The notes under the pieces were generated by a model. That model did no database searches. It saw only the letters and a list, made by a program, of their open reading frames with translations, and was not told the DNA's origin. DNA of 64,000 nt from Candidatus Acidiferrales bacterium (GTDB lineage: Bacteria > Acidobacteriota > Terriglobia > Acidiferrales > UBA7541). The translations under genes and the position numbers were made by a program. Of this stretch, positions 1 to 64,000 are shown one piece after another. The first letter of the stretch is position 1. Every line of letters begins with the position of its first letter. The stretch covers positions 433 through 64,432 of the forward strand of contig JBEKSN010000002.1 in the NCBI GenBank assembly GCA_049517055.1, read 5' to 3'.

Positions 1-139
1 AGAGCCCATCTCATCGTAGAAAGTCCCCCGCAGAATTACACGCAACAATTGCGGCGAATCATACACCTATTTACCTGGCCGCGGCGCTGACACATAATGC
101 GCTATCAAGCATCTCCAACTCCGTGAGGAGGTAAGCTCT

Positions 140-601
140 ATGCTCCCAGGCTTAAAAGCGGCGCTGAATTATCATCCGATCTTCGTTCATTTTCCTATAG
201 CCTTTTGGTTCGCCGCGCTGTTGTTTGAACTGTTGGCTGTTTGGCGCGCGAGTGATGAAATGCAGCGCACTGCGTCCAGGATGCTCTATCTTGGCACGCT
301 GGCAGCGGTTGTGACGGCGTTGACAGGCCTCGCTGCGGAAAACTCCGTGCCTCCGGGAGTTGCCCAGCGCATCGTGGGAATCCACCAGGCATTGATGCTC
401 GTATCGACCAGCCTCGGCCTTGCGCTTTGCATTTTTGCTTTTTCAGTGCGGCAGAACTTTACCGCTCAATTGAGGAAATTTATGCTGCTCGGCCTCAGCA
501 TCCTCGCAGTATTAGTTATTTTCGGAGCCGACCGCGGCGCCCAGCTGGTGTATGAATACGGCTCCGCTGTGAATTGGTCCACCGCCCAGCAGCAAAAATA
601 G
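140..601 (+). CDS. DUF2231-like polytopic membrane protein
   Basis: ATG preceded by a GAGGAGG SD. 153 aa with several hydrophobic spans and an N-terminal HPIFVHFPIAFW motif typical of DUF2231. Confidence 0.6.
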   Translation: MLPGLKAALNYHPIFVHFPIAFWFAALLFELLAVWRASDEMQRTASRMLYLGTLAAVVTALTGLAAENSVPPGVAQRIVGIHQALMLVSTSLGLALCIFAFSVRQNFTAQLRKFMLLGLSILAVLVIFGADRGAQLVYEYGSAVNWSTAQQQK

Positions 602-665
602 CTCTTGGCTCTGGGAGTTCAATTTCCGAGAGTTGGAAAGAAAATTGTAGACGGAGACCGTTGCC

Positions 666-1223
666 ATGAGAAAACCACGAGAATCAAAACGGATGAGCGA
701 TGAAGCGGTGAAGGAGAGAACTGGCAAGACCTGGGCGGAGTGGTTCAAAATCCTCGACCAAGCCGGCGCGAAAAAGTGGCAACACAAGGAAATTTCCGCT
801 TACCTTCGTGACGAGCAAAAAGTAGGGCCTTGGTGGTGCCAGATGGTAGCAGTCGATTACGAACACGAGCGAGGCATCCGCGAGAAATTCCAGAAGTGTG
901 ACGGTGAATTCGCAGCATCCGGAAGCCGAACGCTGGCCGTGCCCATGAACAAGCTTTACGAAGCCTGGTCCGACGAAAAAGTCCGGCGTCGTTGGCTACC
1001 CGACGCAAAAATGGAAATCACGACCGCGACGCTGAACAAGTCGCTTCGGGCAAGATGGGGCGACGGTAAAAGCCGGTTGAGCGTAAATTTCTACGCCAAG
1101 GGATCAGGGAAAAGCCAAGCCGCCGTCGACCACATGAAGTTGGCCAGCTCGGAGGAATGCGCGAAGATGAAATCCTACTGGTTCAATGCGCTGGACCGCT
1201 TGCAAAAAATCCTCGAAGCCTAG
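666..1223 (+). CDS. DUF4287 / SRPBCC (AHSA1-like) domain protein
   Basis: 185-aa ORF. The N-terminal TGKTWAEWFKIL motif resembles DUF4287 and the C-terminal half is SRPBCC-like. The start could instead be the internal ATG at 693. Confidence 0.55.
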   Translation: MRKPRESKRMSDEAVKERTGKTWAEWFKILDQAGAKKWQHKEISAYLRDEQKVGPWWCQMVAVDYEHERGIREKFQKCDGEFAASGSRTLAVPMNKLYEAWSDEKVRRRWLPDAKMEITTATLNKSLRARWGDGKSRLSVNFYAKGSGKSQAAVDHMKLASSEECAKMKSYWFNALDRLQKILEA

Positions 1224-1236
1224 CCCGCGGTCAAAA

Positions 1237-1255
1237 GGCGGGTCTTAGACCCGCC
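1237..1255. terminator. Hairpin between convergent genes (GGCGGGTC-tta-GACCCGCC)
   Basis: Perfect 8-bp GC-rich stem. It is flanked by AAAA on the + strand, which gives a TTTT tail for the minus-strand rpoD transcript. Confidence 0.5.
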
Positions 1256-1284
1256 CCCCATTAAAACGGGAAAATCCACGAGAA

Positions 1285-3060
1285 TTAGTAATCGTTCGCA
1301 GAGCCTTCCAGGAACGCGCGGAGCTTGCGCGAGCGCGACGGGTGCCGCAACTTGCGCAGAGCTTTCGCCTCAATCTGGCGAATGCGCTCGCGAGTGACGG
1401 CGAATGACTGCCCCACTTCTTCCAGCGTATGCTCGCTGCCATCATCCAGACCGAAACGCATCTTGATCACTTTTTCTTCGCGCGGCGTAAGAGTCTTCAG
1501 CACAGAAGACGTCTGCTCCTTCAAGCTCAGGTTGATCACGGCATCCGAGGGCGAAACGACGGCCTTGTCCTCGATGAAATCGCCGAGATGCGAATCTTCC
1601 TCTTCGCCGATAGGAGTTTCGAGCGAAATAGGTTCCTGCGCGATCTTCAAAATCTTGCGCACTTTCGCTACAGGAATATCCATGCGCTTCGCGATTTCTT
1701 CCGAGGTAGGTTCCCGGCCGAGTTCTTGCACCAGCTGCCGCTGCGTGCGGACCAGCTTGTTGATCGTTTCGATCATGTGCACGGGAATGCGGATGGTGCG
1801 CGCTTGATCGGCGATAGCGCGCGTAATGGCTTGGCGGATCCACCACGTCGCGTAGGTGGAAAATTTGTATCCCCGCCGCCACTCGAATTTGTCCACGGCC
1901 TTCATCAAGCCGATGTTGCCTTCCTGTATCAGGTCGAGAAACTGCAAACCGCGGTTCGTGTATTTTTTCGCGATGGAAACCACCAATCGCAAGTTTGCTT
2001 CGATTAATTCTTTTTTCGCTTGTTCCGCTTCCGCTTCGCCCCGAAGAATCACCTGGAGCGCACGCTTCAGCTCGGTGGGACTCACTTCGCTCGCGAGTTC
2101 GATTTCGCCCAGTTCCTGGCGGCGATTCCTCAGGTCCTTGCGCGCTTCCGCCTGCACATCGCCCTTGGAAGCCTCCACTCGGCGCTCGAGTTTGACTGTG
2201 TCGCGTTCGAGAAAATGAACGCGCTCGACCGTCTGCCGAATTTTTTCGATCAGGCGTTTCTTCTCCAGCGGATTAAAATCCAGCTCCCGGAAACGATTCG
2301 ACATCTCTACACGCGTCCGAGCCAGCGTATAGCGCGCTCGAAGGTAGGGGCGCTTCTTCGACCGCGGAATTTTATCCAGCTTGGCAGCCTGCTTGATCGC
2401 CACCAGGTAGAGCTTGGCGACCTTGTCAATCTGCTTAAGCGTCTCTTTTGTCTTCTGCTCGATTTTTTCTTCCGTCAATTCTTCGTCGTCGAATTGAACG
2501 ATTTCCTTGATCGAGCGCGATCCGTTGCGCACGTCTTCGCCAACCTGCAGAAGCTCTTTCAAGATAAGCGGAGCGCGAGTGATCGTTTTAAGCACCAACA
2601 ACTGGCCGCGTTCGATTCGCTTCGCGATTGCCACTTCACCTTCACGCGTCAGCAAGGGCACGGTGCCCATTTCGCGCAGATACATCCGGACAGGGTCGTT
2701 CGTCTTCTCGAGGGTTCCGGGGGTCAGATCCAGCTCGCCGTCTTCGGAAGCCGACGAAGCGGGCTCTTCTTTTACTTCCGCAGTATCGGAAGGATCTGCT
2801 GCTGCCAGCGCAGCTTTCGCACTGGAAAGGTCTTCGTACACATCAATGCCGTAACGCTCGAAAGTAGAGAGCAAATCGTCAATTTCCTCCGAGGAGTGAA
2901 CCTCGGGCGGCAAAATATCGTTCACTTCATCGTAGAGCAAATAACCACGCTCTTTGCCCATCGCGATGAGTTGTCGTACCTGATCGTATTTCTCTTCAAG
3001 AGCTACCGTCACGCTTCCTCCCTCTGCTGAACCGAGCGGCACACGCGGGGCAGTGTCCAA
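1285..3060 (-). CDS. rpoD: RNA polymerase primary sigma factor (sigma-70)
   Basis: 591 aa with an acidic N-terminal region. Conserved region 2 ([17 protein letters not shown]) and region 4 ([30 protein letters not shown]). Confidence 0.95.
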
Positions 3061-3285
3061 AGCAAAAAGCGGCCGACACTAGACACCCCGGCACACCTTT
3101 GCGATGTTCACGAATAAACTGTTGTTTTTACGACGATTTGAACTGTTCCTGGCCCCTGCGCCGTACCCACCGAGTCCGCGCCGCTTCTTCCACATCTATA
3201 TGATGCTCGTCGCGCGCTCTTCGTTTCATCCAAAACCCTACGAATATATAACATACACGCCACTGCGGTCAACCAAAGCCGTAAC

Positions 3286-5028
3286 TCATTGGCCTGCCAA
3301 GAGTTTTTGCAGCTCCAGCCGCCGGGTTATGATTCGCCGTAAGTCCTCTGCAGCAGGTTTTGCTTCCAGCTGCTGTTGCAATTCGACGAGTTCCTGCTCC
3401 ACGCGTCTGTTGCGGAGCACGCTCAGGCAGCTTTCCGCTTCGTCCCAGGTGTGCTCCGAGAAAGACTCAAAGAAAATCTCGAACAGCATGCGCCGGTCTC
3501 GTTCGTCAAGAGCTTCGGCGAAAGTGGCCGGATCCGAGCGCTCGCCCCCCTTGGCGATGAGCAAATCGAATATCTTCTCGGTCTCCAGGCCTCGATGCAG
3601 TCCACTGGAAACAATTTCTTGGGCAAGTTTTTCGCGGAAGCCATCCGCTTCCGCCAGCATGTGAATCAAACGGCGTTCAGCGCCCTTGATGCTCGGCCCC
3701 AGCAACTCGGCCTTCGGTTTCACCTCGCTGCGGCGCTCGGTGGCCGCGCGGCGAAGCGCTTCCCGCAAGACAGGCTCGTCCACGTGCAGTTCGGAAGCGA
3801 TGCGCGTGGCCCACTCCGAGCGCAGCAGTCCGTTCGGAAGCCGTTGGATGTATGGCATCAGAAAATTGAGAGCCGCCACCCGTCCGTTCGCGGTAGTGCG
3901 ATCCATCAATCGCGCGCGGCCAATCAGATAGTCCAGGTACGGCGGAGCCTGCGTCAAAAGTTTCTTGTAAGCCTCGGCGCCCTGATCTTTCAGGAATTTG
4001 TCAGGATCGGCGCCCCCCGGAAGCGCAAGCACTCGGACGTCAAACTCTTTCTCGAGCAGAAGGATCAGGGAGCGCTCTGTGGCCGCGTGTCCCGCAGTGT
4101 CCGGATCGTAATTCACGACGACTCGCCGCGTGAAGCGGCCGAGCAATTTTATCTGTGGCTCCGCGAGACTCGTTCCGCAACTGGCGATCACGTTCGCGAT
4201 TCCAGCCCGCGCTACAGCAATAGCATCCATGTACCCCTCGACCAAAATGCCGAAATCATTTTGCCGCAGGGCCTCCTTGGCCCGGTCGAGATGATAAAGA
4301 ACGTTGCTCTTCGAATAGATGGGCGTCTCGGGCGAGTTCAAATACTTGGGCATGTCGTCGCCCATCGCGCGCCCGCCGAACGCAATTACCTTGCCGGCTT
4401 CATTAGCTATGGAAAACATGATGCGGCGGCGAAAACGATCGAAGAAGCGGCCGCTCTGCTCGCGGGAAAGAAGCCCCGATGCTTCGAGCAGCTGTTCCGG
4501 ATATTTCTGCTTCAGAAACCGCAGCAGCGCATCTCCCGAAGACGGCGCATATCCCACCCCGAATTTCATCATCGCTTCGTGATTCAGCCCGCGGTCTTCG
4601 AGATACGCAAATGCGACCCTTCCCTCAGGACTCTCATGCAATTGGCGCGCGAAAAAAGCTGCGCCTTCGCGGTGCATCTCCACCAGCGCACTTCGTTGCT
4701 GGTTTTCGCGGCGCTCTTCTGGCGAACGCTCGCGCGGCTTGGGAATCGTGATTCCGCATTTCTCCGCGACTGTGCGTATCGCTTCCGGAAACGTACACTT
4801 CTCCAGCTCCATCACGAATTTGAAAACATCGCCGCCCGCGCCGCAGCCAAAGCAGTGGTAAATCTGTTTCACGGGATGTACTGCAAACGAAGGCGTCTTT
4901 TCTTGGTGAAACGGACACAGCCCGGTGAAGTTCTGGCCGCTTTTCTTCAGGCGCACGTACTCGCCGATCACGCGGACTACGTCCGCCTGTTGCTTCACCC
5001 GCTCCGCGAATGAACCTGCTTCAGCCAT
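3286..5028 (-). CDS. dnaG: DNA primase
   Basis: 580 aa. Zinc-ribbon CPFHQEKTPSF...CFGCG and a TOPRIM core (EGYMD). Sits in the classic dnaG-rpoD arrangement. Confidence 0.95.
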   Translation of the reverse strand: MAEAGSFAERVKQQADVVRVIGEYVRLKKSGQNFTGLCPFHQEKTPSFAVHPVKQIYHCFGCGAGGDVFKFVMELEKCTFPEAIRTVAEKCGITIPKPRERSPEERRENQQRSALVEMHREGAAFFARQLHESPEGRVAFAYLEDRGLNHEAMMKFGVGYAPSSGDALLRFLKQKYPEQLLEASGLLSREQSGRFFDRFRRRIMFSIANEAGKVIAFGGRAMGDDMPKYLNSPETPIYSKSNVLYHLDRAKEALRQNDFGILVEGYMDAIAVARAGIANVIASCGTSLAEPQIKLLGRFTRRVVVNYDPDTAGHAATERSLILLLEKEFDVRVLALPGGADPDKFLKDQGAEAYKKLLTQAPPYLDYLIGRARLMDRTTANGRVAALNFLMPYIQRLPNGLLRSEWATRIASELHVDEPVLREALRRAATERRSEVKPKAELLGPSIKGAERRLIHMLAEADGFREKLAQEIVSSGLHRGLETEKIFDLLIAKGGERSDPATFAEALDERDRRMLFEIFFESFSEHTWDEAESCLSVLRNRRVEQELVELQQQLEAKPAAEDLRRIITRRLELQKLLAGQ

Positions 5029-5133
5029 CGGGACGTTATTCTAAGCCAATTATCGCACGGGGTGTTCGCGCTGATGTTTTCGCGCGATGTAAAGTTTGAA
5101 GATCTTGGGGCGAGTAACGACTGCCGGCGCGCT

Positions 5134-7551
5134 TCAACTTCGCAGCTCAGCGATGGTAATCGCTGTACCGCCTCGATCTTCCGCCTCATGGCGAACGTTG
5201 TCGACCAGTGGATGGGTGGACAGAAATTCCGCCAAGCCGCGACGTAACGCTCCCGTACCGTGTCCGTGAATGATTCGAATGCTCGGTAAGCTGCCGAGCG
5301 CTGCCTCGTCAAGAAACTTATCTACGCGTCGCGTGGCTTCTTCCACCGTGCAGCCTATGACGTTTATTTCCTCGTTCGCGGGCTCGTCGCTCTGCTGCGC
5401 GTGAACCGTTACGCCGCTTGGACGGGCAGATGCGAGCATATCTGCTTTCGATGGTTTCGCATCAAGAGCGATGCCGATCACATCCGCAAGCGGAACACGC
5501 ATCCGCAGAGGTCCAGCTTCCACTTCCGCCATCTGACCGTCCAGCCGGCGAAATATCAATGGCTGTTTGAATCCTTTCACTACCACGCGCAGCCCGGCAA
5601 TAAGCTGTTCGGGAGCTACAGGCTTTGCTGGAGCCTCCGTTCCAACTCCAAGGTCCGCCTGCGACGAAGCTAAGGTGTCGAGCACGGCCGCATCAGTCTC
5701 CGCGCGCGCTTCCGACGCAAGCTTTCCCATTCGCTTCCCGGATTGTTTTTCGAGTTGTGCTCGCAACGCCCGGTCGTGAATGTCCGCCGTAACACGCGCC
5801 ATTTCGCCTTCGAGCCGTTTCTGCGTTTCTTGAAAATTCTTCTCCAGCTCGGCGATACGTTTTTTCTGCCGGCCAACCCACTCCGTTTTAAGCGAGTTCC
5901 TCTCGACCTCAATTTGTGCAAGCTCCTCGCGCGCCTCGCGTTTGATTGCCTCCATTTCATCGCGGCTGCGATGAAGGTACGCGATCAAATCGCGTGCTTC
6001 ACGCGATTCAGGCGAGAGACTCGCTTTAGCGTGCTCCACTACTCGCATCGGCAGACCGAGCCTTCGCGCGATTTCGATTCCGCTCGACGTTCCCGGCACG
6101 CCGACCAGCAGGCGATATGTAGGCCGCAAGTTGACTTCATCAAACTCCATAGCCGCGTTGACGATTCCCGGCGTGGTCGAAGCGTAGGATTTCAGACGAT
6201 CGTGATGAGTCGTCGCAATCGTCAACGCATGAAGTCTCCGGAACTCTTCCAGCAGCGCCACCGCCAGCGCGGCGCCCTCCTCCGGAGCAGTGCCTGTCCC
6301 CATTTCGTCCACCAGTATCAGCGAACGCTCCGTTGCAGTCTCAAGCATGGATTTCAAGTTGAGCATGTGCGCCGAGAACGTAGAAAGATCCGCCGCAATG
6401 GATTGTTCGTCGCCGATGTCGGCAAGCACATGATCAAAGATCGGCATCTCGGCGCGTTCGGCTGCAACCGGAATACCGGATTGCGCGGAGAGCGCGGCCA
6501 ATCCAACACTCTTCAGCGCAACCGTCTTCCCGCCGGTGTTGGGCCCGCTGATGACCATCACCGTCTCTTCTCCGCCCAGTCCCAGCGACAGCGCAACTGC
6601 TTTGCGTCCCTGTGGCCTGAGCGTGGCTTCGAGCACCGGGTTTCGTGCCGCATCCAGACGCAATAAATTCCCCTTCGTAAATTCAGGCATCACGCAATCG
6701 AGTTCGCGCGCGAAGCGAGCCCGGGCGAAAACCGAATCCAGGTGGGCCAACTGCGCGGCCGCGGCTTCCAACGGCCCGCGCTCTGCACGCACGCGGTTGG
6801 TCAACTCGTCCAGAATCCGCGCAATTTCCGCGACCTCGTCTTCGCTCAATTGAACTAGACGATTATTCAAATCGATGGCTTCCAGCGGCTCAACGAAAAC
6901 TGTCTGACCCGTCGCGCTTGCCCCATGAACCACGCCTGGAACCCCCCGGCGGTCGGCGGCCCGGACCGGGATTACGAAACGTTCGTTGCGAAGTGTAACG
7001 TAATCTTCGCCTGCCGATTCGCCGCGGGAACGAAGAATTCCTTCCAGTGATTTGTGGATTTTAACGCGCGCAGTCGCCATGCTCTCGCGAATGCGTTTCA
7101 GTTGCGGTGAGGCGTCGTCGCTGATCTCTCCATTCGGCAGAACCGCGCGCCTGATCGCCGTCGAAAGATGCCGAAAATCCACCAACGCTGCTGCAAGTTC
7201 CGTAAGCTTGGGATACTTCGCCGCCTCTCCCTTGAACGCTTGCCGCACAGCATGCGCCGTATCCATCAGCGATGCGACGTCCAGAAGCTCTGCGGGAACA
7301 AGAATCGAACCTGGAATAACCAATCGAGCGAGCCATCCTTCGGGATCGGCAAGCGAACCAAAACCAAATTCAGAGCCGGCGCGAAAGTACTCCGCACCTT
7401 CGCGCACCAGCGCAAACTCGGCGTCGAGAGCTTCTGCATCCTGACGCGTCACGAGAGATAGCGTTGCGCGCTTGCCGGGTGCGCACGTGGTGTAACGGCT
7501 GACGATGTTTTTCAGCCGGTCGAATTCCAGAAGCTGTTCCGCCGATCTCAT
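5134..7551 (-). CDS. mutS2: Endonuclease MutS2 (MutS domain V ATPase plus C-terminal Smr)
   Basis: 805 aa. Walker A GPNTGGKT and a C-terminal Smr signature IIHGHGTGALRRGL. Confidence 0.9.
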   Translation of the reverse strand: MRSAEQLLEFDRLKNIVSRYTTCAPGKRATLSLVTRQDAEALDAEFALVREGAEYFRAGSEFGFGSLADPEGWLARLVIPGSILVPAELLDVASLMDTAHAVRQAFKGEAAKYPKLTELAAALVDFRHLSTAIRRAVLPNGEISDDASPQLKRIRESMATARVKIHKSLEGILRSRGESAGEDYVTLRNERFVIPVRAADRRGVPGVVHGASATGQTVFVEPLEAIDLNNRLVQLSEDEVAEIARILDELTNRVRAERGPLEAAAAQLAHLDSVFARARFARELDCVMPEFTKGNLLRLDAARNPVLEATLRPQGRKAVALSLGLGGEETVMVISGPNTGGKTVALKSVGLAALSAQSGIPVAAERAEMPIFDHVLADIGDEQSIAADLSTFSAHMLNLKSMLETATERSLILVDEMGTGTAPEEGAALAVALLEEFRRLHALTIATTHHDRLKSYASTTPGIVNAAMEFDEVNLRPTYRLLVGVPGTSSGIEIARRLGLPMRVVEHAKASLSPESREARDLIAYLHRSRDEMEAIKREAREELAQIEVERNSLKTEWVGRQKKRIAELEKNFQETQKRLEGEMARVTADIHDRALRAQLEKQSGKRMGKLASEARAETDAAVLDTLASSQADLGVGTEAPAKPVAPEQLIAGLRVVVKGFKQPLIFRRLDGQMAEVEAGPLRMRVPLADVIGIALDAKPSKADMLASARPSGVTVHAQQSDEPANEEINVIGCTVEEATRRVDKFLDEAALGSLPSIRIIHGHGTGALRRGLAEFLSTHPLVDNVRHEAEDRGGTAITIAELRS

Positions 7552-9242
7552 TTTCTCTTCTTAGATTGCGGGGAAGCGCCAAGCGTCTCGACCATTGCAA
7601 CGCCAATCGCATCCATCGCGGCTGTGGCGTCGTGTCCGTGTGCCGTACTATTGTTCCCGAAAATCGTAAAGACCAGATGCTCGCCGCGAGCGGTTGTGGC
7701 ATAGCCGGACATTGCTCGCACATGCTCGAGTGCGCCGGTCTTCGCCAATATCCGGCCTGACGCCGCCGTATCCTTCATCCTGTTTTCGAGCGTACCGTCC
7801 ACACCGGCTATCGGAAACGTCGAAATGTAATCCGCTCCCCAGGGCTGTTGCGACACGTAGAGTAGGAGCTGGACGATCGCCCGGGGTGTGACGAGATCGT
7901 CTCGCGAGAGCCCCGACCCGTCTGATAGAACAACGTCCCCATCCGCAATTCCAGCCGTTTTCAGAAAATTCTGCTCCACCCAAATTCCTGCGTCCGTCGA
8001 GCCCACACCCGCTTTTTCCCGCGCCACCGTGCGAAGAAATAATTCCGCATGTAGGTTTTGGCTCACCTTATTCGTCACGCGGATGCTTTCAAGCAGCGGT
8101 GGCGAAATATGCTCGGCCAGCACGAGAGTATTCACTATCTTGGCCATTTCGCCGCTCATTCCGCCGGGATTGAGCGGAATGTCTGCAGGAGGTCGAGTAG
8201 CCAGAGTGAGGGCATCAAACGGTTCAGGTGGCGCTGCATGCTGCACTCGTATTCCGCCAGTCACGTGCACGCCGGCGCTTTCGAGGATCTGCTTAAGCGT
8301 CCGTGCAACAACCTCGGCCGGATCAATCATCGCGAAGTCGAGTTTTATCGGCGCGTGTCCGGCGGGGATCGAGCCGCGCAGCAGAATAAATTTTGGTCCT
8401 GGTTGGCGGACTACTGAAAAAATCGGTTTCCCGCTGCTTGGGCCGGTGCTCAATTCGTGCCCGAAGTCATTCGAAGCAGCCTCCGGTTCGACCATGAGCT
8501 TTGCCGGATCGCCCTCCCGGTCCGCGGGGCTTACTTCAACCGAAAAAGAATTGTCGTTGAACGCAAGCGCGGTGACGGGCGCACCAAATGTAAAATACAA
8601 GTCCCCAACGCTCCAGCCGGCTGGATATGGATCGTAAGGAAAATAACTATCATCCGCGACAATATCTCCGCCCACCTCCTTCAGCCCTTTGGCCACCGCA
8701 CTTTGCACCATTTCAGTTAAGGCCGCTTCCGCAGGACCTTCGTGTTCCACTTTCCCAGCGTAGGGAAATTTTCGATTGGAGAGATCTGGATCACCGCGCC
8801 CCACTAAAAACAGGTCGCCGGCAAGCCGCCCATCGTTTCCGAGCTGGCCGGACGTTTCGAGGGTCGTATGAAAATGAAAATCAGGACCCAGCATTGAGAG
8901 CGCAAGAGTGGAAGTGGCAATCTTCGCGTTTGACGCGGGCGTAAAGAATCTGTCGGCATTCAGATCGTAAAGCGTCTCTCCGCTGTCGCCATCCACTATC
9001 AACACTCCCCAGAAAGCCTTTTGCGCATGAGCTTCAGCCAGGACTGAATCGACGCGCGCGCGAAATCGCGCCACATCTGCTCGTTTGGCTGCTGGTTTTT
9101 TTTTCGCTGAGGCTGCCTTTGGGACATCCTTCGAGTACTGCGCGACGACAGGCGCCGCGAATCCGCTTAGTCCAATCAGAAGTGCTCCAGCAATAAGAAA
9201 ATAGCGGCGTCGAACGCGTGAAAACATGGCGAATTTGATCAT
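7548..9242 (-). CDS. dacB: D-alanyl-D-alanine carboxypeptidase/endopeptidase (PBP4, S13 family)
   Basis: 564 aa with a signal peptide and the SxxK motif PASNAKI. C-terminal KTGAL matches KTG. The stop overlaps the mutS2 start by 4 nt. Confidence 0.85.
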   Translation of the reverse strand: MIKFAMFSRVRRRYFLIAGALLIGLSGFAAPVVAQYSKDVPKAASAKKKPAAKRADVARFRARVDSVLAEAHAQKAFWGVLIVDGDSGETLYDLNADRFFTPASNAKIATSTLALSMLGPDFHFHTTLETSGQLGNDGRLAGDLFLVGRGDPDLSNRKFPYAGKVEHEGPAEAALTEMVQSAVAKGLKEVGGDIVADDSYFPYDPYPAGWSVGDLYFTFGAPVTALAFNDNSFSVEVSPADREGDPAKLMVEPEAASNDFGHELSTGPSSGKPIFSVVRQPGPKFILLRGSIPAGHAPIKLDFAMIDPAEVVARTLKQILESAGVHVTGGIRVQHAAPPEPFDALTLATRPPADIPLNPGGMSGEMAKIVNTLVLAEHISPPLLESIRVTNKVSQNLHAELFLRTVAREKAGVGSTDAGIWVEQNFLKTAGIADGDVVLSDGSGLSRDDLVTPRAIVQLLLYVSQQPWGADYISTFPIAGVDGTLENRMKDTAASGRILAKTGALEHVRAMSGYATTARGEHLVFTIFGNNSTAHGHDATAAMDAIGVAMVETLGASPQSKKRK

Positions 9243-9368
9243 AGCGACTTGTACCGAATTAAAACGGAACTGATTATATTCGAATGTGTGGCTCCCCGCC
9301 TCGCTTGCAGAAAGGTTGCGATTCCAAGGTGAAACTCATATGATAGACGCTCATTAAGGAGGAAATCT

Positions 9369-10088
9369 ATGAAGAGCATTCTATCGGCTCTGCTGATTGC
9401 CGTGCTAATCGGACTGCCCGCAGCCTTTGCCCCCTCTACCGTGAGGGCGGATGATGACACCACAAAAGACGAAGACCGCATTAAGAATGCAGGTCAAGTC
9501 GTAAAAGAGATTATGAATATTCCCGACAACATTCCGCAAAGTCTCATAGATAAAGCGGACTGCGTCATCGTATTTCCTTCGGTACTTAAGGCCGCATTCA
9601 TCGTCGGCGCCAGCTACGGCCGTGGCGTCATGACTTGCCGTCGCGGCGATGATTTCAACGGCCGCTGGGGCGCGCCATCAATGATGGCTCTGGAAGGCGC
9701 CAGTTTCGGCTTTCAGGCTGGGGCACAAGCAACCGATTTCGTGCTTCTGGTTATGAACGAAGATGGCGCTAAAGGCATTCTCGCCAGCAAAGTGAAAATA
9801 GGCGGCGACGCATCCGCAGCCGCCGGCCCCGTTGGACGCAATGCCTCAGCGGAAACGGATGTCACTTTGCGCGCGCAGATTTTGACCTATTCCCGAGCGC
9901 GCGGTCTTTTCGCTGGCGTCTCGCTCGCGGGTTCCACAGTACGCCCGGATAACGACGCGAACGAACGCGTCTATGGAAAGAAGGTTTCGGCCAGGGACAT
10001 CGTCCTTCATGGCGCCGTTCCTCCGCCCCCGTCGGCCGCGCTGCTTCTTTCAACTTTGAGGAAGCATTCACCGAAGCACAGTTCCTAA
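9369..10088 (+). CDS. SYLF (Ysc84-like lipid-binding) domain protein, secreted
   Basis: 239 aa with a signal peptide. Motifs CVIVFPSVLKAAFIVGASYGRGV and GGDASAAAGPVGR are typical of the SYLF/DUF500 family. Confidence 0.8.
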   Translation: MKSILSALLIAVLIGLPAAFAPSTVRADDDTTKDEDRIKNAGQVVKEIMNIPDNIPQSLIDKADCVIVFPSVLKAAFIVGASYGRGVMTCRRGDDFNGRWGAPSMMALEGASFGFQAGAQATDFVLLVMNEDGAKGILASKVKIGGDASAAAGPVGRNASAETDVTLRAQILTYSRARGLFAGVSLAGSTVRPDNDANERVYGKKVSARDIVLHGAVPPPPSAALLLSTLRKHSPKHSS

Positions 10089-10139
10089 TCGAAACGCTAT
10101 TCTAAATTCCCTATATTCGGCTTTGGTTTGGAAGCTGAA

Positions 10140-10172
10140 CGAAGCAGGTTGATGTACAATCGACCTGCTTCG
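10140..10172 (+). terminator. Hairpin after the first SYLF gene (CGAAGCAGGT / ACCTGCTTCG)
   Basis: Perfect 10-bp stem with a 13-nt loop. No clear U-tract. Confidence 0.4.
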
Positions 10173-10252
10173 GAACCTAAGAGGAAATCAGGCTAGGCAA
10201 TACGATTCCGAGCTTCAGCTCCGAATCCATCCTATTCAGGAAAGGTTGAACC

Positions 10253-10933
10253 GTGAAAAAGAGAATGATCGTTTTCGCACTTTGTTTAGCTGTAGCTTCT
10301 CCCATGTTCGCTCAGAAAAAAGAAGAGGAGCGTCTATCTAACTCGGCCACCGTACTGCGGGAGATTCTCGTGGATCAGGGCCTGCCTACCAGCATCGTTG
10401 ACCAAGCCGATTGTATCGTCGTGTTTCCCAGCGTCAAGAAAGTAGCCATCGGCATCGGCGGCAGTTATGGACGCGGCGTACTTGTTTGCCGCAATGGCGC
10501 GAAGATGGATGGTGACTGGGGCGCACCGGCGATGTACCGGCTCGATCAGGCCAGCATTGGCGTGCAACTCGGCTCTACGGCCACTGATTTCGTGCTGGTG
10601 GTCATGAACCACACCGGCGCAGAGCAAATCCTGAATGGGAAGACCAAGCTCGGAGCAAATGCCGCCGCCGCTGCAGGTCCCACGGGCGCTCAAGCTGTCG
10701 GTTACAATGCCGCTTCCATGAAGGTCGACGTCCTCACGTACTCGCGGACCAAGGGACTATTTGCCGGCGTCTCTCTGGAAGGCGCGTCGATGGACTCCGA
10801 TGACGATGCCAACAAGGCTCTGTACGGCAAAGCGATCAGCGCGAAAGACATCGTTGAAGGCGGACAGGCAGTTCTTCCGTCAGCCAAACCGCTGATTGAC
10901 GAGCTCGACAAGATTTCAGGCAATCGCAAGTAG
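10253..10933 (+). CDS. SYLF (Ysc84-like) domain protein, secreted paralog
   Basis: 226 aa with a GTG start and signal peptide. Same motif set as 9369..10088 (CIVVFPSVKKVAIGIGGSYGRGV, GANAAAAAGPTG). Confidence 0.8.
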   Translation: MKKRMIVFALCLAVASPMFAQKKEEERLSNSATVLREILVDQGLPTSIVDQADCIVVFPSVKKVAIGIGGSYGRGVLVCRNGAKMDGDWGAPAMYRLDQASIGVQLGSTATDFVLVVMNHTGAEQILNGKTKLGANAAAAAGPTGAQAVGYNAASMKVDVLTYSRTKGLFAGVSLEGASMDSDDDANKALYGKAISAKDIVEGGQAVLPSAKPLIDELDKISGNRK

Positions 10934-11027
10934 TTTCGAAACGAAACAGGAACACGCAGGTTCAGCCAGGAGGGTCTCTATAAGGACTTGGACCGCCCTT
11001 CTGGGCTGAACCTGCCGCTCTTTATCT

Positions 11028-11058
11028 GCTGCGCCGGGGAGAAAATCCCCGGCGCAGC
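11028..11058 (+). terminator. Strong hairpin after the second SYLF gene (GCTGCGCCGGGGA-gaaaa-TCCCCGGCGCAGC)
   Basis: Perfect 13-bp stem with a 5-nt loop. No canonical U-tract follows. A second long-range hairpin (GCAGGTTCAGCC / GGCTGAACCTGC) lies just upstream. Confidence 0.5.
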
Positions 11059-11166
11059 GAACTTCCCGCTGAGTCCTTTTGTGCTGGTCTGATCGTCTTG
11101 ACCTGCCATCCAAATATGACTTATAGTCGTATTCGTCTATCAGTCATTGTTAGGAGTTCCTCACAA

Positions 11167-11868
11167 ATGAAAACTTCCAGTGCGGTTCGCTCCCCTCACC
11201 GCGCCTCAGGCTTCCGGCCTTCCGATCGGCGCGAGCGCCGTCGCGTAGAAACTCGCGAACGCATCTATCGTGCCGCCCTGCGGATTTTTGCCCAACGTGG
11301 CTATCTGGAAACTACCGTCGAAGACATCACCGACGCCGCCGACGTAGGTAAGGGAACGTTCTTCAATTATTTCCCCACTAAAGAACATGTCTTGGCCACC
11401 TACGGCGAGCAGCGCGTCGCCGCGATCGAACGCGCCTTAAACAAAGCTCGCTCGACAAATCACTCCGTGTTGGCCGTTCTCAAGGAATTGGCTACCAACC
11501 TGGCCGGACAGTCTTCGCAAAGTCCCGATTTGCTTCGCTCAATTTTCGCGGCTCATTTGTCGTGTGCGCCCGTGCGGGCAGAGTTGCAAAACCGGCTTCA
11601 GCGCGGGCGGCGGCTGTTGGCGGAAATTTTTGTTCTCGGTCAGCAAAAGGGCGAGATTCGCCGCGATCGTTCTGCTGCCGATCTCGCTCGGCTAACCCAC
11701 CTCATCCTAATGGGAGTGACCATAGCTTGGGCGCTGAATCCGGATTCCCTCCTGCGAAAGTCGGCAGAGGAAGTCTGGGAGCTGTTCTTTCCAAGCCTTT
11801 CTGCCGATATTTCTATGTCAAGGAAGGGGAATGGGAAAGGCAAGCGTCACCGGAAAACAGCGCGCTGA
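11167..11868 (+). CDS. TetR/AcrR family transcriptional regulator
   Basis: The N-terminal HTH region (RIYRAALRIFAQRGYLETTVEDITDAADVGKGTFFNYF) is TetR-like. The ATG at 11167 follows an AGGAG SD, so the ORF-track start at 11098 is probably too long. Lies upstream of the efflux operon. Confidence 0.85.
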   Translation: MKTSSAVRSPHRASGFRPSDRRERRRVETRERIYRAALRIFAQRGYLETTVEDITDAADVGKGTFFNYFPTKEHVLATYGEQRVAAIERALNKARSTNHSVLAVLKELATNLAGQSSQSPDLLRSIFAAHLSCAPVRAELQNRLQRGRRLLAEIFVLGQQKGEIRRDRSAADLARLTHLILMGVTIAWALNPDSLLRKSAEEVWELFFPSLSADISMSRKGNGKGKRHRKTAR

Positions 11869-11957
11869 CTGCTTCGTTGCCGTCACATTTGACGAGGCTT
11901 GCTGAATCTCGAAGCGCTGGGTTTCATCATACATAGCATAGAACTGGAGGAGATTCC

Positions 11958-13460
11958 GTGAAACATCGATTGGCTGCCATCGCCCTCATGCTGACAATCT
12001 TCTCGCCAGCGGCCAAGAACCCCCTGTTGGCGCAGACCCCCGTCGGGCCTGTCGCCTCCCAATCCGGAAACTCAAGTTCCAGCGCGGGCAGCACTTCTTA
12101 CTCTGCTCCTTCCTCCTCATCTTCACCCGCCGCTGCGCAAGGACAAAATTCATTCACAGGTAGCGTGCCATCGAAACTTGTTCCCGGCGTTCTTCCGATT
12201 TCGCTCGAAGATGCTATCAATCGCGGCCTGAAACAGAACCTCGGCTTGTTGCTGTCGAGCCAGGACGTCGGCTCAGCTCGCGGCCAGCGCTGGCAGCAGT
12301 TGAGCTCGCTCTTGCCTAATCTTACGACCACCAGCTACGTCAATCAGTCTCAAATTGACCTTGCCGAATTTGGGTTCAGCTTCAAAATTCCTGGCGCAAG
12401 TATTCCTTCCATCGTCGGCCCTTTCACTTATTTCGACAGCCGCGCTTATGTGACGCAATCAGTTTTTGATTGGAAGGCCATCAACAACACCCACTCCGCT
12501 TCGCAGAGTGTGAAAGCCGCGCAATACACGTACAAGGACGCGCGCGACCTCGTCGTTCTCGCGGTCGGTTACAACTATCTTCAGGCCATCGCCGACGAAG
12601 CGCGCATCGAAACAGCCGAAGCTCAAGTCAATACCGGACAGGCCCTCTACAATCAGGCCTCCGATCAGCTCAAAGCCGGAACTTCCCCGGCCATCGACGA
12701 ACTGCGCGCGCACGTGGAGTTGCAGACGCGCCAGCAGCAATTGATTCAGGCCCGGAATGATCTCGCGATTCAGAAGCTGACCATCGCGCGGGTGATTGGA
12801 CTTGCGCCAGGCCAGGAGTTTGATCTGACCGATAAATCTCCATACGAACCTCTCGAAGGCATTACCGTCGAGGACGCACTGAAGCGAGCGTATGCAACGC
12901 GTTCGGATTTTCAGGCCGCACTGGCAACTGTCACTTCCGCAGAGTATTCGCGGCGTGCGGCCCACGCCGGTTATTACCCGTCGCTCTCCGTCAGCGGCGA
13001 TTACGGAATTGCCGGAACTTATTCGGATCTCTTCACCCATGGGGTATTCGACCTGCGCGCGACATTGAGTGTTCCAATCTTCCAGGGCGGCAAAGTTCAC
13101 GGGGATGTTTTGGTCGCTGATGCGCAGCTTCAGCAGAGCCGCGATCATCTCGACAACCTGCGCGGACAAATCGATGCGGACGTTCGCACCGCGCTGTTCA
13201 ACCTCGAGTCTTCGGGGCAACAAGTGGTCGTAGCTAAGAGCAATGTTGCTCTGGCAGATGAGAGCTTATTGCAATCGCGCGATCGTTTCGCCGCGGGAGT
13301 TACCAACACGGTGGAGGTTGTCCAAGCGCAAGAAGCCGTCGCCAGCGCGCACGAAAACTATATTTCCGCTCTCTACAATTATAACTACGCGAAGATCGCT
13401 TTGGCGCGGGCCATTGGTTTCGCGGAAGAAGGCGTGAAGCAGTATTTCAAAGGAAAATAA
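11958..13460 (+). CDS. TolC-family outer membrane efflux protein
   Basis: 500 aa. GTG start after a GGAGGAG SD, a signal peptide, and duplicated OEP-type coiled-coil repeats. Confidence 0.85.
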   Translation: MKHRLAAIALMLTIFSPAAKNPLLAQTPVGPVASQSGNSSSSAGSTSYSAPSSSSSPAAAQGQNSFTGSVPSKLVPGVLPISLEDAINRGLKQNLGLLLSSQDVGSARGQRWQQLSSLLPNLTTTSYVNQSQIDLAEFGFSFKIPGASIPSIVGPFTYFDSRAYVTQSVFDWKAINNTHSASQSVKAAQYTYKDARDLVVLAVGYNYLQAIADEARIETAEAQVNTGQALYNQASDQLKAGTSPAIDELRAHVELQTRQQQLIQARNDLAIQKLTIARVIGLAPGQEFDLTDKSPYEPLEGITVEDALKRAYATRSDFQAALATVTSAEYSRRAAHAGYYPSLSVSGDYGIAGTYSDLFTHGVFDLRATLSVPIFQGGKVHGDVLVADAQLQQSRDHLDNLRGQIDADVRTALFNLESSGQQVVVAKSNVALADESLLQSRDRFAAGVTNTVEVVQAQEAVASAHENYISALYNYNYAKIALARAIGFAEEGVKQYFKGK

Positions 13461-14759
13461 ATGGCACAGAGAACAGACGTGGAACCACCTAAAACTCCGC
13501 CGGACCAGAGCGTCGAAAAACCTGCTGCAGCCGCCGCAGCTGCCCCGGAAACTCATTCGGCATCAGAACCTCCACCGTCTCGTGCGGGAAGATTCATTCA
13601 ATCGAATCCTAACGCTCGTTTTTTTCTGGTTGCAGCGATCCTTCTGGTGCTGATCGGTGGATTCTTCGCTTGGCGATATTTTCAAAGCTATGAATCCACC
13701 GACGATGCGGAAGTGGACGGCCATCTAATGCCGCTCAGCGCGCGAGTTTCGGGCTACGTCACAAAAGTGAACGTAGACGACAACCAGTACGTCACCGCGG
13801 GCACTGTACTTGTTGAAATCGATCCCCGCGATTATCAAGTCGCCGTGGACCAAGCCAGGGCCGCAGTGGAAGACGCGCGCGCCACCGCCCAGGCCTCTAA
13901 CCTGAACGTCCCCATTACAAACGTAAACACCGCCAGCCAACTTTCCTCCTCGGAAGCGGATATTGAAAACGCAAAAGCGGGGATCGCCGCCGCTCAGCAG
14001 CAGTACGACGCCGCTCAAGCCCAGCTTGTCGAAGCTCAAGCCAATGACACAAAGGCCCAGTTAGACGTTGGCCGTTACAAACAACTTGTTGATAAACAGG
14101 AAATTTCCCAGCAGCAGTACGATCAGGCGGAAGCCGCTTCGAAGGCGAACTCGGCCGGCGTCGTGGCTGCACGCTCCTCCGCAGCAGCAGCAGCACAGCA
14201 AGTAACCCAGGCGCGCAGCAAGCTCGTCACCGCCGAAGCCGGTCTGCGCGCATCGCAAACTGCGCCGCGGCAGGTCGCTACCTCCGAAGCTCGCGCTCTT
14301 TCTGCTGACGCCACCGTAAAGCAAAAACAAGCGCTCCTCGATCAGGCTGAATTGAATCTCCAGTACACCAAGATCGTTGCGCCGGTGAATGGCGTGATTA
14401 CGAAAAACGTCGAAGTCGGCATGAACGTCCAGCCCGGACAACAACTGTTCTCTATAGTTCCGCTGGAGGACGTTTGGGTTACCGCGGACTTCAAAGAAAC
14501 TCAATTAAAAGGCATGCGGGTGGGACAATCCGCCAAAATAAAAGTGGATTCCAATGGACGTACCTACAACGGACATGTGGATAGCTTTGCTAACTCCAGC
14601 GGCGCCCGCCTAAGCCTTCTGCCGCCGGAAAACGCCACCGGTAACTATGTCAAGGTAGTGCAGCGCATCCCGGTAAAGATTGTCCTCGAACCCGGGCAGA
14701 ACAAGGACCTTTCGCTGCGGCTGGGGATGTCGGTGGAAGCCAAAGTTTACGTGAAGTAA
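13461..14759 (+). CDS. emrA: HlyD/EmrA-family membrane fusion protein
   Basis: 432 aa. One N-terminal TM helix, a long Ala/Gln coiled coil, and barrel-sandwich motifs (VNVDDNQYVTAGTVLVEID, IVAPVNGVIT). Confidence 0.85.
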   Translation: MAQRTDVEPPKTPPDQSVEKPAAAAAAAPETHSASEPPPSRAGRFIQSNPNARFFLVAAILLVLIGGFFAWRYFQSYESTDDAEVDGHLMPLSARVSGYVTKVNVDDNQYVTAGTVLVEIDPRDYQVAVDQARAAVEDARATAQASNLNVPITNVNTASQLSSSEADIENAKAGIAAAQQQYDAAQAQLVEAQANDTKAQLDVGRYKQLVDKQEISQQQYDQAEAASKANSAGVVAARSSAAAAAQQVTQARSKLVTAEAGLRASQTAPRQVATSEARALSADATVKQKQALLDQAELNLQYTKIVAPVNGVITKNVEVGMNVQPGQQLFSIVPLEDVWVTADFKETQLKGMRVGQSAKIKVDSNGRTYNGHVDSFANSSGARLSLLPPENATGNYVKVVQRIPVKIVLEPGQNKDLSLRLGMSVEAKVYVK

Positions 14760-14772
14760 CTCCGGCGCTCTT

Positions 14773-16341
14773 ATGCCATCGGACGCCTACCAACGGCCGC
14801 CTGTAAACCCCTGGGTCATCGCACTCACGGTAACGCTCGCTACATTCATGGAAGTGCTCGACACCAGTGTCGCAAATGTCGCGCTCCCTCACATTGCAGG
14901 CAGTCTTTCCGCCGGCCAGGACGAAAGCACCTGGATACTCACGTCCTACTTGGTTTCCAATGCGATCGTTCTGCCCATGAGTGGCTGGTTTTCACAAATG
15001 ATCGGCCGCAAGCGTTTTTATATGTCCTGCGTGGCGATTTTCACCATCAGCTCATTTCTGTGCGGACTGGCTCCCAGCCTCGGCATGCTGATCTTTTTTC
15101 GCGTACTCCAGGGAGCAGGCGGCGGAGGCTTGCAGCCCAGTGAACAGGCAATTCTCGCTGACACCTTTTCTCCGGCCAAACGCGGAATGGCATTCGCGGT
15201 CTACGGCATGGCTGTCGTACTTGCTCCGGCTATCGGCCCCACGCTCGGCGGATGGATCACCGACAACTTCGATTGGCGCTGGATTTTCTTCATCAACATC
15301 CCGGTCGGCATTATTTCCCTCCTTCTCACCAACCGGTTAATTTCCGATCCTCCCTACATGAAGGAGCAAAAGCGCACGGGCTTTAAAATCGACTACATCG
15401 GATTGGGATTACTGGCCCTTGGCCTCGGAACCCTGCAGGTCGTGCTCGACAAAGGCCAGCGTGACGATTGGTTCAGCTCGCACTTAATCGTCATTATGAC
15501 CACCATCAGCGCGACTGCCTTGATAGCAGTTGTGATCTGGGAGTGGTTTCACAAAGATCCCATCATCGACCTGCATCTGTTCAAAGATCGCTCTTTTGCC
15601 GTCGGAAATATGTTGATGTTCATGGTGGGATTCGCATTGATGTCCAGCACCGTTTTGCTGCCGCTCTTCATGCAAACTGTTATGGGCTACACCGCGGAAC
15701 AAGCCGGGCTCGCGTTGATGCCCGGAGGATTGGCCATTCTGGTGGCCATGCCCGTCGTGGGCTTTCTTCTTGGGCGATATGATGCGCGGAGACTTCTGCT
15801 CTTCGGAATGGCTATGCTTTCGTTTGCACTGTTCCATATGACTCGATTCGATACCGCTATCGATTTTCGCACTGTGGCTACGGCGCGTGTATTCCAGGCT
15901 ATCGGCCTCGCATTTCTCTTCGTTCCCATCAACACCGCGGCGTACGCATTTATTCCCAAAAACAAATCGAACGCGGCTTCCGGCTTGATCAATCTCGCGC
16001 GGAACATCGGCGGCAGCATAGGAATTTCACTCGTCACCACAATGCTCGCGCGCCGTACACAGTTCCATCAGGCCAACCTGAACAACGACATACACGCGGG
16101 AAGTCCACAACTCCAGGCCATGATTGCTGAGACTACGCGCGCGCTTATAGCCAAAGGATCGTCCGCCTATCAAGCTTCGCACCAGGCCTACGCCATCGTG
16201 GCAAACATGCTCGATCGACAAGCCACCATGCTGGCATACATAGACAACTTCTGGCTCCTCGGCGTATCCGTGCTCGTTATGCTCCCCTTTGTCTTCCTGA
16301 TGAAGAAAGTGAAGCCTGGCGGCCCAATAGCTGTACACTGA
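14773..16341 (+). CDS. emrB: DHA2-family MFS drug efflux transporter (EmrB/QacA type, 14 TM)
   Basis: 522 aa with the motif LDTSVANVALPHI and a 14-TM MFS layout. Forms an operon with the TolC and EmrA genes. Confidence 0.9.
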   Translation: MPSDAYQRPPVNPWVIALTVTLATFMEVLDTSVANVALPHIAGSLSAGQDESTWILTSYLVSNAIVLPMSGWFSQMIGRKRFYMSCVAIFTISSFLCGLAPSLGMLIFFRVLQGAGGGGLQPSEQAILADTFSPAKRGMAFAVYGMAVVLAPAIGPTLGGWITDNFDWRWIFFINIPVGIISLLLTNRLISDPPYMKEQKRTGFKIDYIGLGLLALGLGTLQVVLDKGQRDDWFSSHLIVIMTTISATALIAVVIWEWFHKDPIIDLHLFKDRSFAVGNMLMFMVGFALMSSTVLLPLFMQTVMGYTAEQAGLALMPGGLAILVAMPVVGFLLGRYDARRLLLFGMAMLSFALFHMTRFDTAIDFRTVATARVFQAIGLAFLFVPINTAAYAFIPKNKSNAASGLINLARNIGGSIGISLVTTMLARRTQFHQANLNNDIHAGSPQLQAMIAETTRALIAKGSSAYQASHQAYAIVANMLDRQATMLAYIDNFWLLGVSVLVMLPFVFLMKKVKPGGPIAVH

Positions 16342-16359
16342 TGCTCCGGGAGGAACGCT

Positions 16360-17010
16360 ATGCAGGTCCGGACCATCACCGTCGAGCGCGAATACGGCAG
16401 TGGTGGTGCGCTTATTGCCCGCCGGCTGGCCGAAGAACTAGGCTGGAAACTTTGGGACGAGGAACTCACTGCGGAAATTGCGCGCATCGCCAAGGTCGAC
16501 CCTAAGGCGGCAAGGCAATGCGACGAACGCGTGGACCCTTTGGTTTATCGCCTGTTCAAAGTTTTCGCTCGAGGAAGCTATGAAAGGGCGCTCCCCCTGG
16601 AGGGAACTGCTTCCAGCTTTGACACGGATCAGATGGTCGAGGTGCTGCGCAAAGTGGTGGAGGATGTTGCTTCCCGCGGAAATTGCGTCATCGTAGGGCG
16701 CGGCGCGCCTTACATTTTACGAGACCATCCGGACGCCTTCCACGTCTTCGTCTACGCCTCGCGAGAGGAAAAAATACTCCGCATAAAATCGATCGGGAAA
16801 ACCGAAAAGGAAGCCGCCCAACTGGTCTCCGAGATCGACGCGGAGCGTGCCTCCTTCATACGCCACTACTTCGGCTCCGAGTGGCCCTGCCGGGCGCTCT
16901 ACAACGTAATGATTAACTCGAAATTTGGAGATGAGTACGTCGTCGGAATGATTCTTCAACACATCGCCGCGGTTGAGAGGCTGCACGTTCCTCAGAGCGC
17001 CAATGCATAG
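16360..17010 (+). CDS. Cytidylate kinase-like family protein (P-loop NTPase-like)
   Basis: 216 aa. The N-terminal ITVEREYGSGGALIARRLAEELGW is typical of the cytidylate-kinase-like family. Confidence 0.65.
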   Translation: MQVRTITVEREYGSGGALIARRLAEELGWKLWDEELTAEIARIAKVDPKAARQCDERVDPLVYRLFKVFARGSYERALPLEGTASSFDTDQMVEVLRKVVEDVASRGNCVIVGRGAPYILRDHPDAFHVFVYASREEKILRIKSIGKTEKEAAQLVSEIDAERASFIRHYFGSEWPCRALYNVMINSKFGDEYVVGMILQHIAAVERLHVPQSANA

Positions 17011-17038
17011 CCCTTCTTTCCGTTCTCGTTAGGACAAT

Positions 17039-17647
17039 CTACCTCGCTTCGCCTGGCTTGAAGTTAGGGTTCTGAATGATGCCCAGAACATTGCCAAACG
17101 GATCCCGCACCGCGCCTATCAGAATTCCTCCGCCCACATCCTGGATCTCTTCAAGCGGCGACGCTCCCATATCCACTAGACGTTTGTAAGCAGCGGGAGC
17201 GTCTTCCACCCCTCAGTAGGCTACGCCCGCGCGAGAGCGCTTCGCAGCCGAATCCTTCTCTGGCAGAAGTCCCAGCTCATATCCGCCTACGTTGAAGCCA
17301 ACGTAGAAAGGCTGATCGAAATAGGGCTGTTCGCCCAGCACTTTGCTGTACCAGGCTTTCGCTTTCGCAATATCCGGCGCGTCATATACAGCGGTTCGCA
17401 AACCTAAGAACATGGGCTGCTCCTTCGCATCGCCTCTTACAGACTTTGCCGCCGACACATCCACCCGGCCGGCCAAAAACGCGCATAAACATATCACGGA
17501 GACAAGCATCGTGAACGCGGACACGTGTTTCAGCTTCACGCCCCGCACATGTTTTGTCTCCGCAGGCAAATCAGCAACTTGCAGTTCCATCTGCCGCGCG
17601 ATTCTCCCGCGGCGACCCGCCCGTTTCCTTGGTTTCGCTCGAGGCAT
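17039..17647 (-). pseudogene. VOC/glyoxalase-family gene interrupted by an in-frame TGA (17213..17215)
   Basis: The ORF ending in ...AGVAY stops at a TGA. The same frame then continues for 57 codons (GVEDAPAAYKRLVDMGASPLEEIQDVGGGILIGAVRDPFGNVLGIIQNPNFKPGEAR) to a TAG at 17039..17041. This stretch is the C-terminal half of a VOC domain. The start is uncertain: ATG 17647 forms a TAATG overlap with the upstream stop, and ATG 17590 is an alternative. Confidence 0.7.
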
Positions 17648-18813
17648 TACGCTCCTCCTCCTTGCCAAACGAGTTGCATCTGCGGTGACTTCCAAGCCCG
17701 GGACTCGTCCGCGCGCGTCCGCAGACCAAGTTCATACTTGCGCCGCAGTTTCTCCACGCGAGCGCTAATCTCCTTGCGATACGCCTCGGGCATGGTCCCA
17801 TACCGCCCGTACCACGCGCGATATTGTTGCGAGAGTTTCGGAAACTTCTTATCCAGAAATGGCATGAATTGCTTCAACGATGCCGGCATAAGGAAAAGTA
17901 CTCTTCCCGCAAGCCATTGCGCCCCCGCATCTCGCGCACCACGCGCCAGCGTATCCAGATCCTCTTCACTGTCCGTTATCCCCGGCAGGATTGGCATCGC
18001 CAACACGCCCGCTGAGATTCCCGCCTCGCGCAACTTGCGAACCGCATCCAGCCGCAGATCCGGCCTCGGAGCACGAGGCTCAAGAAGCCGCGCCAGGCGC
18101 ACACGCAATGTGGTAATGCTCAGATTCACCGTGATGGATGATCGTTCCGCGATGCGCCGCAGCAAATCGATGTCGCGAACCACTTGATCTGACTTAGTCG
18201 TGATCGAAAGCCTCAGCCCTTCGCGCAGCGCCATCTTTTCAAGAATCGCGCGCGTTGCTCCGAACTCCCGTTCGGCTGGCTGGTAAGGATCGGTCGCGGT
18301 TCCAATTGCAATATGTTCTCCCCAGATTTTCTCCGAGGAGAGATCGCGATCCACCAGCGCGCCGGCATCCTTTTTGACGTAAATTTTCGACTCGAATTCG
18401 CCGCCATCAATGTCCATGTATTCGTGCGTATAGCGCGCGTAGCAATACTTACAGCCGAATTCGCAGCCGCGATAGGGATTCACCGTCCACCGAAACGGCA
18501 CTCTCTCCGAATCGCAGTAGTTTAGGATTGACCGTACAGGCAGGAGAAAATACTCGGTCCCGCGCTTGGCTTCAGCGCGGAGAGAGGAAGCGGCGAGGCG
18601 TGCAATGCCGACCAGTTCCGTAGCGGGCTTCGTTCGGAGCGGTGATCCCGACTCTGTCGGAACCGGCTCCGGGGGCGCGGAAGCGTCACTCGGTTGCTCA
18701 CAGGTGCCGTGGCGAGCGGCTGTGGGGAAAAGGGTGAGACTGGTCTGCTCCGGGCCTTCCCGCCGACGCCGTAGCGTCGCTGGGGCTGTCCGGAGTATGG
18801 GAGAAGTGGCCAT
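17647..18813 (-). CDS. Radical SAM protein (SplB / PA0069-like family)
   Basis: 388 aa. CxxxCxxC cluster motif in NPYRGCEFGCKYCYARY. About 90 aa of low-complexity sequence form an N-terminal extension. Confidence 0.8.
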   Translation of the reverse strand: MATSPILRTAPATLRRRREGPEQTSLTLFPTAARHGTCEQPSDASAPPEPVPTESGSPLRTKPATELVGIARLAASSLRAEAKRGTEYFLLPVRSILNYCDSERVPFRWTVNPYRGCEFGCKYCYARYTHEYMDIDGGEFESKIYVKKDAGALVDRDLSSEKIWGEHIAIGTATDPYQPAEREFGATRAILEKMALREGLRLSITTKSDQVVRDIDLLRRIAERSSITVNLSITTLRVRLARLLEPRAPRPDLRLDAVRKLREAGISAGVLAMPILPGITDSEEDLDTLARGARDAGAQWLAGRVLFLMPASLKQFMPFLDKKFPKLSQQYRAWYGRYGTMPEAYRKEISARVEKLRRKYELGLRTRADESRAWKSPQMQLVWQGGGA

Positions 18814-18993
18814 TGGAGCCTCGCCGTCACGTGTTGCATCTTATTCGCCTTTTGTTCGCTATGTCAAGAACTTTTCTTCGCTTTGTTTTCGCCTGTTCCC
18901 GGAGCCAAGGCCGCCTTGGAAACCCTGCACTTGACCGAAACTCCGCGCAAACTTCTCCCCGCTATACTGAAGTTGCATTCCTCTGGAGACCCA

Positions 18994-19626
18994 GTGCCCG
19001 AAGTCGGAATCCTGATCATAGACGACGATATCGGCAGCCAGCGCGCGCTTAAAAACGTCCTCGATTCCGAAGGCTGGCGTGTCCGGCTGGCCCCTCTCGC
19101 TTCGGAGGCAATGTCCGAGCTAGCCAGCGGTCAGTGGAACCTCGTAATCGTCAACATCGCGCTTACCGACGTTCGTGGCCAGCTTTTCTCTATACTCAAG
19201 GAACTCGCCCAGACGGAGTCTTATCCGGCGCCGCAAGTCGAAAATGAGGCTCCGCCGAAACGCATACGCGTGCTATTTCTCGTTCCCGTGCTCGCCGCGA
19301 AACACGCGCAGCCCATCCTTGAGCAGGAAGGCCTTCCTTACTCGCTCAAGCCGTATCATCTCCACGATTTTCTCGAGAAAGTAAGCGAACTTCTGGTCGA
19401 GTCCGGCGCCCTCGCAGAACCCATCCGCAGCATGGGAGATTTTTCCGCTCTCAAAAAGCGGCAGCGCAAGATCCTCAATTCGCGCGACAGCCGCCGGGGC
19501 ACCATGTTCGCTTCGCGCGAGGATTATCAAATGTCAGAGGAAGAATTGCTCGAGTTCGAGAAACAGGAAGAAGAACAGCGCAAGAAGCGCGAGAAAGAAT
19601 TGCACGACCGCCAGCACCTCGGATAG
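18994..19626 (+). CDS. Receiver-like (pseudo-receiver) domain protein with a charged C-terminal tail
   Basis: The GTG at 18994 follows a GGAGA SD. The N-terminus GILIIDDDIGSQRAL is CheY-like, but the phospho-acceptor position reads LVIVNIAL (Asn). The C-terminus is EEQRKKREKE-rich. Confidence 0.6.
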   Translation: MPEVGILIIDDDIGSQRALKNVLDSEGWRVRLAPLASEAMSELASGQWNLVIVNIALTDVRGQLFSILKELAQTESYPAPQVENEAPPKRIRVLFLVPVLAAKHAQPILEQEGLPYSLKPYHLHDFLEKVSELLVESGALAEPIRSMGDFSALKKRQRKILNSRDSRRGTMFASREDYQMSEEELLEFEKQEEEQRKKREKELHDRQHLG

Positions 19627-19651
19627 CTTTCGGCGCACCCACAGAATATTG

Positions 19652-20149
19652 TTACTCCGTCGATTTATTCTGAAATAGACGAACCTCGCTCCGGTCCGGT
19701 GTCTCCTCCAAAAGTTCCGCAATCGTCTTCTTAAAAACAGGATGCCGCGCGTTGGGAGCAATCTCGGCAAACGGTATCAGCACGAATCGCCTTTCCGCCA
19801 TGCGCGCATGCGGAATCTCGAGTTGTCCTGAATTCACCACGCGATCCTCATAGAATAAAATATCCATGTCGATGAAGCGCGGCCCCCGCGGCACGCGCCT
19901 TCGCCGTCCCAGTTCACGCTCGATATCCAGCAATGTGTGCATCAATTGCTGTGGCAGAAGATTTGTTTGCGCTTCTATTACGCAATTTAAGAACCAGCTT
20001 TTCGAAGTTGTTTCCACCGGCTCGGTTTCGTACAGGGACGACTTCCGTGTGACGCTCACCCCGTGCGCACCGAGGGCCTCCATCGCCCGCGCAATATATT
20101 GCGAGCGGTCTCCCTTATTCGAACCCAGCGATAAATAGATTGTCGCCAT
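19652..20149 (-). CDS. folK: 2-amino-4-hydroxy-6-hydroxymethyldihydropteridine diphosphokinase
   Basis: 165 aa. HPPK motifs LGSNKGDR, PRFIDMDIL and IPHARMAERRFVL. Confidence 0.9.
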   Translation of the reverse strand: MATIYLSLGSNKGDRSQYIARAMEALGAHGVSVTRKSSLYETEPVETTSKSWFLNCVIEAQTNLLPQQLMHTLLDIERELGRRRRVPRGPRFIDMDILFYEDRVVNSGQLEIPHARMAERRFVLIPFAEIAPNARHPVFKKTIAELLEETPDRSEVRLFQNKSTE

Positions 20150-20201
20150 AGGCGCAGGAAAATCATGATAACCGGGAACAGTCGTATCGCGGAATTAGTC
20201 G

Positions 20202-21242
20202 TTAGCTGAAAAGTCCGGGCTGGCGGCGGGGCTCATCCATGCCGAAGTGTTTGTAAGCCAGGGCGGTCGCCACGCGCCCTCGCTGCGTGCGATCGAGCAA
20301 GCCCAGTTGCATCAGGTAAGGCTCGTAAATTTCCTCGATGGCGTCTTCTTCTTCGCTCAGCGAAGCCGCGATAGTATTCAGGCCCACCGGCCCGCCAGAA
20401 TATTTCTGAATGATCGTCAGCAACAAATTGCGATCTACTTCGTCCAGCCCGTGTTCGTCCACTCCCAGCATAGCGAGCGCGTCGCGAGCTACCGTGACAT
20501 TGATTTGGCCCTTCGCCCGAACTTCCGCAAAATCGCGAACGCGCCGCAACAGCCGGTTTGCAACGCGCGGCGTCCCGCGGCTTCGCCGCGCGATCTCGGC
20601 GGCTCCTTGCTCATCCATAGTGATGCCTAGAATTTTTGCCGAGCGCTGGACGATCTGCAGGACATCTTCCGGAGAATAAAATTCCAATCGGTGCACGATC
20701 CCGAATCGCGACCGCAGCGGAGCCATAATCAGCCCCGCACGCGTAGTTGCTCCGATCAAAGTGAACTGATTCAGTTGATAGGGATGCACTCGCGCGCCGG
20801 GACCCTGTCCAATGATCAAGTCCACGCGAAAATCTTCCATCGCCGGATACAAAATCTCCTCCAGCGAGGGCTGTAGCCGGTGAATCTCGTCGAGAAAAAA
20901 GAAATCGCGCGGGTCCAACGACGTAAGCACCGCCGTAACATCCCCTTTTTTCTCCAGGAGCGGTCCTGAAGTTATCTTTATGGCTGAGCCCATCTCATTC
21001 GCAAGAATCTGCGCTAGTGTGGTTTTTCCCAGCCCCGGCGGCCCGTAGAGCAGGACATGATCCAGCGCTTCGCCGCGATTTCGCGCCGCGTCCACCGCAA
21101 TCTTCAGGTTTTCCTTCACCCGCGACTGGCCGATAAAATCTTCCATGCGCTTCGGCCGCACGCTCGCGTCAATGCGCGCGTCTTCATCCAGGGCCTTCCC
21201 TGAAATAATCCGGCTCCGCCCGTCCGTGATCTTCTCTGCCAA
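20202..21242 (-). CDS. ruvB: Holliday junction branch migration helicase RuvB
   Basis: 346 aa. Walker A GPPGLGKTT, Walker B LDEIHRL and a RuvB C-terminal winged helix. Confidence 0.95.
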   Translation of the reverse strand: MAEKITDGRSRIISGKALDEDARIDASVRPKRMEDFIGQSRVKENLKIAVDAARNRGEALDHVLLYGPPGLGKTTLAQILANEMGSAIKITSGPLLEKKGDVTAVLTSLDPRDFFFLDEIHRLQPSLEEILYPAMEDFRVDLIIGQGPGARVHPYQLNQFTLIGATTRAGLIMAPLRSRFGIVHRLEFYSPEDVLQIVQRSAKILGITMDEQGAAEIARRSRGTPRVANRLLRRVRDFAEVRAKGQINVTVARDALAMLGVDEHGLDEVDRNLLLTIIQKYSGGPVGLNTIAASLSEEEDAIEEIYEPYLMQLGLLDRTQRGRVATALAYKHFGMDEPRRQPGLFS

Positions 21243-21296
21243 CTATCCCTCGTCTTTGCCGCTGATTCAGACTGCGCTCTTCCCAGAAAAAGTTAA

Positions 21297-21923
21297 TTAT
21301 TCATCGCGCCCGGCGCGAGCTGTTTTCTTCATAGACGCGCCGCCGAGAATTTGAAGCGCCGCGCGTAGCAGCTCCTCAAAATCCCCCGGTGCCTTCACGC
21401 CTGCCTTTTCTATCGCGCTGTCCACCGACCGCGTGTCGTAGCCGAGGTTCACCAGGGCAGAAGCAACATCCGATTCAAGTTGTGAACGCGTCGTGGGTTT
21501 CCCAGCTTGCGGCACATCCACAACTGCCAGTTTATCCCGTAGCTCCACCACCATTCGCTCGGCCGTTTTGCGCCCGACGCCCGGAATACGAACCAGTTGC
21601 GCCAGGTCTCCTTTACGAATCGCAGGAATCAGCTCTTCCAGGCTCATGCCCGAAAGAATTTTCAATGCGAGTGATGGTCCCACGCCCGAAGCGGAAATCA
21701 GCAGCTCGAAGCAATGTTTTTCCCGCGCGGTGAAAAAACCATATAGCGCGAGCTGATCCTCGCGCACGTGCGTGTAGATCAACAGTGTCGATTCGCTGTG
21801 CAGCGCCCCCAGGCTGGTAAACGTCGAAAGCGGAACCACCACCTGGTAGCCCACGCCGCCCACATCAATCAGTACCAGATTGGGCCGCTTCTCGATCAGC
21901 TTCCCGCGCAGTGATCCAATCAT
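21297..21923 (-). CDS. ruvA: Holliday junction DNA-binding protein RuvA
   Basis: 208 aa. MIGSLRGKL... N-terminus and HhH motifs (LVRIPGVGRKTAERM). Adjacent to ruvB. Confidence 0.95.
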   Translation of the reverse strand: MIGSLRGKLIEKRPNLVLIDVGGVGYQVVVPLSTFTSLGALHSESTLLIYTHVREDQLALYGFFTAREKHCFELLISASGVGPSLALKILSGMSLEELIPAIRKGDLAQLVRIPGVGRKTAERMVVELRDKLAVVDVPQAGKPTTRSQLESDVASALVNLGYDTRSVDSAIEKAGVKAPGDFEELLRAALQILGGASMKKTARAGRDE

Positions 21924-21974
21924 ATTCAGCGATTATTGATTAGCGCCGCTGGAGTGTCAACGCAACCCGAAGGA

Positions 21975-22526
21975 CTAGACGAGGAATTTCTTTAGCGGCT
22001 CTCCATAGTGATTGTTCCATCCCCATTCGAGGTGGTCGAACTCACCTTCCGGAAAACCGGTGTGATCCAGAACGAGCATGGTTTCGGGATCCCGCGGTTT
22101 CAGCTCGAACCTTACAATTGAGTACACTCCAGGATCCCAATGCGTGGGACGCCACGCCTGCACGATTCGCTGATTCGGAATCAGTTCGACGTTTCGTCCA
22201 ACGATCATTCCGCCGAACATGGAAAAGACACCGCCCTCTTTAGGATCGATCTCAGCCGGCATGCCGGAGAAAGCAGCGAACTGCTTTGAATCCAGGAGCG
22301 CCTCATAGATGCGCTGAGGGCTCGCTTTATAGTTGAACTCCAAATGCAGCGAAGTTCGCTTCGCGTTTGCCGCAGTGCTGGGCGTTTCCTTCATCGCCTG
22401 CTGCTGGGTTTTTCCCCAAAGGTGGCCACCCACCAGACTGCCAAATGCAACGGCAACACCGGCGATCATCTGCCGTCGTGTCGTCGCGTGCGATAGCGTG
22501 CTCAGACTTGTTCTCTCGCTCATCAT
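21975..22526 (-). CDS. SRPBCC (AHSA1-like) family protein with a Tat-like signal
   Basis: 183 aa. N-terminal TTRRQMIAGVAVAFG is twin-arginine-like. The C-terminal domain resembles Aha1/SRPBCC. Confidence 0.6.
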   Translation of the reverse strand: MMSERTSLSTLSHATTRRQMIAGVAVAFGSLVGGHLWGKTQQQAMKETPSTAANAKRTSLHLEFNYKASPQRIYEALLDSKQFAAFSGMPAEIDPKEGGVFSMFGGMIVGRNVELIPNQRIVQAWRPTHWDPGVYSIVRFELKPRDPETMLVLDHTGFPEGEFDHLEWGWNNHYGEPLKKFLV

Positions 22527-22651
22527 TCCCCTCCCGACTTTTATTCTCTACGCCGTGCATAACAACACGAACCTAAAATATGTTCAAGATCATATTTTCA
22601 TGGAAAGTAAAATGCTCTTCGAGCCATACTGCGCCGAAGTTCGGAGGACTT

Positions 22652-23302
22652 ATGCCCTACGCCGCTGGCCACCGTACCGAGATAAAAGGGAAAATCATTC
22701 AGAGCGCGCGCCGGCTCTTCAATCGCCACGGCTTTGATAATGTCTCCATCGCTCAGATCATGGCCGGGGCGGGCCTCACACACGGCGGCTTCTACAGCTA
22801 TTTCAAGAGCAAGAGCGAGCTGTACACGGAGGTATTGGGGTGCTTCTTCACCGATCCTAATTGGAAGAGCTGCTGGGAAGGCGTCGAAGTGGATCTGGCA
22901 TCCGCGGACGTGGGCCCGCAAATCGTTCGCGCCTATTTGTCGCGACAGCACTTCGAGGATGTGGAGAACTCATGTCCGATGGTCGCGTTGCCGACGGACG
23001 TCTCACGCAGTAGCGCACATGCAAAGCGCGCGTTCGAAACTGTGTTCGAGGCAATGGTCAGCGTCTTGGAACGTAGCTCGGTCGAGGACGGCCGGCCTCG
23101 CCGTGCCAGAGCCCAAGCAACTGCTGCTCTGTGCGTGGGAGGTATGGTCGTGGCCCGCGCCATACTGAACCGCGTTCACGCGGATGAACTTCGCCAGGCG
23201 TGTATGTCCGTCGCGCTCACGCTGGGAGGGTGGCACGACGACAGTAAGTTGAAAAGTGGCAAATCCAAGCGATCCCATCCGCTCCGCGCGGGAAAGGTCT
23301 AA
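22652..23302 (+). CDS. TetR/AcrR family transcriptional regulator
   Basis: The ATG at 22652 follows a GGAGG SD. HTH region: IIQSARRLFNRHGFDNVSIAQIMAGAGLTHGGFYSYF. Confidence 0.8.
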   Translation: MPYAAGHRTEIKGKIIQSARRLFNRHGFDNVSIAQIMAGAGLTHGGFYSYFKSKSELYTEVLGCFFTDPNWKSCWEGVEVDLASADVGPQIVRAYLSRQHFEDVENSCPMVALPTDVSRSSAHAKRAFETVFEAMVSVLERSSVEDGRPRRARAQATAALCVGGMVVARAILNRVHADELRQACMSVALTLGGWHDDSKLKSGKSKRSHPLRAGKV

Positions 23303-23681
23303 TTGCCGTAAACCTGGCCGTCACCCGCAACGCCTTGGTAGAAACCCGACTCGCAAGCCGCCTTTCCGGGAACAAAAAACTGCGACATTCCGTATCACAC
23401 AAAGCAAGCGATCCTCCATATTCTCGCGCACCATCCAAAGCTCAACGGTTAGATTTGGTGAGCTGCGCATTTCTTCGTGTGGAACAACCCACACTCTTAT
23501 CCTTATTGCTTGTTTCCCGCTCCGCTTGACACCCCGCGGGAAGCGCGCTCTCGTCTACTCCTTAATCTCAGTCTGAAACAGTTTTACATTACGAACTCGC
23601 ACCAATATTCATACAGTCGCTTTCTCGCAACAATTAGTAACCGAGACTGTTCGCTTTAGGGAAATGCACTGTTCGTTTTCG

Positions 23682-23700
23682 ATGCAGAAATATTCTGCAT
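23682..23700. promoter_or_regulatory. Perfect inverted repeat ATGCAGAA-ata-TTCTGCAT (candidate operator)
   Basis: 8-bp arms with a 3-bp spacer. Lies inside a ~520-bp AT-richer intergenic region, about 125 bp upstream of the 23824 CDS. Confidence 0.35.
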
Positions 23701-23823
23701 GCACGTGATGAAAATAATTTTCTGAATTTCTTGCTGTCCCTGCTTTCGACAGGATTACCGCCGCGTCTAAGTAGGTGCAAGGGGCGAGTGAGACTTTCAG
23801 TCAGATTTAAGGAGGAACTAAAA

Positions 23824-24192
23824 ATGTCGCGTCGCAAAATGAATGGAGTGTTAACAATCCTTGCAGCATTGACTCTCGCGCTATCGATCGCAGCTCACGC
23901 GGCTCCGGCGAAGGACGCTAAATCAACCGTCACTCCGATTGTGAAGACGGAATTGAGGCTGCTAAGCCCGGCCACCTTGGGCGGCACGGACCTGAAAGCT
24001 GGAGAATACTCGGTGACTGCTGACGACACACATGCGAGGTTCTTAAAGGGTGGGAAAGTCATAGCCGAAGCATCCATCCAGTGGAAGGATGAAAGCGCCA
24101 AGCGGCAAGACACCGCTGTCGTCGTCGATTCCAATCAGATCAAGGAGATACACTTCGCCGGCAAGATGAAGTACGTCGAAATCACCCGGTAA
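23824..24192 (+). CDS. Small secreted hypothetical protein
   Basis: The ATG follows an AAGGAGG SD. 122 aa with a clear signal peptide (MSRRKMNGVLTILAALTLALSIAAHA). I recognised no family. Confidence 0.6.
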   Translation: MSRRKMNGVLTILAALTLALSIAAHAAPAKDAKSTVTPIVKTELRLLSPATLGGTDLKAGEYSVTADDTHARFLKGGKVIAEASIQWKDESAKRQDTAVVVDSNQIKEIHFAGKMKYVEITR

Positions 24193-24208
24193 CGAATCCC
24201 AACTTGTG

Positions 24209-24250
24209 AAGCGGGCGGTGATCGCCACTCGATTGCTGCCCGCTTTTTTT
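24209..24250 (+). terminator. Intrinsic terminator (AAGCGGGC ... GCCCGCTT plus T7)
   Basis: 8-bp stem followed by TTTTTTT, just after the 24192 stop. Confidence 0.6.
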
Positions 24251-24318
24251 GCTGATTGGAGTTTTCGGGGAAGACTGCATGTCCGGGGACCTTTGCGATC
24301 GCAACAACAGTCGCGGTA

Positions 24319-25122
24319 TCACCGCCTCGAACGATCCTGCTTCACTGCTTCGTCCACCAGCGACTCCAGCTCCCGCCGCGTCAAATTGATGCGCTCGGTT
24401 TCGGCGGCTTCCGACGTCACCGGCGACACCGGGCCCAAATTCGAAGCAGTCTGTAGGCCGTAGCGCGCGCGCGCCGCGAACAATTTCTCAACGTCGCAAT
24501 CTGAGAGCAGTACTTGCTTGCCCAACATTTGCGTCACCAGCGCCACACGGGCAAAATGCTCGGTCGTCTCCATTCGGAAAAAAGCTTTCAGGAGATCCTG
24601 TCCGTAGGTGACCACGCCGTGATTCGCCAACAGGATTGCGTCGTAACCTTCCACCAGCGGCTCGATAGCGTCCACCAACTCTGATGTGCCCGGCGTCCCA
24701 TATCGCGCCACCGGCACGCATCCCAGCGAGAGCACCAATTCGCAGAGTAGCGCCTTGTTCAACGGTATTCCTGCGGCGGCATAGCCCGTTGCCACTGGCG
24801 GATGAGCGTGGCATACCGCATTTATCTCCGGACGTAGGCGGTAAATCAGAAGGTGCATTCCCAGCTCGGAGGAAGGATTCCGCCGCCCGCTCACTTTGTG
24901 GCCCTCAAGATCGGTGACTACTAGATCGTCCGCCGTCATCATGCCCTTGCAGATTCCCGTGGGCGAAGTGAGGATATGCTGAGGGTCCAGGCGCAGGGAG
25001 ATATTCCCATCAGTGGAAGCAACGTAGCTGCGATCGTGAATCCACCGGCCCACAGCGCAAATATCCCGGCGGTGCTCGTCTTCCGTCTTTAATGCCCCGG
25101 GCGAAATCGAATCAGGATACAT
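24319..25122 (-). CDS. Class II aldolase/adducin-family protein
   Basis: 267 aa. Metal-binding His motifs (VCHAHPPVAT, LLANHGVVTYG) and a ~50-aa C-terminal extension. Confidence 0.8.
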   Translation of the reverse strand: MYPDSISPGALKTEDEHRRDICAVGRWIHDRSYVASTDGNISLRLDPQHILTSPTGICKGMMTADDLVVTDLEGHKVSGRRNPSSELGMHLLIYRLRPEINAVCHAHPPVATGYAAAGIPLNKALLCELVLSLGCVPVARYGTPGTSELVDAIEPLVEGYDAILLANHGVVTYGQDLLKAFFRMETTEHFARVALVTQMLGKQVLLSDCDVEKLFAARARYGLQTASNLGPVSPVTSEAAETERINLTRRELESLVDEAVKQDRSRR

Positions 25123-25152
25123 AGTTTCCTCCCTGGCAAATCGGCAACGAAT

Positions 25153-26421
25153 CTAGGCGTAGATTCCGCGCAGCCTGAGCGCGCGAGCTACGCGATCGAT
25201 CGCCACAATGTACGCAGCGATCCGATTGTTCACTCCGTGTGTCTCCGCGTAGCGAATCACTTGCTCGAAGCTGAGGTCCATGACGTCTTGCAAACGTTCA
25301 TTCACCTCGCTTTCGCGCCAGAAAAAGCCCTGGCGGTCTTGCACCCATTCGAAATAGCTGACGGTCACGCCGCCCGCATTTCCAAGAATGTCCGGAACGA
25401 TAAAAATCCCTTTATTCTCGATAATGGAATCCGCGTGCGAAGTGGTGGGTCCGTTCGCGCCCTCGCAGAGAATTTTGCAATCCACGCGGCCGGCGTTTGC
25501 ACTGGTGATCTGGTTTTCAGTGGCGGCCGGCACCAGAATATCGCACGGGTGAAAGAGCACTTCCTGGGCGGTCATCTTGGCTCCGCCGCCGGGGAATTCC
25601 GGCAGAGGTTTGCGCTGGCCGTACACCCAGTCCACCACTTTGGGAACATCGAAACCTTTTTCGTTGTAGAGCCCTCCGTGAATATCCGCTATACCGATGA
25701 TTTTGTAGCCTGCTTCGTGCATCAGTATCGCGGCTTGCGAACCGACGTTGCCGAAGCCCTGAATGATCACGCGGCAGCCCTCGCGCTTCATCTTGAGTTT
25801 CGTCAGCGCATTATTGCAGCAGATCATCAGGCCACGCCCGGTGGCTTCTTTGCGCCCTTGCGAGCCGCCCAGCTCGAGCGGTTTGCCGGTGACTACCGCC
25901 GTGGTCGCCTGCCGCACGTGCATGGCGTAAGTGTCCATCACCCATGCCATGGTCTGTTCATTGGTGCCGATGTCCGGCGCCGGAACGTCGCGCTCGGGGC
26001 CAAACCATTCGCTCAATTCTGCCGTGTAACGCCGCGTGATACGCTCAAGTTCGGTTTTCGAAAGCTTGCTGGGGTCGCAAATGACTCCGCCCTTTGCGCC
26101 GCCGAACGGAATATTCACCACCGCGCATTTCCACGTCATCCATGCCGCCAGCGCGCGCACTTCATCAATCGAAACGTCCGGCGCGAAACGGATGCCGCCC
26201 TTCCCCGGGCCACGAATCGTCGAGTGCAGGACACGATAGCCGATGAAGACTTCGAGCCGCCCGGTGTCCAGCGGCACCGGGATATACACTGTGATTTCTT
26301 TGCTGGGATGCTTCAGGTAACGGTAAAGGCCATCTTCCAAGCCTAATTTCTTCGCGGCGATTTCAAAGCGCGCTTCGGCCGATTTATAAACGTTCAGTTC
26401 ATCCTGCGTAACCGCAGCCAT
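25153..26421 (-). CDS. gdhA: Glu/Leu/Phe/Val dehydrogenase (glutamate dehydrogenase)
   Basis: Motifs GPGKGGIRF and IPFGGAKGG plus a Rossmann GFGNVG. The ATG at 26421 follows a GGAGG SD. The ORF-track start at 26433 is a TTG four codons upstream. Confidence 0.9.
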
Positions 26422-26600
26422 CACAACCTCCAAAATTGCTCAAAGTCTATGAAGTCTTATTAAAGCCCTCGGCTAGCCCTAGCAACAGGCCGCTCTACAC
26501 CACTAGGCCTTCGGTACAGCGGCGGTCAGTATACGAACACCGGCAAACCGGCGCAAGAAAAGCATTTTAAATTCGGGTTCCGCGCCCGATAGTGAGCCGC

Positions 26601-27623
26601 TCAACGGGCCGGGCGGCGTTTTACGAACTCGTCCAACAGAAGCCGGGTCAGCCGCTTCTGGTCGTGGCGAACAACTCCGCGATGATGTAAGAGGTCCCCT
26701 GTAACGTAGCTCAGTCTCATGCGGTCTAGTTCATCAAACGATGGATTCACCGGCTCGGCGTCCTGGGCCCGATAGCGACGCAGCACACGCGCAGGAACGC
26801 GCGAGCGGTTGATCACCACAAAATCGAAAAGATCCTTATGCGTATGGCCGTAGATCGCGCGGATGTGATCGGCCACCGAGTAATGCTGCGTTTCGCCCGG
26901 CTGGGTCATCAGGTTGGCGATGTATACGCACGTCGCGCGCGAGCGTTTGATCGCTTGCACCACTTTCTCGATCAAAAGATTCGGAATAATGCTGGTGTAG
27001 AGCGAGCCCGGTCCCACTAGAATCAAATCGGCAGAGTGGATTGCTTCCAGAACTTCCGGAAGGGCGCGCACACGGCGCGGCACCAACCGGATCTTGCGAA
27101 TCGGTTTTCGCGAGCGCGAAATATTTGTCTCTCCGTGCACCACGGTTCCATCCACCAGCTCCGCTTCGAGCGTCACGTTCTGCGCCGTAGAGGGAAAAAT
27201 CCGCCCCCGAATAGCGAGTACTTGCGACGACACGCGCACCGCTTCCGGAAAATCTCCTGTAACATTCGTCAGCGCGGTGAGAAAAAGATTTCCGAAGCTA
27301 TGGCCGCCAAGACCGCGCCCCGCGGGAAAGCGGTACTGAAAAAGCTTTCCAAGCAGGTGCTCGTCTGTCGACAGGGCTACCATGCAGTTGCGGATATCGC
27401 CCGGAGGCAGGACGCGGTACTCGCGGCGCAACCGTCCGGAGCTGCCGCCGTCGTCGGTGACGGTGACTACCGCCGCGAGATCCGCGATGGGCTGGCGTTC
27501 TTTTTCTTTTTTTGACGAGGCGACATATTCTTTCAGTCCGCGGAGAACGGTCGAGAGGCCCGTGCCGCCGCCGAGAGCGACAACGCGAACGGGCCGGGAA
27601 CGCTGCTGCGAAGAATTTTTCAC
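26601..27623 (-). CDS. yvcK: YvcK/CofD-like gluconeogenesis factor family protein
   Basis: 340 aa. N-terminal VVALGGGTGLSTVLRGLK and the motif GPGSLYTSI. Confidence 0.85.
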   Translation of the reverse strand: MKNSSQQRSRPVRVVALGGGTGLSTVLRGLKEYVASSKKEKERQPIADLAAVVTVTDDGGSSGRLRREYRVLPPGDIRNCMVALSTDEHLLGKLFQYRFPAGRGLGGHSFGNLFLTALTNVTGDFPEAVRVSSQVLAIRGRIFPSTAQNVTLEAELVDGTVVHGETNISRSRKPIRKIRLVPRRVRALPEVLEAIHSADLILVGPGSLYTSIIPNLLIEKVVQAIKRSRATCVYIANLMTQPGETQHYSVADHIRAIYGHTHKDLFDFVVINRSRVPARVLRRYRAQDAEPVNPSFDELDRMRLSYVTGDLLHHRGVVRHDQKRLTRLLLDEFVKRRPAR

Positions 27624-27638
27624 GAGAATCGCGGAGAG

Positions 27639-28361
27639 TTAGTTTGCCGAGCCGTCTCGCTCCGGATAGAGCAACTCGGTGAAGCGCGGGTCTTCCTGCA
27701 GAAAAGAAAAATCCTCGTCGTTGCGTGCATGGTAACGATTCTCGGGGCGCAATTGAATTGCGACTTTCAAATTTTGCATGGCGGATTCTGCTTCGCCGGT
27801 CAGGCAATCGAGCGCGGCCATGGCGTATACGATGTGGTCAGCTTTCGGAGCGGCTTTGCGCGCGCGGTCGAGATGCTCGCGAGCTTCGTCCCAGCGGCCA
27901 AGATTCATCAGCGCGATGCCTTGCGTGTAATGCTCTTCCGCGGATTTCACCGCCGGAACCGGAGGTCGCGTGATGCGCTGTTCGCAAATGCGCAGATGAA
28001 CATGCGCCCGGTCACCGAGCTCTTTGCTGGGACCTTCCAGAACGCGTTCGAGCGACTGTTTGGCGCGGAGAAACTTTTGCTGCTGAAAAAACTTGAGAGC
28101 CTCCTCGTAAAACTTCATTTGCGCTTGCTTGGCGGGCGCGTCGGGGTCAGGAGGCAGAACATTCTTCTTTGAGGAGGCTCTTAACGTCTTCTTTTTCAAT
28201 AGCTTGTGGCTATTCCGTGCCGCTGCTGAGGTGCGGATCGTGCGACGCTTCACTGGCAGCCTCCAAAAAACTTCATGCGCGAACATAGCAAAGTCGCAGA
28301 GGCGCGTCAATGTGTTGAAATTGTTCCGGCTTAGAGCGGGCGCTGGCCCGGATTGCGTCAA
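27639..28361 (-). CDS. Tetratricopeptide repeat protein
   Basis: The C-terminal ~150 aa show TPR-like repeats (YTQGIALMNLGRWDEAREHLDRA...). The start is uncertain. Confidence 0.6.
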   Translation of the reverse strand: MTQSGPAPALSRNNFNTLTRLCDFAMFAHEVFWRLPVKRRTIRTSAAARNSHKLLKKKTLRASSKKNVLPPDPDAPAKQAQMKFYEEALKFFQQQKFLRAKQSLERVLEGPSKELGDRAHVHLRICEQRITRPPVPAVKSAEEHYTQGIALMNLGRWDEAREHLDRARKAAPKADHIVYAMAALDCLTGEAESAMQNLKVAIQLRPENRYHARNDEDFSFLQEDPRFTELLYPERDGSAN

Positions 28362-28500
28362 CGTCGGAGCGACAGAGGTGCGATGTAGGATAGCTGAGAT
28401 GCAATTCTGGCTCAGATAGAAATATTCCTGCCGTTTGTTTTGAGTAAGTTACAGCCATTCTTGAATAAACGGCAAACCAGTTCGAAACGCCGGATCGACG

Positions 28501-28992
28501 CTACCGGTCCTTGCTGGTAGTGATGCCAGACCCCAGCAATTCATGCATGGCCAGCATTTCTCCCTCTTGGTAGGGGCGGCGGGGCCAGAAGAAGCCGCGA
28601 AGGCCGTCGCTGCGCTTGCGGGGGACGATGTGGACGTGAAGATGCGGGACGCTTTGGCTGACAACGTTGTTCATGGCGACGAAGGTGCCTTCCGCTTTCA
28701 TTACCTGCTGCACTTTGCGGGCAAGCATTTGAGCGTTGGAGAAAAACGGGCCGATCAGTTCGGCGGGGAGATCCGTCAAGGTGGGGTAATGCGCTTTCGG
28801 GATCAGCAAGATGTGGCCGGGGAAAAGTGGGCGAACGTCGAGGAAGGCCATGGAGATTTCGTCTTCGAAAATAATTTTGGCTTCGAGTTCGCGCGAAACG
28901 ATTTTGCAGAAGAGGCAGGGTTCGTCTTTAGCTGCGTCCAGCTTGGCTGTATCTGGTTTGGCTGATTCTTTGCGGGGGCGCGATTTTTTCAT
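28501..28992 (-). CDS. HIT-family hydrolase
   Basis: 163 aa with the histidine triad HLHVHIVP and a Lys-rich N-terminal tail. Confidence 0.85.
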   Translation of the reverse strand: MKKSRPRKESAKPDTAKLDAAKDEPCLFCKIVSRELEAKIIFEDEISMAFLDVRPLFPGHILLIPKAHYPTLTDLPAELIGPFFSNAQMLARKVQQVMKAEGTFVAMNNVVSQSVPHLHVHIVPRKRSDGLRGFFWPRRPYQEGEMLAMHELLGSGITTSKDR

Positions 28993-29111
28993 CCTGTAAG
29001 ATTAATACTTGGCGGGCTCCCGCGCTGAGAACTTTGTATGCGGCCCAGCGCTCACTTATTGCGTTGCTTCACGGCCGCGTTCGGAACAAGAGCGAAGGTA
29101 ATTGAATGGAA

Positions 29112-30146
29112 CTAGGAGCGGGCCGGCTGCTGTTGCGTTAGGCAGTGGATGGTGCCGAATCCCCAGACTAAATCGACGGAATGGATTCCGACTACGGAGC
29201 GCGTAGGGAATAAATCGCTGAGGATGCCGAGAGCTACGCGGTCGTTGGGATCGTTAAATGTGGGCACTAACACCGCGGAATTCGAGATGTAGAAATTTGC
29301 GTAACTGGCGGGGAGGCGCACGCCATCGAAAAAGAGAGGAGACGGCATCGGAAGCGCGATGGCGTGTATTTTGCTTCCGTCTTCCAGCTTTGCGCCGCGC
29401 AGGCGTTCCCAATTTTCTTCGAGCGCCCGGTAATTCTTCTCGCGCGAATTCTTTTCACGGCAAAGCACGACGGTGCGTCGATTCACGAAGCGGCATAAAT
29501 CATCGACGTGGCCGTGCGTGTCGTCGCCGGCGATTCCCTTTCCGAGCCATATAATATTTTTTGCGCCGAGCGATGCTCGCAGAACGGATTCGATCTGGCT
29601 ACGAGTAAACCCGGGATTGCGGACCTGGCGCTTTTGATCGAGAAGACACTCTTCGGTGGTGAGCAGCGTGCCGGAACCGTTCACGTCGATGCTTCCGCCT
29701 TCGAGAACTACGTCGCGCCCGTCTAGCTGGACCGGAAAGATTTTCATTTTCAACCGGCGCGCCGCTTGTGCTGGAATTGCATCGTCTTTTTTCCAGTCCG
29801 GGTAGTGCGCCCAGGCGTTGAAGCGGAACCGGGCGATGGCAACCTCCGGGCGGGGCTTGGCGCGTTTGACAAAGATGGGGCCGAAGTCGCGCGTCCATCC
29901 TCTATTCGTGGGGAAGCGCAGAAACTGTACTCTGCTCAAGCTGACGCCTGCGCTTTTCAAAACTCTGCGCGCTTGCGCTTCATGCGCTGCTGAATTCACC
30001 AGGATGCGAACGAGTTCGCCGGGAACAATTTTGCGGACGATCTCGCCGTAAACCCAGTGGATCGGAGCGATCTTTCCGGGCCAATCAGTTTCATTGTGAG
30101 GCCAGCCGATCCAGGTGGCTTCGTGAGGCGCCCATTCGGCGGGCAT
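29112..30146 (-). CDS. aguA: Agmatine deiminase
   Basis: The protein starting MPAEWAPHEATWIGWPH and ending ...GTIHCLTQQ (catalytic Cys) matches the agmatine deiminase family. The upstream part of ORF 29112..30386 overlaps aguB and is Arg/Pro-rich noise. Confidence 0.85.
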   Translation of the reverse strand: MPAEWAPHEATWIGWPHNETDWPGKIAPIHWVYGEIVRKIVPGELVRILVNSAAHEAQARRVLKSAGVSLSRVQFLRFPTNRGWTRDFGPIFVKRAKPRPEVAIARFRFNAWAHYPDWKKDDAIPAQAARRLKMKIFPVQLDGRDVVLEGGSIDVNGSGTLLTTEECLLDQKRQVRNPGFTRSQIESVLRASLGAKNIIWLGKGIAGDDTHGHVDDLCRFVNRRTVVLCREKNSREKNYRALEENWERLRGAKLEDGSKIHAIALPMPSPLFFDGVRLPASYANFYISNSAVLVPTFNDPNDRVALGILSDLFPTRSVVGIHSVDLVWGFGTIHCLTQQQPARS

Positions 30147-30208
30147 CCGAAAGCCGAGAGACGCCGGGGTGTTTTCTTCGGCGGAGCGGACGATGCGGCG
30201 GGGAGGCT

Positions 30209-31108
30209 TCAAGGTTTTTCGTCGAGGAAACGCTGTTCGAGGCCAGCGTAGGCATCGATTCGGCGGTCGCGCAAGAAGGGCCAATTGCGGCGAACATCTT
30301 CCAGATGGGCGAGATCTACTTCGCCATATAGGATTTCTTCGCGGTCGATGGAAGCTTCGGCGATGACGACTCCCTGAGGATCGCAAAGGAACGAGCTGCC
30401 CCAGAATTCGAGGCCGGCTCCGCCTTCGGCGGGAGTTTCGTGTCCGACGCGGTTGACGGCCGCGACGTAGAGGCCGTTGGCGATGGCGTGGCTACGCTGG
30501 ATCGTGCGCCACGAATCGCGCTGCGCTTCGCCGTTGGATGCTTTTTCGCTGGGATGCCAACCGATCGCGGTGGGATAGAAAAGGACGCATGCGCCGTTGA
30601 GCGCGGCGAGGCGCGCGCCTTCCGGGTACCACTGATCCCAGCAAATTAACGTGGCGATCTTGCCTGCGCTGGTGGAAAAGGCGCGAAAGCCCAAATCTCC
30701 CGGCGTGAAATAAAATTTCTCGTAATAAGCGGGGTCGTCGGGAATGTGCATTTTGCGGTAGACGCCGGCGATGCGGCCGTCGGAGTCAATGATCGCGGCA
30801 CTGTTGTGATAAATTCCCGGCGCCCGGCGTTCGAAGAGCGGTGCAACGATAACGGTCTTAGTTTTTTGTGCCACGCGACCCAATTCTTCCGTGGTGGGTC
30901 CTGGCACGGACTCCGCCAATTCGAAATTCGCGGTGTCTTCGCGCTGGCAGAAATATTGCGAGCGAAAAAGTTCCGGCAAGCAGACCACCTGGGCGCCCGA
31001 GCGGGCGGCCTCTTCAATGCGAGAGGTCGCGTGCGCGAGGTTTTCGGCAGATTTGGCGCTGACGGCCATCTGCACCAGAGCAACGTTGAATTTGAGCGGC
31101 GTCGGCAC
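30209..31108 (-). CDS. aguB: N-carbamoylputrescine amidase (nitrilase superfamily)
   Basis: 299 aa. CN-hydrolase motifs (CLPELF, catalytic LICWDQWYPE). Adjacent to aguA. Confidence 0.85.
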   Translation of the reverse strand: MPTPLKFNVALVQMAVSAKSAENLAHATSRIEEAARSGAQVVCLPELFRSQYFCQREDTANFELAESVPGPTTEELGRVAQKTKTVIVAPLFERRAPGIYHNSAAIIDSDGRIAGVYRKMHIPDDPAYYEKFYFTPGDLGFRAFSTSAGKIATLICWDQWYPEGARLAALNGACVLFYPTAIGWHPSEKASNGEAQRDSWRTIQRSHAIANGLYVAAVNRVGHETPAEGGAGLEFWGSSFLCDPQGVVIAEASIDREEILYGEVDLAHLEDVRRNWPFLRDRRIDAYAGLEQRFLDEKP

Positions 31109-31219
31109 GATACGAAAATCTACACGAAAAGCCGGTGCAAGACCAGACGCTGCGAGCCCGTCTTATTTTTCATCGCGCGAAAAAAGTGAAAAAAGCAAAC
31201 CGCAGTTAAACGCGAAGGG

Positions 31220-31717
31220 TCAAGGTTTTTCCTTCTTCAATTTCAGTGCTTTCTGGTCCTGATATTCTTTCCACGTGAGGAATATCAGCAAGCCGTCAAA
31301 AAGAGTGAGGATAATAAGCGCCCACGAATGCGTATGTGTGAATCTGTAAAGTTGGTAGACCATAAAGGCGCCGAATACCGCAATCGTCAGCGGGTAAGCC
31401 CAAAGCCTATTGGCCCAGAGGCAGACTACCAGCACAACCTTAACGAGGCCATGCGAGAGGAGATAGAGCGAGGCGAACAGGGGGCTTCCGCTGGCCAATT
31501 TCTGTGAAGCAGCGCTTATGTGGCGGAAAATAATATCGTGCTTATCGCGGGCGAGCTCATGCTGGCACAGCGCTTGCAACCAAGCGTTCAGCGAGTTGAC
31601 TTTAAACCACAGCAACGCGCCGCCGACCGCTTCTAATAGTCCGTCAACGCCCTTGATGGTGATGCCTACACGAAACGAATCGTGAAGCAGGATGTGAGAA
31701 AGCTTTTTTTTCAACAT
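31220..31717 (-). CDS. DUF2127-like membrane protein
   Basis: 165 aa with four predicted TM helices and an N-terminal GVDGLLEAVGGALLWF motif. Confidence 0.5.
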   Translation of the reverse strand: MLKKKLSHILLHDSFRVGITIKGVDGLLEAVGGALLWFKVNSLNAWLQALCQHELARDKHDIIFRHISAASQKLASGSPLFASLYLLSHGLVKVVLVVCLWANRLWAYPLTIAVFGAFMVYQLYRFTHTHSWALIILTLFDGLLIFLTWKEYQDQKALKLKKEKP

Positions 31718-31850
31718 TTGCTTCGGGTCCCTGATCTGCGTCTGCGGGATACGCTAGTGCCATCATCGCATTGCCGAGCGGCATTCACAATTGTGCCGAG
31801 CAGAGAGAAGGTTTGTTCTAGAATCGCGTGGCAGCGGCTAGGGGGTTCCG

Positions 31851-32876
31851 ATGAGGTTGCGAGCGCTTGTCATCTTCTGCGGCATTTTGGTTTGCCTGTC
31901 GATCGCGCAAGCGCAGGATAAGGCACCGAACGTTGTGAAATATCACGCGACACTGGAGACGGTGAAATATGTTTACGGCGTAGCGCCACCTGTAGCACGA
32001 CTAGCGCCGGGAGATGTTCTCGAGACGAATACGCTTGACGCATTCGGGGACGCCATTCAAAAGCCCGGCGATACGCTCGTGCTGGTGAAAGGCGACAACC
32101 CGCTCACCGGTCCTTTCCATATCGAGGGTGCTGAACCGGGTGACACGATCGCCATCGACTTCATGACGTTGGAAGTGAACGGGGCGCAAGGAGTGGGCGC
32201 GTTTGCGCCGGGCTTTGGCGCGCTTAACTCCACAAACTACACGCCGATGATTCAGGCTCCCCTTCCCGAGCGCATATGGCTCTATCCGATTCATCCTGAT
32301 GACAACACTGCGACTTTTCAGGCGCATGATTCGAATTTCTCGGTGAAGATCCCGCTGCATCCTTTTCTGGGATGCATTGGTGTGGCGCCCTCCGACGGCG
32401 AAGCTCGCAGCTCCGTGGTTCCCGCTGAATTCGGAGGCAACATGGACTCTTCTGAGGCGAGTGTGGGTAACACTCTTTATTTACCCGTGAATGTCCCGGG
32501 CGCGCTGCTCTACATGGGCGACGGGCACGCGGCCATGGGCGATGGTGAAATTGCCGGCACGGCGATTGAGGTACCGTTGCGCGTTCGGCTGCGCGTGCGC
32601 GTAATCAAGGGACAAAAAATTGATTGGCCGCGTTTCGAAAATAAAGATGAAATCATGGCCGTCGGCATCTACCGTCCGCTTGACGATTCATTACGAATCG
32701 CGTTTACCCAGCTTGTCGGCTGGATTCATCGGGATTACGGGTTGTCCGAGCTGGACGCGTACGAATTACTCTCGAAAGTCGCCACGATTCACCTTGCTGA
32801 AATGGTCGATCCGAATTACGTTGTGATCGCGAAAATTGACAAGAAGTACCTGCCCCCGCGCAAAACTTCGCACTAA
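31851..32876 (+). CDS. Acetamidase/formamidase-family protein (secreted)
   Basis: 341 aa with a signal peptide. Family motifs: FGGNMD and GDGHAAMGDGEIAGTAIE. Confidence 0.8.
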   Translation: MRLRALVIFCGILVCLSIAQAQDKAPNVVKYHATLETVKYVYGVAPPVARLAPGDVLETNTLDAFGDAIQKPGDTLVLVKGDNPLTGPFHIEGAEPGDTIAIDFMTLEVNGAQGVGAFAPGFGALNSTNYTPMIQAPLPERIWLYPIHPDDNTATFQAHDSNFSVKIPLHPFLGCIGVAPSDGEARSSVVPAEFGGNMDSSEASVGNTLYLPVNVPGALLYMGDGHAAMGDGEIAGTAIEVPLRVRLRVRVIKGQKIDWPRFENKDEIMAVGIYRPLDDSLRIAFTQLVGWIHRDYGLSELDAYELLSKVATIHLAEMVDPNYVVIAKIDKKYLPPRKTSH

Positions 32877-32935
32877 GTAATGGGGAGAAACGACGCCTTT
32901 CCTCCCGTGGATCCGGGTTTATCCGCGCAGTATCG

Positions 32936-32964
32936 TTGACAGTGAGGCGCTTGGCACCTAGAAT
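32936..32964 (+). promoter_or_regulatory. Sigma-70-type promoter TTGACA-N17-TAGAAT upstream of the sigma-54 activator gene
   Basis: Exact -35 hexamer at 32936..32941, a 17-nt spacer, and a -10 TAGAAT at 32959..32964. Confidence 0.55.
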
Positions 32965-33028
32965 CGGCCCCACGCGCGGGATGCCTTTTGACATGGTTGG
33001 TTTGTGTTAGTCCCCGCCGGAGACCGCC

Positions 33029-34417
33029 ATCACACCCGCTGCGACTAAACCCAAAGTTGCGATTGTTGACGATGACCATAGCCTTCGCTCAAAGATTGCG
33101 TCCGCTCTGCGATCGGAGTTCGAAGTCTTCGAAGGCGAGGATATGGCAGCGGCCTACAGCCTCCTCCAAGGGTCCGCACTTGACGTTTTGCTCCTGGGCC
33201 TCCCGCTCGGTGACGCGGGGGTTCGCGAATGCACCGAGCTGCTTGCCCGGCTGGTCGGAAGCGAAATTGACACCCTCGTAATCGTGCTCAGTTCTGACAA
33301 AACAAAAGCCACCGCTTTGAAAGTGATCGACGCAGGCTCTTACGACTACTTCATCAAGCCCATTGACACGGACGTTCTTCGGCATCTACTCGAGCGAGCC
33401 GTTGAAAAATTACACATTCAGCGCGAAAACCGAATTCTCCGTCAGGAGATAAGCCGCAAGAGCACTCATGGCGATTTAATCGGATCGACCGACGCCATGA
33501 GCCATGTTTTCGATTTCATAAAGCGAATGGCCCGGACGACCACCAATGTCATCATCCGCGGAGAGAGCGGGGTGGGTAAAGAACTTGTCGCAAGGGCCCT
33601 TCACGAACAGAGTCCGCGACGAAACCGTGCATTCGTTAGCGTGAATTGCGCCGCGCTTCCCGAAGGCTTAATGGAAGCTGAGCTATTTGGCTATGAGAAG
33701 GGAGCCTTCACCGGCGCAACGGCCATGAAGGAAGGGCGCGTGGAAATGGCCCACCAAGGAACGCTGTTTCTTGATGAAATTGCGACACTTACGCCCGCTC
33801 TCCAGAGCAAACTCTTGCGTGTGTTGGAGGATCGCTCGTTCACTCGACTAGGCGGCAAAAAGCCCATCCGCGTGGATTTCCGCCTAATTAGTGCGACAAA
33901 CGAAGATCTGGAGGAGATGGTTCGCGAGGAACGGTTTCGCGAAGATCTCTATTACCGAATTCACGTGGTGCCCATTTTCGTGCCCTCTCTACGCGAGAGA
34001 ATGGAAGACATACCGGTGCTTACGGATTACTTCGTCAGCGTTTATTGTGCTGCCAATAGTCTCCCCCCAAAGCGCATTGCGGACGACGCGATGCTGGCCC
34101 TGAAGCGCTACCCGTGGCCTGGGAACGTCCGCGAGCTCCAGAATGCAATTCAAAGGCTGGTTATAATGACGGACGGGGAGGTGATCTCGTTAAAGGACCT
34201 CCCCGGTGAGATTGTGCAAGCTGCCGGCCGGGATTCGCGCAACCGTTTCCGTCTCCCCTCAGGTGGAATAAATCTGGCTAAGGAAATGGAGACTTTCGAG
34301 CGTCGCTGGCTTCAGGAAGCTTTAGAGCAGGCTAAAGACGGGAAAGCCGATGCGGCGCGACTGCTGGGAGTGGACCGGAATCGGTTGAACTACCTATGTC
34401 GTAAGTACAATCTATAA
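33029..34417 (+). CDS. Sigma-54-dependent transcriptional activator (atypical REC - AAA+ - Fis HTH)
   Basis: AAA+ Walker A GESGVGKE, the sigma-54 contact loop GAFTGA, and a C-terminal HTH (AARLLGVDRNRLNYLCRKYNL). The first ATG is at 33143, but the receiver N-terminus (KVAIVDDDHSLR) is encoded in frame upstream with no ATG, GTG or TTG after the in-frame stop at 33008. An ATC at 33029 sits 6 nt after a GGAGA SD. Confidence 0.85.
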   Translation: MTPAATKPKVAIVDDDHSLRSKIASALRSEFEVFEGEDMAAAYSLLQGSALDVLLLGLPLGDAGVRECTELLARLVGSEIDTLVIVLSSDKTKATALKVIDAGSYDYFIKPIDTDVLRHLLERAVEKLHIQRENRILRQEISRKSTHGDLIGSTDAMSHVFDFIKRMARTTTNVIIRGESGVGKELVARALHEQSPRRNRAFVSVNCAALPEGLMEAELFGYEKGAFTGATAMKEGRVEMAHQGTLFLDEIATLTPALQSKLLRVLEDRSFTRLGGKKPIRVDFRLISATNEDLEEMVREERFREDLYYRIHVVPIFVPSLRERMEDIPVLTDYFVSVYCAANSLPPKRIADDAMLALKRYPWPGNVRELQNAIQRLVIMTDGEVISLKDLPGEIVQAAGRDSRNRFRLPSGGINLAKEMETFERRWLQEALEQAKDGKADAARLLGVDRNRLNYLCRKYNL

Positions 34418-34552
34418 GCTTTTGGATGACTTTTTAATCGTCGCGGTGAGAATTTCAACAGAATTTTGCGGTACTTTTGACCCGGAAAGGGCTCGAATAC
34501 TCTAACCTCCTCTCTTTCAGTCCTTTAACTTCCCTGCGTTTCCCTCCGACAT

Positions 34553-34568
34553 TGGAACCAGTTTTGCA
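34553..34568 (+). promoter_or_regulatory. Sigma-54 (-24/-12) promoter TGGAAC-N5-TTGCA for peptide gene A
   Basis: TTGGAACCAGTTTTGCA matches YTGGCACGrNNNTTGCW with exact GG-N10-GC spacing. It lies ~50 nt upstream of the ATG at 34616. Confidence 0.7.
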
Positions 34569-34615
34569 CAGAAGAAGGTGTGACCCAAGCTGTACCTCAA
34601 CGCGGAGGAAGTATC

Positions 34616-34699
34616 ATGGCAAAGAAAATCTTGAAGAAGGCAAAAAAGTTGGAAGAAACGAAGCCCCTCACAAGAGTCGGCTGGGCGAGTAAGACCTAA
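34616..34699 (+). CDS. 27-aa lysine-rich small peptide A (MAKKILKKAKKLEETKPLTRVGWASKT)
   Basis: ATG 7 nt after a GGAGGAA SD, with a sigma-54 promoter upstream and a terminator downstream. Paralogous to 35114..35197. Too short for the ORF track. Confidence 0.65.
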   Translation: MAKKILKKAKKLEETKPLTRVGWASKT

Positions 34700-34766
34700 G
34701 CGTTTTCGCATTACAGGTGCAGCGGCTCGGCTGCGCACCAAGAGATAGCCAATACGGAACTAGCGG

Positions 34767-34800
34767 GCTGCCACCGAAAGGCTGGCAGCTCTTTCTTTTT
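34767..34800 (+). terminator. Intrinsic terminator after peptide gene A
   Basis: GCTGCCA-loop-TGGCAGC stem followed by a T-rich tail (CTCTTTCTTTTT). Confidence 0.6.
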
Positions 34801-35043
34801 ACCAGAAGTAACCTCGCCCGGGATTCGCCCCAGCAGTTCATACCCACGTCTTATTCCGACACTTCTCTTCCAAGGCTCTGCGATGGGGATGAGTACCTAA
34901 GGCATCGCCTGCATATTGAATTATTCAACTCAAACTCAAAAATTAAACACATTTGCTATCGCAGGCCGTTTGCGCGCTGCTCCTTGCCGTCGATAAGTGC
35001 TTTCAAATCAAGTACAGCTCCTCAAGTGGCCCGGTTCACAGTT

Positions 35044-35059
35044 TGGCGCGCGGATTGCA
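35044..35059 (+). promoter_or_regulatory. Sigma-54 (-24/-12) promoter TGGCGC-N5-TTGCA for peptide gene B
   Basis: TTGGCGCGCGGATTGCA has exact consensus spacing. It lies ~55 nt upstream of the ATG at 35114. Confidence 0.7.
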
Positions 35060-35113
35060 CTAGCAGCAGTGTAGGCAGCAGGAAAACAAAAAATTCTAAG
35101 GAGACTCAAGACC

Positions 35114-35197
35114 ATGGCGAAAAAGACAGTGAAAAAGGGAAAGAAGCTCGGATCAGTGAAGCCTCTCAGCTATCACGGGCCAGTTCGCACTAAGTAA
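35114..35197 (+). CDS. 27-aa lysine-rich small peptide B (MAKKTVKKGKKLGSVKPLSYHGPVRTK)
   Basis: ATG after an AAGGAGA SD, with a sigma-54 promoter upstream and a strong terminator downstream. 13 of 27 residues are identical to peptide A, concentrated in MAKKxxKKxKKLxxxKPL. Confidence 0.65.
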   Translation: MAKKTVKKGKKLGSVKPLSYHGPVRTK

Positions 35198-35254
35198 CTT
35201 GGACCTGAAGCAAGCGGGCTTCGTGCCTGCCAAAGTTAGCAGTTGCACTACCAA

Positions 35255-35290
35255 GGGCTGCCGTCCCAGGAACGGCAGCCCTTTTTTATT
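35255..35290 (+). terminator. Intrinsic terminator after peptide gene B
   Basis: Perfect 10-bp stem GGGCTGCCGT / ACGGCAGCCC with a 7-nt loop, followed by TTTTTTATTT. It abuts the stop of the convergent 35331 gene. Confidence 0.8.
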
Positions 35291-35330
35291 TGATGACTGA
35301 GGCTTCTGGCAGCCAGACGGGCCGGGTCTC

Positions 35331-37478
35331 TCACCAAAACTGCGAACGCACCCAGCGCCATGTCGCCAGCCCGCTCTGCCAGGCCAAAGAATGTCTGGGC
35401 CCGGAAATTTTCGCTTTTCCGGTCATGCCTTCCCGCAGGGACCCATCGGGGTTTGGAATTTCCATCTCAACTGCAACGAAGTTTGCCAACTCTTGCCCTA
35501 ATCGCGTGAGCTTCTCTGTCTGCGCGACCGGATGATCCAGCGCCGCGGCCGGAAGTATTTTGTCGATGTGGCCCGTGTAAGTTCTGTACGGAAACGGGAG
35601 CACCTTCACCTTTGCAGAGGCGCCGGGTTGAACGTCCGGAAGTTCCCGGTCCTGTACAAGGATACGCGCCTTCATGGTGCTTCGATTCACCAGCCGCGCA
35701 AACTCGTCCCCCGCCGAAAGGTATTCGCCAGCCTTCTGTTCCACATTTGAAGTAGTGACGACCCCGTCCATGGGAGCTCGAATTTCGAGGTTCTGCAGTC
35801 TTTTCTGCGCTACGGAAAGCTCTTGCTCAAGCCGGCCGCGATTGCGAACCACTTGCGCCGCTTGACTGAAGTCTGAGCGATCCTGATTATTGCGGAGGTT
35901 GCTGCTGGCGAGCCCTAATTGTTGGGTAAGCGATTGCGCGTCGGCACTTATTTCGGGATTCTCCAAAATGGCCAATATTTGCCCCGCTTTTACTACATCG
36001 CTCTCGCGGACAAACACTCTTTGAATTCTGCCGTCAACGGCAGCCCGAACGCGCACATCCTTTCCGGGCTCGAGCACCAAATCGGTAGAGACCTTCGAAG
36101 AAAACGGGGGCAACAGAAATAGCAGAACCAGTCCAAGAGCGCCAACTTGCTGCGCCCGGGTCATTTTCCAGGCCATATATTTCTCCTTCTTGTCCCGCAT
36201 CCAAGCCCGTACGACGGGCAAAGCTTTTCGCAAACCCTTTCTTGCAAAGAAATAGATGACGCCCAGGGTTGCCAGATAGCCCCATTCGTCCCCCAGTTGG
36301 CTCACGAGCACATTCTTAGCAAACACAAGCATGAGAATCAGGAGCGACGAGCTGTAAATCACAGCTGAAATTCCGAACAGGAAGAAAACACGGCGCTGGC
36401 GCTTGCTGGACGGCGGCAAGTCTATGTCATGCCGAAAAATGTACTTCTGCACCCAGGCTCGCAAGTAGCCGAAAGACTCTTCACGCAGGTTATCAATTTT
36501 GAGGAATTGCGAGAGCGCATAGTAGCCGTCGGCTTTGATTAGCGGGTTCAAGTTCACGAGCGCGCCCTGAATGCCGCTCAGCAGCATCATTTTGTAGAAG
36601 AAGTCATTCGTCAGCGAGCCCGGTGCCGTGAAATGCCAGACCAATGCAGCCACTCCGCAGATCACCAGTTCAATCCAAATGCCCGCGAAGATGACCCACT
36701 GACGCGGAGTCCCTGTCTTGAACAGAAGAATGTCCGTGGTGTCAGTAAAAAATGCGGGAGTGAAATAGATGAGCAAAAAACCCATCTGATGAACCTCGCC
36801 GCCAAAATGTTTACAAGTAAGCCCGTGACCGAATTCGTGTATGGCACCCAGACCCAAGAGGAGGAACCAAAAGACCCAGATGTCGTAGGCGCTTTTACCT
36901 GCAAAACTATATAAGGCCTCCGTGTCCTGCTGCACGCGGGTCCAATCGCCGGCGAGCAGATAAACCGCCACAATAAATAGGAACAAAGAAAAGATGACAA
37001 AGCCCTTGGTAAACATCCATCCGAGATAGCGATCCAACTTAGCGAGCGTCTTGTCCGGATCCCAAGCTTTAAAGCTGATGTAGAGGACACTCGATTGCTC
37101 GACCCGACCTTTGCGCTCGTCGCGAATGCGCTCAAGTACAGCCAGGTTTTTTTCCCCGACCGAGCGTTCCCACATAGTGGCTTCCACCGAGTCGAGGAAG
37201 TCGAGCACGTCGGCCTCGCTGGTGGTCAAATCGGGATCCTTTTCAGACATGGCCTGTGCGATCTCGGCAGCCGTACGAGTTCCGTCGCAAAGTGACAGCA
37301 GTTGATATTCCGTGGCCCCGTATCGGTTGTAGGAGTTCGTCTCGCGGTTTTTGACCACGTAACTGATTTCGCCCGCTACCGTTTGTTCGCTGATGCGCAG
37401 ATCGGTACGGAGTTTGGGTCGTTTAAGACCTTTCGCCAGGACGCTGGAAACTTGAAGGCTGGTAGGACCGAAACGCAT
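35331..37478 (-). CDS. PqqD-like (RRE) domain / M50 site-2-protease-like metalloprotease / HlyD membrane-fusion domain fusion protein
   Basis: 715 aa. N-terminal PqqD-like segment (YQLLSLCDGTRTAAEIAQAMSEK...EADVLDFLDSV). HExxH in AIHEFGHGLTCKHFGG and a second S2P motif NLNPLIKADGYYALS within TM helices. C-terminal HlyD barrel-sandwich and coiled coil (VDGRIQRVFVRESDVVKAGQILAIL, LEIRAPMDGVVT). Confidence 0.8.
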   Translation of the reverse strand: MRFGPTSLQVSSVLAKGLKRPKLRTDLRISEQTVAGEISYVVKNRETNSYNRYGATEYQLLSLCDGTRTAAEIAQAMSEKDPDLTTSEADVLDFLDSVEATMWERSVGEKNLAVLERIRDERKGRVEQSSVLYISFKAWDPDKTLAKLDRYLGWMFTKGFVIFSLFLFIVAVYLLAGDWTRVQQDTEALYSFAGKSAYDIWVFWFLLLGLGAIHEFGHGLTCKHFGGEVHQMGFLLIYFTPAFFTDTTDILLFKTGTPRQWVIFAGIWIELVICGVAALVWHFTAPGSLTNDFFYKMMLLSGIQGALVNLNPLIKADGYYALSQFLKIDNLREESFGYLRAWVQKYIFRHDIDLPPSSKRQRRVFFLFGISAVIYSSSLLILMLVFAKNVLVSQLGDEWGYLATLGVIYFFARKGLRKALPVVRAWMRDKKEKYMAWKMTRAQQVGALGLVLLFLLPPFSSKVSTDLVLEPGKDVRVRAAVDGRIQRVFVRESDVVKAGQILAILENPEISADAQSLTQQLGLASSNLRNNQDRSDFSQAAQVVRNRGRLEQELSVAQKRLQNLEIRAPMDGVVTTSNVEQKAGEYLSAGDEFARLVNRSTMKARILVQDRELPDVQPGASAKVKVLPFPYRTYTGHIDKILPAAALDHPVAQTEKLTRLGQELANFVAVEMEIPNPDGSLREGMTGKAKISGPRHSLAWQSGLATWRWVRSQFW

Positions 37479-37490
37479 GGTCGGGTTCCT

Positions 37491-38414
37491 CTACGGCTTT
37501 GATGGCGAGGTTCCAGGCCATCCGACGCGTACCGCCATTCCGGGACGCAGATCGGAAATTCCCGAACCAGTGAGCTGCGCCACCACATTGTAACTATCGC
37601 TGGACGGATCCACGGTAGGACTTACTTTCACCACCTTCGCGCTGACCTGGCGATCGGCACCTCCCACGAGCGTAAGGCTAACCGGCGCGCCGAGTGCGGG
37701 GCGCGGGCTGGCCAATTCGGAAATTTGAAACTGGACCTGCAGAGGATAGAGTTGACTCACTCGAAAACACTTGTCACCCTTGACGATGGCTTGTCCTTCT
37801 CGAACGTAGCGGCGCGCCACGACGCCCGAGAACGGAGCGCGCAAAACGGTCTGGTCGATTTCAATTTCGAGACGGTGGATCTCGGCTTGGCCGCTTTCGA
37901 CCAAGGCCTCATATCCGTGCATGTCGTACTCAGCGCCTTTTGCTTCGAATTCCGCGGCTTCGAGATCAGCCTGACTTGACAGTCCCGCTTCCCGCAACTG
38001 CTGCTGACGCCGGTAGGCTGCGCCCTTAGCCTTCAGTTCCGCTGCTTTGTATTGCAGGTTGTTCTGAGTCACCTTCAGATCGTCGCGCGCCTTGATGAGC
38101 TCCTGTTGCAGGCTTCGGTCGTCAAGGTGGCCAAGAATTTCGCCTGCCTTGACTACGCTGCCTTCGTCTTTGACGACGGACGTCACCGTGCCATCGCGTT
38201 GCGAGGAGAGATCTACCTGATGTTCCACTGTGAGCACGCTTAGAATATCGGGGGTCTCGGTCCCTTTTGCGGAAACTGCGCTTGGCGCGGGAGTCTGAGA
38301 CGAAGCTGCGTTGGATGGCGGCGCATTCTTGGGGCTGGAAGCAACCGACGAATTGTCGCAACCATTTCCGACAATTGCCATTGTAGCGACTAAGATCAAC
38401 GCGGCGCGTTTCAT
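37491..38414 (-). CDS. HlyD/RND-adaptor-family periplasmic lipoprotein
   Basis: 307 aa. Signal peptide ending in Cys (LVATMAIVGNGC), a Ser/Pro linker, and barrel-sandwich/coiled-coil motifs (DGTVTSVVKDEGSVVKAGEILGHLD, LRAPFSGVVA). Only 12 nt from the downstream gene. Confidence 0.8.
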   Translation of the reverse strand: MKRAALILVATMAIVGNGCDNSSVASSPKNAPPSNAASSQTPAPSAVSAKGTETPDILSVLTVEHQVDLSSQRDGTVTSVVKDEGSVVKAGEILGHLDDRSLQQELIKARDDLKVTQNNLQYKAAELKAKGAAYRRQQQLREAGLSSQADLEAAEFEAKGAEYDMHGYEALVESGQAEIHRLEIEIDQTVLRAPFSGVVARRYVREGQAIVKGDKCFRVSQLYPLQVQFQISELASPRPALGAPVSLTLVGGADRQVSAKVVKVSPTVDPSSDSYNVVAQLTGSGISDLRPGMAVRVGWPGTSPSKP

Positions 38415-38433
38415 ATTGAAGGTTCCTCGTTTT

Positions 38434-40860
38434 TCACGGCAGCCAGGGCCATATCTTTTGCCAGATCCATCTGAACGGCGAACGCAGAATCACGTACCCA
38501 ACCGGGTACCATCCACTGTCAAACCACCCGCCCCACGACCGAATTCTCACTCGCCCAACCATTCCATCGCGGGCCTTTCCTCCGGCGTTCTCGAATATCG
38601 CGCGCACCAGGAAGTACTGGTCTCCCGAGTCAGTCCGAGTCTGTGCCCCGATGCGATCTACAGTGCCCTCGAACGTAGTTGTCGGGAACGCATTTAACTT
38701 CAGTGACACATTTTCCCCTGGCCGTACGAGCGAAAGATCGGTTTCAGGGACGCTCATTTCCGCAGCCATGCGGTCCTGAGATACTACTTCGCAGAAACTA
38801 TCTCCGGATTTGATCATGGACCCGGATTTTTCTTCCACCTTCGGAGTGGTCACGATGCCGGCGATGGGTGAGGTCAAGCGCGCGTCATTTATTCGTTGCT
38901 GCTCAAGTGCCACTTCAGCGGAATATAGCTGCGAGCGTATCTGAGCCTGTCCTGCCGCTGCGGGGTCATTCCGGAATTCGGCTTCGGCTAATTCACGCCG
39001 CACCTGAGACAACGCGGTGTCGGCTTCTATTAGCTTTATGCGATCCTCGCTGTCGTCGAGTTGCGCAAGCAGCTGGCCTGGCTTCACCAAATCGCCTTCG
39101 CGCACGAAGACTTGTTTTACGACTCCGCCCTCAATTGCGCTCACCATGCGGCGCTCGGATGGGACCACCGTGGCGTCGGTGCCAACGCGCATGGGCCATG
39201 GGATTATCGTCAGAAAAAGGGCCACGATGCCGGCGCGTTGCGCGTATTCCATCATGCGGCTCTGCGGCATAGCCGCCAGGAACTTTTTCTTTCTCTGCGC
39301 AAACGGCTGGAAAATATTCGCCAGCGGAACTTGCTGGTAAAGCTGGGCGTTGCGGATAGCAACCGTAGTCTGGCTGGCAAGGATGGCCAGGGTTTCCAAA
39401 TGGCTTTCTGAGAGAAAATCGGCTTCCTTGCTCAGAAGAATCATTGCGCCGAGCGTCCCTTGATCGTCGCGCAGTGGCAAGCCGTAAAAGCCTTGGTGTT
39501 CATGGGCTTCTAGGAACGAGACAATTTGGGCGTGGGCCTCTGCAGGCTCCACTTGCCAGCCATCCTCATGAAAATTCGCCGAAACGTGACTATCCTGTTC
39601 CGCCACCCACTCCATGCGTTCGCGCAGCTCGCTCATTTCCCGCGTCTTCGGAACTTCCGTTTCTCCGGAGACGGCCCCCAGGACGAAGCGCCCACGGTCG
39701 TAAAATCCAATAACGCAACTCTCAAACGGCACGACAGATGCCGACTGCGCCACTACCGTGGTCAAAACGTGATCGAGATCCAGAGTGGAAGTAATTTCCT
39801 GCGAAATTTTCAACAGGGCATCGAGGGCGTGAACCTTTCGCTCGGACTCCAGCAGGTTTGCATTGTGCAGTGCCACCGCGGCCTGTTCGCTGATACTCGA
39901 GAGGAAAAATAGGTCGTCTTCATTGAACAGCGTACCGTCCGCCTTATTAATGATCTCGACGACACCGAGAACCTCGTCGTCTTTTCGCAGGGGCGCCGCC
40001 ATCCAAGACTGAAGCTCGAAATCTCCGCCAGCTTCAATGCGTTCGGCTAGCCCGGCTTCCCCGCTCGGGTCTTCGACTAACTTCGGGTTTGCTTGCTGCG
40101 CAACTTCAGCCAGCAAACCTTCACTTAATGACGCGGTGGCGTCCTCTTCAACCGTAGGGTCATCGCCGATTTGCCTCGCAAGACTGAGTTCCTGTCCGCC
40201 AGGCGAAGCGAGCCAGAGATTGCAGGCTCCGGCCCCCAAAATGTCGCGGATTTTACCCGCTACGATGGGGAGAAGCTCTTCCAGTTCCAGAGTTGACGTA
40301 AATGTCTGGCCCAGGTCGTATAGCGCGGTCAGGCGTTCGAGAGTGGCGAGTTGGCTCTGACGTTCCTGCTCAATCGCGCCCAGATTGGTCAGTGCGCGGC
40401 CTGCCAGCTGGCATGCTTCTTCCAGGAAGTGCGCGTCTTCGGCGGTGAAGTCCCCGGCGCGCTTATTGAGAACCTCGACTACGCCTTCCGGCCTTTGCGC
40501 TCCCGGCAGGGATGAATACAAAGCGGATTTCACGCGCGTACGGCTGAACTCATCAAGATGCTCAAGATCTTCTGGTGCGATTTCGCGTGCGGGCAAACGC
40601 CTGGTGGCGGCTGATTGGTACAATATTGCGAGCGTTCCCCCGTTGACAGGCAATTCGGTGGGATGCAAGCGTTCGCCCGGCTCAGTCCAGCGCATGCGGC
40701 AAAGGAGTTCCTCTGCTGTTCCGTTCGTCGTCCATACGAGCACGGCGCGCGCTCCGAGCGTAGTGCCCACTCGGGCGGCGAAGGTCTTCAGCAGGGTGTC
40801 TTGATCGCGGCACGCTAAAGATATGCTCGCGAGCTCAAAAAGCGCGGAAGATGTTTCCAT
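38434..40860 (-). CDS. Triple-GAF sensor fused to a TM-anchored HlyD membrane-fusion domain
   Basis: Three GAF-like modules, each ending in ...AVALHNANLLESER-type helices. One TM helix (AGIVALFLTIIPWP) is followed by HlyD motifs (IEGGVVKQVFVREGDLVKPGQLLAQLD, LTSPIAGIVT). The ATG at 40860 follows a GGGAGAG SD. The ORF-track start at 40941 would overlap the candidate promoter. Confidence 0.75.
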   Translation of the reverse strand: METSSALFELASISLACRDQDTLLKTFAARVGTTLGARAVLVWTTNGTAEELLCRMRWTEPGERLHPTELPVNGGTLAILYQSAATRRLPAREIAPEDLEHLDEFSRTRVKSALYSSLPGAQRPEGVVEVLNKRAGDFTAEDAHFLEEACQLAGRALTNLGAIEQERQSQLATLERLTALYDLGQTFTSTLELEELLPIVAGKIRDILGAGACNLWLASPGGQELSLARQIGDDPTVEEDATASLSEGLLAEVAQQANPKLVEDPSGEAGLAERIEAGGDFELQSWMAAPLRKDDEVLGVVEIINKADGTLFNEDDLFFLSSISEQAAVALHNANLLESERKVHALDALLKISQEITSTLDLDHVLTTVVAQSASVVPFESCVIGFYDRGRFVLGAVSGETEVPKTREMSELRERMEWVAEQDSHVSANFHEDGWQVEPAEAHAQIVSFLEAHEHQGFYGLPLRDDQGTLGAMILLSKEADFLSESHLETLAILASQTTVAIRNAQLYQQVPLANIFQPFAQRKKKFLAAMPQSRMMEYAQRAGIVALFLTIIPWPMRVGTDATVVPSERRMVSAIEGGVVKQVFVREGDLVKPGQLLAQLDDSEDRIKLIEADTALSQVRRELAEAEFRNDPAAAGQAQIRSQLYSAEVALEQQRINDARLTSPIAGIVTTPKVEEKSGSMIKSGDSFCEVVSQDRMAAEMSVPETDLSLVRPGENVSLKLNAFPTTTFEGTVDRIGAQTRTDSGDQYFLVRAIFENAGGKARDGMVGRVRIRSWGGWFDSGWYPVGYVILRSPFRWIWQKIWPWLP

Positions 40861-40931
40861 TACTCTCCCAGCGGCAGGGGATACTCTTAGTCGCGGGTAA
40901 AAACCGCGCGCGAATGAAGAGATAGTGAGGC

Positions 40932-40947
40932 AGCCTAGCAAATGCCA
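40932..40947 (-). promoter_or_regulatory. Candidate sigma-54-type promoter (TGGCAT-N5-AGGCT) for the GAF-HlyD/HlyD/M50 operon
   Basis: The minus strand reads TGGCATTTGCTAGGCT with correct GG-N10-GC spacing. The -24 element is strong and the -12 element is degenerate. It lies ~75 nt upstream of the ATG at 40860. Confidence 0.35.
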
Positions 40948-41063
40948 TGTATAGCGTCAAGGAAGACCGCTGTCGCCATCTGCCGTATTTCTTAGAAGTT
41001 TTTTGCAGGGACTTGATTGCCGGACATAATTCAGATAGCTTTGCAAAGCGCAGTGAGGCACAT

Positions 41064-41399
41064 GTGAACATTGGCATCCGCAAGGCTGGCCGAGCCACAA
41101 TCCTGGATCTCGACGGGCCGCTGAAATTGGGCGACGCTGAAGAATCTTTTCGCAATCAGATTCAGCAGCTCATCGAAGCGGGGACCACACACGTAGCTGT
41201 GAATCTCGCCGGCGTTACGGAACTCGACAGCTCGGGGATTGGGGCACTCGTTCGTGCGTTCACCACGCTGAAGCGCGCGGGCGGAAAATGCACCTACTTC
41301 GCGCCGAATAAGCGGGTAGTGATGCTGTTGAAAATGGTCCGGCTCGACACAATTCTTGACCTCGCCGAAGACGAAGCTACAGCTCTTACGCGCATCTAG
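41064..41399 (+). CDS. STAS-domain protein (anti-sigma-factor antagonist family)
   Basis: SpoIIAA-like sequence (ILDLDGPLKLGDAEE...VAVNLAGVTELDSSGIGALV). The GTG at 41064 follows a GAGG SD. ORF-track start 40947 is an alternative. Confidence 0.7.
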   Translation: MNIGIRKAGRATILDLDGPLKLGDAEESFRNQIQQLIEAGTTHVAVNLAGVTELDSSGIGALVRAFTTLKRAGGKCTYFAPNKRVVMLLKMVRLDTILDLAEDEATALTRI

Positions 41400-41477
41400 C
41401 CTCCACGTATTATCAAAAGAATTGCTCTCGTTAGAATGAAGAGTGCCCGGGCCGTGGCGTGTGGGCAAAAAAGATGT

Positions 41478-42143
41478 TTAACGGCGATCGAGCGCTGGAT
41501 GCCGTACGTCGCGGCCGGCGACGAAGTAAATCACGTCTTCGGCGATGTTTGTCGCGTGGTCTCCGATGCGTTCGATGTTTTTCGCCACCAGAACAAGCTC
41601 GAAGGCGGTGAACACCACGGCGGAGTTTTCCATCATGTAGGTAAGCAACTCGCGGAAGAGTTGGTCGCGCAGCCGGTCCACCTGGTCATCGCGCTGGAGC
41701 ACGCTATGGGCTAGCTCGATATCTCCTCGCACCAGGGCATTCAAGCTATCGCGGACCATCCCTTCGGCCAGCTCGCTCATTCGCGGCAAATCAACGTAAG
41801 GCTTCACCTGTGGATGGCGCATGATCCGCGTTGCCGATTGCGCGATATTGACAGCTTGGTCTCCGATGCGCTCAAGGTCTCCGTTGATGCGCGAAACCGC
41901 CAGCAAGAATCGCAAGTCGGCGGCCATAGGCTGTTGCAGTGCCAGCAAACGTTGCACGCGCTCGTCGATTTCAATCTGAATCTCGTTAATTGCATCTTCT
42001 TCAGTCAAAACGGTCTCGGCGAGGTGCTCTTCACCATCCAGCACCGCGTGGATCGCCTGATGGACGGCTCGCTCGGCGAGGCTTCCCATCCAAAGCAGTC
42101 GCTGTTTCAGTTCTTCGAGGTCTCGCTCAAAATGTCGTTCCAT
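41478..42143 (-). CDS. phoU: Phosphate signalling complex protein PhoU
   Basis: 221 aa with duplicated PhoU repeats (NGDLERIGDQAVNIA, AKNIERIGDHATNIAEDVIY). Lies downstream of pstB. Confidence 0.9.
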   Translation of the reverse strand: MERHFERDLEELKQRLLWMGSLAERAVHQAIHAVLDGEEHLAETVLTEEDAINEIQIEIDERVQRLLALQQPMAADLRFLLAVSRINGDLERIGDQAVNIAQSATRIMRHPQVKPYVDLPRMSELAEGMVRDSLNALVRGDIELAHSVLQRDDQVDRLRDQLFRELLTYMMENSAVVFTAFELVLVAKNIERIGDHATNIAEDVIYFVAGRDVRHPALDRR

Positions 42144-42197
42144 GTTTCCTCAGACCTTTCCGTTTCTGCGTGCAATAGCCCGATGAACCAATCCACT

Positions 42198-43037
42198 TTA
42201 GCCAAAGCGGCCGGTAATGTAGGCCTCAGTACGCGGATCGGTAGGCGTCGTAAATAGTTTAGATGTTTCGCTGTGTTCGATGAGTTTGCCGTCAAGCATG
42301 AAGGCTGTGAAATCGCTGGCGCGGGCCGCCTGCTGCATGTTGTGAGTAACGATTGCCATGGTGCAGCTATCCTTCAGCTGAAACAATAATTCTTCAATCT
42401 TTGCGGTCGTCACCGGATCCAGCGCGGAGCAGGGCTCGTCCAGCAAAAGCACTTCAGGGTTCACGGCGAGCGCGCGCGCAATACACAGCCTCTGCTGCTG
42501 CCCGCCGGAAAGCGCGAACGCCGACTTGTGAAGGTAATCCTTGACCTCGTCCCAAAGCGCCGCGCGGTGCAGGCTGCTTTCTACGAGTTCGTCGAGACGC
42601 CCCTTATAACCATTGATGCGAAGTCCATACGCCACGTTTTCATAAATCGACTTCGGAAAGGGATTCGGCCTCTGAAACACCATTCCGACACGACGCCGCA
42701 GATTCACCACATCCATCGAATGTATATCTTGGCCGTCGAGCAAGATCTCGCCATCCACGCGAGTGTTTCTGATGATCTCGTTCATGCGGTTCAACGTGCG
42801 CAGGAATGTCGACTTTCCGCATCCCGAAGGTCCGATTAAGGCGGTCACCTTGTTCACCGGGATCTTCAGGTTCAGCCCAAAGATGGCCTGCTTTGGGCCG
42901 TAGAAAAAATTCAGGTCGGAGATCTGAAAGCGCACCGGCGTCTCCTTTTCCGAAGCCATCGAGCGAGGATCATTCATACGCACTTGCGGAGCGAGTCTTG
43001 CGGCGGTGGCATTGCTGCCTTGGGAAATCGACGGCAT
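42198..43037 (-). CDS. pstB: Phosphate ABC transporter ATP-binding protein
   Basis: Walker [10 protein letters not shown], signature [15 protein letters not shown], Walker B LLLDEP. Confidence 0.95.
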
Positions 43038-43038
43038 A

Positions 43039-43893
43039 TCACGCGCTCCTGACCGCGCTGCCGCGGTTCAGTAGAAGACGGGCACCCAGATTTGCAACCA
43101 GCACCAATCCCAATAATACCAAGCCCGCGGCCCACGCCTGCCTATGCCAATCATCATACGGCGCGATGGCATATGTATATATCATGACCGGAAGTGACGC
43201 GGTCGGCTGTTCGAAGCCAGGGCTCCAAAACCGGTTCCCGAAGGCGGTAAAGAGCAGCGGCGCAGTTTCCCCGGCAACCCGCGCGAGCGCCAGCAGCATT
43301 CCCGTTAGTATGCCGCCGCTTGCTGCGGGCAGCACGACGGTAACGATAGTCTTCCACTTACTGGCTCCCAGCGCCATTGCGCCTTCGCGCAGGCTTCCGG
43401 GCACCGCCCTAAGAAACTCCTCCGTGCTTCGTACCGTGATCGGGATCACCATCATCCCTAGCGCCACGCCGCCGGCGAGCGCGGAGAAATGTTTCACCGG
43501 CAGCACCACCAGCGAGTACGCGAAAATACCTATAACGATGGACGGCACGCCGTTCAGCAAATCCGTCGTGTACCGTACGACGAACGAAAATGTTTTGCCC
43601 CCGAACTCCGCAAGATACACGCCGGTAAGCAATCCTACCGGGAGGCCCATCAAAGCTGCCAACATCAGCAGCTTCAGGCTGCCAACAATGGCGTTGGCCA
43701 TTCCACCGCCCGATTCACCCACGGGCTTCGGGAGCTGCGTAAAAAAATTCCAATTCAGCGATTTGCCGCCGTTCCAGATCAAATAGCCAAGGATAAAAAA
43801 CAAAATCGAAACCACTCCAAGCGCGGCTATTCCGGTCAAGCTCAGCATTACGTAATTCAATGACTTTCGCCAGACAATACGTGGATTACTCAT
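43039..43893 (-). CDS. pstA: Phosphate ABC transporter permease PstA
   Basis: The start [10 protein letters not shown] forms an ATGA overlap with the pstC stop. Carries the EAA-loop [13 protein letters not shown]. The longer ORF to 44217 lies inside pstC. Confidence 0.9.
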
Positions 43894-44888
43894 GCGGGCC
43901 GACCTCCTCCGCGTCCGGTGGCGACAATCAAAATCCGAGCCAAGCCATTCAGAATAAACGTGATCAGGAATAGCACCAGCCCCAACTCGATCAGCGAACT
44001 CAAATACAAGTCTCCGGTCGCTTCCGTGAATTGGCTGGCGATGGTGGAAGCGATGGTATCGCCGGGCGAAAGCAGCGAGGCGGCGATCGTTGGCGCATTG
44101 CCTATCACCATGGTAACGGCCATCGTTTCGCCCAGCGCGCGTGCCAAGGCGAGGAATACAGAACCCATGATGCCGGTGCGAGCCCATGGGACCACTACCT
44201 TCCAAGTGGATTCCCATCGCGTTGCGCCCATCGCAAGCGCCGCTTCGCGCTGCTCGCGCGGCACCGTCAACAGAACTTCCCGCGAAACAGAAATGATGAA
44301 CGGCACGACCATAATCGCCAGAACGATCCCAGCGGTCAGAAAGCCGACTCCGTAATTGGGTCCATGGAACAACGCCCCGATGTAGGGAACATTACCGAGT
44401 GTGTGAATCAGGGCCGGACCTATCGTCGTGCGCATCACTGGCACAACTATAAAAATTCCCAGCAGGCCATAGATCACGCTGGGGACAGCCGCCAGCAAAT
44501 CAATCAAAAACGAGATGACGTCACTGACCTTGCGCGGCGCGAGCTCGGAGAGAAAAATCGCGCTCGCAAGCCCAAGCGGAACCGCGAGGCAGAGCGCCAC
44601 TGCTGAAGTGACTAACGTTCCATATATGAACGGCGCCGCACCAAAGTTGTCAAAGTTCGGATCCCACACCCTAGTCCAGAAAAACATCCATCCGAATTTT
44701 GCCCGGGAAAGATGTGAATTCGCCCAGAGCTCGTACACCAGCATCGACGTGATGAGGAGTATAAAGGCTGAAAATGTAAGGGTAACGAGGTGAGCGATTT
44801 CGTCGCCGCTGCGCAGCCGGCGAAGAAACGCGCGAGGGCCCGCTTGCGGCGGAACCTCGTGCGCGATTGTGGTAGCGGCCGCGGACAT
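43890..44888 (-). CDS. pstC: Phosphate ABC transporter permease PstC
   Basis: 332 aa with six TM helices and the EAA-loop QREAALAMGATRWE. Confidence 0.9.
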   Translation of the reverse strand: MSAAATTIAHEVPPQAGPRAFLRRLRSGDEIAHLVTLTFSAFILLITSMLVYELWANSHLSRAKFGWMFFWTRVWDPNFDNFGAAPFIYGTLVTSAVALCLAVPLGLASAIFLSELAPRKVSDVISFLIDLLAAVPSVIYGLLGIFIVVPVMRTTIGPALIHTLGNVPYIGALFHGPNYGVGFLTAGIVLAIMVVPFIISVSREVLLTVPREQREAALAMGATRWESTWKVVVPWARTGIMGSVFLALARALGETMAVTMVIGNAPTIAASLLSPGDTIASTIASQFTEATGDLYLSSLIELGLVLFLITFILNGLARILIVATGRGGGRPA

Positions 44889-44889
44889 T

Positions 44890-45912
44890 TTACTGAATCA
44901 GCGAAATCGCCTTCGTCTCCCGCGCGATTAGTTCTTTTGGTAGCTGGGCATAGGTTAAGCCCTCATTGTACTTCTGACCTTCCGCCAACATCCATTTCAG
45001 AAAATCCTTGATGGCCTCACGCTTCGCTGCGTCCTGAATTTGCGCGGGAATCAGCAGCCACGTGAAACTTGAAATGGGATAAACCTTTGGCCCTGGAGCG
45101 TTAGTAATCGAAACGCGGAAGTCTTCCGGAATGTTCTTGGCATCGGCGGCCGCTGCTGCCGTTACTCCTGCCAAATCCGCCTTAACGAAGTTTCCCGCTG
45201 CGTTCTGAACTTTCCCGTAAGGAATGTTGTTTTGCACGGCGTAGATCAACTCGATGTAGCCGATCGAGTTCGGCGTTTGCTTGACCAGCCCGGTCACGCC
45301 TTCGTTGCCCTTGCCACCCAGCCCTACCGGCCAATTCACGGAAGTGGCTGCGTTCCCCACTTTTTTCTTCCAATCCTCGCTGACCTTCGCCAAAAAATCC
45401 GTCCAGATGTAGGTGGTCCCACTGCCGTCCGAACGGTGAACCACAACGATATCTGCACTCGGAAGTTTCACGCCCGCATTCGCTTTGGCGATTTCCGGGT
45501 CATCCCACTTGGTGATCGTTCCGAGATAAATTCCCGCTAACGCCTTCTGTGTGAAATTTAGTTCCCCGGATACGCCCGCGATATTGTAAGTCGGCACCAC
45601 TGCGCCGAGCACGGTGGGAAAATGCAGGATCTTGAACTTCGATTGCGAGAGCTGCTCATCCGTCATGGGTCCATCAGAAGCGCCGAAATCCACGGTGCCG
45701 GCCTGCAGTTGACGTATCCCGCCGCCCGATCCGATGGATTGGTAGTTAATCTGAATGTTCGGGTGCGCGGTGTGGTAAACGTCAAACCACTTGGAATAAA
45801 TCGGATAGGGAAAAGTGGCGCCAGCGGCATTTAGCAGCACCGTTCCATTTTGGGCTGCCGCGATGGCAGCCAGGCCGAGCGCGAGCGACACAACTAGCAG
45901 GCTCTTTTTCAT
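44890..45912 (-). CDS. pstS: Phosphate ABC transporter substrate-binding protein PstS
   Basis: The start MKKSLLVVSLALGLAAIAAAQ follows an AGGAGAA SD. PBP motifs GATFPYPIYSKW and SIGSGGG. ORF-track start 45936 is eight codons upstream. Confidence 0.9.
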   Translation of the reverse strand: MKKSLLVVSLALGLAAIAAAQNGTVLLNAAGATFPYPIYSKWFDVYHTAHPNIQINYQSIGSGGGIRQLQAGTVDFGASDGPMTDEQLSQSKFKILHFPTVLGAVVPTYNIAGVSGELNFTQKALAGIYLGTITKWDDPEIAKANAGVKLPSADIVVVHRSDGSGTTYIWTDFLAKVSEDWKKKVGNAATSVNWPVGLGGKGNEGVTGLVKQTPNSIGYIELIYAVQNNIPYGKVQNAAGNFVKADLAGVTAAAAADAKNIPEDFRVSITNAPGPKVYPISSFTWLLIPAQIQDAAKREAIKDFLKWMLAEGQKYNEGLTYAQLPKELIARETKAISLIQ

Positions 45913-45940
45913 GTTCTTGAATTCTCCTGGTCCCATTTTT

Positions 45941-45967
45941 TGTCAGAATTGTTACAACCGTGTTACA
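45941..45967 (-). promoter_or_regulatory. Pho-box-like direct repeats (TGTAACAcggtTGTAACAattcTGACA) upstream of pstS
   Basis: 7-nt repeats with 11-bp periodicity directly upstream of the pst operon. This layout parallels PhoB boxes (7-nt repeat plus 4-nt spacer). Confidence 0.55.
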
Positions 45968-46069
45968 TCGACGAGAATGAGGGGTGAAATGCGGGTCGCT
46001 TCGGCTTGGCGGCCAGGCTGCCGGGGCTCCCGCCGCTCAGGGAAGGCGCGTCCGGGCGGTTCGTATAGA

Positions 46070-46786
46070 TTACAAAGTTCCTGCCGCGAGGCTGTCCTCG
46101 GCCGTAATTTCGATCTGCTTTGCTCGCCCGTGCCGGACTTCTAGGCCGCGGATCCAGAACAAGATGTCTTCGGCGATATTGGTAGCATGGTCCGCAATCC
46201 GCTCAAGGTGGCGCGAGGCCAGCACGTAGTGCAGATTCGGAGCCGCTAAAGAAGGGTTCTGGGTCATGCCGGACAGCAGCGATTCGAAAAGATGATCGCG
46301 GTATTGATCGACCACGTCGTCACTTTCGAGCACTTGGGTCGCGAGGTCCACGTTTTGGTAAATCAATGCTCCTAGACATTTCGAAACCATCGCGCGCACC
46401 GCTGTAGCCATGGGCTCAAGCTCGACTGGAATGGGCACTTCGCCCATCGCCGATAGCGAAATGGCGCGTTCGCTAAGGTTCACGGCGAGATCACCCATGC
46501 GCTCGAGGTCGTTATTGATTTTGAGTGTGGCGACTATCAGCCGCACTTCTGTATCGGCTAGGTTTCCCTGGCGCAACATGCGGATGGCGTGCTCGTCAAT
46601 CACGATTTCCATTTCGTTGATGCGGGGCTCATTCAGAAAGACCTCGCTGGCCAACCGCTCATTGCGCTCCAGCAGCGCCCAAAGAGCGCGGTTGACGGAG
46701 GCTTCCACTGTGCGCGCCTGGGAAACCAGATAGTTCACTAAAACACTTTGAAAAATTCCTTCAGTGCTGGTTTTCGTAGCCGCCAT
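46070..46786 (-). CDS. PhoU-family phosphate regulatory protein (second paralog)
   Basis: 238 aa with two PhoU repeats (NNDLERMGDLAVNLSERA, SRHLERIADHATNIAEDILF). Lies downstream of phoR. Confidence 0.85.
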   Translation of the reverse strand: MAATKTSTEGIFQSVLVNYLVSQARTVEASVNRALWALLERNERLASEVFLNEPRINEMEIVIDEHAIRMLRQGNLADTEVRLIVATLKINNDLERMGDLAVNLSERAISLSAMGEVPIPVELEPMATAVRAMVSKCLGALIYQNVDLATQVLESDDVVDQYRDHLFESLLSGMTQNPSLAAPNLHYVLASRHLERIADHATNIAEDILFWIRGLEVRHGRAKQIEITAEDSLAAGTL

Positions 46787-46900
46787 TCGCCACCTCCTGC
46801 CTAAATCACCGGGTCTAATTAAATGTCTGCGCGTACAGGATGGCAGGGAAAGACTGCAACCGAATTAACGGCAGGTGAATGCTGTGAGACAACTCGAGGC

Positions 46901-48667
46901 TTAGCTGGAAAGAGGAATGGAAAAAGAGAACTTCGATCCTTGGCCCACCGCGCTCTCAACCCACAGGCGCCCACCGTGAGCTTCCACAATGTGCTTGGCA
47001 ATCGAAAGCCCCAGCCCGGTACCGCCGGCTTCCCGAGATCGCGCAGCGTCCACTCTGTAAAAGCGCTCGAAAATCCGCTCCTGGTCGGCCTGCGGTATTC
47101 CAATACCGGAATCTGAAATCGTAATGGTTGCTTCGTGAGGCCCTGCGCTTGCTTCGACAACTATTCGGCCGCCCGGCGGCGTGTACTGGATAGCATTATC
47201 GAGCAAATTCTGCAATACGTCATGCAGCAGACTCGCGTCGCCGCGCAGGGCCGGAATCCCGGCTGGAACTTCCATGCTGAATGAAATTTGCTTACGGCTG
47301 GCTTTAAGCAAAGTCGTCTCCGCACAGCCTTCGATCAGTTCCTGCACGCCGACCGGAAAAAATTCCAATTCAAGCTTTCCTGCCTCGATGCGGGCTAGTT
47401 TCAATAAATCATCTGTTACGCGAGCCAGGCGTACTGCATGCTCGCGAATGATTTCCAAAAACCGCCGATTGTTCTTGGGATCGTCAACCGCTCCGGCCAA
47501 CAGAGTCTCGGCAAAACCCTGAATAGCGGTCAAGGGAGTCTTGAATTCGTGCGAGACATTTCCCACAAAATCCTGGCGGACGCGTTCGAGCCGCCGCAAT
47601 TCGGTCACATCGTGCAAAACGACCACCGCTCCGGATGGCTTGTCCGCTGGCACGTTTCGATCCGCGTCCAGGGCTTGCACGGGCGCGGCAGTTACCGAAA
47701 AACTCAGAGGTTGCACGATTCCTATCTCGATATCGTTCTGCAGACCTTCCTCGCCTTGCAAAGCTTTGCGAATAAGACCGATCAATTCCGAGCTTCGAAC
47801 GACTTCAATTAACGGACTGCCTTCGCTGGTCACTGATTGAACATTTAGAATGTCTGAAAACGCGCGATTGCAGAACACCAGCCGTTCTTGCGCATCCACT
47901 ACGGCCACGCCTTCGACCATGCTGCGGAGGATCGCGCTCGACCGGTTGCGCTCGCTGCTTAGCAAGCGTATCTCACGGTCCAGGTGCGCCGCCGTTTTGT
48001 TCATTGAGTCAGCAAGGTCGGAAAGTTCGTCACGTGGTCCCACCGCCAGCCAAGGGTGAAAGTCTCCAGCGGCGATTCGTTGGGAGAAATCTTTCAGGTG
48101 TTCGACGCGCGCAACAAAAATACGCGCGAAAATCAGGGATACCCCAATTCCGATCGCTAAAATGATTAGCGAAGCAACCAGTAACCGCTGACGAAGCTCT
48201 TTTAGCGACAAATCATTTTGCGCCAGCGGTAATGCCAGGCGAATCACGATAGGCGAACCAGAAGCTGGCTGAAAACGTTGCGCTCGGCACACGAGTTCAC
48301 GGACACTATCAACCGACCGTCCCACACCATTAGCGAGAGCTTGTTGCACCTCGGGCCAATCGCTCGGTTTTTCGGGGTCGCCTGCGCCATTTGCCGAGTC
48401 CGCTAGAACCCCTCCCGAAGCATTGATTACGGTGACACGCGCTCCGCTTTTCGCCATCCAGTCGGTCCAGGCACGCACTGCCACCTCGCTGAATGCGTCC
48501 GGTGGGCGCGCCTGCGCAAGATTGAACAGCGAAACGAGCTGATCGTTTGCAGAGCGTATCGAGTGGCTACGAACCACGCGGGCAGAATAGGAATCAACGG
48601 CGATTAAAACGCCAAGCAGAAGGACCAGGTACGTCAGTCCCAGCCGCCAGAAAAGCCTAGCTCGCAC
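46901..48667 (-). CDS. phoR: Phosphate regulon sensor histidine kinase
   Basis: 588 aa: TM - periplasmic domain - TM - HAMP - PAS - HisKA (SHEFKTPLTAIQGF) - HATPase (GTGLGLSIAKHIV). Overlaps the phoB stop. Confidence 0.85.
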   Translation of the reverse strand: MRARLFWRLGLTYLVLLLGVLIAVDSYSARVVRSHSIRSANDQLVSLFNLAQARPPDAFSEVAVRAWTDWMAKSGARVTVINASGGVLADSANGAGDPEKPSDWPEVQQALANGVGRSVDSVRELVCRAQRFQPASGSPIVIRLALPLAQNDLSLKELRQRLLVASLIILAIGIGVSLIFARIFVARVEHLKDFSQRIAAGDFHPWLAVGPRDELSDLADSMNKTAAHLDREIRLLSSERNRSSAILRSMVEGVAVVDAQERLVFCNRAFSDILNVQSVTSEGSPLIEVVRSSELIGLIRKALQGEEGLQNDIEIGIVQPLSFSVTAAPVQALDADRNVPADKPSGAVVVLHDVTELRRLERVRQDFVGNVSHEFKTPLTAIQGFAETLLAGAVDDPKNNRRFLEIIREHAVRLARVTDDLLKLARIEAGKLELEFFPVGVQELIEGCAETTLLKASRKQISFSMEVPAGIPALRGDASLLHDVLQNLLDNAIQYTPPGGRIVVEASAGPHEATITISDSGIGIPQADQERIFERFYRVDAARSREAGGTGLGLSIAKHIVEAHGGRLWVESAVGQGSKFSFSIPLSS

Positions 48668-49355
48668 GGGTGGTTTCGAAGAGGTAACCGGCTCCGCGAA
48701 TGGTTTTCATGAACCCTGGATGCTGCGGATCCGTTTCGATTTTCTCGCGCAATCGCCGCACGTAGACGTCCACGCTGCGCGGCGTGACAAATCGTTCCGT
48801 GCCCCAAACGGCGTCGAGTAACTGGTCGCGCGTAAACACCCGATTGGGACGCGCCGCCAAAAAATAAAGCAGCCGGAACTCGAGGGTGCTCATCTGCACT
48901 GGTTTTCCTGCGCGCGTTACACGGTATGCCGCCGGATCGATTTTCAATGCGCCAATCTCAAGCGGTTTCTCCGAGGGTGCTCCAGGTTCGGCTCGTCGCA
49001 AGAGCGCCTTCACTCGCGCAACGAGCTCGCGCGGACTGAATGGTTTCGTCACGTAATCGTCCGCGCCAAGCTCCAGTCCCACCACGCGATCCGCTTCTTC
49101 GCCTTTGGCCGTGAGAATTAGAATCGGCAGGCGGTTCAGCGTGACATCCTTGCGAACCTCTTTGCAGATCTCCAAGCCCGAAAGCTTGGGCAGCATCAGG
49201 TCTAGGATCAGCAGATCGGGCGCGGCTTTTCGAATCTGCGCCAGACCAGTTGAGCCATCCCCACTCGACGCTACCTGATAACCGTCTTTCTCCAGGTTGT
49301 AGCGCACTAATTCAACGATGTCTTTGTCGTCTTCGATCACCAGTACGCGTTTCAT
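48657..49355 (-). CDS. phoB: Phosphate regulon response regulator (OmpR family)
   Basis: 232 aa. REC (LLILDLMLPKLSG) plus a winged-helix domain (LTRAGKPVQMSTLEFRLLYFLA, IRGAGYLF). Confidence 0.85.
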   Translation of the reverse strand: MKRVLVIEDDKDIVELVRYNLEKDGYQVASSGDGSTGLAQIRKAAPDLLILDLMLPKLSGLEICKEVRKDVTLNRLPILILTAKGEEADRVVGLELGADDYVTKPFSPRELVARVKALLRRAEPGAPSEKPLEIGALKIDPAAYRVTRAGKPVQMSTLEFRLLYFLAARPNRVFTRDQLLDAVWGTERFVTPRSVDVYVRRLREKIETDPQHPGFMKTIRGAGYLFETTRAS

Positions 49356-49433
49356 CGGCTCTCTTTCTAAGAAGTCTCCTCACAATAGGGGAATCATACC
49401 TCGGAAGCAAGCAGACGCAGATTGCTGGCCATT

Positions 49434-49460
49434 TTTTAACACGGTGTTAACATCGTTTCA
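49434..49460 (-). promoter_or_regulatory. Pho-box-like repeats (GTTAACAccgtGTTAAAA) upstream of phoB
   Basis: The minus strand reads TGAAACGATGTTAACACCGTGTTAAAA. It shares the TAACA core and 11-bp phasing with the pstS site. It lies 80-105 nt upstream of the phoB ATG, in the region shared with the divergent TonB receptor gene. Confidence 0.4.
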
Positions 49461-49683
49461 TACCGGCACTGGGCGTCCTTCCTGAAACATTTTCTCCGGT
49501 GAATGTTCGCGCAACGAAACTCTCGCAATAGGGTAGTTGACTGATTCTAGGTGCCTTGCCCTCATTTGACGATCATCAGTTTGGCCTCCTGTCTGCTACC
49601 TTCCCACCCGTTCCGTTCGCCACCGTGATGGCTACCGAACAAGGCTCCGTTGGCTCAGTCCTCTTGGGAATAAGGAAGGGGGA

Positions 49684-51735
49684 ATGCGCAAGTGCAAGCG
49701 TTGGATAGAGAGGATTGAGTCTCTCTCGTGCATCATTTCGCGCGCTCTCGCGCAGATCGCCCTGGTGGGATTTCTGGCCTTACCGGCATGGACGCAACAG
49801 GGTTCGACAGACCTGACGACGAAGAGTCTGGAAGATCTGATGAATGTCCAGGTAACCTCGGTCTCGAAAAGCGAGCAGAAGCTTTCGCGCACAGCTTCGG
49901 CAATTTTCGTGATCACGGCCGAGGATATCAGCCGCTCCGGCGCAACGAACATTCCTGATCTTCTGAGAATGGTGCCAGGGATGGATGTGGCTCAAATCAA
50001 CGCCAACACCTGGGCCATTAGCGCTCGCGGACTCAATGGTGAGTTCAGCAACGAATTGCTGGTGATGGTTGACGGGCGCACCGTATACCTTCCCACATTC
50101 GGCGGAGTCCTTTGGGACGTACTGGATGTGCCGCTCGATGACATTGAAAGAATCGAAGTGATCCGCGGTCCCGGCGGAACCATTTGGGGAACAAACGCCG
50201 TCAATGGTGTTGTCAACATCATCACGAAGAAGGCTGCCGATACGCACGGAGCGTTAATTGTCGCCGGCGGAGGAAACCTCGACCAGGGTTTTGCGACGAC
50301 GCAATATGGGGGCACACTGGGCAAGGACACCGATTATCGCGTCTACTCTAAGTATTTTAACCAGGCCCAGCTACCAGGCCCGGGCGGTCAACAGGGAGGC
50401 GATGGCTGGCACCTTCTTAGCGGTGGTTTTCGGGTGGATAGCACTCCTTCACCGAAGGATATGCTGACCATCCAAGGGAGTCTGTACGCAGGTCGGGAAG
50501 GCAATCCAGATCTCAGACTGCAGTCCGTTACGTCGCCAGGTCCCCAAGAGGTTGACCCCGGAGTTGATTTGTCCGGCGGCTTTCTTCAGTTAGCCTGGAA
50601 TCATACTTTCTCTGCCCGGTCCGACACTTCCCTTCAAATTTCCTATGATGAGTTCAAACGCCCCGACGTTCTGGATGAAGGGCGATACACGCTAAACCTA
50701 GATTTCCAACATCACTTCAGTTGGGGCCAGCGGCAAAACATTGTTTGGGGCTTGGGCTATCGCTACTCCTCTTCGCATACCAACGGGGATCTCACCATAA
50801 CTTTGAATCCCGCGGACCTAAGCACTCAAATAGGCAGTTCATTCATTCAGGATGAAATTGCTATCTCACCGGAGCGGCTCTACCTGACGCTGGGCACAAA
50901 GCTGGAGCATGATTACTACACCGGGTTGGTATTGCTGCCGAGCGCGCGCTTAACGTGGCAGCCGAACAGCCACCAAATGTTCTGGGCCGCTATTTCACGA
51001 GCTGCTCGCACTCCATCCAGCATAGACACAGCCGAACGCTTAAACTTCGGAGGATTCTTGGGACCTGGTGGCACGCCAGTCCTGATCGGTTTGGTAGGCA
51101 ATCCTCATTTTAAGAACGAAGATTTGACCGCTTATGAAGCCGGCACCCGAATCACTGCACTGAAAAGCCTATCGATCGATTTGGCCGCTTTTTACGGAGG
51201 CTATACACATCAGGGAACAGTTGAACCAGCCCCACCCGTTTTCGAAACGACGCCGGCTCCCCCTCACTTATTCATACCTTCGATTCTCGAAAATCTGATG
51301 CACGGCGAATCTCACGGACTCGAGATCGCCGCGAACTGGAAGGTAACGGATCGTTGGACGCTCAGTCCCGGATACGCCTTCGAACAAATTCATATGCACT
51401 TAGATCCGTCGAGCCAGGACACCACATCGGTGTCCCCTGCGGAAGGAAGTAGCCCGGTGAATTCAGCTCAGCTTCGATCGCACTTTATTTTTCCTCATAA
51501 CATGTCGTGGGACACCTCAGCATATTTCGTGGGACGTCTCGACGATCCAAAAATTCCCTCGTACACCAGAGTCGACACGTCTCTCACCTGGCATTGCAGG
51601 GAAGGACTGTCAATCAGCCTGGTCGGGCAAAATCTCGTAAGGGATCAGCACCTTGAGTTCATCGAGTCGACCGGAGCTTCCACATCCACCCTGATCAAGC
51701 GCAGTGGCTACGCCAAGTTCACGTGGCGATTCTGA
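49684..51735 (+). CDS. TonB-dependent outer membrane receptor
   Basis: 683 aa with a signal peptide and plug-domain motifs (LEDLMNVQVTSVSK, NIPDLLRMVPGMDV, IEVIRGPGGTIWGTNAVNGVVNIIT). The beta-barrel ends in a terminal aromatic (FTWRF). Confidence 0.9.
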   Translation: MRKCKRWIERIESLSCIISRALAQIALVGFLALPAWTQQGSTDLTTKSLEDLMNVQVTSVSKSEQKLSRTASAIFVITAEDISRSGATNIPDLLRMVPGMDVAQINANTWAISARGLNGEFSNELLVMVDGRTVYLPTFGGVLWDVLDVPLDDIERIEVIRGPGGTIWGTNAVNGVVNIITKKAADTHGALIVAGGGNLDQGFATTQYGGTLGKDTDYRVYSKYFNQAQLPGPGGQQGGDGWHLLSGGFRVDSTPSPKDMLTIQGSLYAGREGNPDLRLQSVTSPGPQEVDPGVDLSGGFLQLAWNHTFSARSDTSLQISYDEFKRPDVLDEGRYTLNLDFQHHFSWGQRQNIVWGLGYRYSSSHTNGDLTITLNPADLSTQIGSSFIQDEIAISPERLYLTLGTKLEHDYYTGLVLLPSARLTWQPNSHQMFWAAISRAARTPSSIDTAERLNFGGFLGPGGTPVLIGLVGNPHFKNEDLTAYEAGTRITALKSLSIDLAAFYGGYTHQGTVEPAPPVFETTPAPPHLFIPSILENLMHGESHGLEIAANWKVTDRWTLSPGYAFEQIHMHLDPSSQDTTSVSPAEGSSPVNSAQLRSHFIFPHNMSWDTSAYFVGRLDDPKIPSYTRVDTSLTWHCREGLSISLVGQNLVRDQHLEFIESTGASTSTLIKRSGYAKFTWRF

Positions 51736-52387
51736 TGGAGCCGGCAAATTGAACTTGCGTAACACACCCTCGATCCGCTTATCGTCTGATGCTGTCGGCG
51801 AGCGCCGCAGAATCTCTAGGCTCGTTTTGGGTTTCCTCTTACAAATATTTTTTTGGTCCTCTGCTTTTAATTTCCCAGCGGTCTTGCCGGCGCAAGTGAG
51901 GCCTCCAAGCGAATATGAGCTAAAGGCCGCCTTCCTTTTCAACTTCGCGAAATTCATAGATTGGCCTTCGAATATGTTCGCCGATCCTAAGGCTCCTTTC
52001 TTGGTCTGCGTTCTCGGAACTGACCCTTTTGGCGGCGCGCTCGATAACGCGTTGCGAGGGAAGGTGATTGCGGAGCATCCGGCAAGTGTCAGCCGGATAA
52101 AGCGCGTTGGTGATATCAATGGCTGCCAGATCTTGTTCGTCGCGGCTTCCGAGAGTCATCTGCTGCCCGAAATCCTGGCCAAGATTCGCGGCCAGTATGT
52201 CTTGGTGATCGGCGAAACTGATGATTTCGCATCTTCAGGAGGTGCCATCCAGTTCACTTTGGAGGAAAACCGAGTCCGTTTCTTCATAAATCCAGATGCC
52301 GCAGACCGCGCCGGTCTGAAGATCAGTTCGAAACTCTTGGCATTGGCAAAAATTGTGCGTGACGCTCCCGCCGCCGGAAAAAGCTGA
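51704..52387 (+). CDS. YfiR-like (DUF4154) periplasmic protein
   Basis: The YELKAAFLFNFAKFIDWP motif is characteristic of DUF4154/YfiR, and the GGAIQF...RFFINP tail fits. The start is uncertain: ATG 51704 overlaps the TBDR end, and TTG 51749 or 51755 are alternatives. Confidence 0.7.
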   Translation: MATPSSRGDSDGAGKLNLRNTPSIRLSSDAVGERRRISRLVLGFLLQIFFWSSAFNFPAVLPAQVRPPSEYELKAAFLFNFAKFIDWPSNMFADPKAPFLVCVLGTDPFGGALDNALRGKVIAEHPASVSRIKRVGDINGCQILFVAASESHLLPEILAKIRGQYVLVIGETDDFASSGGAIQFTLEENRVRFFINPDAADRAGLKISSKLLALAKIVRDAPAAGKS

Positions 52388-52388
52388 T

Positions 52389-55300
52389 ATGCATCCCCTG
52401 CGCAATTTCTCCCTACGTGGAAAGTTGACGGCCATTATCATGATCACTTCTTCCGTAGCCGTCCTGGTCGCCTGCACCGTATTCGCCCTCTATGATGTGA
52501 CGACGTTCTGGCGTTCGCTCGAGGGTGAAATGGGAACCGTTGCTGAGATCACCGGCTCGAACATGACCGCCGCTCTGACGTTTGGCGATGTCAAGGCCGC
52601 GAATGAAATTCTCAGTTCCCTCGGCATCCAGACGCACATCGTCGAAGCCTGCGTTTTCAGGACGGATGGGACGGTCCTTGCGGAATTTAGACGCGGTGGT
52701 TCTAAAGAATCGTTCACGCCCCCGGCGCCGCTTCCCGACCAGACTTTATTCGTTTCGGACTATATGCTCGTGTTCCGTCAAGTTCGGTTAGACGGAGAAG
52801 TGATCGGATCAATCTATCTGAAATCAGATCTCGGCGAACTTCACGCTCGCATTGCGCTCTTCTCTGTAATCATATTGGCCGTCTTCATATTGTCTCTCGT
52901 GATTTCATTCCTGCTCGCGGCGCGCCTGCAACTATTAATCTCGGAGCCTATCGGACAGCTGGCGCTAACGGCCCACGAGGTCTCCGCCAAGAAGGATTAT
53001 TCCCTTCGAGTTGCAAAAGGAAATAACGATGAGATCGGATTTCTGGTAGATACATTTAACGAAATGCTCGAACAGATCGAACATCGCGAGGCGGCTCTGC
53101 AAAATGCTCACGACGGATTGGAAATGCGCGTGGGTGAACGGACTCGCGAGTTACAAAAAGAGGTTGCCGATCGGACAAGAGCCGAACAGGAACTGGAAGA
53201 TCGCAAGCAATTCCTTAACTCCCTTATTGAAAATCTCCCCATCGCCATTGCTGCGATCGACAACGATGGCGCAGTGGAAATGTGCAACCCTGCTTTTGAA
53301 ACTCTATTCCTCTATTCACAGCAAGCCATTCTCGGACGGTCGCTGGCCGAACTGGTGACAAATTCAGAGTCTCGCCCGGAATTGGAGTCGAACAGAAAGA
53401 TTCTCCTGCAAGGAGAAGGCGTGCACTTAGTCACGCAACGGAGCCGGAGCGACGGGAGCCTGGTGGACGTGGAAGTCCACTCCGTCCCGCTCGGAAGCGA
53501 AGGAAAACGCAGGGGCGGCCTATTGCTCTACCAGGACATCACTGAACGCAAATTGGCAGAGGAAGCCATGCGTCATGCGAAGGAAGCGGCGGAAGCCGCA
53601 AGCAATGCGAAGAGTGAATTCCTGGCCAATATGAGCCATGAAATCCGCACACCTATGAACGGCATCCTGGGCATGACTGAACTCACACTCGACACGGAAT
53701 TAAGTTCCGAGCAGCGTGAATATCTCGGCATGGTCAAGACATCCGCCGATTCGCTCTTGATACTGCTGAACGACATCCTGGATTTTTCGAAGATCGAAGC
53801 GGGCAAACTCGATCTCGACCTCACACAATTTCCTCTGCGGGAAAGTCTGGGAGAAACGTTAAAGACTCTAGGCCTTCGCGCCCACCAGAAGTCGTTGGAA
53901 CTTGCCTGGCAGGTTACGGAAGAAGTCCCCGAATTCTTGGTCGGTGATTTGGGCCGTTTACGTCAGATCTTGGTTAATCTGATTGGTAACGCTCTGAAAT
54001 TCACAGAACATGGAGAAGTCCTTCTGCTGGTTGAAAAACTCCGGGATTTGCCCAAAGAAGTAGAGTTGCATTTCTCCGTGCGTGACACCGGCATTGGAAT
54101 CGCGGAGGACAAGCAATCCGAAATTTTCGCCCCCTTCACCCAGGCAGATGGTTCCACCACAAGGCTCTACGGAGGAACGGGGCTCGGACTTGGAATCGCC
54201 GCGCGCCTGGTGGAACTCATGGGAGGGAAGATCTGGGTTGACAGCGAATTGGGCCGCGGCAGCACTTTCCATTTCACCATCCATTTCGGAATCTCGGAAG
54301 ACAAGAATCGAGAGCGCAAAGTTCCCGACCCCGAAGTACTCCACGATTGCGACGTGCTTATAGTCGATGACAATAAAACGAATCGAGTCATTCTGCTCGA
54401 AATGCTCACGCAGTGGGGACTTCGTGCGGAGGCAGTCGACGGAGCGCGAGCAGCCCTCGCGGCCCTGGAGCGCAACCGGGCTGCCAACCATCCATTTGAT
54501 CTCGTAATCACCGATCTCCACATGCCGGAAATGGATGGGTTCGGCCTCGTCGAAGCGATGCGAAAGAATTCCGGCTCAACTCACATTCCCATCCTAATGC
54601 TCAGCTCAGGTTCACAGCGTGGCGACCGCGGCCGCTATCGCGATCTCGCGATTGCGACCTGTTTAATGAAACCTGTGCAACCTTCCGAGCTTTTCGATGC
54701 ACTTTTGGACGAGTTAACAAAAGTTAAACCAAAACGCGCCAAAGAAATCGTTGCCCAGCAGCCCGTTGACGAAAAAAGGCTCGCATTGAAAATTTTGCTT
54801 GCCGAGGACAATCCTGTTAATCGGCTTCTCGCCAGGAAGCTGCTTGAAAAACACGGCAACACAGTAAGTGCTGTCGAAAACGGCCAGGAAGCGCTTAAGG
54901 CTATCGAGCGCGAAAGACCCGACCTGGTGCTAATGGACGTACAGATGCCGGTCATGGACGGACTGCAAGCCATTCGAGCGGTACGAGCCAAAGAGCAAAT
55001 ATCCGGTCTGCACTTGCCGATCATTGCGCTAACCGCGCACGCCATGAAAGGCGATCGCGAGAGATGTTTGGGCGCTGGCGCGGATGAATACCTGACCAAG
55101 CCGATCCGCGCGGCCGAATTATTTGCTGCCCTCGGCCGCATGAAGACTGGAAATATTGGACCGAGCTCTTCCTTTGTGCCGGTAGCCGAGCTGCCCCGGC
55201 CCCCTTCTTCCCCGATCCTGGACTTGGCCGAAGCCCTCGTCCGAGTCGGGGACCAGGAAACTCTTGAAGAACTGGCAAGACTCTTCATCGAAGAATGCCC

Positions 55301-55553
55301 GAAACTAATGGTACAAATTCGTCAAGCTCTCGGAACGTCCGACGGCATTGCGCTGGAGCGTTCTGCCCATTCTCTGCAAGGGTCCGCCGCGAGCCTCGGG
55401 GCCCCCGCCATATCTCTCGCTTCGGAAGAACTGCAAAAGCTTGCTCGTTCCGGACATTGGATTGCCGCTCGATCGGTATTCGCAAGTCTGGAGAGGGAAG
55501 TCGCCTCGCTATACTCCGAACTTTCCACCCTGCTGCGTTCGGTGCCCTCTTGA
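52389..55553 (+). CDS. Hybrid sensor histidine kinase (CHASE8-like sensor - HAMP - PAS - HisKA - HATPase - REC - REC - HPt)
   Basis: The ATG sits 1 nt after the yfiR-like stop. HisKA MSHEIRTPMNGILGMT, HATPase GTGLGLGIAARLVELMGG, two receivers (VITDLHMPEMDG, VLMDVQMPVMDG) and a C-terminal HPt (HSLQGSAASLG). The CHASE8 assignment is from memory of the N-terminal pattern only. Confidence 0.85.
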   Translation: MHPLRNFSLRGKLTAIIMITSSVAVLVACTVFALYDVTTFWRSLEGEMGTVAEITGSNMTAALTFGDVKAANEILSSLGIQTHIVEACVFRTDGTVLAEFRRGGSKESFTPPAPLPDQTLFVSDYMLVFRQVRLDGEVIGSIYLKSDLGELHARIALFSVIILAVFILSLVISFLLAARLQLLISEPIGQLALTAHEVSAKKDYSLRVAKGNNDEIGFLVDTFNEMLEQIEHREAALQNAHDGLEMRVGERTRELQKEVADRTRAEQELEDRKQFLNSLIENLPIAIAAIDNDGAVEMCNPAFETLFLYSQQAILGRSLAELVTNSESRPELESNRKILLQGEGVHLVTQRSRSDGSLVDVEVHSVPLGSEGKRRGGLLLYQDITERKLAEEAMRHAKEAAEAASNAKSEFLANMSHEIRTPMNGILGMTELTLDTELSSEQREYLGMVKTSADSLLILLNDILDFSKIEAGKLDLDLTQFPLRESLGETLKTLGLRAHQKSLELAWQVTEEVPEFLVGDLGRLRQILVNLIGNALKFTEHGEVLLLVEKLRDLPKEVELHFSVRDTGIGIAEDKQSEIFAPFTQADGSTTRLYGGTGLGLGIAARLVELMGGKIWVDSELGRGSTFHFTIHFGISEDKNRERKVPDPEVLHDCDVLIVDDNKTNRVILLEMLTQWGLRAEAVDGARAALAALERNRAANHPFDLVITDLHMPEMDGFGLVEAMRKNSGSTHIPILMLSSGSQRGDRGRYRDLAIATCLMKPVQPSELFDALLDELTKVKPKRAKEIVAQQPVDEKRLALKILLAEDNPVNRLLARKLLEKHGNTVSAVENGQEALKAIERERPDLVLMDVQMPVMDGLQAIRAVRAKEQISGLHLPIIALTAHAMKGDRERCLGAGADEYLTKPIRAAELFAALGRMKTGNIGPSSSFVPVAELPRPPSSPILDLAEALVRVGDQETLEELARLFIEECPKLMVQIRQALGTSDGIALERSAHSLQGSAASLGAPAISLASEELQKLARSGHWIAARSVFASLEREVASLYSELSTLLRSVPS

Positions 55554-57712
55554 GACTCTCGTCCCGCGAAGAACCGAGGAGAGAAGCTTCTTCGCTTGGA
55601 GGCGCTTGGCGCGCTTTTTTCTCCTGGGCCTGTAACCCCCGGCGCGTATTCCTTGGCGTTGTTTTTATTGCGCTCCACCTGTCGCTAGACCGGGCAACCG
55701 TGGTCTTTCGCATGTCGGTTGGGACGGACCTTTGGTATCCACCCGCGGGTCTCGCACTGGCCCTCTTGATGGGATTGGGGGTTTCTTACGCTCCGTTAAT
55801 CTTTGTCTCAGGATTTCTTACTTCAACTATTAATTACCACTTGCCTGTTCTCGGCGGAAATATTTGGTACGTCAACGGTGTGATTGCCGTTTGGTACAGT
55901 GGAGTAGCCATCGTCCTACGGCGTTACTTCCAAGTGGACGGCGCATTTCGCTCGCTCCAAGAAGTATCCCGATACATTTTCGTGGTACTCGGTTCAACGC
56001 TCGGGTTGGCATTTTGCGGCGCGCTCAGCTTCCTCTGGAGCAAGCAAATCCGAGCCAGTAGCTATGGCAGCTCTGTTTTGAACTGGTGGATCGGCGATTC
56101 GGTGGCTCTGTTCTGTTTGACTCCGTTTCTTCTTGTCCATGTAATGCCGTGGCTTCGAGCGCAGACCACGCCCAGTACCCCAGCAATCGTGCGAAGCCCC
56201 AAGCCGGAAACAGACCCATGGCCGGGAAGTCCCAATCCGCGCATTCTTTTTGAACTTTTTGCCCAGAGCGCCAGTATCTTAGCGTCGCTTTACATTGCTC
56301 TAGGATCGCGTTTCTCTCGCCAGTACCAACTGTTCTATATCTTCTTTTTACCCGTCATTTGGATAGCGGTGCGAAAAGGCGTGCGTGGCGCCACCGCCGC
56401 CACACTGCTGCTCAACGTCGGCGCAATACTCATGTTGAACAGTTTCCCTCAGGAACCGAATCGGCTTATCTCCTTGCAAGTCCTCATGCTTGTCGTCTCC
56501 GTAACAGGATTATGCCTGGGAACGCTTATTACCGAACGGAATCAGGCGGATCAGGAATTGCGCGAAAGCGAAGGGCGTAGGCAGGCCCTCATCAGCACCA
56601 TCGACGAAGTGGTATTCGAATTCGACGTGAATGGAACCTACAAAAACATATGGACGGTCGATGAGTCTCTGTTAGCTCGGCCTAAGGCCGAATTACTTGG
56701 CCGCCGAGCGGCTGAATTCATGGCCCCGGAAGTGATCGATCCGATTTTAAGAATCTTTAGGAGAGTATTGAAAACCGGCCTCGGAGAAAGTATTGAGTAC
56801 TCACTGTCACTTCCGGCAAGAAAGTGGTTCCTGGCGCGCGTCACCCCCATTCCTTCCGCGGACGGAAGACCTTCGGCAATTTGCATGACCGCACGCGACA
56901 TCACCGCGCGCAAGCTTGCGGAAGAACAATTGCGAACAACGAGCGAGGCTGCTGAAGCCGCCAGCCGCGCGAAGAGTCAATTTCTCGCCAACATAAGCCA
57001 CGAGATTCGAACTCCGATGAACGGCATTCTCGGAATGACAGATCTCGTTCTCGATACCCCCGTAACTCCCGAGCAGAGGGAATATCTGGAAATGGTAAAG
57101 GTGTCCGGCGATTCGCTCATGGAGTTGTTGAACGCTATCCTGGACCTGTCCAAAATTGAAGCCGGAAAACTGGATCTCGAGCCGATTGAGTTTCCATTGC
57201 CGCTCCGTTTGGCGGAAACGCTGAAAATGATGCATTTTCGCGCGAGGCAAAAAGGGCTGGAGCTAAGTTGGCATTCCGCAACAGATGTCCCCGAGCTCCT
57301 GGTTGGAGATCCCATGCGGCTTCGCCAGATCTTGGTAAATCTTGTCGGGAATGCAATCAAGTTCACCGAGCATGGCGAGATCGTCGTAGATGTCCAAGCG
57401 CAAAAGATTTCGCCGGAAAGCGTCGAGTTGCATTTCCGTGTTCAGGATAGCGGGATTGGCATCGCGGATGACAAGCAAGCGATGATTTTCGAAGCGTTCA
57501 CCCAAGCTGATAGCTCCACGACTCGAAAGTACGGCGGCACAGGTCTCGGCTTGGCAATTACCAGCCGCTTGGTGGATTTGATGGGCGGAAGAATCTGGGT
57601 CGAAAGTGTGCCGGCTCGGGGCAGCACATTTCATTTCACAGCAACGTTCGGATTGCCCCGCGGCGATGCGGCAGTCGTAACGAGTTGGCAACATAGCGGA
57701 GGTGCGTTGTGA
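55550..57712 (+). CDS. Sensor histidine kinase (MASE1-like membrane domain - PAS - HisKA - HATPase)
   Basis: HisKA ISHEIRTPMNGILGMT, HATPase GTGLGLAITSRLVDLMGG, and a multi-TM N-terminus containing WYPPAGLALALL (MASE1-like). The proposed TTG start at 55550 forms a TTGA overlap with the upstream stop. The minimal ATG at 55712 would truncate the first TM helix. Confidence 0.75.
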   Translation: MRLSSREEPRREASSLGGAWRAFFSWACNPRRVFLGVVFIALHLSLDRATVVFRMSVGTDLWYPPAGLALALLMGLGVSYAPLIFVSGFLTSTINYHLPVLGGNIWYVNGVIAVWYSGVAIVLRRYFQVDGAFRSLQEVSRYIFVVLGSTLGLAFCGALSFLWSKQIRASSYGSSVLNWWIGDSVALFCLTPFLLVHVMPWLRAQTTPSTPAIVRSPKPETDPWPGSPNPRILFELFAQSASILASLYIALGSRFSRQYQLFYIFFLPVIWIAVRKGVRGATAATLLLNVGAILMLNSFPQEPNRLISLQVLMLVVSVTGLCLGTLITERNQADQELRESEGRRQALISTIDEVVFEFDVNGTYKNIWTVDESLLARPKAELLGRRAAEFMAPEVIDPILRIFRRVLKTGLGESIEYSLSLPARKWFLARVTPIPSADGRPSAICMTARDITARKLAEEQLRTTSEAAEAASRAKSQFLANISHEIRTPMNGILGMTDLVLDTPVTPEQREYLEMVKVSGDSLMELLNAILDLSKIEAGKLDLEPIEFPLPLRLAETLKMMHFRARQKGLELSWHSATDVPELLVGDPMRLRQILVNLVGNAIKFTEHGEIVVDVQAQKISPESVELHFRVQDSGIGIADDKQAMIFEAFTQADSSTTRKYGGTGLGLAITSRLVDLMGGRIWVESVPARGSTFHFTATFGLPRGDAAVVTSWQHSGGAL

Positions 57713-58701
57713 AAGAAGAGAAAGACTTGAAAAAGAAAATTTTGATTGCCGAAGACGACCCTATTTCCCGACGATTGCTGGAAGTATTTCTCAACCGGTG
57801 GGGATACGATGTCGCTGTTGCCGCAAGCGGAACCGAGGCTTTGGATCTTCTCGATCAAGTCGACGCTCCGCGTCTCGCCGTGCTGGACTGGATGATGCCT
57901 GGTCTTGAAGGCGTTCAAGTATGCCGGAAAATTCGCGAGCACAAGGACCGCCCCTATGTCTACATCTTGTTACTTTCCGCTCGCGCGCAGAAGGAAGATT
58001 TGTTGCTGGGGTTGGAATCGGGCGCCGATGATTATTTGACTAAGCCCTTTGACGCACCCGAACTTCGCGCGCGTCTCCACGTCGGCCAGCGGATTTTGCA
58101 ACTACAGGACGGCCTAATGGCAGCGGGCGCCGAGCTCCTCTTCCGCGCCACGCACGACTCGCTGACCGGCACATCCAACCGTGGTGTGATTCTCGATTCC
58201 CTGCGCCGGGAGCATTCCCGTCAGCAGCGCGAAGGCGGCTCGTTTGGTATCGTTCTGTTGGACGTCGATCACTTCAAATCGGTAAACGATACCTACGGAC
58301 ACTTGTGTGGAGATACTGTTCTGCAAGAAGTCGTGCGAAGAGTAACTTCAACCGTGCGAGCCTATGACACGGTGGGACGTTACGGCGGCGAGGAATTTCT
58401 GATCGTTGCGCCTTCCTCCGGCGCCGAGGGTATTCTCCGACTCTCCGAGAGAGTCCGCTTGGCAATCGAGGCAACGCCGATCAAGATGGATGCTGGAGAA
58501 GTTTCGGTTACTGTAAGTTTAGGCCTGGCTGTAAGCAGCGAAGCTGCGCCACTTGATCCCGAGCTCATGCTCAGCACTGCGGACGAAGCCCTCTACCGCG
58601 CCAAAGCAGACGGCCGAAACCGGTCCGAAATGGGCATCTTGGATGCTACCCCCTCGGATAGTGAGGCGGGAATTGCGCCGGTCAAAAACGGCTCCCACTA
58701 G
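57709..58701 (+). CDS. Response regulator-diguanylate cyclase (REC-GGDEF)
   Basis: The GTG start forms a GTGA overlap with the kinase stop. REC (LAVLDWMMPGLEG), active site GGEEF, and an RxxD I-site (RAYD) five residues upstream. Confidence 0.9.
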   Translation: MKEEKDLKKKILIAEDDPISRRLLEVFLNRWGYDVAVAASGTEALDLLDQVDAPRLAVLDWMMPGLEGVQVCRKIREHKDRPYVYILLLSARAQKEDLLLGLESGADDYLTKPFDAPELRARLHVGQRILQLQDGLMAAGAELLFRATHDSLTGTSNRGVILDSLRREHSRQQREGGSFGIVLLDVDHFKSVNDTYGHLCGDTVLQEVVRRVTSTVRAYDTVGRYGGEEFLIVAPSSGAEGILRLSERVRLAIEATPIKMDAGEVSVTVSLGLAVSSEAAPLDPELMLSTADEALYRAKADGRNRSEMGILDATPSDSEAGIAPVKNGSH

Positions 58702-58756
58702 CTTGCCCTTTCTTGCGTCTCGATAGACCATAGGCTGGAGGCACTGCCTTCGAAGT

Positions 58757-59227
58757 ATGCCGCACGAGATTCAGTTCGTGGCTCAGTCTCGAATTGAGGC
58801 GCCCGCCGAGGTCGTCTTTCGCTGGCACGCGCAACCAGACGCGCTTGAACGATTAACACCACCATGGGACCCCGTTGAAGTCGTGCAGCGGGCACCGGGA
58901 ATCCATGACGGCGATCGTGGAATTCTTCGCGTTCACGTGGGCCCACTCAGGATTCGGTGGGTATTCGAGCACCGCGATTACATCGAAGGGCGCCAGTTCC
59001 GGGACGTCCAGATTGAAGGTCCATTCCACCGTTGGGAACACACCCATAGAATGGAGCCGCACGGCGCCGCAGGTTGCATTCTCACAGACTCCATTCAATA
59101 CGAATTGCCCCTTGGCTTCGCAGGAAAGGCTCTTGGCGGCTGGTTCGTACGCCGAAAGCTTGTTCGTCTTTTCAAATACCGCCATCAAGTGACAGCCGCG
59201 GCGATGCTCGCCCACAACGAAGCTTGA
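58757..59227 (+). CDS. SRPBCC (cyclase/dehydrase-like) family protein
   Basis: 156-aa ORF. The N-terminal ...IEAPAEVVFRWHAQPDALERLTPPW resembles START/SRPBCC ligand-binding proteins. Confidence 0.55.
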   Translation: MPHEIQFVAQSRIEAPAEVVFRWHAQPDALERLTPPWDPVEVVQRAPGIHDGDRGILRVHVGPLRIRWVFEHRDYIEGRQFRDVQIEGPFHRWEHTHRMEPHGAAGCILTDSIQYELPLGFAGKALGGWFVRRKLVRLFKYRHQVTAAAMLAHNEA

Positions 59228-59429
59228 AGTACTGAATTTCGCTCGGCATGAAGTAGGGTGCGCTAGTCCGCGGGCAATTTCATTCCCCATACGATAGCGT
59301 ATGGAAGACTCTCTTGCTGCTCTATACATTCGTGTTGAATCCAATTCCTTGCGCAGCACGCTTTGGTGTACATTGTTACTTTAGAAATCCGCTTTGCCTT
59401 GTTTGCTGAGTCTTGAGAGGGGTCAGGCT

Positions 59430-60770
59430 ATGAGCTCGACCAAACCCGAATCCGTCATCAACGATAAAGCTCCCTCCACAACCCGGCGTGACACTCTGAG
59501 CATCACTGACAATCGCACCGGACGCCAATACGAGCTTCCCATCAAGAACGAGACGGTTCGCGCTCTCGATCTGCGTCCGATGAAAGTGAGCGATGAAGAT
59601 TTCGGATTGATGGGTTACGACCCGGCATTCACAAACACGGCTTCCTGTTCGAGCAAAATTACGTTCATCGACGGCGACAAGGGAATCCTGCGTTACCGCG
59701 GCTATTCCATCGAGGAGCTGGCGGAGAAAAGTACCTACATCGAGACTGCCTACCTAATTCTCTATGGCGAACTGCCCGACAAGTCGCAACTGGCGGATTG
59801 GTCCTACCACGTCACGCACCACACCTTTATTCACGAAAGCATCAAAAAATTTCTCGATGGTTTTCATTACGACGCCCATCCCATGGGTATGTTGATTTCG
59901 ACAGTAGCCGCGCTTTCCACGTTTTATCCGGATGCAAAGGATATATTCAATCCTGAATCGCGGCGCAAACAGACCTATCGCTTGATCGGCAAGATGCCCA
60001 CGCTAGCCGCCTTCGCTTACCGTCACAGTTTGGGAATGCCGTTTGTATACCCCGACAACGACCTAAGCTACTGCGGAAATTTCTTGAACATGCTATTTCG
60101 CACTACGGAACTGAAGTATCGCCCGAACCCGACGCTCGAGCGGGCTCTGGACATCCTCTTCATTCTGCACGCGGATCATGAGCAGAATTGCTCCTCCACC
60201 GCAATGCGCTGCGTGGGTAGTTCGCATGTGGATCCGTACTGCGCCACCGCCGCGGCGACCGCGGCGCTCTACGGTCCGCTTCACGGCGGAGCCAACGAAG
60301 CCGTGCTCCGCATGCTTGTCGAAATTGGATCGATAAACAACGTGCCCGCCTACATCAAGCGGGTGAAGGCGGGCGAAAAGCTGCTAATGGGGTTCGGCCA
60401 CCGCGTCTATAAGAATTACGACCCTCGCGCCCGGATTGTGAAGCACATTGCCTATGAAGTTTTCGACGTGATGGGTAAGAATCCTCTAATCGAAATCGCC
60501 TTGGAGTGCGAACGCATTGCGCTCGAGGATGATTACTTCGTGTCCCGCCGTCTATATCCCAACGTCGACTTCTACACCGGCCTCATTTACCAATCAATGG
60601 GCTTCCCGATGACCATGTTCCCCGTGCTATTTGCCATTCCTCGTACGTCGGGTTGGATTGCGCAGTGGGAAGAGATGCTTCTCGATCCCGAACAGAAGAT
60701 TTCCCGGCCTCGCCAGGTGTACTTGGGTCATGACCTCCGTAGCTACACACCCCTAGACCGGCGCGGTTAG
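59430..60770 (+). CDS. gltA: Citrate synthase (type II, hexameric type)
   Basis: Motifs ILHADHEQNCSTS-like (ILHADHEQNCSSTA), GPLHGGANE and GFGHRVYKNYDPRA. The ATG at 59430 follows a GAGAGGGG SD. ORF-track start 59394 is a TTG. Confidence 0.95.
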   Translation: MSSTKPESVINDKAPSTTRRDTLSITDNRTGRQYELPIKNETVRALDLRPMKVSDEDFGLMGYDPAFTNTASCSSKITFIDGDKGILRYRGYSIEELAEKSTYIETAYLILYGELPDKSQLADWSYHVTHHTFIHESIKKFLDGFHYDAHPMGMLISTVAALSTFYPDAKDIFNPESRRKQTYRLIGKMPTLAAFAYRHSLGMPFVYPDNDLSYCGNFLNMLFRTTELKYRPNPTLERALDILFILHADHEQNCSSTAMRCVGSSHVDPYCATAAATAALYGPLHGGANEAVLRMLVEIGSINNVPAYIKRVKAGEKLLMGFGHRVYKNYDPRARIVKHIAYEVFDVMGKNPLIEIALECERIALEDDYFVSRRLYPNVDFYTGLIYQSMGFPMTMFPVLFAIPRTSGWIAQWEEMLLDPEQKISRPRQVYLGHDLRSYTPLDRRG

Positions 60771-60901
60771 ACCGCCCAACGCCGAATTCTTGCCTGTCCC
60801 TCCGGACGGGGTCTCCAGACGTCCTGGTACCACCGAAAGTGATTGCATCTGGACTCAATCTCTGGCAAAACACTCTGACGTCCCGCGGGGGCCAATCTTA
60901 A

Positions 60902-61267
60902 ATGGACATCTCTACGCGCCAAGCCGGAGTTGCTACGATTGTTGATGTGGTTGGCGACATTACGCTCTATAACTCGCCGGAGGTTCGCAAGGTGTTGCTG
61001 AATCTCTTGAAAGATAAGAAATCTCCTCGCGTTATCGTGAACATGCTCAGCGTAAAATATATTGATAGTGCTGGCGTCGCCTCCTTGGTTGAAGGTTTGA
61101 AGGTTTCGCGCGATTTGAAGAGCACCTTTGCTCTGTTCGGGCTCAGTCGGACCGCGCAGGAAGTGTTCGAGCTTACTCGGCTTGTAAGAGTTTTTGAAAT
61201 TTACACCAATGAAGAGGATGCCTTACGGGGCGGCAGCGCCAACACAAATGTTGCTCCCATCAGGTAA
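60902..61267 (+). CDS. STAS-domain protein (MlaB-like / anti-sigma antagonist family)
   Basis: 121 aa with the SpoIIAA-like motif MLSVKYIDSAGVASLVE. Lies directly upstream of mlaE/mlaF. Confidence 0.7.
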   Translation: MDISTRQAGVATIVDVVGDITLYNSPEVRKVLLNLLKDKKSPRVIVNMLSVKYIDSAGVASLVEGLKVSRDLKSTFALFGLSRTAQEVFELTRLVRVFEIYTNEEDALRGGSANTNVAPIR

Positions 61268-61321
61268 ATTCCGGGCGGTCTGCGCGATTTCCCGGGGATT
61301 TTAGCCCGTCCGGATTCAAAG

Positions 61322-62119
61322 ATGCCACTCACAGAGACGATCGGCTCAGCCACGATCAATGGACTGTCATATATAGGCGGATTGGCGCGCCTAGCCGGCA
61401 GCTCCGTCCGAACGATTTTTATCGAACCAATCCGGGGAAAGAAATTTCACCTTAGCCGTTCCATCCATCAAGCCATGGCCGTTGGAGTCGAAGCGCTCCC
61501 TATTGTTTCCCTGATTTCCTTTTTTATCGGCACCATCCTCGCTTTGAACGCCGCGTACGAACTCCGCAAGTTCGGTGCCTTGCAAGTCGTCGCAAGTGCC
61601 GTGGCCATTTCCGTCACTCGCGAGTTGGGACCGCTGATGACTGCTGTGGTCGTAATCGGCCGGTCGGGTTCCGCATTCGCCGCCGAGATCGGCACCATGA
61701 AGGTGAACGAAGAAATTGACGCGCTGGAAACTATGGCCCTCGAGCCCGTGGATTTTCTGGTCGCGCCCAAGTTCCTTGCCATGCTGCTGATGGTTCCCTG
61801 TCTCACAACCTGGGCCGATTTCATGGGTGTGCTTGGCGGCGGCGTTTTCGGCGTGTCGGCAGCGGGCTTCACCTGGGGCAGTTACATTCGCGCGACCCTC
61901 GACGCTTTGCAGTCCCGTGATATCGTCACCGGTTTGATCAAAGCCGCCATGTTCGGCCTTGTAATCACTGCCGTCGGATGCCAGGAAGGCTTTTCGACAG
62001 GATTGGGATCCGAGCAAGTCGGGCGCTCCACCACTTCTGCCGTGGTCAAATCCATTTTCATGGTCGTCGTCGTCGACCTTATATTTACTGCTATTTTTTA
62101 CCTCACGGCGCCGAGATAA
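61322..62119 (+). CDS. mlaE: MlaE-family ABC transporter permease
   Basis: 265 aa. Motifs VTRELGPLMTAVVVIGRSGSAFAAEIGTMKVNEEIDALETM are typical of MlaE/Ttg2B. Confidence 0.9.
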   Translation: MPLTETIGSATINGLSYIGGLARLAGSSVRTIFIEPIRGKKFHLSRSIHQAMAVGVEALPIVSLISFFIGTILALNAAYELRKFGALQVVASAVAISVTRELGPLMTAVVVIGRSGSAFAAEIGTMKVNEEIDALETMALEPVDFLVAPKFLAMLLMVPCLTTWADFMGVLGGGVFGVSAAGFTWGSYIRATLDALQSRDIVTGLIKAAMFGLVITAVGCQEGFSTGLGSEQVGRSTTSAVVKSIFMVVVVDLIFTAIFYLTAPR

Positions 62120-62126
62120 AGAGAAC

Positions 62127-62975
62127 ATGGCACTCAGCACACCATCAAAAGGCGAACAGTCACAAGCTCCGCCCGGCGCGGCTGTCGCCGTGCGCAATCT
62201 GCGCGTGAACTACGGCGCCAGAGAAATCCTGCACGGAATTAATTTTGAAGTGCCCGCGGGCGAGACGTTGGTCATCATGGGCGGATCGGGCTCGGGCAAA
62301 AGCACGCTGTTACGCACGCTCGTGGGTCTGGAAAAACCAAGCGGCGGCGAAATTTGGATGCGCGGAAAGAATTTTGCTGCGATGTCTGAGGAAGATCGTG
62401 ATGAACTCCGCAAGAAAATGGGAATGTCCTTTCAAGGCGGAGCGCTCTTCGGCTCGATGACTGTCGGCGAAAATGTTGCGCTGCCCCTCCAGGAACACAC
62501 CCAACTCGACGAATCCACGATCGAGATTATGGTTCGCCTGAAACTTGACCAGGTTGGTCTCTCCGGTTTTGAGAACTATATGCCCGCGCAATTGAGCGGC
62601 GGAATGAAAAAGCGCGCCGCGATCGCTCGCGCTCTCTCCATGGACCCTGAGATCTTGTTTTTTGACGAGCCTTCCGCCGGACTCGATCCCATCATCGCCG
62701 CCGGAATTGATGACCTGATCTTGAAGTTAAAGAAAGCATTTCGGATTACGATTGTCGTGGTCACCCACGAACTGGCCAGCGCGTTCCTGATTGCCGACCG
62801 CATGATTCTGCTCGACAAAGGCGTGATCGTCGCCAATGGCACAACCAAAGAACTGCGGGAGAGCACGCAGCCTCGCGTTCGGCAGTTCCTTGACCGCGTG
62901 CCGGAGCCGGAACTGACCGGAGAAATTGACTACTTGCAGATGTTGACGGGAGATATCCCGCCCATTCGGCAATGA
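62127..62975 (+). CDS. mlaF: MlaF-family ABC transporter ATP-binding protein
   Basis: Walker A GGSGSGKST, signature LSGGMKKRAAIARAL, Walker B LFFDEP. Confidence 0.9.
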   Translation: MALSTPSKGEQSQAPPGAAVAVRNLRVNYGAREILHGINFEVPAGETLVIMGGSGSGKSTLLRTLVGLEKPSGGEIWMRGKNFAAMSEEDRDELRKKMGMSFQGGALFGSMTVGENVALPLQEHTQLDESTIEIMVRLKLDQVGLSGFENYMPAQLSGGMKKRAAIARALSMDPEILFFDEPSAGLDPIIAAGIDDLILKLKKAFRITIVVVTHELASAFLIADRMILLDKGVIVANGTTKELRESTQPRVRQFLDRVPEPELTGEIDYLQMLTGDIPPIRQ

Positions 62976-63049
62976 GTCTAGCTAACTTAGTTCATCGTGT
63001 TATACTCCCGGCGCCTAAAGCTGCCGGGCGGCAGTAATCGAGGAAACAG

Positions 63050-64000
63050 ATGGAAGCGAAGCGGGAACAGGCTCTCGTCGGGTTATTTGTGCTGGTGGCA
63101 GGTGGGCTGCTCATCGTCACGCTGATTCTTCTTTCGGGCGCGTTGACGACCGGTGACACCACCTTTCACACCTATTTTAAGAACGCGGGAGGACTGCAGC
63201 CTGGCTCGGAAGTCCGCTACGCGGGCGGCCCGCCCGTCGGCCGCGTCTCGAAGGTTCAGGTTGATGCTCAAGATGCAACGCGCATGAAAGTCGATTTTGC
63301 CGTGCATCCCAACATTCCGGTGAAAACAGACAGTACCGTCCTTATTACCAGCAACAGCCCTCTCGGCGAAAATTTCCTTGGAATCATTCCCGGAACAAAC
63401 GCGGCAGCGCGCGCCCCTGCGGGCTACACCCTCAAGTCAAAAGAGTTCGTCAGTTTTGCCGATATCGCTGACAAAATAAACGCTCTGGCTCCTACCGCCA
63501 ACGATCTGATCGTTCATTTGGACGCCCGCGTGGTCGAACTGAAGGAAACCATCAGTCGTGTCAACGATCTCCTGAACGATAGAAACCGCGAAAACGTCGG
63601 CGAAAGTCTCGCCAACCTCCGCGGCATGCTTCAGGAAGATAGGCCGCTGGTCCATTCCACGCTGGACCACATTAACGCCGCCAGCGCCAAGCTCACTCCG
63701 CTCATAGACGATTTCCACAAGACAACCTTGGAAGCCAACGAAACTCTTAATCGCATCGATTCCATGATTAAGGATAACCGTACGGATATTCGCGAGGCGG
63801 TGAAGAATTTGCGCTCGTCGCTGGCCAAAGCTGATTCGATTGTGTCGCAGCTCGACAATACGATCGCGAATAATTCCGAAAATCTTGACGAGATTATCGA
63901 CAATCTCCGGCGTATCACCGAGAACATGAATGCCTTTACTGAGACGATCAGGGCTCGGCCGTACACATTGATTCGTTCCACGGAGCCCAAAGCCCATGAG
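63050..64000 (+). CDS. mlaD: MlaD/MCE-family substrate-binding protein (3' end outside the window)
   Basis: Hand translation from the ATG at 63050: MEAKREQALVGLFVLVAGGLLIVTLILL... (TM anchor), then an MCE fold (YFKNAGGLQPGSEVRYAGGPPVGRVSKV). The frame stays open to the window end. It is absent from the ORF track because no stop is reached. Confidence 0.8.
   Translation, partial: MEAKREQALVGLFVLVAGGLLIVTLILLSGALTTGDTTFHTYFKNAGGLQPGSEVRYAGGPPVGRVSKVQVDAQDATRMKVDFAVHPNIPVKTDSTVLITSNSPLGENFLGIIPGTNAAARAPAGYTLKSKEFVSFADIADKINALAPTANDLIVHLDARVVELKETISRVNDLLNDRNRENVGESLANLRGMLQEDRPLVHSTLDHINAASAKLTPLIDDFHKTTLEANETLNRIDSMIKDNRTDIREAVKNLRSSLAKADSIVSQLDNTIANNSENLDEIIDNLRRITENMNAFTETIRARPYTLIRSTEPKAHE

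Follow-up and report, generated by a model that had tools for sequence, protein, structure and literature searches.

The window (the whole stretch of DNA analysed, 64,000 nucleotides from a Candidatus Acidiferrales bacterium) contains a three-gene operon whose product of main interest is a single 715-aa acidobacterial membrane protein. It combines an RRE/PqqD-like domain, an M50/site-2 protease (S2P) core and a MacA/MexA-like periplasmic adaptor domain, an assignment on which profile searches, AlphaFold and Foldseek agree (Table 1). The gene for this fusion protein starts 12 nt beyond the stop codon of the preceding operon gene, as read from the ORF list, and identical copies (100%) are found on three metagenome contigs and in one Ca. 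Acidiferrales MAG. For the first gene of the operon, which encodes three GAF domains and an adaptor, the longest ORF extends to 40941, and the gene callers' start at 40860 is used here. Beyond the 3' end of the operon lie genes for two 27-aa peptides, A and B, and for a sigma-54-dependent activator. An earlier note, made from the sequence alone, had described the two peptides as adjacent to the protease gene; they hold as ORFs, with the correction that their genes are convergent with the protease operon and lie outside it. What is seen at this locus far exceeds what chance would produce.

Table 1. Coordinates of the genes, domains, motifs and regulatory elements of the locus, in window positions.
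Feature	Position	Strand	Remarks
Sigma-54-dependent activator (bEBP)	33143..34417	+	Sigma54_activat 1.7e-70; 75/80 and 20/20 loci
Sigma-54 -24/-12-like site TGGAACCAGTTTTGC	34553..34567	+	Ends 48 nt upstream of peptide A start codon
Peptide A precursor, 27 aa	34616..34699	+	Leader MAKKILKKAKKLEETKPL, tail TRVGWASKT; GGAGGA Shine-Dalgarno upstream
Hairpin and U-tract	34765-34791		Downstream of peptide A gene
Sigma-54 -24/-12-like site TGGCGCGCGGATTGC	35044..35058	+	Ends 55 nt upstream of peptide B start codon
Peptide B precursor, 27 aa	35114..35197	+	Leader MAKKTVKKGKKLGSVKPL, tail SYHGPVRTK
Intrinsic-terminator hairpin	35253..35283	+	12 bp, then T-tract; between convergent peptide B and protease genes
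RRE / M50 (S2P) protease / periplasmic-adaptor fusion gene	35331..37478	-	715 aa, ATG start; third and last gene of three-gene operon
Periplasmic adaptor (HlyD/MFP) domain, residues 462-715	35334..36095	-	Lipoyl, short alpha-hairpin (508-562), beta-barrel
M50 / site-2-protease membrane core, residues ~140-350	36429..37061	-	NF041824, profile, fold; pLDDT mostly 83-98
NLNPLIKADGYY motif, residues 309-320 (N309, P312, D317, G318)	36519..36554	-	S2P 'NxxPxxxxDG', third zinc ligand
HEFGH zinc-binding/catalytic motif, residues 214-218 (H214, E215, H218)	36825..36839	-	In helix 197-224
RRE (PqqD-like winged-helix) domain, residues 21-100	37179..37418	-	Profile vs PDB, AF2, Foldseek; predicted cytoplasmic
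307-aa adaptor (HlyD-type), middle operon gene	37491..38414	-	Lipoprotein-like signal (…IVGNGC); TIGR01730 6.5e-37; 80/80 and 20/20 loci
808-aa 3xGAF-adaptor, first operon gene	38434..40860	-	Three cytoplasmic GAF domains, TM segment, HlyD-type adaptor; 77/80 and 20/20 loci
STAS-domain protein (anti-sigma-antagonist type)	40947..41399	+	STAS 5.1e-15; divergent from operon; 60/80 and 19/20 loci

Domain anatomy of the fusion protein

The RRE is weak when the single fusion sequence is searched with the Pfam PqqD model (E 0.0028; 18.4 bits, short of the cut-off of 23.4), whereas a profile built from 60 diverse homologues and compared with the PDB returned RREs as its four best matches (TbiB1, two entries of PqqD, and TfuB1; E 0.0034-0.036). 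Among homologues, some have a PF05402 assignment and one goes by the name 'PqqD family protein'. Structure prediction with 53 close homologues had given a poor protease core (mean pLDDT 63) and was superseded by a model of residues 1-465 from 70 diverse sequences (pLDDT 86.8, pTM 0.80). In the latter, residues 28-97 fold as beta-beta-beta-alpha-alpha-alpha at a pLDDT of ~86-94 (strands 28-34, 37-44 and 49-54; helices 55-63, 70-80 and 88-97), and Foldseek places the domain on the leader-peptide complexes of TbiB1 and TfuB1 with a probability of 0.99-1.00, TM 0.59-0.71 and rmsd 3.1-4.5 Å. That this RRE binds a leader is inferred only from its co-conservation with small leader-bearing ORFs; there are no binding data and no model of a complex.

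For the protease core, the NCBIfam model NF041824 (daptide_HExxH intramembrane metalloprotease) spans residues 34-412 with E 2.9e-53, and the first-ranked Foldseek match is the M. jannaschii S2P structure 3b4r_A (probability 1.00, TM 0.45 on target). The profile search also recovers 3b4r (E 0.0045) and SpoIVFB (E 0.042), with residues 309-318 (NLNPLIKADG) aligned to the FNLIPAFPMDG segment of 3b4r. Pfam Peptidase_M50 (PF02163) does not pass its cut-off on the fusion protein itself (E 8e-5; 22.5 bits against 27.2), and a precomputed PF02163 match is present in many homologues at about 72-75% identity. Residues H214, E215, N309, P312, D317 and G318 are invariant both in 70 sequences of 23-87% identity and in a set of 22 sequences (31-40% identity), while H218 is at least 90% conserved in the former and invariant in the latter. 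The anatomy of the protein and the conservation of its catalytic residues are thus shown; zinc-dependent proteolytic activity is inferred from them.

The C-terminal adaptor domain is matched by HlyD_D23 (4.7e-21) and by TIGR01730, whose cut-off it passes (102.7 bits against 94.9), and its Foldseek matches are MacA, MexA, AcrA and ZneB (best E 5.7e-16, to MacA; TM 0.70-0.75 for MexA). It is preceded by a TM anchor at residues ~444-460, a hydrophobic segment with a flanking basic stretch. Basic stretches at residues 117-130, 357-364 and 413-443 adjoin hydrophobic helices, and from these, together with the position of the last TM helix (444-460) before the adaptor, we infer a cytoplasmic RRE and a periplasmic adaptor.

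These results bear out the proposal in the earlier note of a three-domain polypeptide at this locus, since profile, AlphaFold and Foldseek comparisons support the RRE, M50 and HlyD folds. The strings that it had quoted are all located in the ORF, namely the PqqD-like pattern (LLSLCDGTRTAAEIAQAMSEK...EADVLDFLDSV, inside residues 60-98 of the translation), HEFGH and the second S2P motif. Each computational check that the note had named spoke for it; the Pfam scores for PqqD and M50 on the single sequence stay below their cut-offs.

Conserved module and peptide family

The fusion protein belongs to a conserved five-gene module, three of whose products are adaptor proteins, a context that the earlier note did not describe. 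Across 20 long related loci, reaching down to 33% identity, the GAF-adaptor, lipoprotein adaptor, RRE-S2P-adaptor and activator genes are each present in all 20 and the STAS gene in 19, and only these five genes are conserved. No conserved transporter (ABC, RND or MFS), other ATPase or modifying enzyme was found near the module in any of the 20, nor was an OEP/TolC-type gene found in the module of the window's clade in these loci. In two distant loci (L084 and L168), an OEP/TolC-like gene does lie inside the operon together with the same trio of adaptor proteins, the 3xGAF-adaptor again being paired with the protease. The receiver-like domain of the activator is truncated at its N terminus, its alignment beginning at NtrC residue 78. 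Neighbouring Pst/PhoU, formamidase, DUF2127, nitrilase-family and agmatine-deiminase genes were rejected as parts of the system on the grounds that they are not conserved with the module. A role in anti-phage defence was likewise rejected: PADLOC has no model that hits any of the three adaptor proteins or the STAS product, and for the activator it returns only generic RtcR/PspF-type models.

Peptides A and B are members of a family of small ORFs, one to six per source, that was recovered in 68 of 81 sources and nearly always lies in the interval that separates the protease gene's 3' end from the activator. No peptide was detected at E <0.01 in the other 13, several of which are represented by short contigs or have a peptide of a divergent type. 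The family leader, MAKKxLKKxKKLExTKPL, is near-invariant (K-15, K-11, K-9, K-8, K-3 and L-1 almost strictly so), while the tails are hypervariable, with an entropy of 2.9-3.8 bits and 105 different tails among 109. The tails are cationic, about 5-13 residues long, end mostly in K, R, P or G, and contain neither Cys nor a conserved modifiable residue. The peptides are very hydrophilic, and the precursors lack signal peptides. Variation in the leader DNA falls mainly at third codon positions, and a Shine-Dalgarno sequence precedes 51 of 56 genes. No NCBIfam or Pfam model matched any precursor peptide, and a non-coding RNA in 34300-35400 was considered and rejected, only sub-threshold Rfam noise being found there. 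These observations establish the leader/tail organisation of the peptides and the coupling of their genes to the protease gene across lineages, and they greatly strengthen the link between the protease and two Lys-rich 27-aa peptides that the earlier note had suggested.

The peptide genes also have sigma-54 promoter-like sites, although no expression data are available. Of 136 peptide genes, 106 have a GG-N10-GC site within the preceding 120 nt, as compared with 3% of control positions. The window as a whole contains nine sites with at most one mismatch, two of which are those that precede peptides A and B.

The triple fusion is not peculiar to one genome but forms a large family, widely distributed across phyla. 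The N-terminal half of the protein has relatives in 9,434 clusters (at 50% identity), and an adaptor is fused in 103 of the 150 top-scoring cluster representatives. These relatives are annotated as efflux-pump adaptors or, by JGI, as 'putative peptide zinc metalloprotease protein', the name that KEGG gives to orthologue K16922. Relatives with identities of about 30-38% adjoin other small precursor-like ORFs: L166 has seven genes with IEELEERIAP leaders, and the leaders are VELEKRIAP in L083 and KLEDRIAP in L084. Their motif, of the ELEERIAP kind, is close both to the daptide ELExMEAP and to the KLEETKPL of the window. Tandem-repeat versions of the precursors occur among relatives, and in L166 a PCMT-type methyltransferase gene directly follows the protease gene.

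Proposed mechanism and rival explanations

The reading that we favour, with moderate confidence, is that of a leader-guided intramembrane maturation protease permanently fused to a periplasmic adaptor, such that cleavage is coupled to export. The neighbouring sigma-54 activator would turn on the precursor genes A and B, each with its own -24/-12 promoter and terminator. The cytoplasmic RRE would then bind the conserved Lys-rich leader (…KKLExTKPL), and the S2P zinc site (H214/E215/H218/D317), predicted to lie near the cytoplasmic face of the membrane, would cut at or next to the KPL boundary. The variable cationic tail, about 5-13 residues in length, would be passed outward through an envelope-spanning assembly of the fusion protein's own adaptor domain, the 3xGAF-adaptor and the lipoprotein adaptor. 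This assembly would dock on a TolC-type outer-membrane channel, whose gene would lie away from the module in this clade and is part of the operon of distant relatives. What reaches the outside would be peptides with little or no modification, serving as signals or antimicrobials. The combination of leader recognition, intramembrane cleavage and coupled release, already suggested in the earlier note, is supported by the present analysis, yet binding of the leader, the position of the cut, export, the part played by the adaptors and the function of the peptides all remain inferences.

Several observations weigh against this reading. The peptides are very hydrophilic, whereas S2P proteases usually act on transmembrane or hydrophobic substrates, and the peptide genes converge on the operon instead of forming part of it. 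No peptide was detected in 13 of 81 sources, and the Pfam PqqD and M50 scores are sub-cut-off. Export of a cationic peptide against an inside-negative membrane potential is also unfavourable, and the module of this clade includes no TolC-type gene. The module has no ABC, RND or MFS transporter and no further ATPase conserved alongside it, which leaves export without an identified energy source, and for want of an energising transporter the coupled release is the least certain step.

A bolder version, which we regard as no more than possible, holds that the module is a so far unrecognised type of envelope-spanning machine for maturing and secreting peptides, in which the site-2 protease stands where an ATP-driven transporter would otherwise be, at the foot of a TolC-type conduit made of three different adaptor proteins. 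Intramembrane cleavage of the RRE-bound leader would commit short unmodified peptides to export, and the system would be gated by cytoplasmic GAF/STAS sensors and fed by sigma-54-driven precursor genes. If true, peptide signalling could rest on it in the Acidobacteriota and in several further phyla of diderms.

Among the alternatives, one is that the fusion protein is a leader peptidase only, whose adaptor docks on a separate energised exporter (ABC or MFS plus TolC), with peptides that may be modified by distant enzymes and would then be true RiPPs. In its favour, adaptors normally need an inner-membrane transporter, a complete OEP-HlyD-MFS pump is encoded in the window at 11958-16341 (OEP gene 11958-13460), and in the distant locus L166 a methyltransferase gene is next to that of the protease. 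Against it, the surroundings of the module show no conserved transporter or modifying enzyme in any of the 20 long loci, and the tails offer no Cys or conserved modifiable residue. The MFS pump was rejected as the missing exporter, as it is unlinked in related loci and already has its own adaptor. We consider this explanation unlikely.

A second alternative is regulated intramembrane proteolysis, in which the S2P would cut a membrane or cytoplasmic regulator, the GAF and STAS proteins and the activator would form a signalling chain, the peptides would be outputs, decoys or inhibitors and not products for export, and the adaptors would sense or anchor to the envelope. The classical S2Ps RseP and SpoIVFB act in signalling, and SpoIVFB is among the profile matches. 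STAS and GAF domains are typical of signalling and are conserved with the module, and the truncated receiver of the activator implies some unusual control. However, the RRE is a leader-peptide-binding module that to our knowledge does not occur in signalling S2Ps, and no anti-sigma factor or other membrane substrate is conserved in the 20 long loci. The pattern of leader and hypervariable tail, with multi-copy precursor arrays in relatives, is moreover the signature of processed peptides, and this explanation too is improbable.

Still less likely is a system working in the opposite direction, for immunity or clearance, in which related peptides would be captured at the envelope and degraded. 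Hypervariable tails would suit an arms race, and the adaptor assembly has no obvious export motor. The RRE, however, is on the predicted cytoplasmic side, where new precursors are, the precursors lack signal peptides, and the producer encodes the peptides beside the system.

That the protein is an ordinary efflux-pump adaptor subunit with an unusual membrane anchor as its N-terminal half, as public annotation has it (NCBI name 'efflux RND transporter periplasmic adaptor subunit'; of the curated models, the protein passes the cut-off of TIGR01730 alone), is all but ruled out by 460 residues of RRE and S2P core with catalytic residues invariant across phyla and by the absence of an RND gene from the module.

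Should the favoured reading of a leader-guided protease coupled to export be correct, a large cross-phylum peptide-processing family is at present annotated as efflux-pump adaptors, most of its best-scoring members carrying the adaptor. It would also add a new family of ribosomal precursors, with Lys-rich leaders and hypervariable cationic products of 5-13 residues. The producers are abundant peat and soil Acidobacteriota, organisms whose secreted peptides and cell-cell signals are essentially unknown. The short 'LExxx(A/P)(P/L)' leader element would be a common handle for RRE-S2P proteases, those of daptides included, and an aid to genome mining. There would remain the puzzle of how three adaptors and a protease move a peptide over two membranes without a dedicated ATPase.

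Comparison with known systems

In the full-text literature searched, no study describing an RRE-S2P-adaptor fusion was found, and only the daptide papers were relevant. The RRE-Finder paper does not mention such a fusion, and a preprint on TMcin was set aside as concerning a different S2P family, DUF3267.

The C-terminal 250 residues resemble MacA, MexA and AcrA (TIGR01730) in their lipoyl, alpha-hairpin and beta-barrel parts (TM 0.63-0.75). Unlike in those proteins, the gene for a partner transporter is absent, the anchor is a nine-helix protease domain in place of a lipid or single helix, the hairpin measures only about 23 + 26 residues, and the canonical R-x3-L-x6-S tip motif is not evident by eye.

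CvaAB-TolC (colicin V) and RaxABC each combine a peptidase-containing ABC transporter with a HlyD-type accessory protein and TolC. As in the system proposed here, the step that removes the leader at the inner membrane is physically linked to an adaptor reaching as far as an outer-membrane channel, and small ribosomal peptides have a conserved leader and a variable product. The present protein differs in having a zinc S2P instead of a C39 cysteine peptidase, without an ABC ATPase or double-glycine leader, and in uniting protease and adaptor in a single polypeptide, supplemented by two adaptor paralogues.

S2Ps of the Eep/RseP type process peptide pheromones in Firmicutes, which are short linear signalling peptides without further modification, and freeing of short linear peptides by an S2P is the point of likeness. 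Eep, in contrast, acts within the membrane on lipoprotein signal peptides or SHP precursors, has a PDZ domain and not an RRE, and works with a separate ABC exporter.

The comparator named in the earlier note, YydH of the B. subtilis yydFGHIJ locus, belongs to the YydH/LiaK metalloproteases of epipeptide maturation. As is proposed for the fusion protein, these are M50-like enzymes of the membrane that serve a small ribosomal peptide, but their model NF058609 (246 positions) matches the fusion protein only weakly and in the membrane core alone (residues 157-332; E 1.1e-11; 44.9 bits against a cut-off of 225). YydH is not known to have an RRE or adaptor domain, and the module here has neither a radical-SAM epimerase nor an ABC exporter. 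One radical-SAM gene alone occurs in the window (17647-18813); it lies over 14 kb away from any gene of the module, beyond the region in which conservation was assessed.

The daptide leader peptidase MpaP has an RRE fused N-terminally to an intramembrane site-2 protease (10.1101/2023.03.08.531785; Ren et al., Nat Commun 2023), the same order of domains as here, and NF041824 is its NCBIfam model. Its gene, too, has several small precursor genes beside it, which share a short leader motif (ELExMEAP, as against KLExTKPL here and ELEERIAP in relatives). The differences are nevertheless substantial. The fusion protein scores 181.4 bits, below the NF041824 equivalog cut-off of 300, and the daptide profile of 379 positions has no adaptor domain. 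Genes for MpaB (DUF-RRE), MpaC (oxidative decarboxylase), MpaD (aminotransferase) and MpaM (methyltransferase) are not among the conserved neighbours of the module, and the peptides lack an invariant C-terminal Thr. Leaders here are Lys-rich and tails short and cationic, where daptides are hydrophobic helices, and the host is a diderm acidobacterium and not a member of the Actinomycetota or Bacillota. The adaptor fusion is undescribed in the literature searched, while the RRE-S2P half is already known as the architecture of MpaP, which is a closer comparator than YydH.

Domain architecture of the fusion protein

An earlier note had described a single polypeptide combining a PqqD-like RiPP recognition element (RRE), an M50 (site-2 protease, S2P) core and a HlyD membrane-fusion domain. 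This three-part open reading frame is present, starting 12 nt past the stop codon of the upstream gene, and the strings quoted for it were recovered: HEFGH spans residues 214-218, NLNPLIKADGYY spans 309-320, and the PqqD-like stretch falls inside residues 60-98. Three metagenome contigs from peat and soil carry identical copies of the protein, and the sequence is also found at NCBI in a MAG labelled 'Candidatus Acidiferrales bacterium' (Acidobacteriota), under the name 'efflux RND transporter periplasmic adaptor subunit'; homologues at about 92% identity and below are named 'putative peptide zinc metalloprotease protein' by JGI.

The RRE assignment held for the fold. Because the fusion protein alone gave a weak Pfam PqqD match (E 0.0028, under the gathering score), a profile of residues 18-140 was built from 60 diverse relatives (alignment A1) and searched against all PDB sequences. 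The top four of these 177,635 sequences, TbiB1, PqqD (two entries) and TfuB1 (E 0.0034-0.036), are every one a leader-binding RRE. In an AlphaFold model of residues 1-465, made from 70 sequences of 23-87% identity (mean pLDDT 86.8, pTM 0.80), this domain consists of strands 28-34, 37-44 and 49-54 followed by helices 55-63, 70-80 and 88-97, and Foldseek matched it to TbiB1 and TfuB1, both solved with leader peptide bound, with probability 0.99-1.00, TM 0.59-0.71 and rmsd 3.1-4.5 Å. The N-terminal domain belongs to the RRE fold class, while leader binding is inferred.

The M50/S2P assignment also held, with support from an NCBIfam profile, invariant catalytic residues and the fold; Pfam Peptidase_M50 alone scored slightly below threshold (22.5 bits against 27.2). 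The NCBIfam model NF041824, 'daptide biosynthesis intramembrane metalloprotease', matched residues 34-412 (E 2.9e-53), and NF058609 (YydH/LiaK) matched at E 1.1e-11. Neither of the two diverse alignments (22 and 70 sequences) shows any variation at H214, E215, N309, P312, D317 or G318; H218 is invariant in the smaller alignment, and its conservation in the larger one is at least 90%. The family profile matches the M. jannaschii S2P (3b4r) and SpoIVFB, and 3b4r is the best Foldseek match of the core (probability 1.00). Motifs and fold thus make the fusion protein a member of the S2P clan; that it cleaves is an inference.

The HlyD claim was borne out by matches to HlyD_D23 (4.7e-21) and TIGR01730 (above its cut-off) and by superposition of the C-terminal 250 residues on MacA, MexA, AcrA and ZneB (best E 5.7e-16, TM up to 0.75). 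TIGR01730 places the fusion protein in an adaptor family, yet it lacks that family's usual partner transporter. Basic segments beside hydrophobic helices, read by the positive-inside rule without a dedicated predictor, suggest a cytoplasmic RRE, an HExxH motif near the cytoplasmic end of its own helix, and a periplasmic adaptor behind the last TM helix (444-460).

When residues 1-460 were used to query 1.84 billion cluster representatives, 9,434 related clusters were returned at E ≤1e-3 and 1,389 at E ≤1e-30. A C-terminal region matching the adaptor domain was present in 103 of the 150 best clusters, and relatives carry names as varied as 'PqqD family protein' (Gemmatimonadota), 'site-2 protease family protein' (Gemmataceae), 'hemolysin D' (Pirellulales) and 'M50 family metallopeptidase' (Verrucomicrobiae, Sinobacterium). 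Such breadth marks the fusion as a widely distributed family and not a local oddity.

Conservation of the surrounding module

The fusion gene is the third and final gene of a closely spaced operon, and two 27-aa open reading frames, peptides A and B, lie convergent to it on the opposite strand. In a survey of 77 related genome loci, each of the three adaptor proteins was found in 77-80 of 80, the sigma-54 activator in 75 of 80 and the STAS gene in 60 of 80, and a metagenome scan found the gene order unchanged down to 33-38% identity. Clustering of the open reading frames of 20 long loci left only these five families conserved (at 20, 20, 20, 20 and 19 of 20), and in this lineage the module includes neither a transporter nor any ATPase, outer-membrane factor, kinase or modifying enzyme. 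In distant relatives at 28-30% identity (loci L084 and L168), GAF-adaptor, short adaptor and RRE-S2P-adaptor still occur together, and there the same operon also carries an OEP/TolC-like gene.

Coordinates of the module, its neighbours and selected features of related loci (window unless a locus is named)
Feature	Position	Strand	Setting
OEP/TolC-like	11958-13460	+	efflux operon
HlyD adaptor	13461-14759	+	efflux operon
MFS transporter	14773-16341	+	efflux operon
Efflux operon, whole	11958-16341	+
Radical-SAM gene	17647-18813	-
Sigma-54 activator	33143-34417	+	convergent with operon
Activator receiver-like domain	33143-33520	+
Peptide A	34616-34699	+
Peptide B	35114-35197	+
RRE-S2P-adaptor fusion, 715 aa	35331-37478	-	operon
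Lipoprotein-like adaptor, 307 aa	37491-38414	-	operon
Three GAF domains, TM segment, adaptor domain; 808 aa	38434-40860	-	operon
STAS gene	40947-41399	+	divergent from operon
PhoU gene	41478-42143	-	with the PstB-type gene, next to STAS gene
PstB-type ABC ATPase gene	42198-43037	-
PhoU, PstB and remainder read as Pst operon	41478-45936	-
Signalling-gene cluster	46901-48667	-
Signalling-gene cluster	52353-58701	+
Tandem-repeat small ORF	L129 12162-12389	-	between protease gene and activator; locus ~35-38% identity
Tandem-repeat small ORF	L150 12266-12460	-	between protease gene and activator; locus ~35-38% identity
Tandem-repeat small ORF	L157 4665-4829	-	between protease gene and activator; locus ~35-38% identity
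Type B peptide	L067 10246-10365	-	xPL repeated after leader
Type B peptide	L068 10244-10360	-	xPL repeated after leader
Type B peptide	L041 4092-4202	-	xPL repeated after leader
Precursor array	L065 2286-3830	both
Precursor array	L066 2191-3694	both
Distant relative, 815 aa, with flanking genes	L166 98-5729	+

The receiver-like domain of the activator is N-terminally truncated (its alignment with NtrC does not begin until NtrC residue 78), lacks the acidic pocket and shows no evident Asp at the phospho-acceptor position (…DVLLLGLPLGD…). As far as sequence can tell, the activator is therefore probably not under ordinary phosphorylation control. The STAS gene (anti-sigma-antagonist-like) is usually divergent from the 3xGAF-adaptor gene and in a few loci lies beyond the activator; no kinase or phosphatase partner is conserved with it in the module, and its role is unexplained.

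Other neighbours, including Pst/PhoU and formamidase genes, were not kept in the 77 loci. The Pst/PhoU genes were rejected as part of the module, being retained in the nearest relatives only, and are regarded as chance neighbours; the reading of the remainder as a Pst operon (PstA, PstC, PstS) rests solely on the gene tables for L001 and L002, two identical contigs. The window also holds a signalling-gene cluster (PAS histidine kinase, CHASE8-HAMP-PAS hybrid kinase with Hpt, MASE1-PAS kinase and receiver-GGDEF protein) and a radical-SAM gene more than 14 kb from the closest module gene, beyond the region over which conservation was assessed. Also in the window is a complete, ordinary tripartite efflux operon, whose OEP/TolC-like gene provides the genome with a TolC-type channel; in related loci this operon has no linkage to the protease module.

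Lysine-rich peptides and their promoter-like sites

Peptide A is MAKKILKKAKKLEETKPL-TRVGWASKT and peptide B is MAKKTVKKGKKLGSVKPL-SYHGPVRTK. Their family was detected in 68 of 81 sources, with between 1 and 6 genes at each locus; almost all of these genes lie in the interval that separates the activator from the 3' end of the protease gene, a genetic coupling that is directly observed. When sequences were anchored at the KPL motif, the leader was nearly invariant at K-15, K-11, K-9, K-8, K-3 and L-1 (P-2 at 90%), while the tails, most often of 6-9 residues, had entropies of 2.9-3.8 bits per position and were distinct in 105 of 109 cases. Tails lack Cys, almost lack Asp and Glu, and most often end in K or R (48/109). 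Leader DNA varies at third codon positions (13.2 bits) far more than at second (1.2 bits). The synonymous/non-synonymous count is partly circular, as leaders were chosen by protein pattern, but third-position variation under a fixed peptide stays informative despite this selection.

A Shine-Dalgarno sequence precedes 51 of 56 peptide genes, and peptides A and B each have a terminator-like hairpin of their own. Sigma-54-type sites (TGGAACCAGTTTTGC and TGGCGCGCGGATTGC) end 48 and 55 nt upstream of the A and B start codons, respectively; the 64 kb, read on both strands, holds just nine sites with no more than one mismatch, and these are two of them. Family-wide, such a site accompanies 106 of 136 peptide genes, compared with 3% of random positions. 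No Rfam family matched the peptide interval, and no curated family covers peptides A and B or the distant precursor-like ORFs.

Loci at 33-38% identity have a different Lys-rich small ORF at the same place (MAVSKKSLI…TVESAKMVSA…). At about 35-38% identity (L129, L150 and L157), a Lys-rich head (MAVTKKSI…) is followed by tandem repeats, AMKAVS x6 in L129 and elsewhere TMRT x3 and ASRMLT x3, and these could be multi-core precursors. Some 'type B' peptides carry the xPL element several times past the leader (…VKPLMSTRPLTRVTPLMRPIA), which may hint at multiple cleavage sites per precursor. Two loci have their Lys-rich precursor genes arrayed in 5-6 copies on the upstream side of the STAS gene rather than downstream of the protease gene.

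According to the daptide paper (10.1101/2023.03.08.531785), RRE-S2P fusions came to light because they co-occur with small ORFs that carry ELExMEAP as their leader motif, and residues -8 to -1 of this motif matter for processing by the RRE-containing partner. Precursor-like ORFs also adjoin distant RRE-S2P-adaptor genes: seven with IEELEERIAP and then hypervariable Pro/Gly/Asn-rich regions (L166), two with VELEKRIAP (L083) and one with KLEDRIAP (L084). In the window's peptides, KLEETKPL and KLGSVKPL occupy the same position, immediately preceding the variable part. Given these same-position motifs, we infer from the similarity of pattern that, throughout the superfamily, the RRE-S2P half has the small ORFs as its substrates. 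The strings EERIAP, EKRIAP and LEDRIAP were not found in the literature searched. At L166, the 815-aa relative is preceded by the seven precursor-like ORFs and followed by a PCMT-type (isoaspartyl) methyltransferase gene; this precursor set might represent a separate, unexplored RiPP-like family.

Proposed mechanism and relation to known systems

The earlier note's interpretation, that one protein could recognise a leader, cleave it within the membrane and couple release to a periplasmic adaptor, is supported, subject to three reservations: an RRE-S2P half had been described before, the fusion occurs widely, and export has yet to be proven. In the mechanism we propose, sigma-54 and the activator would drive transcription of the precursor genes, the leader would be bound in the cytoplasm by the RRE and cut by the S2P site at or beside the KPL boundary, and the tail would be handed outward to a TolC-type channel via a periplasmic assembly of the three adaptor domains. 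The domain anatomy, its conservation and the promoter-like sites are established, whereas the cleavage site and the biological role, like binding and export, are inferred.

Export is the weakest step, because the module has no conserved motor protein and because the products are cationic, so that the membrane potential opposes their exit. Rival explanations are therefore kept open. An energised exporter could be encoded elsewhere, unlinked to the module and perhaps accompanied by unlinked modifying enzymes, though we consider this unlikely. A regulated-proteolysis signalling device is likewise improbable, and a clearance or immunity system more improbable still. A role as a plain pump adaptor is all but excluded.

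For the proposed leader-processing system, we found no publication on the RRE-S2P-adaptor fusion, the three-adaptor module or the Lys-rich precursor family in the literature searched, which did not cover all journals. An RRE-guided S2P peptidase as such would not surprise specialists; the adaptor fusion within a transporter-less three-adaptor module, a Lys-rich precursor family driven by sigma-54, and the extent of an unstudied system among the Acidobacteriota, a phylum dominant in soil, would. The fusion protein falls outside both the daptide family (NF041824; 181 bits against a cut-off of 300) and the YydH/LiaK family (NF058609; 44.9 bits against 225), and its module differs from daptide systems in having neither the daptide enzymes nor precursors that follow the C-terminal Thr rule. 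The N-terminal half of the system would work much like the daptide leader peptidase MpaP, and the overall logic resembles that of a peptidase-containing exporter with its HlyD-type accessory protein.

Follow-up and report, generated by a model that had tools for sequence, protein, structure and literature searches.

The gene at 38434..40860 (minus strand) of the 64-kb stretch of soil acidobacterial DNA analysed here, hereafter the window, encodes an 808-residue protein in which three cytoplasmic GAF domains, a single transmembrane (TM) helix and a periplasmic adaptor of the MFP/HlyD type follow one another. Given that a protease-adaptor fusion is the constant neighbour of this protein and that genes for lysine-rich peptides lie nearby in its lineage, it appears to be the control subunit of a so far uncharacterised machine that processes and exports peptides. 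In the reading that we favor, to which we assign a probability of about 0.45, the protein is the input-bearing GAF-adaptor of a three-adaptor M50 apparatus that handles sigma-54-induced peptides and is gated from the cytoplasm.

Adaptors of tripartite systems are usually regarded as structural connectors. A widespread adaptor family with phosphodiesterase (PDE)-like tandem GAF domains suggests direct cytoplasmic control of envelope-spanning conduits, and the setting described below renders an orphan domain fusion testable by supplying candidate 27-residue substrates, a candidate protease with intact motifs and a dedicated sigma-54 activator. If correct, our reading would imply an ABC-independent route of peptide or protein release in diderm bacteria and a new hypervariable peptide family in Acidobacteriota that abound in peat and soil.

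One gene joins a GAF array to an adaptor

The enclosing open reading frame spans 38434..40941 (minus strand), and its likely start is the ATG at 40860, just 5' of which lies GGGAGAG; the 808-residue reading from this ATG agrees exactly with the coordinates proposed in a preliminary description of the locus. Pfam profiles recognise GAF in three stretches of the N-terminal region (E=1.7e-30; GAF_2, 5.7e-28), and assign the adaptor part to HlyD_D23 (9e-20, residues 569-767), HlyD_3 (9e-17) and Biotin_lipoyl_2 (5e-8). Hydropathy analysis yields a sole strongly hydrophobic segment, AGIVALFLTIIPWP, and the K/R-rich stretch that precedes it fits an N-in topology. An AlphaFold2 (AF2) model computed from 49 homologues reached a mean pLDDT of 86.4. 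Pfam, hydropathy, AF2 and Foldseek thus concur on the combination of three GAF modules, one TM helix and an HlyD-type adaptor in a single protein. The preliminary description had allotted some 560 N-terminal residues to the array; the three GAF domains stand, but the array stops at about residue 484-511.

A first homologue search returned 885 sequences, and among the 120 matches listed almost all are about 808 residues long. Of the best 150 representatives of clusters at 50% identity, at least 55 combine GAF and adaptor parts. A second search, with a 24-sequence profile, drew nearly all of its matches from the same clade, and a third was seeded with distant members only. A frameshift artefact joining two separate coding sequences is ruled out by the full-length gene in hundreds of homologues and in 62 genome loci; conservation on this scale likewise shows that the fusion is no product of chance.

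The GAF array resembles the tandem GAF domains of phosphodiesterases

GAF1 (40444..40860, residues 1-139), GAF2 (39922..40293, residues 190-313) and GAF3 (39409..39786, residues 359-484), all on the minus strand and delimited by Pfam and AF2, are separated by two long helices that AF2 places at residues 140-189 (40294..40443, minus strand) and 314-358 (39787..39921, minus strand). Beyond GAF3 lie an exit helix and K/R-rich juxtamembrane segment with an invariant RNAxLY motif (39265..39408, minus strand; residues 485-532), followed by the TM helix (39205..39264, minus strand; residues 533-552), at which the hydropathy maximum and an AF2 helix coincide. R503, N504, L507 and P512 of the exit-helix region are invariant. 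AF2 confines the exit helix proper to residues 485-509 and gives low pLDDT to residues 512-528, a segment between the exit and TM helices that could decouple rigid signalling from one to the other.

For the cytoplasmic part of the AF2 model Foldseek returns the tandem GAFs of PDE2A, CyaB2 and PDE5/6 (E about 1e-14), and in PDE2A and CyaB2 the connecting helices transmit the allosteric signal. The GAF-helix-GAF layout is shared with PDE2/5/6 and the cyanobacterial cyclases CyaB1/2; the output of those proteins is an enzyme, whereas here it is a TM helix and a periplasmic adaptor. Across 55 orthologues the entropy of the inter-GAF helices is 0.13-0.33 bits (0.33 for the first; 0.13 for the second, the lowest within the protein) versus 0.55-0.68 for the GAF domains. 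That the helices are the most conserved part fits signal transmission and, together with the PDE-like fold, makes a regulatory or sensory role for the array reasonable.

An array that merely dimerises or spaces the adaptor, or docks partners constitutively, with no regulatory signal, is an improbable alternative. Tandem GAFs of the matched fold do dimerise through long helices, and GAF1 is dispensable: it is confined to three-GAF variants of the family and absent from the many two-GAF relatives of 610-670 residues, GAF3 being common to all members. Against a passive scaffold, a 500-residue array is kept across phyla, and its greatest constraint falls on the connecting helices and the RNAxLY exit helix, a pattern typical of signalling helices.

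The nature of the input is a separate question. The preliminary description envisaged control by an intracellular signal, and its model, in which one or more GAF pockets bind cAMP, cGMP, c-di-GMP, 2-oxoglutarate or another small molecule whose occupancy switches the apparatus, draws on the fact that GAF is mostly a small-molecule-binding fold. The sequence of GAF2 is nearest to the GAF domains of cGMP phosphodiesterases (5w10, E=1e-12; PDE2A), and of the NKFDE signature it retains N305, K306, F312 and D316, with Leu at the E position; GAF1 carries NK..F..ED, and GAF3 lacks the N-K pair. Distant relatives also keep the alpha4 motif VD..TGF.T.S of PDE2A GAF-B, and single modules elsewhere adjoin genes for a Crp/cNMP-binding protein (L066), a GAF-cyclase (L067) or a PilZ protein (L064). 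These context hints are single cases, however, and the surroundings of the module in the window contain neither a cyclase nor a cNMP gene. Moreover, the acidobacterial clade has replaced the alpha4 ligand-contact motif by ER.EAGGDFE.QS (IEAGGDFELQS in the window protein). The regulatory half of the earlier proposal is reasonable, and the loss of the cyclic-nucleotide-type motif from GAF2 in this clade speaks against its small-ligand half; we regard small-molecule gating as unlikely.

Both GAF2 (net charge -16) and GAF3 (-14) are acidic. In the peptide-linked clade the charge of GAF2 ranges from -11 to -21, and in most other relatives from +2 to -10, with one at -14; this contrast in charge and motif essentially compares two clades and is hence not phylogenetically independent. 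Because GAF2 is very acidic and without the cNMP-type motif, a cationic substrate or a partner protein is, judged from sequence, the more likely input in the acidobacterial clade than a cyclic nucleotide. The data accommodate sensing of the cationic substrate peptide or of a partner protein at least as well as sensing of a small ligand.

The periplasmic part is a MacA/AcrA-like adaptor lacking an adjacent pump gene

Residues 553-808 (38437..39204, minus strand) comprise a lipoyl/barrel-sandwich domain, an alpha-hairpin, a beta-barrel and a C-terminal amphipathic helix. AF2 delimits an adaptor body (residues 553-786), within which the hairpin occupies residues 604-660 (helices 604-629 and 633-660, pLDDT above 90), and the amphipathic helix at residues 787-806. 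The lipoyl domain and beta-barrel are recognised by Pfam, TIGR01730 and Foldseek, the last of which returns MacA (E=2e-15, TMt 0.70), AcrA and MexA.

TIGR01730 scores 102 bits, above its cut-off of 94.9, and the source annotations bear the same name, 'RND family efflux transporter MFP subunit', which taken literally would make the protein a conventional adaptor for an unlinked RND, ABC or MFS pump. We consider this very improbable: the operon encodes no ABC, RND or MFS transporter, no such gene is adjacent in about 70 related loci, and the M50-adaptor fusion is always the partner. Nor does the operon encode an energy source (ATPase or PMF-driven transporter) or an outer-membrane factor. Three of five distant loci have an adjacent OEP/TolC-like gene, and the OEP gene of the window, at 11958-13460, is part of an Emr-like operon.

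With HlyB-HlyD-TolC and MacAB-TolC the 808-residue protein shares a MacA/AcrA-like periplasmic fold, an N-terminal TM anchor and a cytoplasmic extension. The preliminary description had called HlyD proteins normally passive adaptors with short cytoplasmic tails, a view contradicted by the tail of HlyD itself: deletion of its first 45 residues abolishes TolC recruitment, so that this segment is required for the substrate-triggered step (PMC4446572). GAF domains go unmentioned in two reviews on adaptor proteins. Unlike type I and other tripartite systems, which have an ABC, RND or MFS component, the present locus has three different adaptors and an M50 protease as the inner-membrane partner; its candidate signal is N-terminal, in contrast to the C-terminal (RTX-type) signal of type I substrates.

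A conserved three-adaptor module contains an intramembrane protease

Twenty nucleotides downstream of the 808-residue gene, in one operon with it, begins a second adaptor gene (37491..38414, minus strand), kept in 61 of 62 loci. A signal peptide with Cys19 marks its 307-residue product as a probable lipoprotein. The third adaptor is part of a 715-residue PqqD-like/M50/HlyD fusion (35331..37478, minus strand) in which a PqqD-like N-terminal domain (about residues 30-110) accompanies a site-2-protease-type intramembrane metalloprotease. Both of its catalytic motifs, HEFGH and NLNPLIKADGYY, are intact, and HExxH and NxNPLxKxDGYY do not vary across phyla. The Pfam PqqD match is sub-threshold (18.4 bits here and 22.8 bits in a plasmid homologue, L069; cut-off 23.4) and recurs at 18-23 bits in 5 of 13 members and in two plasmid members. 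Matches from a PDB profile search are confined to the adaptor part, and a single-sequence structure model, at pLDDT 40, is unusable.

NCBIfam places the fusion near peptide-processing proteases (daptide_HExxH, 181 bits; LiaK/YydH, 45 bits), both scores being under the equivalog cut-offs. The M50 protease EpeP is thought both to cleave and to export its own peptide. To the daptide MpaP-type and epipeptide EpeP/YydH proteases the present case is linked by this similarity and by a leader-core precursor layout; adaptor fusion, a diderm host and a cluster with no modification enzyme set it apart.

Site-2 proteases commonly bear or recruit regulatory domains, and SpoIVFB is controlled by BofA and SpoIVFA. 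By analogy, the GAF-adaptor and the small adaptor might control the M50 protease in a regulated intramembrane-proteolysis complex whose substrate, be it the peptides or something else, would act inside the cell, and the lack of a transporter or ATPase in the operon would suit such a complex. It is difficult to reconcile with three complete MacA/AcrA-like adaptors with hairpins, with the OEP genes of three of the five distant loci and with giant extracellular-type proteins beside the module on plasmids, and we give it little credence.

The GAF-adaptor, small adaptor and M50-adaptor co-occur in about 59 of the 62 acidobacterial loci, in each of the five distant loci of other phyla and on two alphaproteobacterial plasmids, bearing out the suspected constancy of the GAF-HlyD/RRE-like-M50-HlyD association. 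The preliminary description knew of no characterised example of the fusion. It is indeed still uncharacterised, but it is not unprecedented: a module of GAF-HlyD, Peptidase_M50 and small HlyD proteins, usually with a SecA-like ATPase, was described in silico by Kamneva, Poudel and Ward in 2015 as the 'secondary SecA_DEAD' module, exemplified by M. extorquens META1p2402-2399 (PMC4452313). The domain make-up of its three core proteins equals that of the window locus, except that Pfam detected one or two GAF domains there and the window protein has three. The plasmid homologues (L069 and L070) encode GAF-HlyD, PqqD-like/M50/HlyD, SecA_DEAD and small adaptor proteins. In contrast, SecA_DEAD is absent from the scanned ORFs of the window (about 25 kb on each side of the gene and all of the largest ORFs elsewhere) and from six further loci, L063-L068. 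New, then, is an Acidobacteriota module that has no nearby SecA-like gene and is bordered by a sigma-54 activator gene and by sigma-54-driven peptide genes, one to three in number; the 2015 paper describes neither the activator nor leader-tail peptide genes. Our literature searches on M50 with HlyD and PqqD, on M50 with HlyD and GAF, and on sigma-54-linked RiPPs of Acidobacteria returned nothing relevant.

Sigma-54-driven genes for lysine-rich peptides flank the module

Convergent with the module, as in 55 of 62 loci, lies a gene for a sigma-54 activator, or bEBP (33143..34417, plus strand), composed of a truncated receiver, an AAA+ domain and HTH_8. Compared with the usual receiver pattern, Gly occupies the position of the acceptor Asp (DVLLLGLPLGD). 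Behind it stand pepA (34616..34699, plus strand) and pepB (35114..35197, plus strand), encoding the 27-residue peptides MAKKILKKAKKLEETKPLTRVGWASKT and MAKKTVKKGKKLGSVKPLSYHGPVRTK, respectively. A sigma-54-type promoter precedes pepA (34553..34568, plus strand; TGGAACCAGTTTTGCA), ending 47 nt before the ATG, and a sigma-54-type -24/-12 promoter precedes pepB (35044..35059, plus strand; TGGCGCGCGGATTGCA), ending 54 nt before the ATG; an intrinsic terminator follows pepB (35253..35283, plus strand).

Across loci, one to three such genes per module encode peptides of 22-34 residues with the leader MAKKxLKKxKKLExTKPL and a hypervariable tail. A regular expression for these peptides matched 89 times in the loci, always on the bEBP strand at one and the same position downstream of the M50 gene and never elsewhere; the whole 64-kb window has only two matches. 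TGG-N8-TTGCA ends 45-52 nt upstream of 70 of 81 peptide genes, the background frequency being 0.0105 per 130 nt. The leader diverges by 0.186, 0.016 and 0.309 at the three codon positions, a coding pattern. One leader sequence of this type is MAKKILKKAKKLEETKPL. Leader positions show 80-100% conservation among 81 peptides. Of 55 tails, 52 are unique, and the cores have no Cys and few Ser. The conserved leader and variable core correspond to the layout of a RiPP precursor; no gene for a post-translational modification enzyme lies between 31 and 42 kb, and NCBIfam models do not match the peptides even at E<=10. The five loci from other phyla lack lysine-rich peptide genes with sigma-54 promoters.

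The PqqD-like/M50 protease fusion is likely to act on these peptides. Their link to the module consists of conserved adjacency, the peptide genes being convergent with the module and not co-transcribed with it.

A model for a cytoplasmically gated peptide apparatus

The apparatus that we favor would be centred on the intramembrane M50 metalloprotease, fused to an adaptor and a PqqD-like peptide-binding domain, and would have a type I-like layout in which the protease-adaptor fusion substitutes for the ABC transporter. In the acidobacterial lineage its likely substrates would be the neighbouring sigma-54/bEBP-induced peptides of 22-34 residues. The PqqD-like domain would bind their Lys-rich leader, the protease would cleave it, and the hypervariable tail would leave by way of a three-adaptor ring and a TolC-like channel whose gene lies elsewhere. 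From the cytoplasm, the three GAF domains would act as a PDE-like tandem array whose conserved helices relay an input through the TM helix to the adaptor. The relayed input might govern assembly or opening, in parallel with the role of the HlyD cytoplasmic segment in substrate-triggered TolC recruitment.

Homologous modules of other phyla adjoin large proteins with LEPR-XLL-like N-termini. On two plasmids, genes for giant proteins with the LEPR-XLL (NCBIfam NF012209) N-terminal domain immediately precede the module, and in neighbours of two other modules LEDRIAP follows a basic N-terminus. The peptide leader KKLE(A/P)TKPL resembles, by eye, a diverged form of LEPR-XLL; since the LEPR-8K HMM matches neither the peptides nor the LEDRIAP proteins, even at E<=10, this link is a lead only. 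It nonetheless hints at a possible connection with the LEPR-XLL signal, itself unexplained, that giant proteins of Planctomycetes, Verrucomicrobia and Proteobacteria carry at the N-terminus.

A broader, tentative possibility is a distinct, as yet unnamed envelope-spanning pathway for substrates with an N-terminal LEPR-XLL signal, gated by the GAF-adaptor and present in Acidobacteria in a minimal, SecA-less version. Its core would consist of the GAF-adaptor, the small adaptor and the PqqD-like/M50-adaptor, optionally joined by a SecA-like ATPase and a TolC-like channel, and a peptide-recognising intramembrane protease would stand in place of the ABC transporter. The address signal would be a basic stretch followed by LE(P/D/A)(R/T)xx(L/P) at the N-terminus, and Acidobacteria would release through it, under sigma-54 control, short cationic peptides of hypervariable sequence, perhaps pheromones or bacteriocins.

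The operon promoter and a divergent STAS gene

The three-adaptor operon is preceded by a sigma-70-like promoter (40932..40960, minus strand; TTGACG-N17-TAGGCT), which all upstream regions inspected share as TTGACG-N17/18-TAGGCT with minor substitutions. A sigma-54 promoter for the operon was also sought upstream and not found, this conserved promoter being there instead. Divergent from the operon is a STAS (anti-sigma-antagonist-like) gene (40947..41399, plus strand), whose true start is probably downstream of 40947. A STAS gene adjoins the module in about 20 of 62 loci, as well as in L068, a locus of 55% identity, which makes its association with the module possible but not constant.

A three-GAF array fused to a periplasmic adaptor

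The open reading frame of the GAF-adaptor spans 38434..40941 on the minus strand, and its likely start, an ATG at 40860 with GGGAGAG four bases before it, yields a protein of 808 residues, in exact agreement with the coordinates (38434-40860) of a preliminary description made from sequence alone. That description had left room for an N-terminal region other than GAF; profile searches instead identify GAF there in three stretches (Pfam, E=1.7e-30), followed by HlyD_D23 at residues 569-767 (9e-20), HlyD_3 and Biotin_lipoyl_2, and the score of NCBIfam TIGR01730 (RND_mfp) exceeds its cut-off. A K/R-rich stretch lies just before the sole hydrophobic helix, AGIVALFLTIIPWP, and thus places the GAFs on the cytoplasmic side.

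An AlphaFold2 model built on 49 homologues (mean pLDDT 86.4) comprises GAF1 (residues 1-139), GAF2 (190-313) and GAF3 (359-484), connected by helices of 50 and 45 residues, respectively. An exit helix, a low-confidence segment (512-528), the TM helix (533-552), an adaptor consisting of a hairpin (604-660), lipoyl domain and beta-barrel, and a C-terminal amphipathic helix follow. Foldseek hits for the periplasmic part include MacA, AcrA and MexA (E=2e-15, TMt 0.70-0.77); those for the cytoplasmic part include tandem GAF arrays from PDE2A, CyaB2, PDE5 and PDE6 (E about 1e-14). The architecture first read from the sequence, three GAFs, one TM helix and a HlyD adaptor, is thus borne out by Pfam, AlphaFold2 and Foldseek.

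A sequencing frameshift affecting two separate coding sequences had also been envisaged. This is excluded, since the fusion recurs at full length. A first search returned 885 homologues, nearly all of the 120 matches listed being ~808 aa long, and when representatives were searched exhaustively, 1387 clusters matched at E<=1e-30, with both GAF and adaptor parts present in at least 55 of the best 150; the remaining hits are giant multi-GAF proteins that match through their GAFs only. Those with both parts take a three-GAF (about 800 aa) or a two-GAF form (610-670 aa), down to 24% identity. Scanning one genome per species yielded 62 loci with a GAF-adaptor 71-99% identical to that of the window, nearly all in metagenome-assembled genomes labelled Acidobacteriota (Candidatus Acidiferrales, Sulfotelmatobacter, Acidoferrum), the closest being a genome from palsa peat. 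Three loci (L010, L038 and L058; 71-85% identical) come from bins that bear the names Candidatus Binatus, Candidatus Udaeobacter and Planctomycetaceae, probably a sign of faulty binning or labelling and not of horizontal transfer.

The family is known from computational description. Kamneva et al., 2015 (PMC4452313) reported a module containing a GAF protein that also has HlyD and biotin_lipoyl domains, together with a Peptidase_M50 protein, a HlyD protein and a secondary SecA_DEAD protein. Given this in silico description, a literature search that found no later work on the GAF-HlyD module, and the absence of GAF from the text of two large adaptor-protein reviews, the architecture is known but uncharacterised. 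The acidobacterial form differs from the Kamneva module in that it has three GAFs, is linked to leader-tail peptides driven by sigma-54, and lies near no SecA-like gene.

The operon and its surroundings

The GAF-adaptor gene is the first of three on the minus strand, separated from one another by 12-19 nt. The second encodes a 307-aa adaptor that has a signal peptide and Cys19; the product of the third, 715 aa long, joins an N-terminus resembling PqqD (at a sub-threshold score) to an M50 domain and to another adaptor. In a cross-phylum alignment the M50 motifs HEFGH and NLNPLIKADGYY do not vary, and NCBIfam daptide and epipeptide RiPP protease models match the fusion with scores below their cut-offs. 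At the 55%-identity locus (L068:11376-13606) gene calling splits the M50-adaptor gene into three pieces, NLNPLIKADGYY falling within one of them, which reflects either a pseudogene or long-read indel errors.

A sigma-54 promoter was considered for this operon and rejected; the upstream region carries instead a conserved, sigma-70-like TTGACG-N17/18-TAGGCT, in its N17 form in the window (40861-40960, minus strand). Within the roughly 70-nt 5' UTR lies a GC-rich inverted repeat, which may act as a regulatory hairpin; clades differ in its sequence but retain the repeat itself (GGCGTGGGTGACGCC, for instance, in the 73% clade). The annotated 5' end of a divergent STAS (anti-sigma-antagonist-like) gene (40947-41399, plus strand) overlaps the operon promoter, so that its real start probably lies near 41060; this gene adjoins the module in several clades, L068 included, but not in all.

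A complete Pho cluster (phoB, phoR, phoU, pstS, pstC, pstA, pstB and a second phoU; 41478-49355, minus strand) lies directly upstream. Its linkage to the module is retained in most related loci but not in all, and is therefore probably plain synteny. Among the ORFs scanned in the window, no ABC, RND or MFS transporter, outer-membrane factor or SecA_DEAD gene lies near the operon. An OEP gene (500 aa) is the sole TolC-like gene detected in the window; it belongs to an Emr-like operon (11958-16341, plus strand) that is by position unrelated to the GAF-adaptor and that also holds an MFS transporter (522 aa) and a 432-aa ORF, an adaptor to judge by its position.

Leader-tail peptides beside the M50 fusion

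The gap that separates the M50 gene's end from a convergent sigma-54 activator gene contains two small plus-strand genes, pepA (34616-34699) and pepB (35114-35197), encoding paralogous Lys-rich peptides of 27 aa, MAKKILKKAKKLEETKPLTRVGWASKT and MAKKTVKKGKKLGSVKPLSYHGPVRTK. Within 34553-35283 each has its own Shine-Dalgarno sequence, terminator-like hairpin and sigma-54-type -24/-12 promoter (TGGAACCAGTTTTGCA and TGGCGCGCGGATTGCA, respectively). Across the 62 loci, this gap contains one to three genes of the kind. A regular expression for them gives 89 matches in the 1.1 Mb of these loci, all in the same position and on the same strand and none outside the gap; over the whole window it finds pepA and pepB and no third match. 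TGG-N8-TTGCA ends 45-52 nt 5' of the ATG in 70 of 81 peptide genes; its background rate is 0.0105 per 130 nt. The arrangement recurs at L068.

The 18-residue leader is nearly invariant, with a nucleotide divergence of 0.309 at third codon positions versus 0.016 at second. The tails (52/55 unique) are 4-13 residues long, cationic, devoid of Cys and almost devoid of Asp or Glu. No NCBIfam model matches the peptides. Because a conserved leader and hypervariable tail adjoin a protease with a peptide-recognition-like domain, the peptides are the most likely substrates of the M50 fusion. EpeP, an M50 protease thought to cleave and also export an epipeptide, offers a precedent. As far as our literature search shows, the peptide family and its sigma-54 promoters are undescribed.

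The activator (33143-34417, plus strand) has a truncated receiver domain, Pfam covering profile positions 33-110 only, with Gly at the expected phospho-acceptor Asp position (DVLLLGLPLGD, read against the usual receiver pattern), and is probably outside phosphorylation control. Its best NCBIfam match, PEP-CTERM PrsR, falls below the cut-off.

What the GAF array may sense

Conservation among 55 orthologues is highest in the connecting helices (entropy 0.13 and 0.33 bits versus 0.55-0.68 for the GAFs), and RNAxLY, the motif of the exit helix, does not vary within the family, the pattern expected of signalling helices; inter-GAF helices transmit the allosteric change in CyaB2. The sequence of GAF2 lies closest to GAF domains of cGMP phosphodiesterases (5w10, PDE2A) and retains N-K...F...D. 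Non-acidobacterial relatives carry RF..VD..TGF.T.S, like PDE2A GAF-B, whereas the entire acidobacterial clade has ER.EAGGDFE.QS at that site. The loss of this cyclic-nucleotide-type motif coincides with acidification of GAF2 (net charge -11 to -21, versus +2 to -10 in most other relatives and -14 in one) and with leaders bearing about eight lysines. A precedent for signalling from cytoplasm to periplasm by way of the one TM helix of an adaptor is HlyD, in which loss of the first 45 residues abolishes TolC recruitment (PMC4446572). On these grounds, and from a comparison of two clades, sensing of the substrate or of a partner seems more likely than small-molecule gating in the acidobacterial clade. 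The preliminary description was correct in observation and partly supported in interpretation: helix conservation agrees with control by an intracellular signal, but loss of the motif speaks against a small-ligand input in this clade.

The module in other phyla

Five distant loci, including Thermodesulfobacteriota and Magnetococcales, all contain the trio of GAF-adaptor, M50-adaptor (about 700 aa) and small adaptor, adjoined by an OEP gene in three. The co-occurrence of GAF-HlyD with M50-HlyD genes, raised as a question at the outset, holds in 5/5 distant loci and on two alphaproteobacterial (Rhodobacterales) plasmids (NZ_CP085155.1, L069/L071; NZ_CP123586.1, L070/L072). Both loci carry SapC-family genes and the full Kamneva module including SecA_DEAD, the module lying immediately downstream of a giant gene: 38.7 kb for a 12.9k-aa LEPR-XLL protein on one plasmid and 24 kb for an 8.1k-aa calcium-binding protein on the other. 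In the latter protein, LEPRLLL is encoded 14 codons before the annotated start and in frame with it, so that the N-terminus is probably mis-annotated.

Module neighbours in two unrelated genomes (L064:9472-9560, L067:3572-3710) begin with a basic stretch followed by LEDRIAP, resembling LEPR-XLL. To the eye, KKLE(A/P)TKPL in the acidobacterial leader resembles a diverged version of a LEPR-XLL-like signal; the LEPR-8K HMM matches neither this leader nor the LEDRIAP proteins, so the link stays a lead. Second-messenger genes that adjoin distant modules, each a single case, encode a Crp/cNMP-binding regulator inside the operon (L066:5685-6407), a convergent FHA-GAF-nucleotide cyclase (L067:9410-11449) and a PilZ protein (L064:8723-9037).
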